The notes under the pieces: generated by a model
What the model saw: the letters and a program-made list of their open reading frames with translations, nothing else
The model's database searches: none
What the model was told of the DNA's origin: nothing
Assembly (NCBI GenBank): GCA_016196885.1
Contig: JACPWU010000020.1
Span: 64,650-96,649, forward strand
Reading direction: 5' to 3'
Origin: Chlamydiota bacterium
GTDB lineage: Bacteria; Auribacterota; JACPWU01
Length of the DNA stretch: 32,000 nt
Translations under genes and position numbers: made by a program
Shown here: positions 1-32,000 of the stretch, in pieces
Numbering within the stretch: the first letter of the stretch is position 1
How the letters are laid out: the number at the start of each line of letters is the position of its first letter

Positions 1-1085
1 ATTAATTCTAAAAGGAGGCGTTGAGAAAAAACGGCCCCTTGAGTCAATTCCAAATTTCGCATCATGTTTTCAGGAAAAACAATCATTTGGCGAAAAACAC
101 GCGTCATCAAACGAATCATGTAATGAATCAAAGTCGTTGAATCTGGAACAATCACCCGCTCCACAGAAGAATGCGTAATATCCCTTTCATGCCAGAGGGC
201 TACATTTTCAAGGGCAGCAACGACATAACCCCGCAGCACACGCGCCAAACCGCAAACCCTTTCACAGGTAATGGGATTTCGTTTATGAGGCATGGCTGAA
301 GACCCTTTTTGCTCTTTTCCAAAACCCTCCTGAAGCTCTTGAATTTCGGTGCGCTGTAAATTGCGAACTTCTAAAGCAAATTTTTCCAAAGAAGCCCCTA
401 AAATAGCCAAGGCACTGACATATTGGGCATGACGATCGCGCTGGACAATTTGGCTGCTGATGGGCTCGGGAGCCAGCTTTAACTTCTTACAGACATATTC
501 CTCGACCCGCGGGTCGATGTTTGCGTGAGTCCCTACAGCTCCTGAAATTTTGCCATAGGCGATTGTCTTTTTAGCAGACATCAGACGGTCCATGTTTCGA
601 TAAAGCTCATCCAAGAAAAGGGCCAACTTCAGTCCCAAGGTGGTCGGCTCTGCATGCACCCCATGCGAGCGCCCAATCATCACCGTCGTCTTGTGTTCAA
701 GCGCTCGCTCCTTTACCACCTCTACCAATTCCACAAAATCCTTCATGATGATATCCATTGCATCCACCATCAAAACAGCAAGCGAGGTATCCAAAACATC
801 TGAAGAGGTCAAACCAAAATGAATAAACCTCGCCGCAGGACCTACATTTTCTGAGAGATTGGTTAAAAAGGCGATCACATCATGATCCACACTCTTCTCA
901 ATTTCGGAAATCCTTTTAAGATGAAAACTCGCCCCCTTCTTAATCTTCTTAAAATCCTCTTCGCTCACCTGTCCCAAATCCACCATACACTCCAGAGCCA
1001 AAATTTCTATTTTAAGCCATAAAGAAAGCTTATTCTCTTCACTCCAAAGTTTCAGCATTTCTGGTGTTGAGTAACGCTCAATCAT
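1..1085 (-). CDS. purB: Adenylosuccinate lyase, N-terminal ~361 codons; the 3' end runs off the window
   Basis: Absent from the ORF track because no stop lies in the window. Manual minus-strand translation from the ATG at 1085-1083 gives MIERYSTPEMLKLWSEENKLSLWLKIE...GRSHGVHAEPTT...SSAMPHKRNP...ALWHERDITHSS with no stops down to position 1. SSAMPHKRNP is the fumarate-lyase/PurB signature loop. An AAGGAG SD lies about 6 nt upstream. Confidence 0.85.
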   Translation of the reverse strand, partial: MIERYSTPEMLKLWSEENKLSLWLKIEILALECMVDLGQVSEEDFKKIKKGASFHLKRISEIEKSVDHDVIAFLTNLSENVGPAARFIHFGLTSSDVLDTSLAVLMVDAMDIIMKDFVELVEVVKERALEHKTTVMIGRSHGVHAEPTTLGLKLALFLDELYRNMDRLMSAKKTIAYGKISGAVGTHANIDPRVEEYVCKKLKLAPEPISSQIVQRDRHAQYVSALAILGASLEKFALEVRNLQRTEIQELQEGFGKEQKGSSAMPHKRNPITCERVCGLARVLRGYVVAALENVALWHERDITHSSVERVIVPDSTTLIHYMIRLMTRVFRQMIVFPENMMRNLELTQGAVFSQRLLLEL

Positions 1086-1105
1086 AAAGGCTCCTTTTAT
1101 AAAGA

Positions 1106-1178
1106 CGTACATCGAACATCGCACGTCGAACATAGAAAAAATAAAATACTAAGTACGAAGTACGAAGTTCGAAGTACG
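1106..1178 (-). repeat. Long imperfect hairpin with CGT/ACG-rich arms (family member 1), terminator-like, between dnaE and purB
   Basis: Arm 1106-1131 (cgtacatcgaacatcgcacgtcgaac) pairs with arm 1153-1178 (gtacgaagtacgaagttcgaagtacg) at about 21 of 26 positions. An A/T-rich ~21-nt loop separates them. The right arm lies inside the last ~9 codons of dnaE. Confidence 0.6.
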
Positions 1179-4100
1179 GCCTTTTGCATCAAACCTATCA
1201 ACATGCACAATTTTATTTCTCTTCACCGAAACCGCTTCTTCCCCCAGGACTTCTTTTAATCTTAAAATGACTTCGGCCGTTGGTTCAATCTTAAATTTAG
1301 GGGAAGTGGAAACGGTAATTTTTCCTCCATCCGGAAAGGCAAAATTAATATAAACTGGACACTCTCCTTTAAATCGTAACAACTCCGTTTGAATTTTATC
1401 TAAGTCCTCACTTTTTGACTGATTCATTTTAAGCTGAAGATAAATCGATTGCGTATAAATCTTTGGAGCATCCTCCAGCAAGACAAGATTGTTTACAATC
1501 ACTTTCACAGCTTCTTCTTTTAATTCAAGTTTCCCTTCTACAAAACAAATTTTATCTTCTTGTACCATTCCTGAAATCTTTTCAAAAATTTTAGGATAAA
1601 TAACCGCCTCAATCAACCCCTCTAAATCTTCAAAAGAGACAAGGGCCATTTTATCGCCCTTTTTGGTCGTCTTGATTTGAATTTTTCCCAAAATGCCTCC
1701 CAAGGCTACATCTACCCCATCTTGACGATCGTATAAACTCTGAGTCGTGTCCGTACGAAAAAGTTTTAACAAATGTGAAACCCGCGTCAGGGGATGACCC
1801 GTCACATAAAACCCCAAAAGCTCTTTTTCGGATTTCAGGATATCCGCCTCATCCCACTCTGGAATATTGGGAAAAGTTATTTTATCCTGCCCCTGGCCCC
1901 CTTCCAACAATTCAAAAAGGGTAGACTGTCCCTTCAGAATGTCCTGCCTCGTTCTGGAGCTGGATAAAAGGGCCTGGTCCAAAACAGCCATCAGTTGACT
2001 TCTCTTCACTTTAAAAGAATCAAAGACCCCGCAACGAATCAAACTTTCTAAAACTTTTCGATTGGCCACTTTCTGATCGACGCGGTTCAAAAAATCCTCA
2101 AAGGATAGAAACTTGCCTCTCTTAACACGTTCTTCAATAATTAACTGAACGACTGCACTTCCCACATTTTTGACCGCCGCCAAACCAAATCGAATATCTT
2201 TTCCCACCACCGTAAATTTTTCAAAACTTTCATTCACATCAGGAGGCAAAATATGAATCCCCATTTCCTTACATTCATTGATGTATTTAACCAATTTGTC
2301 CGTGTTATTGGCTTCGCTCGAAAGAAGGGCCGTCATGTATTCCACAGGAAAATTTGCCTTCAGATAAGCCGTGCGGTAAGCAATCAAGGCATAGGCTGCA
2401 CTGTGGGATTTGTTAAATCCATAGCCTGCAAAATAGGCCATAAGATCGAAGACCTTTTCAGCAATGGACCTCGCGATATTATTTTTTAAACACCCCTCGA
2501 CAAAAATATTTTTCTGCTCAATCATTTTATGCTCAATCTTTTTCCCCATGATTCTTCTTAAATGATCTCCTTGAGCCATGGTGAAATGGGCCATCACCTT
2601 GGCTACTGTCATCACCTGCTCTTGATAAAGCATGATGCCATAGGTCTCCTTGAGAATAGATTCCAACAGCGGATGATCGTATTGCACTTTGACCTTCCCA
2701 TGCTTCCTCGCAATAAAATCCTCCACCATGTGCATCGGACCCGGACGATACAAGGCGACCAGCGCAATCAAATCTTCAAAACGGTCCATCCCCATGCGCT
2801 TCGCCAAATCTCGCATTCCACCCGATTCTAATTGGAAAACACCCGCGGTATCCGCTCGGTTCAGAAGAGCAAAAGTTCTGGGATCACTCAAGGAAATTTG
2901 GCCGATGTCCAGATGCCTTTCTTGCGTCCTTTCCACAATTTTCAGTGTGTCATGAATGACGGTCAGCGTTCTCAATCCCAAAAAATCTATTTTCAAAAGG
3001 CCAATTTTTTCAATCGCCTCCATGGGATATTGTGTTGTCACTTCACCATTGGTCCCTTTATAAAGAGGCACAAATTCCGAAAGGGGCTTTTCACTGATCA
3101 CAATCCCGGCCGCATGAATAGAGACATTGCGGACCATGCCTTCCAAACGAAACGCCTTATCAACAAGATCTCGGACCTCTTCTTCCTCCTCATAACGCTT
3201 CTTAAATTGAGGTTCCATCTCAAGGGCATCTTTCAATGTAATCTTGGGGGCAAACGGAATTAATTTTGCAATTCGATCCACTTCGGTATAAGGGCGGCTC
3301 ATCACTCGGCCGACATCGCGAATAACAGCCTTCGCACCCATCGTACCAAAGGTGATGATTTGTGCTACGTTGTCAGCCCCATATTTTTTTGTCACATACT
3401 CAATCACTTCTCCGCGTCGCTCATCGCAAAAATCAATGTCAATGTCGGGCAGGGTGATACGATTGAGATTCAGAAAACGCTCAAAAATAAGTCCATAACT
3501 CAATGGATCAATGTCTGTGATTTCCAAAAGATAAGCCACCAGACTACCCGCAGCAGAGCCGCGGCCAGGTCCCACAGGGATATCATTCTTTTTTGCAAAC
3601 TGAATAAAATCCCAGACGATCAGGAAATAACTGACAAATTTCATTTCTTCAATCACCTTCAATTCAAATTCCAAACGCTCTCGAATTTCCCGCGTGGCAG
3701 TCCCGTATCTTTTTTGCAGGCCCTCTTCACATAATTTTTTGAGAAAATCAGATTGCATGACCCCCACCGGTGGAACATATTGAGGTAAATGCATTTCATT
3801 AAAGGAAAGATCGAGATTGCAGCGATCGGCAATTTGAAGCGTGGCCTTCAAGGCTTCTGGGACTTCACGAAACTTATCCCACATCTCTTGCGGGCTCTTG
3901 ATAAAAAATTGATCCCCCTGAAAACGCAGGCGGTTTTGGTCTTGGAGGGCACTCCCCGTCTGAATGCACAGCAAAATATCATGTGCATCGTGATCCTTCT
4001 GCTCCACATAGTGACAGTCATTCGTGACAACCAAAGGGATGTTTTGCTTTTTGGACTGCTCGAAGAGCCAGCGATTTGCCTTTTGTTGATCGGGGATGCC

Positions 4101-4637
4101 ATGATCCTGCAACTCCAAATAATAATTTCCTTTAAAGATCTCGCGATACTCCCCCATCGCCTTCAGGGCCTCTTCTTCCTGATGGTTGATGTAAAGATAG
4201 TTCACTTCGCCTTTCAGGCAGCCCGAGAGTGCAATCAGGCCTTTAGAATATTTCTGAAGAATCTCTTTATCCACGCGAGGCCGGTAATAAAAACCTTCTA
4301 AATAGGCAAGGGTTGCCAATTGCATGAGGTTTTGATAGCCCGTGAAATCTTGGGCCAGAAGAATCATGTGATAGGAAGCCTCTTTGATGTTATGGCTCTT
4401 CTTTTCAAAGCGACTGGAGGGGCTCACATAAATTTCGCAGCCGATGATCGGCTTGACTCCCAGTCCCTTGGCCTTCTCATAAAATTCAATCACGCCAAAG
4501 AGATTCCCATGATCTGTCTGAGCCACCGCCGTCATGCCAGAATCTTTCACTTTCTGAATCAATTCCTCATGGCGGGCCGCACCATCCAAGATGCTGTATT
4601 CGGAATGTAAATGAAGATGAACAAATTCTGGTTTCAT
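1149..4637 (-). CDS. dnaE: DNA polymerase III alpha subunit
   Basis: PHP-domain start MKPEFVHLHLHSEYSILDG and the YGFNKSHSAAYA motif, at about 1160 aa. I place the start at the ATG at 4637 (M13 of the track ORF), because the 12 upstream codons are encoded by a hairpin arm and DnaE proteins normally begin just before the HxH motif. Confidence 0.95.
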   Translation of the reverse strand: MKPEFVHLHLHSEYSILDGAARHEELIQKVKDSGMTAVAQTDHGNLFGVIEFYEKAKGLGVKPIIGCEIYVSPSSRFEKKSHNIKEASYHMILLAQDFTGYQNLMQLATLAYLEGFYYRPRVDKEILQKYSKGLIALSGCLKGEVNYLYINHQEEEALKAMGEYREIFKGNYYLELQDHGIPDQQKANRWLFEQSKKQNIPLVVTNDCHYVEQKDHDAHDILLCIQTGSALQDQNRLRFQGDQFFIKSPQEMWDKFREVPEALKATLQIADRCNLDLSFNEMHLPQYVPPVGVMQSDFLKKLCEEGLQKRYGTATREIRERLEFELKVIEEMKFVSYFLIVWDFIQFAKKNDIPVGPGRGSAAGSLVAYLLEITDIDPLSYGLIFERFLNLNRITLPDIDIDFCDERRGEVIEYVTKKYGADNVAQIITFGTMGAKAVIRDVGRVMSRPYTEVDRIAKLIPFAPKITLKDALEMEPQFKKRYEEEEEVRDLVDKAFRLEGMVRNVSIHAAGIVISEKPLSEFVPLYKGTNGEVTTQYPMEAIEKIGLLKIDFLGLRTLTVIHDTLKIVERTQERHLDIGQISLSDPRTFALLNRADTAGVFQLESGGMRDLAKRMGMDRFEDLIALVALYRPGPMHMVEDFIARKHGKVKVQYDHPLLESILKETYGIMLYQEQVMTVAKVMAHFTMAQGDHLRRIMGKKIEHKMIEQKNIFVEGCLKNNIARSIAEKVFDLMAYFAGYGFNKSHSAAYALIAYRTAYLKANFPVEYMTALLSSEANNTDKLVKYINECKEMGIHILPPDVNESFEKFTVVGKDIRFGLAAVKNVGSAVVQLIIEERVKRGKFLSFEDFLNRVDQKVANRKVLESLIRCGVFDSFKVKRSQLMAVLDQALLSSSRTRQDILKGQSTLFELLEGGQGQDKITFPNIPEWDEADILKSEKELLGFYVTGHPLTRVSHLLKLFRTDTTQSLYDRQDGVDVALGGILGKIQIKTTKKGDKMALVSFEDLEGLIEAVIYPKIFEKISGMVQEDKICFVEGKLELKEEAVKVIVNNLVLLEDAPKIYTQSIYLQLKMNQSKSEDLDKIQTELLRFKGECPVYINFAFPDGGKITVSTSPKFKIEPTAEVILRLKEVLGEEAVSVKRNKIVHVDRFDAKGRTSNFVLRT

Positions 4638-4643
4638 AAAAAG

Positions 4644-4729
4644 GCCGTGCTTCGTACATCGTTCTTCGTACATCGTAAAAAATCATTCATCAAACACGAA
4701 CGAAGTACGACGTACGCTGCACGAAGAAC
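4644..4729 (-). repeat. Long imperfect hairpin with CGT/ACG-rich arms (family member 2), between guaA stop and dnaE start
   Basis: Arm 4644-4676 (gccgtgcttcgtacatcgttcttcgtacatcgt) pairs with arm 4695-4729 (cacgaacgaagtacgacgtacgctgcacgaagaac), with internal loops. The loop is A/T-rich and ~18 nt. On the minus strand the hairpin is followed by GGCCTTTTT and then the dnaE ATG. Confidence 0.6.
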
Positions 4730-4735
4730 TGTTTT

Positions 4736-6292
4736 TCATTCCCATTCAATCGTGCTGGGGGGTTTAGAGCTGATGTCATAAACCACGCGATTGATTCCCT
4801 TGACCTCATTGATGATTCGATTTGAGATTTGGGCCAGCAAGTCGTAAGGAAGCCTCACCCAGTCGGCCGTCATCCCGTCGAGACTGCTCACCACGCGAAG
4901 GGCAATCACATTTTCATAGGTTCGCCCATCCCCCATCACCCCGACTGTTTTCACGGGCAGCAGTACGGCAAAAGACTGCCACACCTTTCGGTAGAATTCA
5001 GCCTTCCGGATCTCATCCATGACAATGACGTCCGCCTTTCTCAAAATTTCGAGACGCTCTTTCGTCACTTCCCCAATCACTCGAATGGCCAAGCCAGGCC
5101 CCGGGAAAGGTTGCCGCATCAAAATCTCATCGCTCATGCCCAGCTCTTTTCCCAAAAGTCTCACCTCATCCTTAAAAAGATCTCGCAAGGGCTCTACCAA
5201 TTCAAATGCCAAATCTTTGGGAAGTCCTCCGACATTGTGATGTGTCTTAATCGTCGCCGAAGGCCCTCCAAATGCTGACACACTCTCGATCACATCGGGA
5301 TAAAGGGTTCCCTGGGCTAAAAATTTTACCTTTCCCAATTTTCGAACCTCCTCCTCAAAAACGCGGATGAAAGTCTCTCCAATTTTTTTGCGCTTCAGTT
5401 CAGGATCCGTCACCCCTTCTAAATTTTTTAAAAATTTTTCCGACGCATCTGCATAAACCAAATCAATGTGAAAATGATTTTGAAAAGTCTGAATGACTTT
5501 TTCTGCCTCACCCAAACGCAGAAGTCCATTGTTCACAAAAATACAGACCAACTGATCCCCAATGGCTTGGTGAAGAAGCATCGCGGTCACAGAAGAATCC
5601 ACCCCACCACTCAAGCCGCAAATCACCCTTTCTCGAGCGAGACGTTTTTTTAACTGGGCAATTTCATTTTGAACGAAGGATTTCATATCCCAAGATTTAG
5701 AACACTCACATATTTTAAAAAGAAAATTTTGGATGATTTGAGCGCCCTCTTCTGTATGAACCACCTCCGGATGAAATTGAAGACCATAAAGTTTTCTCTT
5801 TTGATCTCCCAGCGCAGCCATGGAAGTATTCGAGGTATGAGCCAACACCTTAAAGCCATTGATAGCTTCGGACACTTGATCGCCATGGCTCATCCAAACC
5901 ACACCTTGACGGGAAAGTCCTTCCAAAAGGATGTCTGGGTCATCCAGGAGAAGCTCTGCCTTTCCATATTCCCGGCGCCCACTGGGTGTCACCTTTGCGC
6001 CCAGAAGCTGAGCCATGAGCTGCATTCCATAGCAAATGCCTAGAACAGGAACTCCCCATTTAAAAATTCTCTCATCACATTGGGGGGCTCCCTTTTCATA
6101 AACACTGGAGGGTCCTCCGGATAAGACAATTCCTTTAGGAGAAAGTTTTTTAATTTCTTCAAAAGAAACATGGCAGGGAAAAACTCTTGAAAAAACACCG
6201 TTCTCACGAATCCGACGGGCGATAAGTTGTGTATACTGGGACCCAAAATCTAAAATAGCTATCAACTCTTTTTCGATGGAGGATTGATTCAT
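4736..6292 (-). CDS. guaA: GMP synthase (glutamine-hydrolysing)
   Basis: GATase motifs GICYGMQ and HPE, the PP-loop SGGVDSS, and the characteristic C-terminus [15 protein letters not shown] upstream. Confidence 0.97.
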
Positions 6293-6314
6293 ACTTATAC
6301 CTCTTTACCATTCA

Positions 6315-6445
6315 GTAGCGGGTGGCCCGACTGGGGGCCCCCCATCAGACGCCAGCAGGTGGAGGCAAAAACCATTAAGTCAAAATTTAAAGTGGTTTCG
6401 ACACCGATGCCACTGATGGGGGTGAGGAGGGACAGGACTCGCTAC
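6315..6445. ncRNA. Candidate structured element between the GuaB3-like gene and guaA; a rearranged relative of the 25112/29301 motif
   Basis: Closing pair GTAGCG (6315-6320) / CGCTAC (6440-6445). A 10-bp long-range pair CCCCCATCAG (6339-6348) / CTGATGGGGG (6413-6422). AAACCA/TGGTTT pairing. Shares GCGGGTGG and the 19-mer GGAGGCAAAAACCATTAAG (one mismatch) with the 29301 copy. Confidence 0.35.
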
Positions 6446-6450
6446 GCTTC

Positions 6451-7611
6451 TTACTTCCCCATTCCCACCCTCTGCGCCTTTTGAAAAATTTTGCCTTCTG
6501 TTTGAATCGCAGGGGCAATGATAACCTCTGTCAATTGCATCTCGCGAATATTTTTTGCACCTAAATTGCCCATGGAAGTTCTGAGGGCTCCAACCAAGTT
6601 CTGCGATCCATCATCTAATTGGGCAGGCCCATAAAGAATTTGTTCCAGGCTTCCCGTCGTCCCCACATGAATGCGCGTCCCACGGGGCAGATTGGCATGA
6701 GGGGTGGCCATCCCCCAGTGAAAACCTCGGCCCGGCGCCTCTTTCGCCTTTGCAAAGGCACTTCCCACCATCACGGCATCTGCACCGCAAGCGATGGCCT
6801 TGCAAATATCGCCTCCTACACTCATTCCTCCATCTGCAATGATCGGCACATACCGGGCATGCTGCTTAAAATAAAAATCCCGGGCTGCTGAACAATCCAC
6901 AATGGAGGTCACCTGCGGAACTCCAATCCCCAAGACCCCTCTCGTCGTACAGGCAGCCCCCGGCCCAATCCCGACCAAAAGGCCTGCAATCCCCGTTTCC
7001 ATCAACCCCAAAGCCGTCTTGTATGAAACGGTATTTCCTACAACAATAGGCACCTTTGTTTTTTTACACAATTTCTCAAAATCTAACGTCTTATATTCTT
7101 TTGAAACATGTTTCACGGTGGACACAGTAGACTGAACAATAAAGATATCTACACCCGCAGCACTTGCAATTTCAAAAAATTTCTCAGCCCTCTGGGGAAT
7201 AGAAGAAACAATCGCAGGGGCTCCTCCCTTTTTAATTTCTTCTACCCTCTTTGCGATTAATTCCTCTTTAATGGGCTCTACATAAAGTTCCTGAACCAGC
7301 TTCGTCGCCTTCTCCACAGTGGCCTTCGCGATCTCGTCTAATACCACATCAGGTTTTTCATAACGGGTTTGTACCCCTTCTAAATTTAATACGGCGAGCC
7401 CTCCAAATTTACCCATTTTGACGGCAAAGGCACAATCCACCACCCCATCCATGGCAGCCGCAATGATCGGGACCTCGAAACGCTTGCCTCCCAATTCCCA
7501 CGAACTGTCCACTTCGTTCGGATTGACCGTCACCTCACCCGGAACCAAGGCAATCTCGTCAAACCCATAACAACGTCTGGCCTTTCGCCCAATTCCAATC
7601 CATTCCCCCAT
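6451..7611 (-). CDS. IMP dehydrogenase-related protein, GuaB3-like, with no CBS pair
   Basis: 386 aa. IMPDH-type TIM barrel with a catalytic-loop-like GIGPGAACTTR. The N-terminus YGFDEIALVPG and the short length match the GuaB3-type family rather than canonical ~490-aa GuaB. GAGGAGG SD. Confidence 0.8.
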   Translation of the reverse strand: MGEWIGIGRKARRCYGFDEIALVPGEVTVNPNEVDSSWELGGKRFEVPIIAAAMDGVVDCAFAVKMGKFGGLAVLNLEGVQTRYEKPDVVLDEIAKATVEKATKLVQELYVEPIKEELIAKRVEEIKKGGAPAIVSSIPQRAEKFFEIASAAGVDIFIVQSTVSTVKHVSKEYKTLDFEKLCKKTKVPIVVGNTVSYKTALGLMETGIAGLLVGIGPGAACTTRGVLGIGVPQVTSIVDCSAARDFYFKQHARYVPIIADGGMSVGGDICKAIACGADAVMVGSAFAKAKEAPGRGFHWGMATPHANLPRGTRIHVGTTGSLEQILYGPAQLDDGSQNLVGALRTSMGNLGAKNIREMQLTEVIIAPAIQTEGKIFQKAQRVGMGK

Positions 7612-7679
7612 GATCCCAAATCCTCCTCTTTAATTGAACGTGAAGCGTATCGTGTGAAATCAAGAAAAGCAATGATTTT

Positions 7680-7931
7680 TTACCCTGTTTTCACCTCTTC
7701 ATTCGCATCATTAAAACTACCGCACTGTGGACATTTTGAAAGAGTCTCATCTCTCTCAACGATATAGGAATGTGCGCAGATCTTACAACGGTAAATCACC
7801 TTCTCAATCGGACTAAAATTCCTTGCCTTTTTGCGATATTCATAATAAATCCAGGCAAAAAAGAGCCCTGAGAGGGAGAGAATTAAATAAATTAAAAAGG
7901 CTGTAGACAAATCTACTTCAAACATCGCCAT
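7680..7931 (-). CDS. Small membrane-anchored zinc-ribbon protein (hypothetical)
   Basis: 83 aa. N-terminal TM helix (AFLIYLILSLSGLFFAWIYY) followed by CKIC...17 aa...CPQCG. No recognisable SD. Confidence 0.55.
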   Translation of the reverse strand: MAMFEVDLSTAFLIYLILSLSGLFFAWIYYEYRKKARNFSPIEKVIYRCKICAHSYIVERDETLSKCPQCGSFNDANEEVKTG

Positions 7932-8129
7932 ACCGTCGTTCGTGAAACGTAAAGCGTCGTTCGTTTCTTACTAAGGAGGCCATATCCCACTCTACATGAA
8001 TAATATTTCTGGTTATGGTTTTTAACCTTTTTATCCCATGTTTTTATAGTCCCTGTGGGATTAGTACTGTCAGAATTTATGAATAGAACTTAATGAACTG
8101 ACCTGTAACTTACGACAAAAACTTTTCCT

Positions 8130-8837
8130 TCACCTCTTCAACCTAAACTTAAACAAAAGTTCTCCCCATTGAGATTCTGAAATTTCCCCTTTCAAACTCT
8201 CAAATCTCCATTCCTTCATCGCACGAATCACCTCGACATCTACCTCTGGATACCCCGAAGAATCCTCTACCCAAACCCGTTCAACGTCCCCTTTTAAATT
8301 CACCCAAAACCTGACCCTGACCTCAAATTCAAGGCCATAAAGTTGTGCCCAATCAGGATAAACAGGATACGGGTGAGAGAGTACCTGCCTTTTCCCGACC
8401 GGGCCTTCAATCTCAGGAACATTTTGCTCTCCCGCAACCTCTTCCCCTGAGGCAGTTTTTTTCTTCCATGAAGATGAGTCCACAGAATTCGAAGTAGAAA
8501 CAAAATTTTGATCCTGGATATGGGCCTTAGGAAGCTCCAAAAAATGGGACGCAAGAGGGCGCTTTTTAAAATGACCTTCCTTCTCTAAACTTTCAAAATG
8601 AAGTGGAGATTCAAAAATATCCTTTTCTTCCCCTGATTCCCCCGGCAATTCCATCCTCGGCTCCATCCATTTGGACTCAAAAAGCCCCACTTGAATATAT
8701 TCCGAGGGAGAAGCCGCCTGAGCGGTTCTGATCCTCATTAAAAAAAAACCCATCCCATGAAGGATGAAGGAAAAAATGAGAGAGAAGGGAAAAATTCTAT
8801 CTTTCAAATAAATTTTCACGGCTGCCTCTCTCCCCAT
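8130..8837 (-). CDS. tonB: TonB-family energy transducer
   Basis: N-terminal anchor with an SxxxH motif (SFILH), an acidic/Pro-containing linker, and a TonB_C-like end (YPxxAQLYGLEFEVRVRFWVNLKGDVERVWV...). Overlaps the exbD stop by 22 nt. Confidence 0.8.
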   Translation of the reverse strand: MGREAAVKIYLKDRIFPFSLIFSFILHGMGFFLMRIRTAQAASPSEYIQVGLFESKWMEPRMELPGESGEEKDIFESPLHFESLEKEGHFKKRPLASHFLELPKAHIQDQNFVSTSNSVDSSSWKKKTASGEEVAGEQNVPEIEGPVGKRQVLSHPYPVYPDWAQLYGLEFEVRVRFWVNLKGDVERVWVEDSSGYPEVDVEVIRAMKEWRFESLKGEISESQWGELLFKFRLKR

Positions 8838-9226
8838 TTCGGTTTAGTCGCAATCGCGATGCGAGAAATTCCGCTTTCCTTGGCCTCCGACATCACCTGC
8901 ACCACCGTTCCATGCTCTGCCTTTTCATCCGCTTTGATGATCAATAAATCTTTGGAAGGCACTTCTCTTAATCTCTGAGACAAATCCTTTAATTTTATTT
9001 CTCTATCTTCAAAAAAAATCTTTCCATCTCTTCTCACCACGACAGACAAGCCAGACGGCTTCTCACTTCCAGGCAACTTGACAGAGGGAAGCTCAACTTT
9101 AATCCCTGGCTGTAAGACAAAACTGGAAGAAAGCATAAAAAAAATGATGAGCTGAAAGACGACATCAATGAGAGGCGTCATATCCAAGCGACCTTTTTCA
9201 ACTTTTAAATTTGTCTTGAATCGCAT
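8816..9226 (-). CDS. exbD: ExbD/TolR biopolymer transport protein
   Basis: MTPLIDVVFQLIIFFM TM motif and 136 aa, typical of ExbD/TolR. Confidence 0.9.
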   Translation of the reverse strand: MRFKTNLKVEKGRLDMTPLIDVVFQLIIFFMLSSSFVLQPGIKVELPSVKLPGSEKPSGLSVVVRRDGKIFFEDREIKLKDLSQRLREVPSKDLLIIKADEKAEHGTVVQVMSEAKESGISRIAIATKPKWGERQP

Positions 9227-9298
9227 AAAATTACTCTTTAAGTGTTGTACGAAATATCGTGCAGCTTGCTAATATAAACGTAATAAATATTGCAACAT

Positions 9299-9412
9299 TG
9301 TCATCCCCGAGTGCTTTTGTCGGGGATCCAAGTATCCTGTCCAGATATTTCTAAGAAATGGATTCCCGCTTACCCCGCAGGGGCTATTTCGTTGAAACCT
9401 GCGGGAATGACA
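9299..9412. repeat. Double-hairpin palindromic repeat (GTCATCCCCGA... / ATTCCCGC... family), copy 1
   Basis: Outer TGTCAT/ATGACA. Hairpin 1 is ATCCCCGA (9303-9310) / TCGGGGAT (9320-9327). Hairpin 2 is ATTCCCGC (9362-9369) / GCGGGAAT (9401-9408). The first 30 nt match 31809-31839 at 28 of 30. Confidence 0.75.
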
Positions 9413-9441
9413 TTACTTGTAATCATGTAAATATATTTGTA

Positions 9442-10053
9442 TTAACTTTCTTCCCCATGCAAAATCTTCATCAACTGATTCGCGCTCTCTTCCATATCCA
9501 CCACAAAACCCTCAACCCGTGAAACCAAATAATTGTAGGCCACATAGGCTGGAATCGCGACCACCAAACCGGCCGCCGTCGTGATCAAAGCCTCCCAAAT
9601 CCCTGCTGCCAAATCACCTGGGTTTACAACACCTTGCAATTGCTGAATTTTCATAAAACATTTAATCATTCCTGTCACCGTTCCTAAAAGCCCCAGCAAA
9701 GGCTCCACATGGGCAATCGTCGCTAAGACATTCAAATTCCTTTCAAGCCTAGGGATTTCATGACGCCCAGCCTCCTCTAACACACCTTTGACTTCAACTT
9801 TCCCCTGGTCGTGCTTAGAAATTCCCTCCTTTAAAATATGCGCAATGGGTCCCGGTGTATGATCACAAATGGAAATCGCCTCGACAATATTTCCCTTTTT
9901 AAGAATATTTTTGATCCCAGACATAAATTTTTCCGCATCAATCTGAGCACGGTGAAAATGAATCAGCCTCTCGATGACAAGGGTTAACGCAAGCACCGAA
10001 CCTAAAATAATGGGAACCATCACAGGCCCCCCTTTTTGAATCATGAAAAACAT
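9442..10053 (-). CDS. exbB: MotA/TolQ/ExbB proton-channel protein
   Basis: 203 aa with three TM segments and a conserved LLGLLGTVTGMI motif. AAGGAG SD. Confidence 0.9.
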   Translation of the reverse strand: MFFMIQKGGPVMVPIILGSVLALTLVIERLIHFHRAQIDAEKFMSGIKNILKKGNIVEAISICDHTPGPIAHILKEGISKHDQGKVEVKGVLEEAGRHEIPRLERNLNVLATIAHVEPLLGLLGTVTGMIKCFMKIQQLQGVVNPGDLAAGIWEALITTAAGLVVAIPAYVAYNYLVSRVEGFVVDMEESANQLMKILHGEES

Positions 10054-10107
10054 TGCGAAATCTCCTTAGAATTCATTGATAAGGATGTATAACCTATAGG
10101 TTATACA

Positions 10108-11643
10108 TCAAAATTCCAATTTCATCCCGGCCTGATACTGCGTATCCGGTCCGGGATACCCTTTGAAAAAATTATACCTCTGATCTAAAATATTTAAAAC
10201 TTTTGCAAAAAGCGTCATGGATTTCCATTGATAGGAGATCACACCATCCCATAAAACATAATCTCCTATTTGCCCCGAACCTTGAACGTCAATCCATTCG
10301 CTCGACACATACGAAATATCTGTTCCCACTCCAAAACCATAAGGGCCCTTCCAATCCAACCCAACATCAAATTTAATCTCTGGCACATAGGGAACCTCGG
10401 GGGTGTCGGAATCTTTCCCATCAACCTCTTGAGCCGTTAAGCGAGAAGTACCCGTTACACCCTCAAAAAACTTCATCTGAAGTTCAAGTCGAATCCCTTG
10501 CAAACGTGCATCCGGATGATTTCCAAAGGTGAAAAGGCCATTCTCATCTAAATCTTGCCAAATCAACAAATCCTTCACTTCTTCTCGAAACAAAGAAAGA
10601 GACCCTTTCAATCTCTCATTAAAAAGGTAAGAACCCATCCAATCCCCTTCCAAAGAACGCTGCGGCCGAATTTCCTCTAAATTGCCCTCTACATCATATT
10701 CTGCAAGATAAGACTCGCTCCAATTCCTCACCAAAAAATCCTTATGAAAGCTCCATATAAATGAAAGGCGATCCGTCGCAACCCATGTTAATGAAATTTT
10801 AGGATCGTAGCGAACCTGCATACCTTCATAATAATCAAGGGCAAGATCGCCTTCCAAGAAGAGATTGTCTCCCAGAGGCCAGTCAGAAAAACCGACTGCT
10901 GCGGACATCTTTTGGTAGGAATAGAAATTTTCAAGACGCTCGGACGACACATCCAAACCTAATTTCAAAAAATGATGCATCAAAGTGAACGACACCCCCA
11001 GCAAAGGATCATCCAGACTTTCCTCCAAGGGATCTTCATCGGTACGGGAGAGTGTTCCATAACCATGAAGAGCTACATTTTCAAATTTTGCTGCATGCCA
11101 TTCAAGACCCGCATCAAAATCAATCACCTGATTTTTCCGTGTTGCCAAGGGAGTCACTTGGAAAATGGGACCTGGCAATTCCATTTTCTTCTGAAAAAAG
11201 CCGAATTCCCCCGTAAAGCGTAAATCATCCTTTAATTGTAAGCCAATTGAACCCGTTGGAGAAATTAAATCTTCACTGGCGTGATTTCGATAACCATCGC
11301 TTCGGGCATATTTAAACTCTGTCAAATAGTCCAAATCCTTTTCGCTCCCGGCCAAATCTATCCTAGAGGTAAAAGTTCCATAACGCCCCCCCGTCAAGGA
11401 AATGCTTTTAAAAGAACGTTTTTTTATTCCGGAAGATTCAAAACGACTTTCATCATAGAGAACTTCACCCTTCTCGCAATTCGAGGTGTGATCCTCAAAA
11501 CTGCCTGTGGATTCAAATTCTGAAACATCCTTTCCTAAAATGGTGATTTCAGGAAGGTCAAAATCCCCTTTTTCGTCGGCACAGGCCGCTCTTAAAAATC
11601 CTATCCCCATGGCACAGCATAAAAATCCCAAGATGGTTTTCAT
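10108..11643 (-). CDS. Outer-membrane beta-barrel protein, TonB-dependent-receptor-like but with no apparent plug domain
   Basis: Signal peptide. An EITILGK segment resembles the start of a receptor plug. Alternating beta-strand pattern. Receptor-type C-terminus NILDQRYNFFKGYPGPDTQYQAGMKLEF with a terminal Phe. Only 511 aa. Confidence 0.7.
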   Translation of the reverse strand: MKTILGFLCCAMGIGFLRAACADEKGDFDLPEITILGKDVSEFESTGSFEDHTSNCEKGEVLYDESRFESSGIKKRSFKSISLTGGRYGTFTSRIDLAGSEKDLDYLTEFKYARSDGYRNHASEDLISPTGSIGLQLKDDLRFTGEFGFFQKKMELPGPIFQVTPLATRKNQVIDFDAGLEWHAAKFENVALHGYGTLSRTDEDPLEESLDDPLLGVSFTLMHHFLKLGLDVSSERLENFYSYQKMSAAVGFSDWPLGDNLFLEGDLALDYYEGMQVRYDPKISLTWVATDRLSFIWSFHKDFLVRNWSESYLAEYDVEGNLEEIRPQRSLEGDWMGSYLFNERLKGSLSLFREEVKDLLIWQDLDENGLFTFGNHPDARLQGIRLELQMKFFEGVTGTSRLTAQEVDGKDSDTPEVPYVPEIKFDVGLDWKGPYGFGVGTDISYVSSEWIDVQGSGQIGDYVLWDGVISYQWKSMTLFAKVLNILDQRYNFFKGYPGPDTQYQAGMKLEF

Positions 11644-11648
11644 GATTT

Positions 11649-14093
11649 CTAAACCGAGTTTTCCTTTAGGCTTAACCTACCGTCAATGCGTTCGATCCGA
11701 CTTCTGGCCTCTTCTTCCCGACCCTTCTCCAACTCGATCACCTTCTGATAGAGAATTTTTGCCTCGGAAAAATGGCTCATGTCTTCCTGACATTCAGCAG
11801 CCTGAAACAGGGCCTTTAGCTTCCAACTCGGATCTAAGGCGTCATCATAAATGATTTTGGTAAAAACATCGCTTGCCTCTTCTATTCGGTCCAGCCTTCT
11901 CAGAGAACACCCGATCTTATAGAGGGGTCCCACATTTTTTTCAATCTTCAAACCCTTTTCATAAATAGGGATGGCCTCTTGATATTTTTCCATGAAAAAG
12001 AGACAGTCCCCCCACCTCTCAAAGGCATCCGAAAGCAAATCCGATTGAGGAAAAGATTCTACAAAGTTCTGAAAACTTTTTAAAGCCTTCGCATAATCCT
12101 TTTTCTCAAAAAGACATTCTCCTTCATAAATCCTCACCCGGGATGTCCACGAACTCTGAGGATACCTTTCCAAAAACTTCTCAAAATATTGGAGTGCGCT
12201 GTCATATTTTCCCTCGTCATAGACACTTCTACCCACAAAGAAAAAGGCATCATCTGCTAAATCCAACGTGGGAAATCTCTCGACAATTTTCAAAAAGAAA
12301 TCTTGCGCCTTTGAAAATTCATTTTCATGAGCATAGATCTCCCCAATGCGAAGGAGGGCATCTTGAGCTAAATCATCCGATGGATATTGTTCAACATAAG
12401 ACTGGAATCTCGTCAGGGCCTCTTTAAAATGCATGAGCCGATAAAGGCACCAAGCGCTTTCATACAGCGCCTTTCGGACATACGAACCTAAAAAATATTT
12501 CTTTCTCAAAAGATCATATTCTCCCAGGGCCTTGTCGAATTCGTTCAAATTAAAATAGCAGTTGCCCATCTTAAAACGGGCTTCCTCCTGGAGAGAACTC
12601 CCAGGGTATTCCTGTAAAAATTTCTCATAGATTTTGATGGACTCCTCGTACTCGCCTTCCCGAAAATAAGCCCACCCCATTTTCATCAAGGCCGATTCCC
12701 TGAGGGAACTCTGAGAATGATTCTCAACCAACAACTCATAAGTCCGTATCGCCTCGTTAAACAACCTTAACTTTAAGTCCGCATTCCCAATCTGGTAAAG
12801 GGCCTCCTCTACCCAATGGCTTTCAGGATATCGCGTGAGGACATTGCGATACCGCCTCATCGCTCGATGATATTTCTTCTGAGAATAAAAAACATCCCCC
12901 TTGCGTTTTTCGCACTCTGCTCTTAAATCTTCCTTGACCGTGATGGACTGACAATCTCTAAAATATTTCAAGGCGCTTTTGTAATCTTTCATCTTAAAAA
13001 AACACCAGGCCATTCCATAAAGGGCTCTATCTTTTTTAGAATCACAGGCATTGAACACCTCCTGAAAAGCGTGCAAGGAAGGTTCGATATGCCCTGCACT
13101 GAGGCGCGTGAAAGCCAACTTCTCCTTGGCCTCACAGATTTCCTCAGGGTCGGTCAAGCGCCTTAGAAACTTTTCCAGATAAAGCTCGGCCTCTTGATAT
13201 CTTTTTAAAAAAAGATCCGCTTCCGCAATTTTGAAAACCACCTCTTTTTGATAAGGATTGTCTATCCAAACCCTTTGCAGTTCCTCAAAAACCTTGATCT
13301 CACTCACATAATCCTTCACACTAAAATAACACCATCCAATGCCGTAAAGGGCATGAGCCACCCACTCCCCCTTTGGAGACAAGGACAAGGCCTTCTGATA
13401 CGCCTTGATGGCCGAAAAATACTCCCCACTCCCATAGCAAGATTCGGCCATCCAAAAATAGGCATCCGCCACACGAATTCCTCTTGGAAACTGTCGAAGA
13501 TAATTTTTGAATTTTTCTTCCGCTTCGAGATTTCGTTTCATCTCTAAAATGCACTTCGCCTCCATAAAGCAGGCCTCTTGATAAATTTCCCCATCTATCT
13601 TCATCCCTTGAAGGTCTCTAAAAAGACTTGCCGACTTCTCAAAATTTTTCAGCCGATAAGAAGACCATGCCCATGTGTTGATCACATGTTCTTTGAGAGG
13701 AGAAGAGATATTTTTAAGATTGAAATCCTCTAGGGTATGGAAGGACTTTTCAAACTCACCTTTTTTAAAAAAACTTTCCCCCAACCAATAGAGCGTCTCT
13801 TCTCTCAATAAACTCCTGGGATATTTTTTAAGCAGTTGATCAAAATCATTGATTGCCTGATCAAAATGTCCTTCGAAATAAAAAACTTTTCCCAGAAGCA
13901 TTAGCCCTTCGTCCACCTTCTGGGACGAGGGATATTGACGTAAAAATTTCGAGAGCTGACGCTCGGCCACATAATAAAGCCGGTCGTCAAAGGCCCGTCT
14001 GGCTAAATAAAGCAAGTTATCTTCATCATCTTGAAAGGCCCACGAAAAAGGGCTGAAAAACAAAAAAACAAGGCAAGCAAGCATTTTTGACAT
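11649..14093 (-). CDS. Large secreted TPR-repeat protein with YbgF/BamD-like repeats
   Basis: About 815 aa of repeated A..Y..G.CYF / YP.S motifs. I place the start at the ATG at 14093 (MSKMLACLVFLFFSPFSWAF signal peptide) rather than the track start at 14231. Confidence 0.8.
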   Translation of the reverse strand: MSKMLACLVFLFFSPFSWAFQDDEDNLLYLARRAFDDRLYYVAERQLSKFLRQYPSSQKVDEGLMLLGKVFYFEGHFDQAINDFDQLLKKYPRSLLREETLYWLGESFFKKGEFEKSFHTLEDFNLKNISSPLKEHVINTWAWSSYRLKNFEKSASLFRDLQGMKIDGEIYQEACFMEAKCILEMKRNLEAEEKFKNYLRQFPRGIRVADAYFWMAESCYGSGEYFSAIKAYQKALSLSPKGEWVAHALYGIGWCYFSVKDYVSEIKVFEELQRVWIDNPYQKEVVFKIAEADLFLKRYQEAELYLEKFLRRLTDPEEICEAKEKLAFTRLSAGHIEPSLHAFQEVFNACDSKKDRALYGMAWCFFKMKDYKSALKYFRDCQSITVKEDLRAECEKRKGDVFYSQKKYHRAMRRYRNVLTRYPESHWVEEALYQIGNADLKLRLFNEAIRTYELLVENHSQSSLRESALMKMGWAYFREGEYEESIKIYEKFLQEYPGSSLQEEARFKMGNCYFNLNEFDKALGEYDLLRKKYFLGSYVRKALYESAWCLYRLMHFKEALTRFQSYVEQYPSDDLAQDALLRIGEIYAHENEFSKAQDFFLKIVERFPTLDLADDAFFFVGRSVYDEGKYDSALQYFEKFLERYPQSSWTSRVRIYEGECLFEKKDYAKALKSFQNFVESFPQSDLLSDAFERWGDCLFFMEKYQEAIPIYEKGLKIEKNVGPLYKIGCSLRRLDRIEEASDVFTKIIYDDALDPSWKLKALFQAAECQEDMSHFSEAKILYQKVIELEKGREEEARSRIERIDGRLSLKENSV

Positions 14094-14202
14094 ATTTGAA
14101 ATTCCTGATGAGAGAAGGAAATCAATATACTCCCAGAAAAGCTTGAAATCCAGGATTTTGGTTGATTTCTTACTCCCTTTTTTGATAGTAAAGAGACCTC
14201 TC

Positions 14203-14838
14203 ATGAAACCGGGATCTCTCATTTTTAACATTATCTTTTATTTATTTCTTCTTCTACTTCTACAAGATCCCATCTATGCTGAAGACCTTTCTTTTCTAGG
14301 ACACGCCTTTATCGAATACAAACTGACGGGTAAAAATGAGGGGAGTGAAGAACTCTACATCAAGAATAATAAGATTCGCTCGATCACACGACTGAACACC
14401 TCTGTCCATACTTCTACCATTGTCATTGACCTCTTGTACATGATCGAGGGTTCCGACATCATCCTTGTCGATTTCAACCAACGAGAAGGGAGTAGAATCA
14501 AAAACAGCTTCGACAAATCCGTGAGTGAAATGACCGATGAAGAAAAGAGGATATTTAAAAGAGAAATTCTTACCGGACTTCCCAGGCAAAGTGAATTTGA
14601 AGACCTTGGACGTGAAACCATCCTGGGAAAGGACTGCCTCATCCTAAAGGCTCAGCTTAAAGAAATAACCATGAAAATATGGATTTGGAACGACCTCGTT
14701 CTAAAAAGCGAAATGACAGGCTCCATCACATTCAGCAAAGTGGCCACTCAGATAGACACCTCATCGCCCATTTCAAAAGATTTGTTTCAAGTTCCATTGG
14801 ATATTAAAATAAAAGAAAAAATGACAAATAACCCATAA
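14203..14838 (+). CDS. Hypothetical secreted protein
   Basis: MKPGSLIFNIIFYLFLLLLLQDPIYA signal peptide beginning at the ATG at 14203, which is internal to track ORF 14143. No family recognised. Divergent from the TPR gene. Confidence 0.55.
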   Translation: MKPGSLIFNIIFYLFLLLLLQDPIYAEDLSFLGHAFIEYKLTGKNEGSEELYIKNNKIRSITRLNTSVHTSTIVIDLLYMIEGSDIILVDFNQREGSRIKNSFDKSVSEMTDEEKRIFKREILTGLPRQSEFEDLGRETILGKDCLILKAQLKEITMKIWIWNDLVLKSEMTGSITFSKVATQIDTSSPISKDLFQVPLDIKIKEKMTNNP

Positions 14839-14940
14839 CAAATGTCAAATGAACGACCCATGACTCAATGTCCAATAGGTGATTGGGAAATGGGTGAATT
14901 GGGAATTAATTTGTCATTTGTTATGGGTCATTGGACATTG
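14831..14940. terminator. Interleaved inverted repeats at a convergent gene junction, possibly a bidirectional terminator
   Basis: ACCCATAACAAATGTCAA (14831-14848) versus TTGTCATTTGTTATGGGT (14911-14928), with one mismatch. CAATGTCCAAT (14866-14876) versus ATTGGACATTG (14930-14940), perfect. The arms overlap the last codons of both convergent genes. Confidence 0.45.
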
Positions 14941-17385
14941 TTTTAAACATCTTCCTGTCACAGACTCCCTCACCTTCTCTATCTCTTCTAGTGTCCCCTG
15001 AGCTACAATTTCTCCGCCCCGCTCACCTCCTCCTGGACCCATATCTATTATATAATCCGCACATCGAATCACCTCCAAATGATGTTCAATCACCAAAACG
15101 CTATTTCCTTCATCTCTCAATCGAAAGAAGATTTTAAGCAGCCGTTCAACATCCACAAGATGGAGCCCCTGGGTCGGCTCGTCAAAAACGTAAAGGGTTC
15201 CTTGCAAATGGCGCCGGGCAAGGTCCATCGCCAATTTCATTCGTTGAACTTCTCCGGAAGAAAGAGTCCTCGAACGCTGTCCCAACTGAAGATAACCCAC
15301 GCCTACCTCTTTCAAGGATTTAAGAGACAAGAGAATGGAAGGAATGTTTTCAAAAAAGTGAAGGGCCTCCTCCACCGTCATTCCTAAAACTTCATGGATG
15401 TTTCGACCCTTGTATTTAATTTCAAGGGTCTCGCGATTGTAACAGCTCCCCCGACAGGCCTCGCAAGAAATCTCGAGATCCGCCATCCACATCATCTCCA
15501 CTTTCTCAAGACCCTCTCCCCGACAAGACTCACACCTTCCACCTTTCACGTTAAAGCTGAAGCGATTCTCACTGTATCCCCTCAAGCGGCTCTCAGGAAC
15601 ACGAGCAAAGAGTTCGCGAATCTGATCAAAGATCCCTACATAGGTTGACACATTCGAACGAGAATTTTTCCCCATGCCCTGATCATCCACAACCACCAAC
15701 CTCTTTACCTTGCCCATCCCTTCAAGCTCATCCCAACTTGGATTCAAAATTTTTTCCTTAGACAAATGCGACTTCAGGGCTCGGCACAAAACATCATTCA
15801 CAAGAGAAGTTTTTCCAGAACCTGAAACACCCGTCACACAGCAAAAAACCTCCAATGGAATTTTTACATCTATCTTTTTCAAATTATTTGCCCTGGCCCC
15901 TCGTATTTCAAGACAGAAAGGTGACGCCAGACGAGTCGCCTTCCCCAAGGAAATTCGAAGCTCTCCCCTCAACAATCGTCCGGTCAAAGAAGAGGACTTC
16001 TGTAACTGTGCCTTCTTACCAAAGGCGGTCAGCTCGCCGCCTCCAGAGCCCGCTCTAGGTCCCATCTCCACAATCACATCTGCCGCCTGAATCACCGCTC
16101 CATCATGCTCAATCACCAAGACCGTATTGCCCTCGTCCCTCATCTGGTATAACAACTTCACAAGACGAGGAACCTCACTGGAGTGAAGCCCTAAGGTAGG
16201 TTCATCCAAAATATACAAAACGCCCACCAGGCCCGACGCAATTTGACTTGCGATCCTCAAACGCTGCAACTCTCCTCGAGAAAGAGAAGACAAACTTCGA
16301 TTCAAAGAGAGCTCTCCCAATCCTGTGTTCATTAAAAGCTTTAGCTTCGGGAGGATTTTGGATGAAACCTCCTTTTGAACCTCCTCCCTTTTACGATCGC
16401 CAAATTTTAATCGTTCCAAGAAAAGGGATATCTTGGAAAGACGAAGTGAACACAATTCAAAAATAGAATAAGGCCCTACTTTGACACTCAAAGATTCTTT
16501 TCTCAGTCGGGCCCCTTGACAAGCCGTGCAAACATTCGAGGTATCTTTTAGAAACCCCCTCCCGTGGCAATGAGGACAGGCCCCTTGAGGACTGTTGAAT
16601 GAAAAAAAAGCGGGCGATAATTCTCCATAATGTAAACCACAGGCCAAACACCGATACTCCGTACAATAAGTACCATCGAGCCCTGGCTTTTCATCCGAAA
16701 AAATCTGAACAACCCCCTCCCCATATCGCAATGCCAATTCGATAGAATCTGCAATTCTGGTTCTCGCCTCCTCCTTCACCACCAGACGATCCACGACAAT
16801 CTGAACTTCTCTTGCCTCAAACAAAGACAAACCCTCAAGCTCCGTCAGCTTGCCATCGATGCGAACCCGGACAAAACCCTCTTTTTGTAAAGTTTCCAAA
16901 GACATCTCTTCTGGCTTTGGAGCCAGAATCATGAGAGAGGTTTGTGGCGGTAGCTCCATCACCTTTGCAATGATTTGCTGGGGGGTAAAACGTTCCAGTC
17001 GTTCACCACATTGATAACAAAAAAGATCTCCCGCCTTTGAAAAGAGAAGTCTTAAAAAATCTGCTATTTCTGTTAAAGTTCCAACTGTGGATCTCAAAGA
17101 AACGGAGGTTTGATGAGATGTCAAAAGAAAGGCGGGTGGCAATCCTTCAATAAAATCTAGACCAGATCGCGGTAAATCCAAGAAACGAAAGCCAAATTCA
17201 CTTCCCAAAAATTCTACATATCTTCGCTTGGCCTCTCGATAGATGGTATCTATCACCAAGGAGGACTTCCCAGAACCACTCAAACCTGTGACCACAATCA
17301 ACTGATGATGAGGCAAATCAAGGGTCACATTTTTAAGATAATGTTCCCTGGCTCCTCGAATGGAAATCTTAGGTTGGATCATCAT
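14914..17385 (-). CDS. UvrA-like ABC ATPase (excinuclease subunit A paralogue or variant), 823 aa
   Basis: Two ABC modules: GLSGSGKSS and GVSGSGKTS Walker A, ILDEPT and VFDEPT Walker B. Zinc modules: CYQCG, CLACG...CPHCHGRG, CESCRGEG...CEACRG. Signature motifs read LSRGE and LSSGE. About 115 aa shorter than the canonical enzyme. Confidence 0.88.
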   Translation of the reverse strand: MMIQPKISIRGAREHYLKNVTLDLPHHQLIVVTGLSGSGKSSLVIDTIYREAKRRYVEFLGSEFGFRFLDLPRSGLDFIEGLPPAFLLTSHQTSVSLRSTVGTLTEIADFLRLLFSKAGDLFCYQCGERLERFTPQQIIAKVMELPPQTSLMILAPKPEEMSLETLQKEGFVRVRIDGKLTELEGLSLFEAREVQIVVDRLVVKEEARTRIADSIELALRYGEGVVQIFSDEKPGLDGTYCTEYRCLACGLHYGELSPAFFSFNSPQGACPHCHGRGFLKDTSNVCTACQGARLRKESLSVKVGPYSIFELCSLRLSKISLFLERLKFGDRKREEVQKEVSSKILPKLKLLMNTGLGELSLNRSLSSLSRGELQRLRIASQIASGLVGVLYILDEPTLGLHSSEVPRLVKLLYQMRDEGNTVLVIEHDGAVIQAADVIVEMGPRAGSGGGELTAFGKKAQLQKSSSLTGRLLRGELRISLGKATRLASPFCLEIRGARANNLKKIDVKIPLEVFCCVTGVSGSGKTSLVNDVLCRALKSHLSKEKILNPSWDELEGMGKVKRLVVVDDQGMGKNSRSNVSTYVGIFDQIRELFARVPESRLRGYSENRFSFNVKGGRCESCRGEGLEKVEMMWMADLEISCEACRGSCYNRETLEIKYKGRNIHEVLGMTVEEALHFFENIPSILLSLKSLKEVGVGYLQLGQRSRTLSSGEVQRMKLAMDLARRHLQGTLYVFDEPTQGLHLVDVERLLKIFFRLRDEGNSVLVIEHHLEVIRCADYIIDMGPGGGERGGEIVAQGTLEEIEKVRESVTGRCLKQCPMTHNK

Positions 17386-17391
17386 TTAAAG

Positions 17392-17472
17392 GTCGCTCGT
17401 CGTCCGTATTTCGTCATCCGTTTATAAAAAACCCTCACTTTTACGAAACACGAACAACGGACGACGAACGAC
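17392..17472 (-). repeat. Long imperfect hairpin with CGT/ACG-rich arms (family member 3), between smc stop and the uvrA-like start
   Basis: Arm 17392-17421 (gtcgctcgtcgtccgtatttcgtcatccgt) pairs with arm 17443-17472 (acgaaacacgaacaacggacgacgaacgac). The outer 17 bp match at 16 of 17. The loop is an A/T-rich 21 nt. Confidence 0.65.
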
Positions 17473-17479
17473 AGTATTT

Positions 17480-20400
17480 TCACCCCGCCACAACCGCCTC
17501 ACTCTTCGCTTCTTCCTTGGGAAGGCGAATCGAGACAATCTTGGAAATCCCAGAATCCTCCATCGTCACACCATAAATCACATCGGCAACACTGATGGTT
17601 CTCTTGTTGTGAGTAATCAAGATAAACTGAGTCTGGGATTTAAATTCATCGAGCAAGGAAAGAAAACGCATGATGTTGGATTCATCTAAAGCGGCGTCCA
17701 TTTCATCCATGAAACAAAAGGGGCTCGGCCTCACCTTAAAAATGGCCAAGAGAAGTGACACGGCCGTCAAAGTTTTCTCTCCCCCGGAAAGAAGAGAAAT
17801 CGCCTGAAGTTTTTTCCCAGGCGGCTGCGCCGAAATATTGATTCCACACTCCAAAACATCCCCATCCTCCAAAAGTTCCACAACTGCCCGCCCGCCTCCA
17901 AAGAGCCTTCGATAAATCTCATTAAACGTGTCGCGTATTTTCTCAAAAGTTCCTACAAATAATTCGCGGATGGTGACATTGATTTTTTGAATGGCCTTCA
18001 CCAAATCATCTTTTGCGTGCATCAAGTCTTCCTGCTGCTTCAGTAAAAATTCATATCGGGCACGATGTTCGTCAAATTCCTGAATGGCCACCAAATTCAC
18101 CTCACCCATTTGCCTCAGCTTTTCCTGAAGCTCTAAAATACGCTGATGAACCTCTTCCATGGGCAGAGCCTCCGATTCCAATGGAAACTCAGAAAGAGAG
18201 ACATCATATTTTTCCTTCATCCTTTGAACTAAATTCTCGCACTGTAACGTGGCTTGAGCCTTTTTGACCTCTAAATGAGAAAGACTCTCCCGCATCTCAT
18301 CCAATCGAGCCACATTCCCACTCAAGATTTCTTGATTCTGGCGAATGGTTTCAGTCATTTTTCCAACCCTTTTCGAAACTTCATCGCGCCTCACCCCTAA
18401 AGACACCTTCTCTTGGGAAAAGGATTCTAGATTCTTAGAAAGCAGTTCTATCTTGGCCCCCATTTCTGTTTTTTTCGCATGGGCCGCATTCAAATCCAAG
18501 TTTCTCTTCTCAATCAAACGCCCCAACTCCTCAAGGCCGGTTTCGAGCTCATGAATTCTCTGGGCAAAACGGGCCTCCTCTTCTTCGATGGACCGGCTCA
18601 TCACCTTCACCTCAGCCAACTCGGACAGCGCCACTTCCTTCTCATTTTCCAAAGCAGTCACGGTTTGATCCTGATGCGCAATCCCTTCCGCTAAGAGATT
18701 GATTTCAAGAGTCAAATGTTTCAAGCGGTCAGAAATCTGAGAAACCATTTTTTCTAAATCGTTCACCTCCTGCATCAAATCTTTCTCTTCATTTGAAATT
18801 CCACTCTCTTCCTCTTGAAGGTCTTTCAACTTGGAAAGCAAGCGCTCGAAATGACCTGACACATTGGCCCACTCCAATTCCTTCAAACGCAATTGATCTC
18901 GCTCTGTAGAAATCTCCCGATCCAACCTATTTCCCTTTTCCTGAAGAGGCTCCCTTTTCTTTTCCAAAGCACGAAGACGGCCCGAAATGGCTTCAATATC
19001 AGCATCCAAAGCTTGAAGGTCTACGACTGTTTCATCGGAAATCCCATTAAAATTCCAAGTCCCATCTCGATCCAACAAATCTCCATCCAAAGTCACAAAG
19101 CGAAAACGGCCGAGACTCTCCACAGGAATGGCTTGAAATGAGCGGCTCGTTTTCAAAATAACCAAATCGCCCAGAATAGAAGCGACCGCATTTTGATATT
19201 CTGAAGAACATTGAACCCAATCCTTGGCATAGCCTATAAAGCCATCCAAACCTGATAAATCAAATGCTTCAGGACTTGCAACCACCGTGTCCAACGGGAA
19301 AAAAACAGTTTGATGAATTTTTTCAATGCGGGTCCGTGTCTCTTTTAGAATGCACATCCATTTTCGACCCAGAACTGTTTGAAAGGCCTTCCTCATTTCC
19401 CTGGGGATTTTCAAAATACCTTGGAGGGAAATTTCCTTCCCAGCAACAGACGATTGAGATTCTTCCTGAAGAGCGCCCAACTGCCAAGCCACTTCACGCT
19501 TGGCAGTACATTTAAGAAACTCCCCCTTCTCTTTTTCAATCTCTTCGGAAATCTCTTTCATCTCGCCTTCAAAAAAAATTTTCTCGCCCAAGAGAATTTT
19601 CAAACGCTCCTCAATTTGCTTCACATCGCAAGACAAACTGTCTTTTAATTGCTGGCATTGACTTTTCTCATGCTCCTTTTCCTGAATATGGAGCATGACT
19701 TTTTCACGCTCTGTCTCCAATTTTTCTTCTCTCAGCACCCAATCTTTCTCGCGATGGTGATGCACCATTCTCTGATTGTTAAGCTGGGCCTCTTTCTCTT
19801 TCAGGTCTAGAAATTGAGCCTTCAGAAGATTGAGTTTTTCCTGACTTTCTTCAAATTTTTTAATGATGAATTCCAGCCGCGTTTTTCGCCCTTCTAAATC
19901 TTCCTTTCGATCCCGATGGGACTCCATAAAGGCCTGACGACCCTTCTCTTCTTGATCGAGCTCGGACCTCAAAGAAGCGACCCTCTCTTGAGACCGCACC
20001 ACCTCCTCCTGATCAGAAACCATTCGGAAATCAATCTCGAGAATTCTTTCTTTCAAAAGTTCAATCTCGCTCCCAGCATTCTGAAACTTATGAAAAAGCT
20101 CGGCGTCCCTCTTTTCTAACTGGGCCAGCTCCTCAAAAGTGGATTTGTGATTCTTCTCAATTTCCTGAATCTTCCCCTGAAGGGCCTCCACCTCCTTTTG
20201 AAACTCATCCCGCAGAAACGTCCTCTCCCCCATCTCAACTTCTAAATTCTTGAGCTCCAGAGAGCGTTCCTCAAACTCAAGTCTTGCCACTTTTAATTCA
20301 AGTGCCTTCAACTCCTCTCGCGCCTCTTGATAACGCCGGGCCTTGCCTGCCTGCCTCTCCAGAGAAATAATCTGGCGCTTCACCTCGCGAATAATATCCG

Positions 20401-20974
20401 CCAGCCGAAGCAGATTGGCATCTGTGGACTCCAAGCGATGAAGGCTCGCCACCTTTTTCACTTTATATTTCATAATCCCAGCCGCCTCTTCAAAAACGGC
20501 TCGGCGATCTTCAGGCTTGGCGCTTAGAACGAGATCAATTTTCCCCTGTTCTAAAAGGAAATAGGCGTTGGTGCCAATCCCCGTTCCCATGAACAATTCA
20601 CGGACGTCACGCAAAAGGCAGGGATTCTGATTAATGAGGTATTGACTCTCTCCAGATCGGAAAAGTCGGCGAGTGATCGTCACTTCATGATAGCCCAGGG
20701 GAAGAACCCCCTCAGCCTCCACAAAAGTCGCTGAAACCTCAGCACGGCCAACGGCCTTACGCTGATCGGTCCCATTGAAAATCACATCCTCCATTTGAGC
20801 CCCCCTCAAAAGGCGGGGATTCTGCTCACCAAACACCCAGCGAAGGGCATCCGCCACATTGCTCTTTCCACAACCATTGGGCCCCACAATCGCAGTCAAC
20901 CCACGTTCAAGTTCCACTCCCATCTTTTCAGCAAAAGACTTGAACCCAACCATCTCAATTCTCTTTAAATACAC
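17480..20974 (-). CDS. smc: Chromosome segregation protein SMC
   Basis: MYLKRIEMVGFKSF start (GTG codon, AGGGGG SD), Walker A GPNGCGKSN, long coiled coils, signature LSGGEKTL and Walker B FCFMDEMDAALD. 1164 aa. Confidence 0.95.
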   Translation of the reverse strand: MYLKRIEMVGFKSFAEKMGVELERGLTAIVGPNGCGKSNVADALRWVFGEQNPRLLRGAQMEDVIFNGTDQRKAVGRAEVSATFVEAEGVLPLGYHEVTITRRLFRSGESQYLINQNPCLLRDVRELFMGTGIGTNAYFLLEQGKIDLVLSAKPEDRRAVFEEAAGIMKYKVKKVASLHRLESTDANLLRLADIIREVKRQIISLERQAGKARRYQEAREELKALELKVARLEFEERSLELKNLEVEMGERTFLRDEFQKEVEALQGKIQEIEKNHKSTFEELAQLEKRDAELFHKFQNAGSEIELLKERILEIDFRMVSDQEEVVRSQERVASLRSELDQEEKGRQAFMESHRDRKEDLEGRKTRLEFIIKKFEESQEKLNLLKAQFLDLKEKEAQLNNQRMVHHHREKDWVLREEKLETEREKVMLHIQEKEHEKSQCQQLKDSLSCDVKQIEERLKILLGEKIFFEGEMKEISEEIEKEKGEFLKCTAKREVAWQLGALQEESQSSVAGKEISLQGILKIPREMRKAFQTVLGRKWMCILKETRTRIEKIHQTVFFPLDTVVASPEAFDLSGLDGFIGYAKDWVQCSSEYQNAVASILGDLVILKTSRSFQAIPVESLGRFRFVTLDGDLLDRDGTWNFNGISDETVVDLQALDADIEAISGRLRALEKKREPLQEKGNRLDREISTERDQLRLKELEWANVSGHFERLLSKLKDLQEEESGISNEEKDLMQEVNDLEKMVSQISDRLKHLTLEINLLAEGIAHQDQTVTALENEKEVALSELAEVKVMSRSIEEEEARFAQRIHELETGLEELGRLIEKRNLDLNAAHAKKTEMGAKIELLSKNLESFSQEKVSLGVRRDEVSKRVGKMTETIRQNQEILSGNVARLDEMRESLSHLEVKKAQATLQCENLVQRMKEKYDVSLSEFPLESEALPMEEVHQRILELQEKLRQMGEVNLVAIQEFDEHRARYEFLLKQQEDLMHAKDDLVKAIQKINVTIRELFVGTFEKIRDTFNEIYRRLFGGGRAVVELLEDGDVLECGINISAQPPGKKLQAISLLSGGEKTLTAVSLLLAIFKVRPSPFCFMDEMDAALDESNIMRFLSLLDEFKSQTQFILITHNKRTISVADVIYGVTMEDSGISKIVSIRLPKEEAKSEAVVAG

Positions 20975-21223
20975 AACGCCCCCTTTTTACAACATCCTGT
21001 GGCCTACAACCTGAACCTACCACAACCTATGGGGGTGTTCAATACAAATATCCATATTTTTCGTAAAATTTTCATGTTCCGGTGAGCCCCCACTGTTCAA
21101 AGATGCTGCCAACTGTGTGCGATGAAATCCTCCCTTATGTACATGCCTTTTGATTCAAAGTGGAGTGAGTGGATCGCCGAGATACTCCTTTCATCTCTAC
21201 CCCAAATAAGATAGGATCAAACC

Positions 21224-22060
21224 ATGTCCAGCGTCAGCTTGATTATTCCTACTTACAACCGAGCCTCATTCTTGAAAGAGGCCTTGGATTCTGTTTTCGA
21301 TCAAGAGAGAAGGCCCGATGAAATCATCGTCATTGACGATGGCTCTACGGATGAAACTCAAAGGATTGTGAATTCATTCAAAGACATTCACTATTTTTAT
21401 CAGCCCAACCAAGGGGTCAGTTCTGCAAGAAATCAAGGAATCAAAATGGCTCAAGCAGAATGGATCACATTTTTAGACTCTGATGATTTGTGGCTCCCCG
21501 ATAAGCTTAAAGTCCAATTAGAAATCACTCAAGCCTATCCCTATTTTCAAATCTTTTACACGGACGAAATTTGGATCCGCAAAGGTAAACGCGTGAATCA
21601 AGGCAAGCGCCACTCCAAATATGGCGGCTGGATTTTTGAGCAGTGTCTTCCCTTGTGCATCATCAGCCCCTCTTCTATGATGATTCACAAAAATATTTTC
21701 AAGACCATCGGCTTCTTTGATGAATCGCTCCCGGCCTGCGAAGACTATGATTTGTGGCTGAGAACCGCTCTTCGTCATCCCATTTACTTCTTTCCAAAAC
21801 CTTTAATCGTCAAAAGGGGTGGACACGAAGATCAACTTTCCAAAAAATTCTTTGGCCTGGATCGCTTTCGCGTTCAAGCCCTTCAGAAAATTCTGCAGGA
21901 TCCCCTTCTATCCCCCACCCAAAAAGAATTGGTTCTCGAAGAAATTGAAAAAAAGAGCATGATTTACGCACAAGGATGCTTAAAAAGAAATCGCATGGAA
22001 GAATATGAACATTATCGAAAAGCCCATTTCAGAATTGATTCAACTTTCATCCCCTTTTGA
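21224..22060 (+). CDS. Family 2 glycosyltransferase
   Basis: LIIPTYNR, VIDDGSTDET and DSDD (DxD) motifs typical of the GT-A/GT2 fold. Confidence 0.88.
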   Translation: MSSVSLIIPTYNRASFLKEALDSVFDQERRPDEIIVIDDGSTDETQRIVNSFKDIHYFYQPNQGVSSARNQGIKMAQAEWITFLDSDDLWLPDKLKVQLEITQAYPYFQIFYTDEIWIRKGKRVNQGKRHSKYGGWIFEQCLPLCIISPSSMMIHKNIFKTIGFFDESLPACEDYDLWLRTALRHPIYFFPKPLIVKRGGHEDQLSKKFFGLDRFRVQALQKILQDPLLSPTQKELVLEEIEKKSMIYAQGCLKRNRMEEYEHYRKAHFRIDSTFIPF

Positions 22061-22994
22061 TTTCTCTTACGGCCCCCTACCCAAAGGGATGAAAAACTCC
22101 ATTGGAAAAATGGGCGTTATCAACATGCCTCAAATTTATGAAGGGGAAGAAACCATTCTCATCACTGGGAAAAGAAGACTCAAAATGGTTTATGAATTGA
22201 ATCCTCATCAAAGACTTCACATTAAAATTTTCAAAAAAAACGAGCTCAGCGAGGAAAAGGCTTTTCAAATTCATCTCTTCGACAATTTATCAACACGGTC
22301 TCTCAACCCAATGGAAAAATCAAATGTCTTGAAAATTCTGAAAAGTCATTTTAATTTAAATCCTGAAACCCTGCAAAAGGAATACCTCCCATACTTGGAA
22401 CTCCCCCTCAAAGAAGAAATTCTTGCAGACTATCTGAAATTACAAAATCTGTCTTCCAAAGCCAAAGAGGGGGTCGCCGCTCAAATCCTACAAGTGGACA
22501 CCGCGGTCAAGATCTTAAAATTTCCTTCTAAAGATCAAGAAATACTCCTGACCCTGATAGAAACGCTTCATCTGGGCATCCATCCTCAAAAAAATCTAAT
22601 CACTTATGCGTGGGAAATTTCTCAAAAGAAGAAACTCTTTATTTCAGAATGGATAAAAAGAGAAGTCATTCAAGACATCTTAAAAAAGGAGGAGTGGTCA
22701 AGCGCCCAAAAATGGGCCAAGCTTGAAAGCGAACTCCGGCGCGAACGCTACCCCCTCCTAAAGAGTTTAGAAAGTCATTTTGCTGAAATAAAAAAAGACC
22801 TTCATTTGCCTCCCGCCCTCACACTTCAACATCCTCCCTACTTTGAAACAAATGACTATCTCCTTCAATGGCGCTTTAAAAACGAGGCGCAATATCGCTC
22901 GGGTCTTCAGCTTCTAAACAAGATAGAATCTACAAAATCTTTTCACGGACTTTTTGAATTAACGGAAGAAAATGGTCAAACGATACTTTCCTAA
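22005..22994 (+). CDS. Divergent ParB/Srx-fold (ParB N-terminal domain-like) protein
   Basis: The N-terminus shows the ParBc pattern MKNSIGKMGVINMP...ILITGKRRLKMVYEL (a GxRR box), followed by an ENL-type helix region LFDNLSTRSLNPMEKSNVLKIL. The C-terminal ~180 aa are unassigned. Overlaps the GT2 gene by 56 nt if the ATG at 22005 is used. Confidence 0.65.
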   Translation: MNIIEKPISELIQLSSPFDFSYGPLPKGMKNSIGKMGVINMPQIYEGEETILITGKRRLKMVYELNPHQRLHIKIFKKNELSEEKAFQIHLFDNLSTRSLNPMEKSNVLKILKSHFNLNPETLQKEYLPYLELPLKEEILADYLKLQNLSSKAKEGVAAQILQVDTAVKILKFPSKDQEILLTLIETLHLGIHPQKNLITYAWEISQKKKLFISEWIKREVIQDILKKEEWSSAQKWAKLESELRRERYPLLKSLESHFAEIKKDLHLPPALTLQHPPYFETNDYLLQWRFKNEAQYRSGLQLLNKIESTKSFHGLFELTEENGQTILS

Positions 22995-24060
22995 AAAACT
23001 TTTCATTGAAGATGCGGTCAGAGAAGAACCGTTGACCCAAACTGTCTTAAAAAATTTATCCTATCTTTCCCCTGAATATTTCTCTGGAGGCGTTGAGGAT
23101 CATTTTTCAAAACTTTCCCTCAAAGATGGGAAAGAGGTGCTTGTTCTCGCGCAAAAAAGAGGGCGTTTTCTAAAGGCCTGTCCCGGCTCAAAAGATTCTC
23201 TTTGCTGTGGGTATTTTATCTTGGAATCTCAAAGCAATTGTAATTATGACTGCACTTATTGTGTGCTGCAAAGTTACTTGACGAGCCCCCCCTTGATTGT
23301 TTACCCCAATGTTCAGGATATGTTTAACGAATTAACAGGTATCTTTGAAACAAGTCCTAAAATTTCATTTCGCATTGGAACGGGAGAGCTGAGCGACAGC
23401 CTATCGCTGGATCACATCACAGAATACACTAAAATTCTGACCCCCTTTTTTGCAAAGCAGAAAAGGGCCTGTATTGAACTTAAAACAAAATCTACAGAGA
23501 TTCACAATCTAAAAAATCTCGATCATCAAAAACACACCATTGTCTCGTGGTCTTTAAACACCGTTCGCATGGCACAAAAAGAAGAACTCAAAGCCGCAAG
23601 CATTGACGAGAGAATGGAGGCGGCACGCCTTTGCCAAGACTGGGGATATCCCATCAGTTTCCATCTCGAACCCCTGCTCTATTATCCCGAATGGCAAGAA
23701 GATTATCGAGAATTGATTGCTAAAATTTTTCAGGTGATTCGTCCTGAAAACATTGTTTGGATCAGTCTCGGCGGCCTTCGACTCATGGAAGGGCTTAAAG
23801 ACTTTGCCGAGGAAAGATTTCCCAAAAGCTCTTTTCTTTATGAAGAGCTGATTCCAGGGAGCGACAAAAAATTGCGCTATCTCAAAATCATCCGCCTTGA
23901 AATGTATCGGGTGATTTCTCATTGGATTCGAGAATGGGGCGGGAAAGTCCCCATGTATCTCTGCATGGAGGCGAGCGATCTTTGGAGAAAAGGCCTTGGA
24001 TACGATTTTGAGAATGCTGAAAAGACGGACGAGTATTTAGGGAAAAGAGTTTTTAGATAA
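22972..24060 (+). CDS. Spore-photoproduct-lyase-family radical SAM enzyme
   Basis: The YFPKKLFIE start, CPGSKDSLCCGYFIL and the CxxxCxxC cluster CNYDCTYC at residues 90/94/97. From memory, B. subtilis SplB uses Cys 91/95/98. Overlaps the ParB-like gene by 23 nt. Confidence 0.82.
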   Translation: MVKRYFPKKLFIEDAVREEPLTQTVLKNLSYLSPEYFSGGVEDHFSKLSLKDGKEVLVLAQKRGRFLKACPGSKDSLCCGYFILESQSNCNYDCTYCVLQSYLTSPPLIVYPNVQDMFNELTGIFETSPKISFRIGTGELSDSLSLDHITEYTKILTPFFAKQKRACIELKTKSTEIHNLKNLDHQKHTIVSWSLNTVRMAQKEELKAASIDERMEAARLCQDWGYPISFHLEPLLYYPEWQEDYRELIAKIFQVIRPENIVWISLGGLRLMEGLKDFAEERFPKSSFLYEELIPGSDKKLRYLKIIRLEMYRVISHWIREWGGKVPMYLCMEASDLWRKGLGYDFENAEKTDEYLGKRVFR

Positions 24061-24077
24061 TGAGCGATCATCATTTT

Positions 24078-24968
24078 TCAAAGATTTTTGATCGTCATCT
24101 GAGCCGCCTTCAAGGTATTTTTTAAGAGCATGGCAACCGTCATAAGTCCAATCCCTCCGGGGACCGGTGTAATGGCCGCGGCCTTTTTTGAAACCCCATC
24201 GAAATCTACATCCCCGACCAGGCGATATCCTTTTTCTGAAAGTGGATCTGAAACGCGATTGATCCCCACATCCACCACCACCACTCCCTCTCTCACAGCT
24301 TCGGCCTGGATGAATTGAGGTTTTCCTATGGCAGCCACAATGATTTCGGCCATTTTAAGATGCGCCTTTAAATTCTTTGTCCCCGAATGACATAAAGTCA
24401 CCGTGGCATTGGTCCCAAAATCTTTTTGAGCAAAAAGGGCGGCCACCGGTTTTCCCACAATGTTTGAACGGCCCACCACAACCACGTGGCGACCTTCCAT
24501 CGGAATTTGATACCGTTTCAGAATTTCAATCACCCCCAAAGGCGTGCACGGAACAAATTGAGGAATTCCCAAAAGCAGCCTGCCCATGTTAAAAGGGTGA
24601 AAGCCATCCACATCTTTTTCAGGGAGGATGGTCTCGTAGATGAGAGATTCCTGAATGTGAGGCGGCAGGGGATGTTGGACCAAGATGCCGTGAATATCGG
24701 GGCGCTGATTTAATTTTTGGATGCAGTCTAAAAGTTCAGTCTCTTGAGTTTGAAAAGGAAGACGTATCTCTTCCGATAAAAAACCCACCTCTTGGCAGGC
24801 CTTGGCCTTACTGCGCACATACACCTTTGAAGCTGGATCCTCCCCCACCAAAAGAACGGCCAAGCCCGGCTGAAGATTCCTAGAGCGCTTCAGTTCTTCA
24901 GTCTGGCGAGCGACCTCTTCCCGAACCCTCTGGGAAATTATTTTGCCATCGAGCAGTGTAAAACTCAT
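24078..24968 (-). CDS. folD: Bifunctional methylenetetrahydrofolate dehydrogenase/cyclohydrolase
   Basis: The LLVGEDPASKVYVRSK, VVVGRSNIVGKP and ITPVPGGIGLMTVAMLL motifs. GGGAG SD. Confidence 0.95.
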   Translation of the reverse strand: MSFTLLDGKIISQRVREEVARQTEELKRSRNLQPGLAVLLVGEDPASKVYVRSKAKACQEVGFLSEEIRLPFQTQETELLDCIQKLNQRPDIHGILVQHPLPPHIQESLIYETILPEKDVDGFHPFNMGRLLLGIPQFVPCTPLGVIEILKRYQIPMEGRHVVVVGRSNIVGKPVAALFAQKDFGTNATVTLCHSGTKNLKAHLKMAEIIVAAIGKPQFIQAEAVREGVVVVDVGINRVSDPLSEKGYRLVGDVDFDGVSKKAAAITPVPGGIGLMTVAMLLKNTLKAAQMTIKNL

Positions 24969-25029
24969 CTATCTCTCCCAAAAGCTGAAGTGTACCATAT
25001 TTTGGAAGGGTTCAAAATAGGAAGTGAAA

Positions 25030-25332
25030 CCCCAAGGACAGAGATAGAAAATGAGAACTCAAGAGCGACAGCTTGGCCCAGATGGACTTGAAGAAAACGT
25101 AGGCACACTCGCGACCGAGTTCGGGTACCCGCTTGCGGGTGAACGAGGAAGTGGTTGGAGCCCGTCAGGCGGAAACCATAGGGTACGTCGTTTCCTAAGG
25201 AAAAGAAACATCTACTAGCGCAGTCGGCCCTTTTTCTGCCTCAGGCAGCGGGCCTCCTTTACTGGCGTTTCTGAAAGTCCAGATGGGCCAAGATGTTGCG
25301 TCGAATTCCATTTTCTATCTCTGTCCTTGGGG
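25030..25332. repeat. 303-nt highly structured element closed by a perfect 24-bp inverted repeat; either MITE-like or a large ncRNA
   Basis: CCCCAAGGACAGAGATAGAAAATG (25030-25053) is the exact reverse complement of 25309-25332. A second tier pairs TTGGCCC..GGACTT with AAGTCC..GGGCCAA. The interior contains the 25112-25179 motif plus GTTTC..GAAAC and GGCCC..CTGCC-TCA-GGCAG..GGGCC hairpins. Confidence 0.7.
25112..25179 (+). ncRNA. Candidate structured RNA motif, copy 1; strand tentative
   Basis: CGACCGAGTTCGGGTACCCGCTTGCGGGTGAACGAGGAAGTGGTTGGAGCCCGTCAGGCGGAAACCAT. It is near-identical to 29301-29369 except in the two hairpin loops and 4 other positions. Plus-sense reading gives a G-U pair and a G-A/A-G internal loop. 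Confidence 0.4.
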
Positions 25333-25336
25333 AAAC

Positions 25337-26287
25337 CTAATCCACCGACACACGATCAATTTTAGTGAGTTCGATCACAGGGATGCGGCGATAGACTTGC
25401 GAAACTTGAACACCTGACACCTTCACCGCTTGATGAAGATAACGTTCCATTTGAAAAGAATTTGCCTCAATCATGCAAACCAGATGCTGGTCTTGAATCA
25501 ATTTATACCGCTTGGATCTTTGACTTAGCCCACCTGTCATTTCGAGATAGCCCTCAAAGCTTTTTTCTGAACCGTCCCCAGCCCCACCCGCTTGGAGAAC
25601 AGGTTCAGCCTTTACAGCAGATTCGCTAGACAAGGCCTCAATCGGCTGCGCAACCACAGGAACACTCGCAAGAGCGACCTCTTCCTCAGGAATCTTGGGT
25701 TTAAATTCCTCTTTTTCCAATTCCTCTGCCTCATGAAGAAGCATCTCTTTTCTGGCCTCTTTCAATTTAAGCGGGTCCGTGTCGCCCAAGGTCTTCGTCC
25801 CTTCTCCATCAGGCAAGGCATAAGTCACTAAATCTTTGCGAATCCAACCGCGGGCATTTGGAGGAGGTTTAATTTTAAGCCATTCCCCTTCTTCACCCAC
25901 CTTTTGAATTGCATCCCCTCTCATCAGTTGACAAATCACGAAACTATCTACGTTCGGCCGAAGACGGACATTCAGAGTGCTGGTTGTCACTTGATCATGC
26001 TCAACATATTTTCCGTTCACCCAAAAAAAGACATCCTCAGGGCAAGCGATTTCATACCACCCGTAGACTTCTTTATAAACTAAAACGGAGGTATCCCGGC
26101 TCAACTTCACTAAAATTTCATAATCTAAATTCCCCCCGGCTCGAACATTCACATGGTCCTCGCTCACCTTGCCTAGGAAAGGAAAGGTGACTTCAGGATT
26201 TTGGAGAGATGTTTCCTCACAGAAAATCGCAGGAGAAAAATTTCCACATAAAAGAAAAATGAGCAGGGTTCCTAAAGACAGCTTCAT
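25337..26287 (-). CDS. Secreted protein with two bacterial SH3 (SH3b) domains
   Basis: Signal peptide MKLSLGTLLIFLLCGNF from the ATG at 26287. Two SH3_3-like segments: VNVRAGGNLDYEILVKL...GWYEI and LNVRLRPNVDSFVICQL...EWLKI. Confidence 0.7.
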   Translation of the reverse strand: MKLSLGTLLIFLLCGNFSPAIFCEETSLQNPEVTFPFLGKVSEDHVNVRAGGNLDYEILVKLSRDTSVLVYKEVYGWYEIACPEDVFFWVNGKYVEHDQVTTSTLNVRLRPNVDSFVICQLMRGDAIQKVGEEGEWLKIKPPPNARGWIRKDLVTYALPDGEGTKTLGDTDPLKLKEARKEMLLHEAEELEKEEFKPKIPEEEVALASVPVVAQPIEALSSESAVKAEPVLQAGGAGDGSEKSFEGYLEMTGGLSQRSKRYKLIQDQHLVCMIEANSFQMERYLHQAVKVSGVQVSQVYRRIPVIELTKIDRVSVD

Positions 26288-26301
26288 AACGCTCTCATTA
26301 T

Positions 26302-26451
26302 TTAAGGCTTGGTTTTGGGAAGACCCGTGCCGCGATCTCCATCCTTCCACTTCTTTCTCTTCTTCAATAATTCAATGCGCTCATAGCGTTTCAAAACATT
26401 TCTTTTGGAAGCAATTTTACCGCTCACTTTTAAACTAGAATGTTGTGACAT
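26302..26451 (-). CDS. Small basic protein, 49 aa, below the ORF-track cutoff
   Basis: Manual translation gives MSQHSSLKVSGKIASKRNVLKRYERIELLKKRKKWKDGDRGTGLPKTKP. GGAGGAAAGGG SD directly upstream. From memory it resembles the small basic protein family annotated in PVC-group bacteria (RNVLKRxERIExLKK...W..GD...GLPK). Confidence 0.6.
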   Translation of the reverse strand: MSQHSSLKVSGKIASKRNVLKRYERIELLKKRKKWKDGDRGTGLPKTKP

Positions 26452-26477
26452 CCCTTTCCTCCTTTTTCCGAAAATAT

Positions 26478-27437
26478 TTATTTTTTGTCTATCTTTAGTA
26501 AAATTTGTTCGACCTCCCTTTTTAAGGAATCTGTTTTAGCATACTTCAAGAATTTTGTAAAATAAGCCTTTGCCTTTTCAGGATCTCTATTTTTATAGAC
26601 CTTCCCTAATTTAAAATAAGCCAGAAAAAATTTAGGATCCAACTTCAAAGCCTCTTCATAATGGCGAATAGCCTCGTCTGTCATTTCCTTCAAGAGATAG
26701 GCATCCCCCAAATTATCCTCCACGAATGGATTCTTAGGATCTAAATCTTTGGCTTTGTTCAAATTAATAATAGCAAAATTAGGCTCTCTTTTCTGAACAT
26801 AAGCGTTTCCCAAATTGTTCAGGACATAAGCCAATTTAGGCTCAATCTCTAAGGCCTGGTTATACTCGCGAATGGCATCGTCAAAGCGCTCCAATTGGGT
26901 ATAGGCATTCCCTAAATTGTTATACCCATAAGCCGAATCTGAATCCAGCTCTGAGGCCTTTTTAAAATTTTCTGCGGCCTTTTCGAAATTACCCTGACCA
27001 TAATAGGCGTTTCCTAAATTGGCATAGGCCGGTCCAAATTTTTCGTCGCAATGAATCGCCTGTAAATATTCATAAATGGCTGCGTCCAATTTTCCCTTTC
27101 CCTCATAAAGCACTCCCAGATTGTTATGGACCACCGCCACATTCGGGTCCACCTGGACGGCCCCTTCATAAGCCTTGATCGCCTCTGTCTTCATGTTCAA
27201 CTGCTCATAAACACGGCCCAAATTATAATGGGCCCAGACCTGTCCAGGATAAACATTAATAGCCTTCTTATATTCCTTAACCGCCTGAAGATATTTTTCC
27301 TTTTCATAAAAGGTGTTGCCTCGCTCGACAATTCGACTCGCCTTTTCATAAAGGCCCTTCGCCTCGGGCGAAAGCTCAGAAGAAAAAGCCTGCACACTGA
27401 TGAGAAACATAACCAAAAGAAGGATACGAGCCATCAT
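26478..27437 (-). CDS. Secreted TPR-repeat protein
   Basis: Signal peptide MMARILLLVMFLISVQAFS followed by 8-9 canonical TPRs (A..Y..AL...P....A..NLG.AY). The ATG at 27437 overlaps the upstream stop (ATGA). Confidence 0.8.
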   Translation of the reverse strand: MMARILLLVMFLISVQAFSSELSPEAKGLYEKASRIVERGNTFYEKEKYLQAVKEYKKAINVYPGQVWAHYNLGRVYEQLNMKTEAIKAYEGAVQVDPNVAVVHNNLGVLYEGKGKLDAAIYEYLQAIHCDEKFGPAYANLGNAYYGQGNFEKAAENFKKASELDSDSAYGYNNLGNAYTQLERFDDAIREYNQALEIEPKLAYVLNNLGNAYVQKREPNFAIINLNKAKDLDPKNPFVEDNLGDAYLLKEMTDEAIRHYEEALKLDPKFFLAYFKLGKVYKNRDPEKAKAYFTKFLKYAKTDSLKREVEQILLKIDKK

Positions 27438-28723
27438 TTCTTTTCTCTTTCCTGAATCTGACTTAAAATTTTCGATGCCCACTCTCCGGAAGACCGGCTT
27501 GGAAATTGTCTCTTCAAATCCTCGAGAACCTTCTTCGCCTCATCCACTTTCCCCAAGGCCAACTCACTCAAGGAAAGGCAATAAAGGGCCTTGTCTTTAT
27601 TTTCAAAATCAGGATATTGGGCCAAAAGCTCTTTCAAAATATCTTTGGATTTCAAATAAGCCTTCACCTTTCCATAACTGTACCCCAAATACAGCATAAG
27701 CTGAGGAGTTTTTCTCCCTTCCTCTAAAAGACCTTCCAAAAGACGAATGGCCTCATCAAAAGATTCGTTGTCTAAATATTGATTGATCAAAACCCATTTC
27801 TGAAAAAGAGGGTCCTCCCCTTTTTTGGGCTCGGGCTTGTCGTATTCTTTCATTTTATTCAGCAACGTTTCAAAATCAGTCAAACCATCCAGACGATCTA
27901 AAATTTCTCCCTTAGAATTCAAAAAAAGGACAGTCGGGACCCCTTGAACAAAATATTTTTCGGAGATTTCTGAAACAGCCTTGGGATTTAACTTCACAGA
28001 AATAAAATTTTTTGCTTCTTCAATCATTTCTGGCTGTGTCAACACTTGATCTAGGAGAGCACGGCAGGCAAGAGCACTGGGAATCTGAAAAATCACCAAA
28101 AGATTTTTTTCTATGGAAGAATGCGTCGCGTCCGGTTGAACCGCTGCCATGTTCAAGACCTCCGCTAAATCATGATACCACCTGATGCGACTCTCCAACT
28201 TTTCAAGAGATTCCTGGGCAGCACGGCGAACATCCGAGCGCTCATCCCCCTGGGCTGCCTTTTCAAGAATAGGTTTTGCTCTCGGATCTGCGAGCTTGCC
28301 CAAAGAAAAGACGGCGGCCCATCGCACTTCCCAATTCTCATCCTGAGTTAAATCCATCAAAACCTTAAAAGAACTTTCCCCACAGCCTAAAAGACCTAGA
28401 CCCACCGCTCCCAACCTTCTTTGTTCAACACTCGAAGACAAAACCAATTGATTAAAAAATTCTTCCGTTCTCTGATCACCCATTTCAGCCAAGGCCTCAG
28501 CCGCAGCGTGGCGTACACTCATGGCAGGATCATGGATAAGGGCCTCGAGATCGGGAGCGCTCGCTGGATCGGCCAACTCCCCCAAAGCCACAACGGCCTC
28601 ATAGCGCACATCCTCACTCGGATCATGCAATTGTACAAGATCATCCTCCAGCTCCGAGGCCAAAACAACTCCCGGAAAATAAATGACGCTCCAAAATAAA
28701 ATAAGCCTACTCAACCATTTCAT
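27434..28723 (-). CDS. Secreted HEAT-repeat / thioredoxin-like-fold / TPR fusion protein
   Basis: Signal peptide. PBS-lyase-type HEAT repeats (DPSEDVRYEAVVALGELAD, DPAMSVRHAAAEALAEMGD, ENWEVRWAAVFSLGKLAD, SDVRRAAQESL). Thioredoxin-like segment ...VQGVPTVLFLNSKGEILDRLDG with only one Cys and no CxxC. C-terminal TPRs. Confidence 0.7.
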   Translation of the reverse strand: MKWLSRLILFWSVIYFPGVVLASELEDDLVQLHDPSEDVRYEAVVALGELADPASAPDLEALIHDPAMSVRHAAAEALAEMGDQRTEEFFNQLVLSSSVEQRRLGAVGLGLLGCGESSFKVLMDLTQDENWEVRWAAVFSLGKLADPRAKPILEKAAQGDERSDVRRAAQESLEKLESRIRWYHDLAEVLNMAAVQPDATHSSIEKNLLVIFQIPSALACRALLDQVLTQPEMIEEAKNFISVKLNPKAVSEISEKYFVQGVPTVLFLNSKGEILDRLDGLTDFETLLNKMKEYDKPEPKKGEDPLFQKWVLINQYLDNESFDEAIRLLEGLLEEGRKTPQLMLYLGYSYGKVKAYLKSKDILKELLAQYPDFENKDKALYCLSLSELALGKVDEAKKVLEDLKRQFPSRSSGEWASKILSQIQEREKK

Positions 28724-29027
28724 GAATCCACCTCAAATATTTTGAATCGCCTTCCTGAATAGGAAGGGCAATGACTTCTGGGACTTCATAACTGTGATTC
28801 TTCAAAATAAAACGCCGAACACGTTCAAAATTTTTCTCATTTGTCTTCATGAAAATCAAATGCTCTTTTTCAGAACAGACCTTTCCTTTCCAGACGAAAT
28901 GAGACTCAACAAAGCCTAAAATATTTGCACAAGCAATATGCTTTTCTTTAAGAAGACCCTGAGTCAAAAATCTTGCCTCTTTTAAAGAAGGCGCCGTCGT
29001 TAGAATCAGGACGAAACGCTCCCTCAT
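28707..29027 (-). CDS. cutA: Divalent-cation tolerance protein CutA
   Basis: 106 aa, with IACANI...S.F.WKGKV...E..L..KT and YEVPEVIALPI motifs. Confidence 0.88.
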   Translation of the reverse strand: MRERFVLILTTAPSLKEARFLTQGLLKEKHIACANILGFVESHFVWKGKVCSEKEHLIFMKTNEKNFERVRRFILKNHSYEVPEVIALPIQEGDSKYLRWIHEMVE

Positions 29028-29245
29028 GGATTCCCCATTTCAAGCCGATTTTTATGTCTCGGCAGTTGATCAAAAGAAGTCACCTGATTAGGATCATTTT
29101 CCCATCCCGGATTATAATCCATCGAGGGATTAAAATCCTGAGACTTTGCACAACTGATAAAGGAGAGGAAAGAGAAAAAAACAACGAAAAGCATTGGAAA
29201 TTTTTTACGTACAGAACTTAAGCGAACGGCTGATCTATAACTCAT
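29024..29245 (-). CDS. Small putative lipoprotein
   Basis: MSYRSAVRLSSVRKKFPMLFVVFFSFLSFISC with lipobox-like FISC. The 4-nt ATGA overlap with cutA suggests coupling. The track ORF start at 29419 would read through the RNA-like element, so I use the ATG at 29245. Confidence 0.5.
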   Translation of the reverse strand: MSYRSAVRLSSVRKKFPMLFVVFFSFLSFISCAKSQDFNPSMDYNPGWENDPNQVTSFDQLPRHKNRLEMGNP

Positions 29246-29291
29246 AACCCCCCATAGCCTCTGGATTATCTTAAGAGCTTCCCACCGCCAT

Positions 29292-29378
29292 CCCCCCCTT
29301 ACGACCGAGTCCGGGTACCCGCCGCAGCGGGTGGACGAGGAAGTGGTTGTAGCCAAGAGGCGAAAACCATTAAGGGGG
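29292..29378 (+). ncRNA. Candidate structured RNA motif, copy 2, with a 9-bp closing stem; strand tentative
   Basis: CCCCCCTTA (29292-29300) pairs with TAAGGGGGG (29370-29378). Hairpin ACCCGC-CGCA-GCGGGT. Hairpin GTGGTT-GTA-GCC-AAGA-GGC-GAA-AACCAT. See 25112-25179 for the paralogue. Confidence 0.45.
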
Positions 29379-29405
29379 GAGAGGGGGGTTACTTCCTTAA
29401 AAACC

Positions 29406-29774
29406 TCAACCTCTTTCAATCCCCATTTTTTGGGTCAGCCAATCATAAATCACCTTGGCAGGAGTTTTCTCCACCTCTTCTTCGGCATACAGCAAAGTGA
29501 CAACCCCTTTCAAGGCCTCATCTGCCAGGTCGCAGAGTTGTACCTTTTTGTCGGCTGCCTCTAACTCTTTCAAATAATTTTCTCGAAACTTTAGACCTAG
29601 ATTGGGATGTTCTCTGGACCACTCCAAAAGCGCATAAGAAGGAGCCAAATCCTTTAGCCATCGCCGAATCTTCATCGTATAAAGATCGGCCTCCCGAGGC
29701 CAAAGCCTTTCGATCAAAATCCTCTGCCCATCTTCTTCTAAAGGCATGTCATAAAGATTTTTTAATTTTAACAT
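29406..29774 (-). CDS. DUF488 (YeaO-like) family protein
   Basis: From the ATG at 29774: MLKLKNLYDMPLEEDGQRILIERLWPR...WLKDLAPS...VTLLYAEEE, matching the DUF488 pattern. The track ORF start at 29906 extends through the upstream palindrome and is rejected. Confidence 0.72.
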   Translation of the reverse strand: MLKLKNLYDMPLEEDGQRILIERLWPREADLYTMKIRRWLKDLAPSYALLEWSREHPNLGLKFRENYLKELEAADKKVQLCDLADEALKGVVTLLYAEEEVEKTPAKVIYDWLTQKMGIERG

Positions 29775-29829
29775 GAGAGGTGATGCGGTTTTAAAAGTGG
29801 AGCCTACATTGGGAAAAACAACTGCGGCC

Positions 29830-29883
29830 GTCATCCCAAGGACCCAGCCCTTTGTTAACAAAGGGCTGGGTCCTCGGGATGAC
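29830..29883 (-). terminator. 54-nt near-perfect palindrome (GTCATCCC...GGGATGAC), terminator-like, after the L,D-transpeptidase gene
   Basis: GTCATCCCAAGGACCCAGCCCTTTGTT / AACAAAGGGCTGGGTCCTCGGGATGAC, with one mismatch that becomes a G-U pair only in minus-sense RNA. A U-rich run (GUUGUUUUU) follows about 9 nt downstream on the minus strand. Confidence 0.6.
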
Positions 29884-29921
29884 ACCCTCCACTTCGAATG
29901 ACTCAACAGTCATGGACACAA

Positions 29922-30692
29922 CTACGGCACAACCAGAACCTGAGATCCGATGCTCACCCTATCATACAATTCTTCTGCATCTTGTGTGACCATTCGAATA
30001 CAGCCAAAAGAGGCGTCCTCTCCAATCGAAGAGGGATCATGGGTTCCATGAATCCCATAGCCATAGGGCGCAAATTGCATCCACCGCGTCCCCAGAGGAT
30101 AGCGGGGGTCATCTGCCTTAATTTGGGCGCGAGAATAGGGATCCGTCCAGGTCGGCCGAATCATTTTATTCATAATCTTAAAGTCTCCCTCCGGCGTACT
30201 GTCTTCTCTACCCGTCGCTACAGGGTAAGCCTTGACATATTGATCCTTTAAAAACAGGGTCAACGTCTTATCCTTTTTATGAACGACGATTCTAAAAGGC
30301 CCTTGAATCACCTTCAGTTTCTTCCCGACACGCAGAAGATGGGGATTTTCAATATGGTTCAACCTCTGAAGAAGCCCAACGCCCACATCATATTTTGAGG
30401 CAATTTCACTCAAAGTTTCTCCGGATTGAACTTCATATTCGAAGGCCATCTTTTCAATGTCTTCAAAACTCAAAGCCGTTGAAGAGACAGAGGGCTCAAC
30501 AGATTTCGTCTCCCCCCCCTTTTCAGAAACATCTGTCGAGGAAGAAGGGAGAAACTCGACCTGCATGTCCTCTTTTGGAATGGACGGGACAGAAAAAGAA
30601 ACTGGCCCGCTCGGCGCCTCCTGAACCACGCTTTTCTGGCATCCGGAAAGAACAGACAAAAGCAAAAAGAAAAATAAAAACCTTTTCATCAT
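29922..30692 (-). CDS. LysM-domain L,D-transpeptidase (YkuD family) lipoprotein
   Basis: MMKRFLFFFLLLSVLSGC lipobox. LysM segment YEVQSGETLSEIASKYDVGVGLLQRLN. YkuD catalytic HGT...SFGCIRM. Confidence 0.88.
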   Translation of the reverse strand: MMKRFLFFFLLLSVLSGCQKSVVQEAPSGPVSFSVPSIPKEDMQVEFLPSSSTDVSEKGGETKSVEPSVSSTALSFEDIEKMAFEYEVQSGETLSEIASKYDVGVGLLQRLNHIENPHLLRVGKKLKVIQGPFRIVVHKKDKTLTLFLKDQYVKAYPVATGREDSTPEGDFKIMNKMIRPTWTDPYSRAQIKADDPRYPLGTRWMQFAPYGYGIHGTHDPSSIGEDASFGCIRMVTQDAEELYDRVSIGSQVLVVP

Positions 30693-30743
30693 GAAAAGGA
30701 TTTTACAGAGAGCATCCATCAAAAGCCACACTAAAATATTTTG

Positions 30744-31238
30744 CTAAGACGCCTGACACGACCCCGTCTTCTCTCCCTCTTCTTTGCAACTTCTCGAGAA
30801 AAGGAGTGTGTCCAAAGAAAAGCATCCCGGCCCCGCAAAAACAAGACCCCATGAAAGGCCGATCAAAGCCAAACTGTATTCAATCCCATGCCCGACATTG
30901 GGCGTATTAAACCAATTCATAAAAAAACCATTGGCCCAATTCACTTTATAAATTGCTACCGCCATCACCGAGGCAAGGCCCAAAGCCCCTAAACGGGTCA
31001 GAAGTCCCAACAAAACAGAAACACCGCCTAAAAGCTCTGTAAATGCAGCAGCATAGGCCCAAGGAACGGGAATTCCCAGATTTTGATTTATAAAAGCAAC
31101 TGTTTGCGAAAGGCCATGCCCCCCCCACAAACCAAAAACCTTTTGACATCCATGGGCAATAAAAATCATTCCCAGGGCCAACCTCATCCATAAAAGCCCC
31201 CATTGAGCCAAATTACAACGCCAAGATGATTTTTCCAT
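30744..31238 (-). CDS. DoxX-family membrane protein
   Basis: RLALGMIFIAHGCQKVFG and four TM segments typical of DoxX. Confidence 0.8.
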   Translation of the reverse strand: MEKSSWRCNLAQWGLLWMRLALGMIFIAHGCQKVFGLWGGHGLSQTVAFINQNLGIPVPWAYAAAFTELLGGVSVLLGLLTRLGALGLASVMAVAIYKVNWANGFFMNWFNTPNVGHGIEYSLALIGLSWGLVFAGPGCFSLDTLLFSRSCKEEGEKTGSCQAS

Positions 31239-31270
31239 GAGTTCCCCTCCCTTTTTTTATCTTCTATGTA

Positions 31271-31279
31271 TGATACAAT
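31271..31279 (+). promoter_or_regulatory. Possible extended -10 element (TGATACAAT) in the divergent doxX / PDZ-gene spacer
   Basis: A TGnTACAAT match lies 14 nt upstream of the ATG at 31294. No good -35 and no SD. The divergent gene arrangement requires a promoter somewhere in 31239-31293. Confidence 0.25.
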
Positions 31280-31293
31280 AGTTTTTCAAAAAT

Positions 31294-31797
31294 ATGAAAA
31301 TTTTAAAAACACTTTTTTTAATGGGTTTTTTCCTCCCTTGCTTCAACATCCCTGTCGAAGGAGCAAAACGAGTTCTTCCAAAAGCACGCATTGAAAAAAT
31401 AGGTCCTCATCTTTGGAAGGTAGAGGAAAATGCATTTTTAGGCGAGGAAGATGCCTCTACTTTATTGGGAGAAGATGTTGTGGAACCCTCTTTTCTCACC
31501 GATGACACTCAAGACATCAAACTGATTCAAATTCATCAAAACAATCTTCTTCATCAAGCTGGCTTTCAATCAGGAGATTGCATCATTGCCGTCAATGGAA
31601 ATACCCTAGAAAGCGCTTGGAGCACCCTTTCCCTTCTCAAAGAATTGAGAAATACAAATTCAACCGTAACAGTTGAGTTTGCTCGGAATCGAAAAAGAAT
31701 GATTCATCAATATTTCTTTGAGGGGAATTCTCTGCAGTCTTTAACCCTTATTTTTATCCAAGAATTAACAGACTATCTCAATCCTTTTTCTACTTAG
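31294..31797 (+). CDS. Secreted protein with a PDZ-like (GspC-type) domain
   Basis: Signal peptide MKILKTLFLMGFFLPCF. PDZ-like core LLHQAGFQSGDCIIAVNGNTLES...VTVEFARN. Confidence 0.6.
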   Translation: MKILKTLFLMGFFLPCFNIPVEGAKRVLPKARIEKIGPHLWKVEENAFLGEEDASTLLGEDVVEPSFLTDDTQDIKLIQIHQNNLLHQAGFQSGDCIIAVNGNTLESAWSTLSLLKELRNTNSTVTVEFARNRKRMIHQYFFEGNSLQSLTLIFIQELTDYLNPFST

Positions 31798-31808
31798 CAC
31801 TCTTCTGG

Positions 31809-31872
31809 GTCATCCCCGAATGCTTTAGTCGGGGATCCATTCTGGATTCCCGCCTACAACCTGCGGGAATGT
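31809..31872. repeat. Double-hairpin palindromic repeat, copy 2 (compact form)
   Basis: GTCATCCCCGAATGCTTTAGTCGGGGATCCA, then TGGATTCCCGC-CTACAAC-CTGCGGGAATG. Same order and orientation as 9299-9412, but without that copy's ~29-nt spacer and enlarged second loop. Confidence 0.75.
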
Positions 31873-32000
31873 CTATGGAAAAGTAAGTCAAGGAAAAATT
31901 CTCCCCCTTAGCAATTTTTTGTTTTTTAAATTGCCTGATTTACGGTCTCCCCAATGAGAGAGCCGATGAACCATCATGAACCCGCTTTTACAGTTTTTCA

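What the first reader, a model, noticed from the sequence alone, without database searches (positions are those of the whole stretch)
21224..24060. Overlapping plus-strand operon: GT2 glycosyltransferase, divergent ParB-fold protein, spore-photoproduct-lyase-like radical SAM enzyme
This is the only multi-gene plus-strand unit in a window otherwise read on the minus strand. Its three frames overlap by 56 nt and 23 nt, which suggests co-translation. ParB/Srx-fold proteins are DNA- or nucleotide-handling modules; DndB and DpdB in DNA-modification systems are ParB-like. SPL-family radical SAM enzymes do radical chemistry on thymine in DNA. No sporulation genes are present in this window, so the canonical role of repairing spore photoproduct is not obviously the job here. 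Pairing a DNA-clamping or CTPase-like protein with a DNA-directed radical SAM enzyme and a sugar transferase is the kind of triad expected for a DNA base modification, hypermodification or specialised repair module. I do not know of a described system with this composition.
Basis: partly seen in the sequence, partly recalled or inferred. Interest (0 to 1): 0.72.

Follow-up and report, generated by a model that had tools for sequence, protein, structure and literature searches.

The report
ParB-partnered SPL-like radical SAM operon
A three-gene operon pairs a divergent ParB-type DNA-binding protein with a new branch of the spore-photoproduct-lyase radical-SAM family, plus a sugar transferase; the pair is conserved in hundreds of non-sporulating, mostly uncultured bacterial species, and I found no description of it in the literature I searched.

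Summary
Three overlapping plus-strand genes encode a GT2 glycosyltransferase (21224-22060), a ParB-family protein (22005-22994) and an SPL-family radical SAM enzyme (22972-24060).

The conserved core is the ParB-like + SPL-like pair. The ParB-like gene lies directly upstream in 71 of 79 assessable loci (90%), drawn from at least 588 species genomes in more than ten phyla. All 80 loci examined are MAGs of non-sporeformers. GT2 joins the pair in 42% of loci. About 70% of this GT2 family directly precedes an SPL-family cassette.

The radical SAM enzyme has the full SPL fold (TM 0.8) and the SAM ligands. It keeps the Clostridium-type H-donor cysteine (C70). It lacks Tyr98 and the long lesion-flipping hairpin, and it scores far below the SplB equivalog cutoff. 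The ParB-like protein keeps the nucleotide-binding and HTH domains but has a novel C-terminal domain.

KSB1-type genomes put a UvrD-family helicase where GT2 sits. The module was not found in viral contigs, sequenced phages or plasmid records, and matches no defence-system model.

Best reading: a ParB-assisted, DNA-directed enzyme doing SPL-type thymine radical chemistry. Repair and lesion reversal is slightly favoured. An anaerobic thymine hypermodification pathway is a serious rival. The function is untested.

The parts
20975..21223 (+). Intergenic region between the divergent SMC gene and GT2; presumed promoter region of the operon
   Evidence: 249-bp gap. There is no sigma-70-like site above chance here and no internal terminator in the first two genes. 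No palindrome is present, and only a short block is conserved with L001.
21224..22060 (+). GT2 (GT-A fold) glycosyltransferase, 278 aa, with no membrane-spanning region apparent by eye (not tested). Motifs: DDGS 21335-21346, DSDD 21476-21487, EDYD 21740-21751
   Evidence: PF00535 at 126 bits. The best solved relative is the chondroitin synthase GlcA-T domain at 161 bits. 27 orthologues are 44-64% identical, with invariant R13, D85/D87/D88 and E173/D174/Y175.
21997..22003 (+). GGAAGAA ribosome-binding-like motif 8 nt upstream of the ParB-like ATG, inside the GT2 coding sequence
   Evidence: Read from the sequence. The same heptamer precedes the SPL-like ATG.
22005..22994 (+). ParB-family protein, 329 aa. 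Nucleotide-binding domain with GKRR (G55-R58, 22167-22178), box-III-like FDNLSTRSLNPMEKS (22278-22322), HTH domain (residues ~98-200), and a family-specific C-terminal domain (residues ~205-329)
   Evidence: hhalign against canonical ParB gives 99.4% over 168 columns. The AF2 model has pLDDT 83, and the top 31 Foldseek hits are ParB/Noc/Spo0J. Orthologues L004 and P0122 pass the Pfam ParB_N cutoff. R58 is invariant, and G55, N94, R98, E104, R248, P250, P269, F280 and E281 are at least 90% conserved in 61 sequences.
22964..22970 (+). GGAAGAA ribosome-binding-like motif 8 nt upstream of the SPL-like ATG, inside the ParB-like coding sequence
   Evidence: Read from the sequence.
22972..24060 (+). 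SPL-family radical SAM enzyme, 362 aa. Putative H-donor Cys70 (23179-23181); CxxxCxxC C90/C94/C97 (23239-23262); family-specific E139, H231, E233 (Asp in most members), C78/C79, C221 and C331; a short hairpin at residues 293-303; a ~40-aa C-terminal extension
   Evidence: PF20903 at 98 bits. AF2 pLDDT is 90.3. Foldseek to Geobacillus SPL gives E 1e-23 and TM 0.79-0.86.

Best explanation
The operon encodes a DNA-directed radical-SAM module. Its obligatory core is the ParB-like protein plus the SPL-like enzyme.

Proposed mechanism:
- The ParB-like subunit binds DNA through its HTH domain. It probably binds a nucleotide (CTP) in its N-terminal domain. It recruits or activates the radical SAM enzyme on duplex DNA through its family-specific C-terminal domain. 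This would make up for the enzyme's truncated lesion-flipping hairpin.
- The enzyme reductively cleaves SAM at the C90/C94/C97 cluster.
- The 5'-deoxyadenosyl radical abstracts a hydrogen from a thymine-derived residue that has been flipped into the active site.
- A bond at the thymine C5-methylene is broken, leaving a 5-thymidyl (allylic) radical.
- That radical is quenched by hydrogen-atom transfer from Cys70, the position used by Clostridium SPL.
- Because the Tyr98 relay is missing, SAM is consumed as a co-substrate rather than regenerated.

I favour a lyase-type repair, meaning direct reversal of a methylene-bridged thymine lesion or adduct. The lesion need not be the UV spore photoproduct, since most carriers live in dark, anoxic habitats. 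GT2 is a lineage-variable accessory whose acceptor is unknown.

Shown: gene order and overlaps, co-conservation, folds, and motif retention or loss.
Inferred: DNA as the substrate, the ParB-enzyme contact, nucleotide binding, the chemistry, and the repair role.
For: Pair conservation: the ParB-like gene is directly upstream and on the same strand in 71 of 79 loci. These come from at least 588 species genomes in Acidobacteriota, Thermodesulfobacteriota, KSB1, Zixibacteria, Calditrichota, Omnitrophota, Marinimicrobia, Aminicenantia and Auribacterota, with otherwise unrelated flanks. The reverse test from the ParB side agrees: P0131, indexed in 205 blocks of the collection, is followed by an SPL-family gene in all 24 contigs read.

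Enzyme: full-length SPL fold with TM 0.79-0.86, against at most 0.49 for any other radical SAM enzyme. The SAM and lesion ligands are invariant: K173=K174, S194=S195, R270=R273 (residue roles from PMC3467042). The invariant C70 sits in the column of the Clostridium H-donor Cys, which is Ser76 in Geobacillus and C76 in the 4rh0 rescue mutant.

ParB-like protein: N-terminal domain plus HTH at 99.4% hhalign probability, with GxRR retained.

DNA context: a UvrD-family helicase is translationally coupled to the pair in L041 and L053. A PcrA/UvrD helicase lies divergently upstream in 12 loci labelled Acidobacteriota/Acidobacteria. UvrA and SMC are adjacent in the window and in L001.

Housekeeping character: no relative in viral contigs, only remote SPL-family matches in phage and plasmid records, and no defence-system model matched.

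Precedent for ParB-like activators of thymine-directed DNA enzymes on dsDNA: PMC13229309.
Against: A repair role does not explain why GT2 is translationally coupled here, or why about 70% of this GT2 family precedes SPL-family cassettes.

Tyr98, which is strictly conserved in authentic SPLs, is Val or Ile here. The hairpin is 6 residues shorter and lacks the R304/Y305 tip and K309.

New invariant residues (E139, H231, D/E233) and four extra conserved cysteines suggest a different substrate, or an auxiliary cluster typical of oxidising radical SAM enzymes.

Carriers are mostly from dark, anoxic habitats where UV photoproducts are not expected (habitat inferred from taxon names).

The ParB-like box I QPR and the catalytic Glu of GERR are missing, so CTP hydrolysis is doubtful.

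No loading-site palindrome was found. Helicase and UvrA adjacency could be lineage synteny. There is no experimental evidence of any kind.
Confidence: 0.4

Rival explanations
1. Post-replicative thymine hypermodification: an oxygen-independent counterpart of the phage 5mYOX-ParB-glycosyltransferase (base-J-like) pathways. The SPL-like enzyme would generate a 5-thymidyl radical on thymine in DNA and functionalise the methyl group, possibly with an auxiliary Fe-S cluster as electron acceptor. The ParB-like protein would activate or target it on dsDNA. GT2 would then glycosylate the product in the lineages that carry it.
For: This reading accounts for all three genes. Each part type has published precedent on C5-substituted pyrimidines in DNA:
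- ParB-dependent thymine dioxygenases, with glycosyltransferases as the most frequent co-occurring domain at 31% (PMC13229309).
- The SPL-like radical SAM enzyme M6 gp53, proposed to act via a 5-thymidyl-DNA radical (PMC8989533).
- GT-A DNA glycosyltransferases with R...DDD...EDY/F motifs that resemble TarP and JGT (bioRxiv 10.1101/2023.12.21.572611). The window GT2 has R13, DSDD and EDYD.

The GT2 family is linked to SPL-family genes in two architectures and in about 70% of members. Extra conserved Cys and new polar active-site residues are present. Carriers are mostly anaerobes, where O2-dependent dioxygenases would not work (inference).
Against: An invariant H-donor-position Cys next to the thymine methyl would quench the radical, which suits a lyase rather than a modifying enzyme.

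More than half of the pairs lack GT2.

The module sits in conserved chromosomal contexts. No relative was found in viral contigs, phage or plasmid records, and no defence-system model matched. No methyltransferase or nuclease partner was seen.

The GT2 motifs are generic to GT2, and its nearest solved relatives are polysaccharide synthases.

I know of no radical SAM hydroxylation of a DNA base (own knowledge).
Confidence: 0.28
2. A non-DNA substrate. GT2 and the SPL-family enzyme would build or remodel a glycosylated nucleoside, cofactor or glycoconjugate. The middle gene (ParB-like here, a PNP/MTAN-like nucleosidase elsewhere) would be a nucleotide-handling accessory.
For: GT2 resembles polysaccharide-type transferases. 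A second architecture has GT2, a nucleosidase-like gene, an SPL-family gene and often a short-chain dehydrogenase, which looks like a small-molecule pathway. Radical SAM plus nucleosidase pairs are known from the futalosine and hopanoid pathways (own knowledge). ParB/Srx folds include small-molecule kinases (own knowledge).
Against: The ParB-like protein keeps a ParB-type HTH DNA-binding domain (TMt 0.76-0.81 to the Noc and ParB DNA-binding domains). The enzyme keeps the Arg that binds the lesion phosphate in SPL (R270). UvrD-family helicases are coupled to the pair in KSB1-type loci. The nucleosidase-linked SPL-family genes are a different, more distant clade (150-230 bits).
Confidence: 0.1
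3. The ParB-like protein is only a transcriptional regulator of the operon (as KorB is), or the adjacency is synteny without a physical partnership. The SPL-like enzyme would then be an ordinary stand-alone SP lyase used by non-sporeformers.
For: ParB-family regulators exist (KorB and BisD papers listed). 8 of 79 SPL-like loci lack a ParB-like neighbour. The enzyme has the complete SPL fold.
Against: Same-strand, overlapping adjacency is kept in 90% of loci across more than ten phyla despite unrelated flanks. The ParB-like protein has a strongly conserved private C-terminal domain (R248, P250, LPP, F280/E281). The enzyme scores 114 bits against the SplB equivalog cutoff of 400 and lacks Tyr98 and the hairpin tip.
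Confidence: 0.1

Closest known systems
Spore photoproduct lyase SplB (TIGR04070; Geobacillus thermodenitrificans structures 4FHC-4FHG; Clostridium-type variant with the upstream H-donor Cys)
   Same: Same Pfam family (PF20903) and the same full-length fold (TM 0.79-0.86). Same CxxxCxxC at identical numbering (C90/C94/C97) and the same Tyr96. Same SAM ligands (K174/S195 equivalents) and the same Arg273 equivalent. The Cys at the Ser76/Cys77 position is the one Clostridium SPL uses as H-atom donor.
   Different: Only 20-21% identical to Bacillus and Clostridium SplB. It scores 114 bits against a 400-bit equivalog cutoff. Cys140 is replaced by an invariant Glu. Tyr98 is replaced by Val or Ile. 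The hairpin is 6 residues shorter, without the R304/Y305 tip or K309. There is an extra CC insertion after C70, new invariant H231 and D/E233, and a ~40-aa C-terminal extension with invariant C331. There is no SplA and no sporulation context, and the partner is a ParB-like protein.
ParB-dependent phage thymine dioxygenases (5mYOX/ParB pairs, PMC13229309)
   Same: A cognate ParB-family protein is encoded next to an enzyme that works on the thymine C5-methyl in DNA. Glycosyltransferases are frequent third components. The canonical CTPase residues are dispensable or degenerate.
   Different: The enzyme there is an Fe(II)/2-oxoglutarate dioxygenase, not a radical SAM enzyme. That ParB keeps the C-terminal dimerisation domain and lacks an obvious DNA-binding domain, whereas this one keeps the HTH and replaces the C-terminal domain. 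Those systems are phage-borne, whereas this one is chromosomal and was not found in viral collections.
Pseudomonas phage M6 gp53, an SPL-like radical SAM isomerase of N-alpha-glycinylthymidine in DNA (PMC8989533)
   Same: An SPL-fold radical SAM enzyme acting on a thymidine derivative in DNA through a 5-thymidyl radical. It shows that the SPL fold is used outside photoproduct repair.
   Different: gp53 is phage-encoded. It works with a 5-HMUDK kinase, an aGPT-Pplase and a PLP decarboxylase, not with ParB or GT2. No detectable sequence relative of the window protein was found in phages beyond two 23%-identity hits. A direct comparison with gp53 was not run.
Chromosomal ParB/Spo0J and Noc (CTP-dependent DNA sliding clamps)
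   Same: The N-terminal ParB domain with GxRR, a box-III-like ENLxxRxxNxxExA motif, and the HTH DNA-binding domain. hhalign gives 99.4% probability.
   Different: There is no box I QPR and no Glu in GERR, and the box III Arg is shifted by one position. The C-terminal dimerisation domain is replaced by a private ~125-aa domain. No adjacent ParA was seen in the loci inspected, and no parS-like palindrome was found. It is always coupled to a radical SAM gene. It evolves fast (16-48% identity within the family).

Membership tests
Spore photoproduct lyase SplB (equivalog TIGR04070) | Radical SAM CxxxCxxC cluster motif and the SAM-binding residues (K174, S195, R273 in Geobacillus numbering) | tested here: met
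   C90/C94/C97, K173, S194 and R270 are invariant in 82 family members and sit in the SPL columns.
Spore photoproduct lyase SplB (equivalog TIGR04070) | Full-length SPL fold | tested here: met
   The AF2 model (pLDDT 90.3) matches 4fhc-4fhg, 4k9r and 4rh0 with E about 1e-23 and TM 0.78-0.86 over ~348 columns.
Spore photoproduct lyase SplB (equivalog TIGR04070) | Fourth conserved Cys as H-atom donor (Cys140 in Bacillus/Geobacillus, or Cys77 in Clostridium at the Ser76 position) | tested here: met
   The invariant C70 aligns with the C. botulinum SplB Cys and with C76 of the 4rh0 S76C mutant. The Cys140 column holds an invariant Glu. The function of C70 was not tested.
Spore photoproduct lyase SplB (equivalog TIGR04070) | [quoted passage not shown] | tested here: not met
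   The column holds V (43), I (32), F (4), Y (2) and one other residue in 82 sequences.
Spore photoproduct lyase SplB (equivalog TIGR04070) | Lesion-flipping beta-hairpin with the R304/Y305 tip, and K309 | tested here: not met
   A hairpin is predicted at residues 293-303, but it is 6 residues shorter than in SplB and lacks the KRRYKW segment. K300 and Y303 align with the later GKYxY. The alignment in this region is of low certainty.
Spore photoproduct lyase SplB (equivalog TIGR04070) | Score above the curated NCBIfam equivalog cutoff; SplA or sporulation context | tested here: not met
   114.5 bits against a cutoff of 400. TIGR03886 gives 48 bits against 437. The carriers examined are non-sporeforming phyla, and there is no SplA neighbour, in contrast to L165.
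ParB/Spo0J/Noc CTPase DNA clamps | ParB N-terminal (ParB/Srx) domain followed by the ParB HTH DNA-binding domain | tested here: met
   hhalign of A3 against canonical ParB gives 99.4% over 168 columns. Foldseek hits include 7bnk, 6sdk, 7ol9, 6t1f and 1vz0. Pfam ParB_N is above its cutoff for orthologues L004 (44 bits) and P0122 (29 bits), but not for the window protein itself.
ParB/Spo0J/Noc CTPase DNA clamps | CTP-binding and hydrolysis motifs: box I (QPR), box II (GERRxRA), box III (ENLQR) | tested here: inconclusive
   GxRR is kept (R58 invariant, G55 at least 90% conserved). The Glu of GERR is replaced (K here, F in the consensus). Box I QPR is absent. Box III is ENLxTR, with the Arg shifted by one position. 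Nucleotide binding cannot be tested here.
ParB/Spo0J/Noc CTPase DNA clamps | C-terminal dimerisation domain, a ParA partner, and parS sites | tested here: not met
   Residues ~205-329 match no ParB structure or Pfam family. No ParA-like gene appears in the Pfam-annotated gene lists of the loci I inspected, and I ran no ParA-specific search. There is no palindrome in or upstream of the operon.
Glycosyltransferase family 2 (PF00535, GT-A fold) | GT-A nucleotide-sugar binding motifs (DDGS, DxD, ED) and a score above the Pfam cutoff | tested here: met
   126 bits against a cutoff of 23.3. D38/D39/G40/S41, D85/D87/D88 and E173/D174 are invariant in 27 orthologues. No NCBIfam equivalog cutoff is reached, so donor and acceptor are unknown.
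Phage 5mYOX-ParB-GT thymidine hypermodification pathways | A TET/JBP-type Fe(II)/2OG dioxygenase as the thymine-oxidising enzyme | tested here: not met
   No such domain appears in the operon or in the Pfam-annotated flanks that I checked in the window. The position is taken by a radical SAM enzyme.
Phage 5mYOX-ParB-GT thymidine hypermodification pathways | Viral or mobile genomic context with other hypermodification or defence-evasion genes | tested here: not met
   No relative was found in IMG/VR. INPHARED gives only two hits at 23% identity, and none for the ParB-like protein. PADLOC gives no hit. The flanks are housekeeping genes.
Phage 5mYOX-ParB-GT thymidine hypermodification pathways | A modified thymidine present in the DNA | not testable with these tools
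   This requires nucleoside LC-MS or raw long-read signal.

The most novel reading that the evidence does not exclude
Anaerobic bacteria from many phyla use a radical SAM enzyme of the SPL fold, switched on for duplex DNA by a dedicated ParB-like protein, to functionalise the methyl group of thymine in their own chromosomes without oxygen. In lineages with the GT2 gene, the product is glycosylated. This would be a bacterial, O2-independent analogue of base J and of phage 5hmU hypermodification.
Probability: 0.25. Interest if true: 0.95.

Novelty: new variant of a known kind. Interest (0 to 1): 0.76.

Why it matters
SPL was long the only radical SAM enzyme known to act on DNA, and it has been treated as specific to spores. 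This work shows a large, deep-branching sister clade in at least 588 species genomes from more than ten mostly uncultured, non-sporulating phyla. That clade is almost always encoded together with a private ParB-family protein.

If the proposed mechanism holds, the concept of ParB as an enzyme activator on dsDNA would extend in two ways. That concept was shown only in 2026, for phage thymine dioxygenases. It would now also apply to radical SAM chemistry and to cellular chromosomes. The outcome would be one of two things: a new anaerobic DNA repair pathway for thymine-bridged lesions, or an oxygen-independent route to thymine hypermodification.

Either outcome gives the radical SAM, ParB-CTPase and DNA-modification fields a concrete target. 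The system has only two or three genes and can be tested by heterologous expression.

Tried and rejected
- **SMC link.** A ~1165-aa gene near stand-alone GT2s was suspected to be SMC, because ParB loads SMC. BLAST against the window SMC found nothing.
- **Rosetta-stone fusions of ParB-like and SPL-like.** The oversized ORFs in L015, L021, L061 and L069 are high-GC or N-run gene-call artefacts, not fusions.
- **parS-like palindromes.** None found in the operon or upstream, and only a short block is conserved with L001.
- **Shared C-terminal domain between the ParB-like protein and the nucleosidase-like alternative middle gene.** No significant match: best E about 0.05, at scattered positions.
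- **Mobile, defence or viral origin.** No SPL-like relative in IMG/VR. PADLOC gives no hit. Phages give two remote hits for SPL-like and none for ParB-like. Plasmids give only canonical splB and distant SPL-family genes at 29% identity or less.
- **Sequence alignment of the C-terminal 84 residues to SPL.** No hit. C-terminal equivalence therefore rests on the fold match and on a low-certainty MAFFT alignment.
- **AFDB fold search for cultured carriers.** The library was unavailable.
- **First word-indexed search with the ParB-like protein.** Only 2 hits, because the family diverges fast. The profile search was biased toward Marinimicrobia by the candidate cap.
- **Literature.** No paper combines SPL or radical SAM with ParB and a glycosyltransferase as a system. 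The ParB-CTPase-fold survey (bioRxiv 10.1101/2025.10.10.680097) mentions neither radical SAM nor photoproduct lyase.
- **Auxiliary Fe-S cluster.** I could not test whether the extra cysteines cluster in space, because model coordinates are not exposed.

Full report
**Observation**

The window carries three overlapping plus-strand ORFs at exactly the reported coordinates: 21224-22060 (278 aa), 22005-22994 (329 aa) and 22972-24060 (362 aa). They overlap by 56 nt and 23 nt. The unit lies between a divergent SMC gene (17480-20974, minus strand) and a convergent FolD gene (24078-24968, minus strand). UvrA, DnaE and GuaA/B lie further out. Every other plus-strand ORF of at least 120 aa is either a shadow ORF inside a minus-strand gene or a single gene.

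Both internal ATGs are preceded by the same GGAAGAA heptamer 8 nt upstream. The N-termini they define are conserved in orthologues. No internal terminator-like site lies in the first two genes; the one site found lies within the SPL-like coding sequence and is within chance expectation. The three genes are therefore best read as one operon.

The source is a MAG that NCBI labels 'Chlamydiae bacterium'. The nearest species-representative locus is labelled Candidatus Auribacterota.

**What the three proteins are**

*Protein 1* is a clear GT2 (GT-A) glycosyltransferase. It matches PF00535 at 126 bits but reaches no NCBIfam equivalog cutoff. Its closest solved relatives are polysaccharide-type enzymes, led by the chondroitin synthase GlcA-T domain at 161 bits.

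*Protein 3* matches the SPL family (PF20903) at 98 bits. It reaches only 114 bits against the SplB equivalog model, whose cutoff is 400. Its AlphaFold model (pLDDT 90.3) superposes on Geobacillus SPL over the whole length, with E about 1e-23 and TM 0.79-0.86. The next radical SAM folds reach TM 0.49 at most.

*Protein 2* is only weakly ParB-like on its own (HTH_ParB E=0.01; Noc E=1e-4). Its syntenic orthologues align end to end, and two of them pass the Pfam ParB_N cutoff. A 61-sequence family profile matches canonical ParB at 99.4% probability over 168 columns, covering the N-terminal domain and the HTH. The model's top 31 PDB hits are all ParB, Noc or Spo0J. The DNA-binding domain alone superposes at 2.2-2.7 Å. 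The last ~125 residues match nothing known.

**Co-conservation**

Relatives of the radical SAM protein at 39-78% identity number more than 1000 in the protein collection. The 80 best loci are all MAGs. They come from Acidobacteriota, Thermodesulfobacteriota/Deltaproteobacteria, KSB1, Zixibacteria, Calditrichota, Omnitrophota, Marinimicrobia, Aminicenantia and Auribacterota.

I built HMMs from the syntenic genes and scanned these loci.

| Measure | Result |
|---|---|
| ParB-like directly upstream of SPL-like, same strand | 71 of 79 assessable loci (90%) |
| GT2 orthologue directly upstream of the ParB-like gene | 27 of 65 loci with room (42%) |
| GT2 family members directly preceding a ParB-like, nucleosidase-like or SPL-family gene | 65 of 92 with determinable context (~70%) |

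Flanking genes differ between phyla, so the unit is a self-contained cassette.

The test also works from the ParB-like side. A Marinimicrobia member retrieved independently is followed by an SPL-family gene in all 24 contigs read, out of 205 indexed blocks. An exhaustive profile search finds 150 cluster representatives (clusters at 50% identity) at E≤1e-30, the listed ones matching nearly the whole profile, and 2,295 at E≤1e-10.

**GT2 is linked, but it is not core**

I scanned metagenome contigs starting from GT2. The results show three situations:
- triads like the window's;
- a second recurrent architecture, in which GT2 is followed by a weak PNP/MTAN/futalosine-hydrolase-like nucleosidase, a more distant SPL-family gene and often a short-chain dehydrogenase;
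- stand-alone GT2s with unrelated neighbours.

In a neighbour-joining tree of 103 GT2s, the ParB-linked ones occupy several deep clades and the nucleosidase-linked ones form one clade. All pairwise combinations exist: GT2-ParB-SPL, ParB-SPL, GT2-SPL (L062) and GT2-ParB without SPL (L088, L089, L117). GT2 is therefore tied to SPL-family enzymes, but the ParB-SPL pair does not need it.

**Catalytic anatomy of the radical SAM enzyme**

I mapped the residues that Benjdia et al. describe (PMC3467042). The mapping used HMM alignments to the Geobacillus chains and a direct alignment with annotated Bacillus velezensis and Clostridium botulinum SplB.

| SPL feature (Geobacillus numbering) | State in this family |
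|---|---|
| Cluster cysteines C90/C94/C97 | Invariant, at the same numbering |
| Tyr96 | Invariant |
| SAM ligands K174, S195 | Invariant (K173, S194) |
| Arg273 | Invariant (R270) |
| Cys140 (Bacillus-type H-donor) | Invariant Glu (E139) |
| Ser76 / Clostridium Cys77 (alternative H-donor, 4.2 Å from the 3'-thymidine) | Invariant Cys (C70) |
| Tyr98 (strictly conserved in true SPLs) | Val or Ile in 75 of 82 sequences |
| β-hairpin with R304/Y305 tip and K309 | Six residues shorter; KRRYKW segment absent |

The C70 column also holds the engineered Cys of the C140A/S76C mutant 4rh0.

The family has features of its own as well:
- a CC insertion just after C70;
- invariant H231 and D/E233;
- conserved C221 and C331;
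- a ~40-residue C-terminal extension.

This is an SPL-family enzyme with the machinery for 5'-dA-initiated chemistry and H-atom return. It is not an SplB orthologue, and its substrate pocket has changed.

**Anatomy of the ParB-like protein**

The family keeps GxRR, with R58 invariant. It also keeps an 'ENLxTRxxNxxEKA' box that aligns with ParB box III, with the Arg shifted by one position. It lacks box I QPR and the Glu of GERR. Nucleotide binding is plausible, but hydrolysis is doubtful.

The HTH domain is retained. The canonical C-terminal dimerisation domain is replaced by a private domain with conserved R248, P250, an LPP motif and F280/E281.

The protein evolves much faster (16-48% identity) than its two neighbours. 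No parS-like palindrome was found.

**Further context bearing on the substrate**

- In two KSB1-type loci, an N-terminally extended UvrD-family helicase overlaps or abuts the ParB-like gene, and the ParB-like gene overlaps the SPL-like gene by 4 nt.
- In 12 loci labelled Acidobacteriota/Acidobacteria, a PcrA/UvrD helicase lies divergently, 27-1790 bp upstream.
- In the window and in L001, UvrA and SMC are adjacent.
- The module was not found in IMG/VR, in sequenced phages or in plasmids. Only remote canonical SPL-family genes turned up there. It matches no PADLOC defence model.

**Comparison with the literature**

I found no description of a ParB + SPL-like (+ GT2) system. Three papers supply precedents for the individual parts:
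- Phage thymine dioxygenases come in a subclass that needs a cognate ParB-like activator specifically on dsDNA. Glycosyltransferases are their most frequent co-occurring genes (PMC13229309).
- Phage M6 gp53 is an SPL-like radical SAM enzyme that rearranges a thymidine hypermodification via a 5-thymidyl-DNA radical (PMC8989533).
- GT-A-fold phage enzymes glycosylate DNA bases (bioRxiv 10.1101/2023.12.21.572611).

**Interpretation**

A DNA substrate is the best-supported inference. It rests on the ParB HTH domain, the SPL fold with the lesion-phosphate Arg retained, the helicase-containing variants, and the ParB-activator precedent.

Between the two DNA-directed readings, I slightly favour a lyase-type repair, or reversal of a thymine-bridged lesion or adduct. 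The reasons are these:
- the invariant Cys at the H-donor position would quench a thymidyl radical;
- repair helicases and UvrA recur nearby;
- the cassette behaves like a vertically inherited housekeeping unit.

The lesion is unlikely to be the UV spore photoproduct, given the dark, anoxic habitats suggested by the carriers' taxa.

The main weakness of this reading is GT2. The rival reading is an oxygen-independent thymine hypermodification pathway analogous to 5mYOX-ParB-GT, and it explains all three genes. It also explains the extra cysteines and the new polar active-site residues. I give it about 0.28, against 0.40 for repair.

A non-DNA pathway gets about 0.1, as does a merely regulatory ParB. 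All functional statements are inferences, because no experiment exists.

**Verdict**

The finding is real and non-trivial, and I found no description of it in the searched literature. Two refinements apply: the ParB-SPL pair is the core and GT2 is an accessory, and the enzyme is a sister clade of SplB rather than an SplB.

It is best classed as a new variant of a known kind: an SPL-fold DNA enzyme with a ParB-type partner. There is a roughly one-in-four chance that it is something more novel, namely an anaerobic base-J-like chromosomal modification system.

Noticed in passing
L041:813-6095 and L053:857-6086: In two KSB1-type MAGs, a ~1060-aa protein (an unknown 460-aa N-terminus plus a UvrD/REP helicase core) is translationally coupled to the ParB-like and SPL-like genes. 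It occupies the slot that GT2 has in the window.
   Followed up: partly
window 14914-17385 (-): This is UvrA by the NCBIfam equivalog model (933 bits against a cutoff of 730). At 823 aa it is about 120 residues shorter than the model. It sits next to SMC, and the same arrangement is seen in the 70%-identity relative L001.
   Followed up: partly
L101:2428-5070; also L146, L085, L090, L126, L130, L162, L164: A second recurrent cassette: a GT2 orthologue (~50% identical to the window's), a weak PNP/MTAN/futalosine-hydrolase-like nucleosidase (~275 aa), a more distant SPL-family radical SAM gene (~330 aa), and often a short-chain dehydrogenase. This looks like a separate, undescribed pathway.
   Followed up: partly
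L111:3542-3883 and about 23 other Thermodesulfobacteriota-type loci: A small, lysine-rich protein (~113 aa) with a Rho_N (HeH-like) domain lies directly upstream of GT2 on the same strand. It may be a fourth, nucleic-acid-binding member of the operon in that lineage.
   Followed up: no
L161:6051-6611; also L124, L125, L133, L032, L045, L051, L071: An IS200-like Y1 transposase homologue (~186 aa) lies immediately downstream of the SPL-like gene on the same strand in at least 8 loci. A conserved position like this is unusual for a mobile element.
   Followed up: no
L088:4001-8777 and L089:2106-6882: Here GT2 and the ParB-like gene are followed by a ~961-aa PorU/T9SS-sortase-like protein instead of the SPL-like gene. 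No SPL-like gene lies within 4 kb.
   Followed up: no
L113, L128, L140, L152 (GT2 at about 4001-4790 in each): One GT2 subclade lacks ParB and SPL neighbours. It sits beside an AmmeMemoRadiSam-system radical SAM enzyme (TIGR04337, 354 bits) and a methyltransferase-like gene (identified by eye, not tested).
   Followed up: partly
window 22972-24060 (residues C70, C78, C79, C221, C331): Five cysteines beyond the CxxxCxxC motif are conserved in 91-100% of 82 family members, and none has a counterpart in Bacillus SplB. This may indicate an auxiliary Fe-S cluster. Distances could not be measured.
   Followed up: partly
window 14143-14838 (+): A 231-aa TTG-start ORF with no Pfam or NCBIfam match fills most of a ~680-bp gap between two minus-strand genes. 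It is unclear whether it is a real gene.
   Followed up: partly
whole window; L005: The taxonomic labels disagree. NCBI names the source MAG 'Chlamydiae bacterium', while the nearest GTDB-representative locus (71% identity for the SPL-like gene) is 'Candidatus Auribacterota'.
   Followed up: no

Follow-up and report, generated by a model that had tools for sequence, protein, structure and literature searches.

An uncatalogued, covarying structured element found as RtT-like tRNA-linked copies and as solo copies in intergenic spacers

RtT RNA has been known since 1991 from the tRNA operons of enterobacteria and has no settled function. It is reported to be released from the transcripts of tyrT and other tRNA operons during tRNA processing (PMC4986893; PMC3318445), and RtT RNAs are also detectable in Pasteurellaceae (PMC4986893; also PMC3318445). 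Reading the E. coli tyrT-tyrV-rttR sequence directly, we found four units with the arrangement GGGGAAGG-(A/G)UGAGAA(C/G)C-UUCGACCAAGGUUCGA-[67 nt]-AAUCCUUCCCCCACCACCA. These units carry GGUUCGA before the 67-nt insert and AAUCC...CCACCA after it, with the insert following A58 of the T-loop. Their 5′ strand is complementary to the T-stem 3′ strand and acceptor of tRNA-Tyr, and they end as a tRNA 3′ end with CCA.

Three other kinds of described sequence resemble the element reported here in one respect or another. REP families are species-specific, simple palindromes. Small dispersed intergenic repeats correspond to the 'mobile/repeat sequence candidates' of PMC11109978, and integrative elements leave tRNA gene fragments at tRNA genes (PMC9897764). 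Finally, the put RNAs of HK022 are ~70 nt long, consist of two adjacent stem-loops and occur as two related copies per genome (PMC9378689).

The window, by which we mean the whole 32-kb stretch of DNA analyzed, contains two copies, A and B, of a short structured motif. An earlier note on this DNA had reported that two stretches align end to end here, and model R1, which was built from other members of the family, confirmed both of them (25111-25178 and 29301-29369, on the + strand; 72.1 and 80.7 bits). When the 32 kb was scanned with R1 without filters, nothing besides A and B scored above 10.8 bits. The features of the two loci are as follows.

25030..25332, no strand assigned: inverted-repeat-bounded segment holding copy A; 303 bp, filling nearly the whole SH3-folD spacer
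25111..25178, + strand: copy A conserved core (R1 72.1 bits, E~1e-14), made up of J1/2 nCGA, helix 2, linker AAG and helix 3
25115..25148, + strand: copy A helix 2, with CC/GG, tandem G.A (GA/GA), GUUC/GAAC, 5′ bulge GGGU and tip ACCCG-CUUG-CGGGU; supported by structure and covariation
Between helix 2 and helix 3, + strand: copy A linker AAG
25152..25178, + strand: copy A helix 3, with UGGUU/AACCA, 3x3 loop GGA/GGA and GCC-CGUCA-GGC
29246..29405, no strand assigned: spacer holding copy B; ~160 nt, between the DUF488 gene and a small lipoprotein-like ORF, both on the - strand
29293..29301, + strand: copy B closing helix P1, 5′ strand, CCCCCCUUA; pairs with 29371-29379
29301..29369, + strand: copy B conserved core (R1 80.7 bits, E~1e-16), with helix 2 at 29305-29340 and helix 3 at 29344-29369
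29371..29379, + strand: copy B closing helix P1, 3′ strand, UAAGGGGGG; pairs with 29293-29301

The outer arms of the segment around copy A (25030-25053 and 25309-25332) are 24 nt long and 100% complementary, its inner arms (25065-25096 and 25268-25299) are 81% complementary, and the repeats extend imperfectly to ~67 nt. For copy B, the P1 duplex amounts to -28.7 kcal/mol and the fold has a z-score of -4.5 on the + strand.

As the earlier note had described, long blocks, three in all, are conserved between the two copies, whereas the apical loops are completely different: CUUG (CTTG) in A versus CGCA in B, and CGUCA (CGTCA) versus AAGA. Its description of the 3x3 internal loop was likewise accurate, the flanks being kept and the middle position changing from GGA/GGA in copy A to GUA/GAA in copy B. 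Each arm of helix 2 carries one substitution, and, a point left unstated in the earlier note, the two compensate for each other: T25121-A25142 in A corresponds to C29311-G29334 in B. The cores are 64-65% GC, compared with 44% for the window. Copies A and B are 85% identical, and each is 87-88% identical to a copy from another organism (L009). The two window copies are thus no closer to each other than to that third copy, and therefore did not arise by a recent local duplication.

Scanning reference genomes with the central 22-mer yielded three full-length homologues, in metagenome-assembled genomes labelled Pseudomonadota, Elusimicrobia and Deltaproteobacteria, along with seven chance matches in coding sequence. 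A scan of metagenomes, using a pattern taken mainly from the 5′ half, produced 62 loci (~52 non-redundant), all with the complete motif. The model added copies on the same contigs, giving at least 58 strong matches (49-95 bits), and also found weak, diverged relatives beside strong ones; one 252-kb contig has three copies. No family member was found in the viral contigs and phage genomes searched, and a plasmid origin was rejected since the plasmid BLAST matches score only 13-16 bits with the model and are not members. The distribution of the family is wide and patchy, extending over several phylum labels.

The obligatory core of ~70 nt forms two irregular hairpins, sometimes closed by a third helix. 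Junction strand J1/2 is nCGA and the linker is AAG. Helix 2 has the form CCGAGnnC...GnnCGAGG, with a tandem G.A, an invariant 5′ bulge GGGN and a tip of variable length (nCCCnn...nnGGGU); helix 3 consists of 4-6 variable pairs, a 3x3 loop GNA/GRA, 3-4 further pairs and a loop that is mostly GNRA. About 35 core positions are near-invariant across phylum-level labels, although part of this invariance was imposed, as some 'invariant' positions were fixed by the two search patterns. In a 65-sequence alignment, 97.7% of cells were paired, compared with 34-49% when partners were slid by 1-3 columns. Sixteen of the 21 pairs changed on both sides, and none of 500 shuffles reached the observed values; the seed alignment likewise shows covariation. 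The closing helix P1, whose sequence is arbitrary, was present in about a third to a half of the copies, was strong in only about a third (strong in copy B, weak in copy A) and was enriched overall relative to flanks swapped between loci (Mann-Whitney p~1e-3). The earlier note had proposed selection on structure rather than recent duplication, and the 60-odd homologues with their abundant compensatory changes, together with the A-B identity of 85% against 87-88% elsewhere, bear this out.

The fold is strand-specific as well as strongly covarying. Across the family, G.U and U.G pairs far outnumber A.C and C.A pairs (50 versus 5, or 18 versus 5 without the helix 3 closing pair), which places the fold on the + strand of the window, and all 15 tRNA-linked copies described below are co-oriented with their tRNA. 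The plus-sense fold favored in the earlier note is thus upheld, on evidence other than its own: the terminal G-U pair of helix 3, which it had used as a strand clue, is not conserved in the family, and the informative pair is the next one inward (U.G in 32, U-A in 19 and C-G in 4 of 62 sequences). Its further suggestion that the RNA is transcribed antisense to the neighboring genes was not established, as we found no recognizable sigma-70 promoter or intrinsic terminator at either window copy. A protein-coding origin was rejected: a 'TTTSSST' peptide does recur in antisense translation, but copy A differs in frame and the loop lengths are not divisible by three.

The motif matches no catalogued RNA. 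Scans against Rfam 15 gave no match at the gathering score across the window, and at E<=10 the two loci returned nothing but noise, in agreement with the earlier note, which had matched the motif to none of the known RNAs that it considered. Other family loci likewise gave only noise for the motif, and known self-cleaving ribozyme families in Rfam 15 gave nothing even at E<=10 at the two window loci or the family loci. ARAGORN found no tRNA or tmRNA in the window; elsewhere, ARAGORN and Rfam tRNA calls cover intact neighbors and never the motif. No description turned up in text searches of a literature library that covered motifs inserted in tRNAs or T-loops, multicopy repeats of Geobacter and strings from the core. 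With 16 covarying pairs and ~60 sequences, the case that the element is a previously uncatalogued structured-RNA family is well supported.

Within the window, all neighboring genes are on the - strand, so that both copies are antisense to every neighbor. These neighbors encode FolD, an SH3-domain protein, TPR and HEAT/thioredoxin-like proteins, CutA, a small lipoprotein-like ORF, DUF488, YkuD and DoxX; the rest of the window is ordinary chromosome (dnaE, guaA, exbBD/tonB, uvrA, smc). The order YkuD-DUF488-(small ORF)-CutA-HEAT/Trx-329 aa-49 aa-SH3-FolD is kept in loci of three relatives, whose spacers are much shorter. The SH3-folD spacer measures -4, 70 and 47 nt in these relatives versus 368 nt in the window, and the DUF488-small ORF spacer measures 3-9 nt in L078 and L079 versus ~160 nt. 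The model found zero matches in the 42.8 kb of these three syntenic relatives (empty orthologous sites, L076-L080), and the 303-bp segment of copy A accounts for essentially all of the extra DNA in the SH3-folD spacer. As the relatives share the gene order, lack the element and have shorter spacers, both window copies are lineage-specific insertions in spacers of this cluster. Loss in all three relatives is conceivable, because the nearest FolD relatives are only 65-69% identical to the window FolD.

The window copies probably contribute little or nothing to the control of folD or cutA, and in annotation they should not be read as regulators of these adjacent genes. In particular, a folD-linked riboswitch of THF or ZTP type on the minus strand was rejected given the strand asymmetry, the negative Rfam results and the absence of the element upstream of folD in the relatives.

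Across the family, the element typically lies in intergenic spacers, inside the apical loop of an existing hairpin; its orientation relative to flanking long ORFs is mixed; and the first downstream ORFs on the same strand are heterogeneous housekeeping genes, with many copies having none at all. No protein family recurred within 3 kb in more than two loci, and no transposase, integrase or RT was linked to the element across the loci checked. Long flanking inverted repeats, sought across the family, were found at copy A only, and there are no target duplications, which excluded a MITE with terminal inverted repeats. The end of a larger mobile element was also rejected, as there is no recurrent neighbor protein and L068, which has island-like genes, has no integrase.

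In several respects, the family resembles REP/BIME, ERIC, BOX and Correia-type repeats: it is multi-copy, intergenic or intercistronic, of mixed orientation and absent at orthologous sites, and it takes part in palindromic mosaics. It differs from them in its complex two-hairpin fold, with the near-invariant positions noted above shared across phylum-level lineages, and in lacking general terminal inverted repeats, target duplications or a linked transposase. Nesting in hairpin loops is also seen in REP-like palindromes. The element is best read as a low-copy dispersed insertion and not as a locus-specific regulator or an antisense RNA gene; a local regulatory role is disfavored because relatives lack the element, its neighbors are heterogeneous and its orientation is mixed. 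The earlier note, whose reading of fold and strand holds, had missed this dispersed nature, which is apparent from the empty orthologous sites in relatives, and had also missed the many members that sit in the T-loops of tRNA-gene fragments, arranged as in the RtT units of E. coli.

These tRNA-linked members have a co-oriented tRNA within ~90 nt, usually upstream, at 15 loci (about a quarter of copies). At 12 of 17 tRNA loci, the local tRNA is copied in the 3′ flank, exactly or nearly so, over 10-22 nt or more from the T-loop toward or past its 3′ end. This tRNA copy begins within 2 nt of the 3′ end of the core (at L068 the match is 24/27), and the 5′ flank of the tRNA-linked copies ends in the 5′ strand of the T-stem plus TTC or TTCGA. 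The junctions are clean and fall between tRNA positions 56/57 or 58/59. L023 is a mirror case in which the 5′ side is 41/41 identical to positions 17-57 of tRNA-Arg, with an intact tRNA-Arg 42 nt downstream. At L013, an intact tRNA with a group I intron is followed by a terminator, the module described below, the core and two repeats of the tRNA 3′ end, the first truncated and the second complete. We rejected an archaeal-type bulge-helix-bulge intron in the T-loop, as the junctions have no such motif and the hosts are bacteria.

Integrative elements likewise leave direct repeats of a tRNA 3′ end beside an intact tRNA. At L068 the repeat lies 4.9 kb from the tRNA, beside an IS66 transposase, and repeat and tRNA bracket accessory-type genes. 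In the family, however, the repeat starts exactly in the T-loop behind a folded element, and the 'island' is mostly 20-200 bp with no integrase.

Several tRNA-linked units also carry a 5′ module consisting of (G/A)UGAGAAC(C/U), a hairpin, 1-2 nt and (G)GUUC(GA). GAGAAC occurs within 60 nt upstream of 9 of 50 copies, compared with 0.64 expected (P~1e-8), and seven of these lie at -28 to -31.

This arrangement closely parallels RtT (RF00391). In both, a 5′ G-rich strand pairs with the copied T-stem 3′ strand and acceptor; (A/G)UGAGAAC is followed by a hairpin closed by GAACC/GGUUC, in which GGUUC(GA) is the T-stem 5′ strand plus T-loop; a structured insert of 65-70 nt occupies the T-loop; the unit ends as a tRNA from the T-loop to CCA; and the units follow tRNA genes in the same orientation, sometimes in tandem. 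The RF00391 model scores the E. coli units at 133-138 bits and the best unit of the new family (L055, 880-1023) at 22.7 bits, below the gathering score of 45; it gave no match on the window loci even at E<=10. On the L055 unit it aligns both ends and skips the interior, and the outer helix covaries between GGGAAGG/CCUUCCC and GGUGGG/CCCACC.

The structured insert itself differs. R1 scores the E. coli RtT units at 5.6 bits at most, and local similarity between RtT insert and core was significant only for copies whose helix 3 is of the ACCC-GAA-GCGC type (L037, z=5.1; L059, z=3.4) and was absent for the window copies. Direct homology between the RtT insert and the core was therefore rejected as a general explanation, being significant for a few copies only and not for those of the window. 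The new core also occurs under Elusimicrobia, Deltaproteobacteria and Pseudomonadota labels, and as solo copies. Sequence comparison thus shows a unit architecture common to RtT and the tRNA-linked members, with homology of the cores unproven.

We consider it an even proposition that RtT-like, tRNA-linked repeat RNAs have in this element a new conserved core, which is also spreading as solo copies, including both window copies. A tRNA-linked unit comprises an outer helix, the GAGAAC-hairpin-GGUUC module, the core and a tRNA 3′ end with or without CCA. Such units would be co-transcribed with their tRNAs, and the tRNA-like 3′ end would let tRNA-processing enzymes release a stable small RNA; selection probably keeps the fold, either because the element needs it to propagate or because it binds a cellular partner that is itself conserved. 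The window copies would be solo derivatives. For these, an RtT-type mechanism can only be inferred, because tRNA-derived flanks are absent from both copies and the window has no tRNA gene.

If correct, these observations suggest that an RtT-like architecture, with a structured RNA in the T-loop of a tRNA 3′-end copy behind a GAGAAC module, exists well outside Gammaproteobacteria. The core of these units differs from that of RtT, is far more conserved and also exists alone as a dispersed insertion. The new family can be added to RNA-family libraries and is open to tests of processing, catalysis and partner binding. Two features sit uneasily with a dispersed insertion: the near-invariance of ~35 positions, uncommon among selfish repeats and in keeping with a conserved molecular function that involves a ligand, a protein or catalysis, and a subgroup lying upstream of genes with a Shine-Dalgarno-sequestering hairpin, which looks regulatory.

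A conserved molecular function would be primary if the element were a small RNA with intrinsic biochemistry, either a new class of self-cleaving ribozyme or an RNA docking on a partner such as the tRNA 3′ end or a processing enzyme, with dispersal secondary. In bacterial hammerhead, twister and related ribozymes, a dispersed, insertion-like distribution is secondary. We regard this as unlikely, but it agrees with a good deal of the data: the small size and three-way junction with a conserved unpaired GGGN bulge, CGA and AAGU strands, tandem G.A and stems of variable length; the patchy cross-phylum spread, several copies per contig and variable orientation; the association with tRNA loci and island-like DNA; and the preferred U.G wobble at the base of helix 3. 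Against it, there is no similarity to Rfam 15 ribozymes even at E<=10, nearly half of the copies have no convincing closing helix, and no candidate cleavage site can be inferred. We also compared by eye, in five units, the fourth base of the bulge with the discriminator base of the adjacent tRNA-like tail and saw no covariation.

Somewhat less likely still is that the conserved structure acts as single-stranded DNA, the hairpins being recognition sites of a non-autonomous transposable element that an HUH/Y1-type or similar enzyme mobilizes in trans. The targets of the element would be hairpin loops in single-stranded form, namely T-arm DNA and REP-like palindromes. As this predicts, the insertions are clean, show no target duplication and lie at T-loop positions 56/57 or 58/59 or in palindrome loops, conservation is strand-specific, and orthologous sites are empty; moreover, tandem G.A and GAA/GNRA-type loops are stable in DNA too, and literal GCGAAGC hairpins occur among the copies. 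However, there is no adjacent transposase and no conserved target motif at the left boundary. The tRNA-linked copies without exception lie in the tRNA sense, and all copies of the cassette group described below lie in the sense of the flanking genes, a co-orientation that fits transcription. RtT, the close parallel in architecture, is reported to be freed as an RNA from the transcripts of tRNA operons (PMC4986893). The position of the window element on the strand opposite nearly all genes also counts against a DNA structure.

Doubtful to a similar degree is a broader proposal: the core may be the active part of a widespread, unrecognized class of small RNAs borne on tRNA fragments, of which enterobacterial RtT would be one divergent branch. 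The junction and GGGN bulge would perform a biochemical task, such as self-cleavage/ligation or docking on tRNA 3′ ends or processing enzymes, and activity on RNA or single-stranded DNA would explain the nesting in loops. If true, this small structured nucleic acid would home to hairpin loops while encoding no protein. The data raise the question of how a 70-nt element without a protein gene reaches exact positions in hairpin loops.

A cis-regulatory RNA controlling the downstream gene, whether as a riboswitch that senses a global signal or as a leader bound by a protein, is improbable, although one subgroup has the appearance of one and the family has a conserved, covarying, aptamer-like fold. 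About 14 close copies form an intercistronic cassette that starts 2-20 nt past the upstream stop codon. P1 (CUCCCCUUU/AAAGGGGAG) surrounds the core; downstream of it come two G/C-rich hairpins, and the second of these sequesters an AAGGAGG located 5-15 nt before the ATG of the next gene on the same strand. A start codon also lies within ~30 nt in L002, L015, L016 and L061. However, the family as a whole does not occupy 5′ UTRs of related genes on the same strand: there is no common downstream function, many copies have no downstream gene and orientation is mixed, and in the window both copies are antisense to their neighbors while relatives keep the operon without the element. The 'expression platform' hairpins themselves occur in both orientations, like REP palindromes, the middle hairpin differing in this way between two subgroups. 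By our reading, P1 of one subgroup is the final hairpin of the other in reverse complement and encloses the core, which thus sits in the loop of a REP-like palindrome within a palindromic mosaic.

It is very improbable that the element acts like HK022 putL and putR, binding RNA polymerase as it transcribes and suppressing its termination: the size, the two-hairpin architecture and the two related copies in one genome are the same (PMC9378689) and terminators lie downstream of several tRNA-linked copies, but there is no match in sequence or structure (R1, unfiltered, reached at best 9 bits on the HK022 genome), no match in viral contigs or phage, no phage context, and neither an upstream promoter nor same-strand downstream genes or operon at the window copies.

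Returning to the GAGAAC module of the tRNA-linked units, copy B has none. Copy A contains ATGAGAAC at -58 (25051-25058), directly after the 24-nt outer repeat arm and without GGTTC, and this short string may, tentatively, be a vestige of the module.

Positions 29830-29883 of the window form a near-perfect palindrome of 54 nt (27+27 nt, 96%). Because the Pfam DUF488 domain of the 166-aa ORF found at this site begins only at residue 45, and DUF488 orthologues are 117-118 aa long, the palindrome probably lies in the spacer between the YkuD and DUF488 genes. This spacer spans ~158 nt in the window compared with 18-111 nt in relatives, and the palindrome may therefore represent a further lineage-specific hairpin insertion in the gene cluster that holds copies A and B of the two-hairpin motif. 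Further features of the window:

25051-25218 (+), 55-aa small ORF, opened in one inverted-repeat arm around copy A
25195-25311 (-), 38-aa small ORF, opened in the other arm
25215-25255, nested hairpin GGCCC-TTTTT-CTGCC-TCA-GGCAG-C-GGGCC, within the insertion and downstream of copy A
26595-27026, five direct repeats spaced 102 nt apart, inside the TPR protein gene 26478-27482 (-)
29024-29245 (-), unannotated small ORF encoding a lipoprotein-like signal peptide (MSYRSAVRLSSVRKKFPMLFVVFFSFLSFISC...), between DUF488 and cutA
29413-29448 (-), weak likeness to the CRISPR-DR47 repeat model, whose end reads AUUGAAAG, within the 3'-terminal part of the DUF488 gene

The two small ORFs converge on the copy A motif, and each is opened by an AAGGA-N12-ATG present in both inverted-repeat arms. 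Their protein sequences are unrelated, so both ORFs are probably non-coding. The nested hairpin was not called in the terminator scan. The direct repeats encode the TPR units, 34 residues each, of the protein in whose gene they lie.

Near copy B, the equivalent position to that of the ORF with the lipoprotein-like signal is taken by ORFs of 70-80 aa in two relatives' loci that share the gene order (L078 and L079). The G-run ribosome-binding site of the window's ORF is complementary, on the mRNA strand, to a C-run beyond copy B. The CRISPR-DR47 resemblance is weak (19.7 bits, E=0.31; a single copy) and is likely due to chance.

Other motif-bearing loci, from metagenomes and genomes, contain tRNA genes and diverged motif relatives (23-28 bits):

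L013 179-497, tRNA gene with a group I intron in its anticodon loop (RF00028, 86 bits)
L018 1758-1906, L014 2165-2227, L043 374-438 and L068 6371-6426, reduced or diverged motif relatives

The intron-bearing tRNA gene lies immediately upstream of a motif-bearing unit. At L019, L031 and L037, CCA is encoded in the partial tRNA copy that bears the motif, while the neighbouring intact tRNA gene has just CA at this position; this is consistent with separate origins for the displaced copy and for the 3' end of the intact gene. The reduced or diverged relatives stand in tandem with canonical copies, and in some of them the GGGN bulge or the outer portion of helix 3 is missing; in L018, a response-regulator gene has its start codon at the motif-like AUGACCGAG.

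In the E. coli K-12 tyrT region (L082, 1287066-1287622), GAACCUU-CGACC-AAGGUUC in the RtT units can fold into a perfect hairpin of 7 bp, a counterpart to the one formed by GAACC...GGUUC in the 5' module of the metagenomic units; the Rfam RtT consensus structure pairs the GAACCUU/AAGGUUC bases differently. Downstream of the motif at L039, L052, L027 and L040 are REP-like palindromes, CCCCTCCTTACAAAGGAGGGG and CCTCCCCTTACAAAGGGGAGG, with extra sequence inserted in their own loops; in these genomes, insertions seem generally to favour the loops of hairpins.

Follow-up and report, generated by a model that had tools for sequence, protein, structure and literature searches.

The window, by which we mean the whole 32-kb stretch of DNA that was analyzed, derives from a little-known lineage whose relatives include groundwater Omnitrophota-type MAGs. 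It carries dnaE, guaA, guaB, tonB/exbB, uvrA, smc and similar genes, and no gene for a transposase, RAYT, HUH protein, reverse transcriptase or recombinase was found in its 32 kb. The genes flanking the element described here all lie on the minus strand, with SH3b upstream and folD downstream. The SH3b gene, whose true start is the ATG at 26287 (with a signal peptide), ends at a stop codon (25337–25339, minus) 4 nt from the element, and folD (24078–24968, minus; ATG at 24968–24966) starts 61 nt from its other end. Between them lies a 303-nt unit closed by a perfect 24/24 inverted repeat (25030–25053/25309–25332), with 255 nt between the arms. The features of this unit, together with two related sites in the window, are as follows.

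25027–25029, repeated at 25333–25335, unstranded: AAA flank, a possible but weak 3-bp target duplication
25030–25053, unstranded: left terminal arm CCCCAAGGACAGAGATAGAAAATG, 24/24 pairing; the helix extends imperfectly to 25060
25309–25332, unstranded: right terminal arm, 24/24 against the left arm; a 24-mer unique in the window
25065–25099, unstranded: left tier-2 arm, kept in the copy at locus L035 of a related genome; GA dinucleotides at 25081–82 and 25090–91
25266–25299, unstranded: right tier-2 arm; 25268–25310 is 86% identical to L035 2718–2759
25110–25179, plus strand: 70-nt module copy A (winA); covariance model 85.8 bits, E = 4e-20
25181–25213, unstranded: small internal hairpin, no homologue found
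25215–25265, unstranded: G+C-rich internal hairpin GGCCC...CUGCC UCA GGCAG...GGGCC, no homologue found
29300–29370, plus strand: 70-nt module copy B (winB); 89.9 bits, E = 3e-21; nested in a CCCCCCCTTA/TAAGGGGGG stem
31239–31293, unstranded: DoxX/PDZ spacer of the window, an empty site of 55 nt versus 290 nt in L035

Architecture and folding of the 303-nt unit

The preliminary description had reported a perfect 24-bp terminal repeat closing 303 nt, lying 4 nt from the SH3b stop and 61 nt from the folD start and enclosing a second stem tier, at least three hairpins and a conserved 70-nt motif. The repeat and both distances proved exact; the second tier (25065–25096/25268–25299) is 81% complementary, and four hairpins lie within the two stem tiers, two of which (25111–25152 and 25153–25177) form the 70-nt motif that recurs at 29300–29370. 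The GAAA noted on both flanks had to be corrected: only AAA is repeated, the right-hand G being the last base of the inverted repeat, and this direct repeat could have arisen by chance in an A-rich spacer. Folding of both strands, which had been recommended as a check, gave −150.3 kcal/mol for the plus strand (z = −8.6 vs shuffles) and −144.7 kcal/mol for the minus strand (z = −10.9 vs shuffles), each far more stable than the shuffled sequences. As to the suggested minus-sense terminator, the tail UUUCACUUCCUAUUUU is present, but a terminator consensus was found at neither end of the element, the tail UUUCACUUCC... having only three leading U. The G+C content of the 303-nt element is above that of its surroundings.

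Searches with the terminal arm, allowing up to three mismatches, returned no further match to the 24-mer in the 32-kb window, and its shuffles likewise returned none. The longest ORFs inside the element are 55 and 50 aa; the protein collection contains none of its internal ORFs as an exact sequence, and no homologue of the 55-aa ORF was found. Rfam 15, whose scope includes ZTP/THF riboswitches, 6S RNA, ribozyme classes and HEARO, gave no match at gathering score in the whole window, and relaxing the cutoff to E = 10 produced only noise for the element, winB, the L020 locus and the L035 copy. ARAGORN detected no tRNA or tmRNA, and no sigma-70-like promoter was seen at or inside the element on either strand. 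A retron ncRNA (msr-msd, a1/a2) was considered and rejected, the neighbors being SH3b and folD and no RT domain occurring anywhere in the window.

Empty sites and a homologous foldback in relatives

The closest sampled relatives share 61–69% FolD identity with the window. Five syntenic relatives, namely L002 (GCA_016178055.1), L003, L004-6, L035/36 (GCA_964640155.1) and L037, keep the gene order LysM-YkuD, DUF488, small lipoprotein, CutA1, HEAT/thioredoxin, a 320–334-aa protein (329 aa in one listing), a 49-aa protein, SH3b and folD. The lengths of the SH3b–folD spacer compare as follows.

Window: 368 nt, that is 303 + 65
L002 (GCA_016178055.1): −4 nt, genes overlapping
L003: 70 nt
L004-6: 47 nt
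L035/36 (GCA_964640155.1): 52 nt
L037: 297 nt of unrelated sequence, with neither a long inverted repeat nor the 70-nt motif

After subtraction of the 303-nt unit, the spacer of the window is 65 nt, which falls inside the range of the relatives. Judged by spacer length in these distant genomes, with no base-exact junction, the element is absent from the SH3b–folD site in all five syntenic relatives (5/5). From these comparisons we regard it as an insertion, not a conserved feature of the SH3b–folD locus, which separates an otherwise tightly coupled gene pair.

Comparison of the arms with all fetched loci by blastn revealed a homologous foldback of about 175 nt in one of these relatives (L035, 2614–2786; GCA_964640155.1), located in a 290-nt divergent PDZ/DoxX spacer, 16 nt upstream of DoxX. 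The 86% identity of the right arm (window 25268–25310) to L035 extends across 43 nt, and that of the left arm amounts to 69% across 78 nt; the conserved arm block is GCTTGGNNNAGATNGACTTGAAGAAAACGTAG. The terminal arms of the L035 copy are 22 nt long with 86% complementarity, and its apex is a short hairpin only. At that position the window copy is longer by about 155 nt, which include the 70-nt module; the L035 copy lacks the module. In the window, PDZ (31294–31797, plus) and DoxX (30744–31238, minus) are separated by a 55-nt spacer without the element. At each of the two loci one genome thus carries the element and the other lacks it, which indicates a mobile element and not a vertically inherited RNA gene. 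The preliminary description had left two readings side by side. These reciprocal empty sites with L035 and the five syntenic loci lacking the element favor its MITE-like insertion carrying a structured module, a reading that the recommended check of empty sites in relatives did not weaken; its alternative, a stand-alone ncRNA with the inverted repeat as P1 helix, is unsupported as a vertically inherited gene of this locus.

The two copies differ in how their parts are conserved. Identity between the outer arms is 50% (11/22), against 80–86% for the subterminal arms. When the outer helix was counted outward from the TGAGAAC...GAATTCCA anchors common to both copies, 10 of the 22 pairs had changed on both sides while remaining Watson-Crick in both copies, 8 were identical, 1 showed a one-sided change (G-C to G·U) and 3 were unpaired in L035. 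On the plus strand, the mismatches of the window arms consist of two tandem G·A/A·G (25081–82, 25090–91), two single G·A or A·G, two G·U and one C·A. Both GA dinucleotides occur also on both arms of the L035 copy, and the two foldbacks share both tandem G·A mismatches. The covariation of the outer helix, seen in this comparison of two copies, together with the conserved non-canonical loops points to selection on a folded single strand, which the preliminary description had not foreseen. Paired changes of the TIRs could also come from symmetric co-evolution with a diverging transposase. Insertion of a core element into an unrelated palindrome was considered and rejected, because the outer arms of both copies are homologous (11/22 identical, pairing kept).

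The family is known from these two copies, one per genome; neither the rest of the 32-kb window nor about 340 kb of fetched loci yielded another. A 20-mer of the TIR had no match in one-genome-per-species contigs, a collection without the source genome, an 18-mer gave one chance match only, within a coding region, in viral contigs, and blastn of the element against plasmids and phages returned nothing.

The 70-nt two-hairpin module

A core-pattern search of one-genome-per-species contigs yielded 22 matches, of which 5 were real: L008 in a Pseudomonadota MAG, L013 and L016 in Elusimicrobia MAGs, L015 in an Omnitrophota MAG (at a contig end and truncated) and L020 in a Deltaproteobacteria MAG. 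The other 17 were coding coincidences, GTGGACGAGGAAGTGGTT encoding VDEEVV. With a relaxed two-block pattern, JGI metagenomes gave four matches, one of them false; the others added L031 and L032 and, as L029, the L016 locus with more upstream context. No match to the core was obtained in viral contigs. In total, eight full copies and the truncated L015 represent the module in at least four phyla, and about 45 nucleotides are near-invariant across them, an apparent conservation that is biased by the search patterns. A covariance model built from the eight copies recovered all eight at 71–95 bits (E = 1e-16 to 1e-22); scanning the window and about 340 kb of other loci with it added none.

Hairpin I (25111–25152) is irregular, with a G·U/G-C foot, a GA/AA loop, a CC:GG step and tandem G·A, followed by a GNCC:GGAC helix that reads GUUC:GAAC in the window copy, a compensatory change; above it lie a GGGN bulge and a stem based on CCC:GGG, with a tip of variable length (4–22 nt). 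In hairpin II (25153–25177), the outer stem is 4 bp long (GGUU:AACC, CCCC:GGGG or ACCC:GGGU) and is followed by a symmetric 3x3 GNA/GRA loop, an inner stem of 3–4 bp (GCC:GGC or GGC:GCC) and terminal loops that are mostly GNRA. In the alignment, 97% of the paired cells hold standard pairs and 7 of the 13 pairs have changed on both sides; none or 1 of 500 shuffles reached these pairing and covariation values, and slid controls all fell far below them. The plus strand of the module is the more stable one in all eight copies, by 2.5–11 kcal/mol.

Several known motifs were compared and rejected: a k-turn for hairpin II, as the symmetric 3x3 loop has no 3-nt bulge; attC, as R′/R″ boxes are absent; and resemblances to ZTP, hammerhead, hairpin ribozyme, RNase P and SRP, which are limited to a few shared words, with no model match. 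A literature search with the core sequence returned primers only, and no matching report was found in the literature on new ribozymes or motifs.

The neighbors of the module are ordinary housekeeping genes, none of them common to the copies, and its orientation is inconsistent. It lies in sense between two genes in L008; in L031 it is again in sense, as an in-frame part of a sigma-54 activator's linker; it is antisense within a T2SSB-like ORF in L013, antisense at the 3′ end of panE in L029, antisense to the flanking genes in winA and winB, and positioned after a tRNA gene in L020. A cis-regulatory role of the module is ruled out by this, since neither its gene partner nor its orientation is constant, and these contexts fit a selfish or stand-alone structured unit. 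Among homologues of the sigma-54 activator of L031 no clean empty allele was found, the linker being hypervariable in all of them.

Three copies of the module are found at the tip of a larger hairpin. winB occupies the CCCCCCCTTA/TAAGGGGGG hairpin, and the same hairpin in L015 holds only a T6 loop; winA occupies the tip of the foldback, and the L035 foldback shows that tip without the module; in L020, a perfect 12-bp inverted repeat flanks the module. Its absence from the L035 copy marks the module as a separable passenger. The spacer between the DUF488 and small lipoprotein genes that holds winB measures about 209 nt in the window, and the same genes in L003, L004, L035 and L037 are at most 15 nt apart or overlap by a few nt. 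By this comparison of spacers, winB is likewise an insertion relative to the relatives.

A probable mobile foldback and competing readings

The 303-nt unit is, in our view, probably a copy of a small non-autonomous mobile foldback of the MITE/REPIN kind that carries a separate 70-nt module; that the foldback itself belongs to a mobile family we hold with considerable confidence. Such a foldback would have inserted into the short SH3b–folD spacer of a core operon, and, as it encodes no protein, an enzyme encoded elsewhere would move it in trans. Because the subterminal sequence and the G·A loops are kept and the outer helix keeps only its pairing, we infer that the enzyme would act on a single strand in its folded form, the mode suggested for REPINs with their HUH-type transposases, and would not recognize sequence-specific duplex TIRs. 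The roughly 155 nt at the apex would have been gained there, including the 70-nt module as a horizontally spreading structured unit, which may target hairpin tips, as the three apex cases suggest. Correia elements are cleaved by RNase III at their TIRs (PMC10969869); by analogy, the minus-sense operon transcript, which would form a stem of about 60 bp, is expected to attract RNase III cleavage or to hinder read-through, and folD would thereby be uncoupled from the upstream genes.

A MITE-like insertion alone in an uncultivated bacterium would be routine. In classical MITE families, the transposase-bound TIR sequence is the best conserved part. Here, in contrast, the TIR is the least conserved part (50%, pairing kept) and the subterminal arms are the best conserved. 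The family keeps its fold and G·A loops and not its terminal sequence, which points to mobilization via a folded single strand. In other respects the element resembles prokaryotic MITEs such as Correia/NEMIS, ERIC, Chunjie and QMITE (PMC10969869): it is shorter than 500 bp, non-coding and intergenic, its TIR length lies within 4–30 bp, a long hairpin would form on transcription, its insertion is polymorphic between related genomes, and an effect on co-transcribed genes is expected. It differs from them further in being G+C-richer than its surroundings rather than AT-rich, in having a direct repeat of only 3 nt, and in that no parent IS or transposase was found for it. REPINs are hairpins with compensatory changes for which single-stranded DNA mobilization by an HUH transposase has been proposed (PMC3116915). 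Like the REPIN/RAYT (HUH/Y1) system, the element is non-autonomous hairpin DNA with conserved blocks on both arms, and the rest of the hairpin seems to need pairing capacity only, with compensatory changes. REPINs, however, are REP doublets of about 100 bp present in hundreds of copies with a RAYT gene adjacent, whereas the unit here measures 175–303 bp and its arms are not recognizable REP palindromes.

The nesting of the module in the foldback recalls the pneumococcal BOX, RUP and SPRITE elements, small repeats that nest in one another (PMC10969869), and IS elements that target REP palindromes (PMC1525189), for which palindromes are insertion targets, much as the module lies at three hairpin apices; no sequence relationship to any of these exists, and tip targeting by the module is suggested by three cases. 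Rickettsia palindromic elements (RPEs) are small palindromic selfish elements, some of them in frame within genes (PMC10969869), comparable to the module in frame in the L031 linker and inside the T2SSB-like ORF in L013; unlike the module, with its 70 nt and at least four phyla, RPEs measure about 150 bp and occur in Rickettsia only. The near-invariant positions of the module, its covarying helices, its scattered gene contexts and the lack of an Rfam counterpart make it a testable candidate for a new class of structured RNA or single-stranded DNA, and a candidate mobile unit smaller than any characterized transposon.

The strongest competing explanation, which we nevertheless consider unlikely, is a horizontally acquired structured ncRNA gene on the plus strand, antisense to the operon, whose P1 is the inverted repeat; the G·A-rich arms and the 70-nt module would then be functional RNA domains and mobility would be secondary. 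It overlaps with the mobile foldback, and the two are not mutually exclusive. Covarying helices with conserved internal-loop sequence are a classical signature of a functional fold, and the strand asymmetries agree with the plus strand, where the arm mismatches are purine-purine or G·U; read as minus strand, they turn into pyrimidine-pyrimidine or C·A. In addition, plus-strand folding is favored for the module in 8/8 copies, and hairpin II has mostly GNRA loops. The plus-strand bias of the window copy is not general, however, since in the L035 copy the minus strand is slightly more stable. Nor does a promoter-like or terminator-like site flank the element on either strand, no Rfam family matches it, and a perfect 24-bp duplex without G·U is not what RNA helices usually show, and RNase III would accept it as a substrate. 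Placement also differs between the copies, which lie antisense between operon genes in the window and 16 nt upstream of DoxX in L035.

A bolder proposal, to which we attach a still lower probability, concerns the module and perhaps the G·A-rich arms, which would constitute a new functional RNA class spreading across phyla via hairpin tips; the module may then be a self-cleaving ribozyme or a binding site for a universally conserved partner. If so, the 303-nt unit would be a DNA-encoded structured RNA element of the viroid/retrozyme type and not a passive MITE. Twister, pistol and hatchet are small self-cleaving ribozymes scattered over genomic contexts. Like them, the module measures about 70 nt, has covarying helices of variable length around invariant unpaired or non-canonical nucleotides, and lacks a fixed gene association while being linked to mobile contexts. 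Unlike them, it matches no Rfam ribozyme model and has no nameable cleavage site, so the resemblance is one of style only.

Folate genes can be controlled by ZTP and THF riboswitches, and the element lies directly upstream of folD with a U-rich stretch after the minus-sense helix, which would suit a cis-acting folD regulator, be it a terminator/attenuator, an RNA processing site or a folate/purine riboswitch. Such a role is very improbable: riboswitch models of Rfam gave no match even at E up to 10, the terminator consensus is unmet, all five syntenic relatives lack the element at this site, the L035 copy and winB adjoin unrelated genes, and the module is in sense in L008 and L031 and antisense in winA, winB, L029 and L013.

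The last two explanations bear on the continuity of the sequence itself. Two Logan contigs of run SRR12113387 encode proteins identical to those of the window and end 31 nt (left) and 29 nt (right, L033) inside the ends of the element, with the interior (25061–25303) uncovered by Logan contigs. Stops at about k − 1 = 30 in a k = 31 assembly suggest that unique flanks there meet sequence that is not unique in the sample. An inverton, in which a recombinase flips the 255-bp segment between the 24-bp repeats and so controls folD, would agree with perfect inverted repeats around a segment upstream of a gene, and the missing interior could mean heterogeneity; it is hardly credible all the same, as a k = 31 graph would branch at nt 24 and the contigs reach 31 and 29 nt into the element, beyond the position at which the two orientations would diverge, no recombinase gene occurs in the window and no promoter-like site inside the element, and the L035 homologue is at a different locus. 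An assembly artefact, that is, a foldback chimera from the assembler or library preparation, would likewise leave the interior uncovered by independent contigs, but is just as implausible given that a different assembler reproduced both flank/repeat junctions, that another genome, from a separate project, contains a foldback homologous to the arms, and that the interior module has homologues in several other assemblies. Alternatively, the Logan breaks may stem from allelic heterogeneity or from a strong hairpin being poorly covered; contigs of SRR12113387 are short in general, and hairpins of this kind break short-read assemblies.

The second module copy and its surroundings

Besides the module copy within the 303-nt foldback element (copy A), the window contains a further copy (copy B):

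29300–29370 (flanks 29246–29391): second copy of the 70-nt, two-hairpin module

Copy B is enclosed by a CCCCCCCTTA/TAAGGGGGG stem, with TAACCCCCC/GGGGGGTTA forming the outer stem. It lies in the spacer leading from the DUF488 gene to a small lipoprotein gene, which spans approximately 209 nt in the window, whereas the two genes are separated by no more than 15 nt, or overlap slightly, in four relatives. Throughout the window (1–32000), the plus strand has a negative GC skew (about −0.2), and most genes are encoded on the minus strand; in both module copies, the strand that folds better is thus the C-rich one and runs antisense to the genes.

The module at other loci

The C-rich/G-rich hairpin that surrounds copy B was also found in an Omnitrophota MAG (L015), where it contains only a T6 loop and the module is absent. 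This hairpin and a filled copy occur on one contig (957–1000 and 1259–1313). The filled copy, at the contig end, runs into the start of another unit (GUGGUUG followed by CGACCGAG) in place of hairpin II; this junction hints at tandem units.

The module also overlaps coding sequence elsewhere. In an Elusimicrobia locus (L029), the intact copy is antisense and overlaps the 3′ end of the panE ORF; some 100 nt upstream of this copy there is a second, degenerate one (2161–2228), which scores 15 bits. At two further loci, the module is located inside coding sequence:

L031 (metagenome locus), 12374–12448, sense, in frame: module within the coding sequence of a sigma-54 activator
L013 (Elusimicrobia locus), 4303–4377, antisense: module within a T2SSB-like ORF

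The L031 module occupies the hypervariable linker joining the AAA-lid and HTH_8 domains of the activator.

The SH3b–folD spacer and other inverted repeats

In L037, a relative syntenic with the window around SH3b–folD, the spacer between these genes is enlarged to 297 nt (9704–10000), and its sequence, which includes several small hairpins, is unrelated. For the same organism, a Logan contig (L038) likewise breaks off 41 nt upstream of folD. The SH3b–folD spacer seems to be a recurrent insertion site.

Other palindromic sequences were detected in the window:

29830–29883: zero-spacer palindrome of 54 nt (27-nt arms, 96% complementary) between the YkuD and DUF488 genes
9300–9330 and 31809–31839: two hairpins starting GTCATCCC, with 94% mutual identity

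The palindrome and the terminal repeat of the element have CCCAAGGAC in common. Taken together, the palindrome and the two hairpins look like a family of repeats in the source genome, of either REP-like or terminator-like type. Two more intergenic inverted repeats, at 14816–14943 (38-nt arms, 84% complementary) and 17392–17472 (30 nt, 80%), adjoin uvrA: one separates it from a TPR gene, and the second lies between uvrA and smc.

A short ORF is located next to the SH3b gene:

26288–26437: conserved basic ORF of 49 aa (MSQHSSLKVSGKIASKRNVLKRYERIELLKKRKKWKDGDRGTGLPKTKP), immediately upstream of the SH3b gene

This ORF had no match in Pfam; a counterpart of 49–50 aa is annotated in all relatives.
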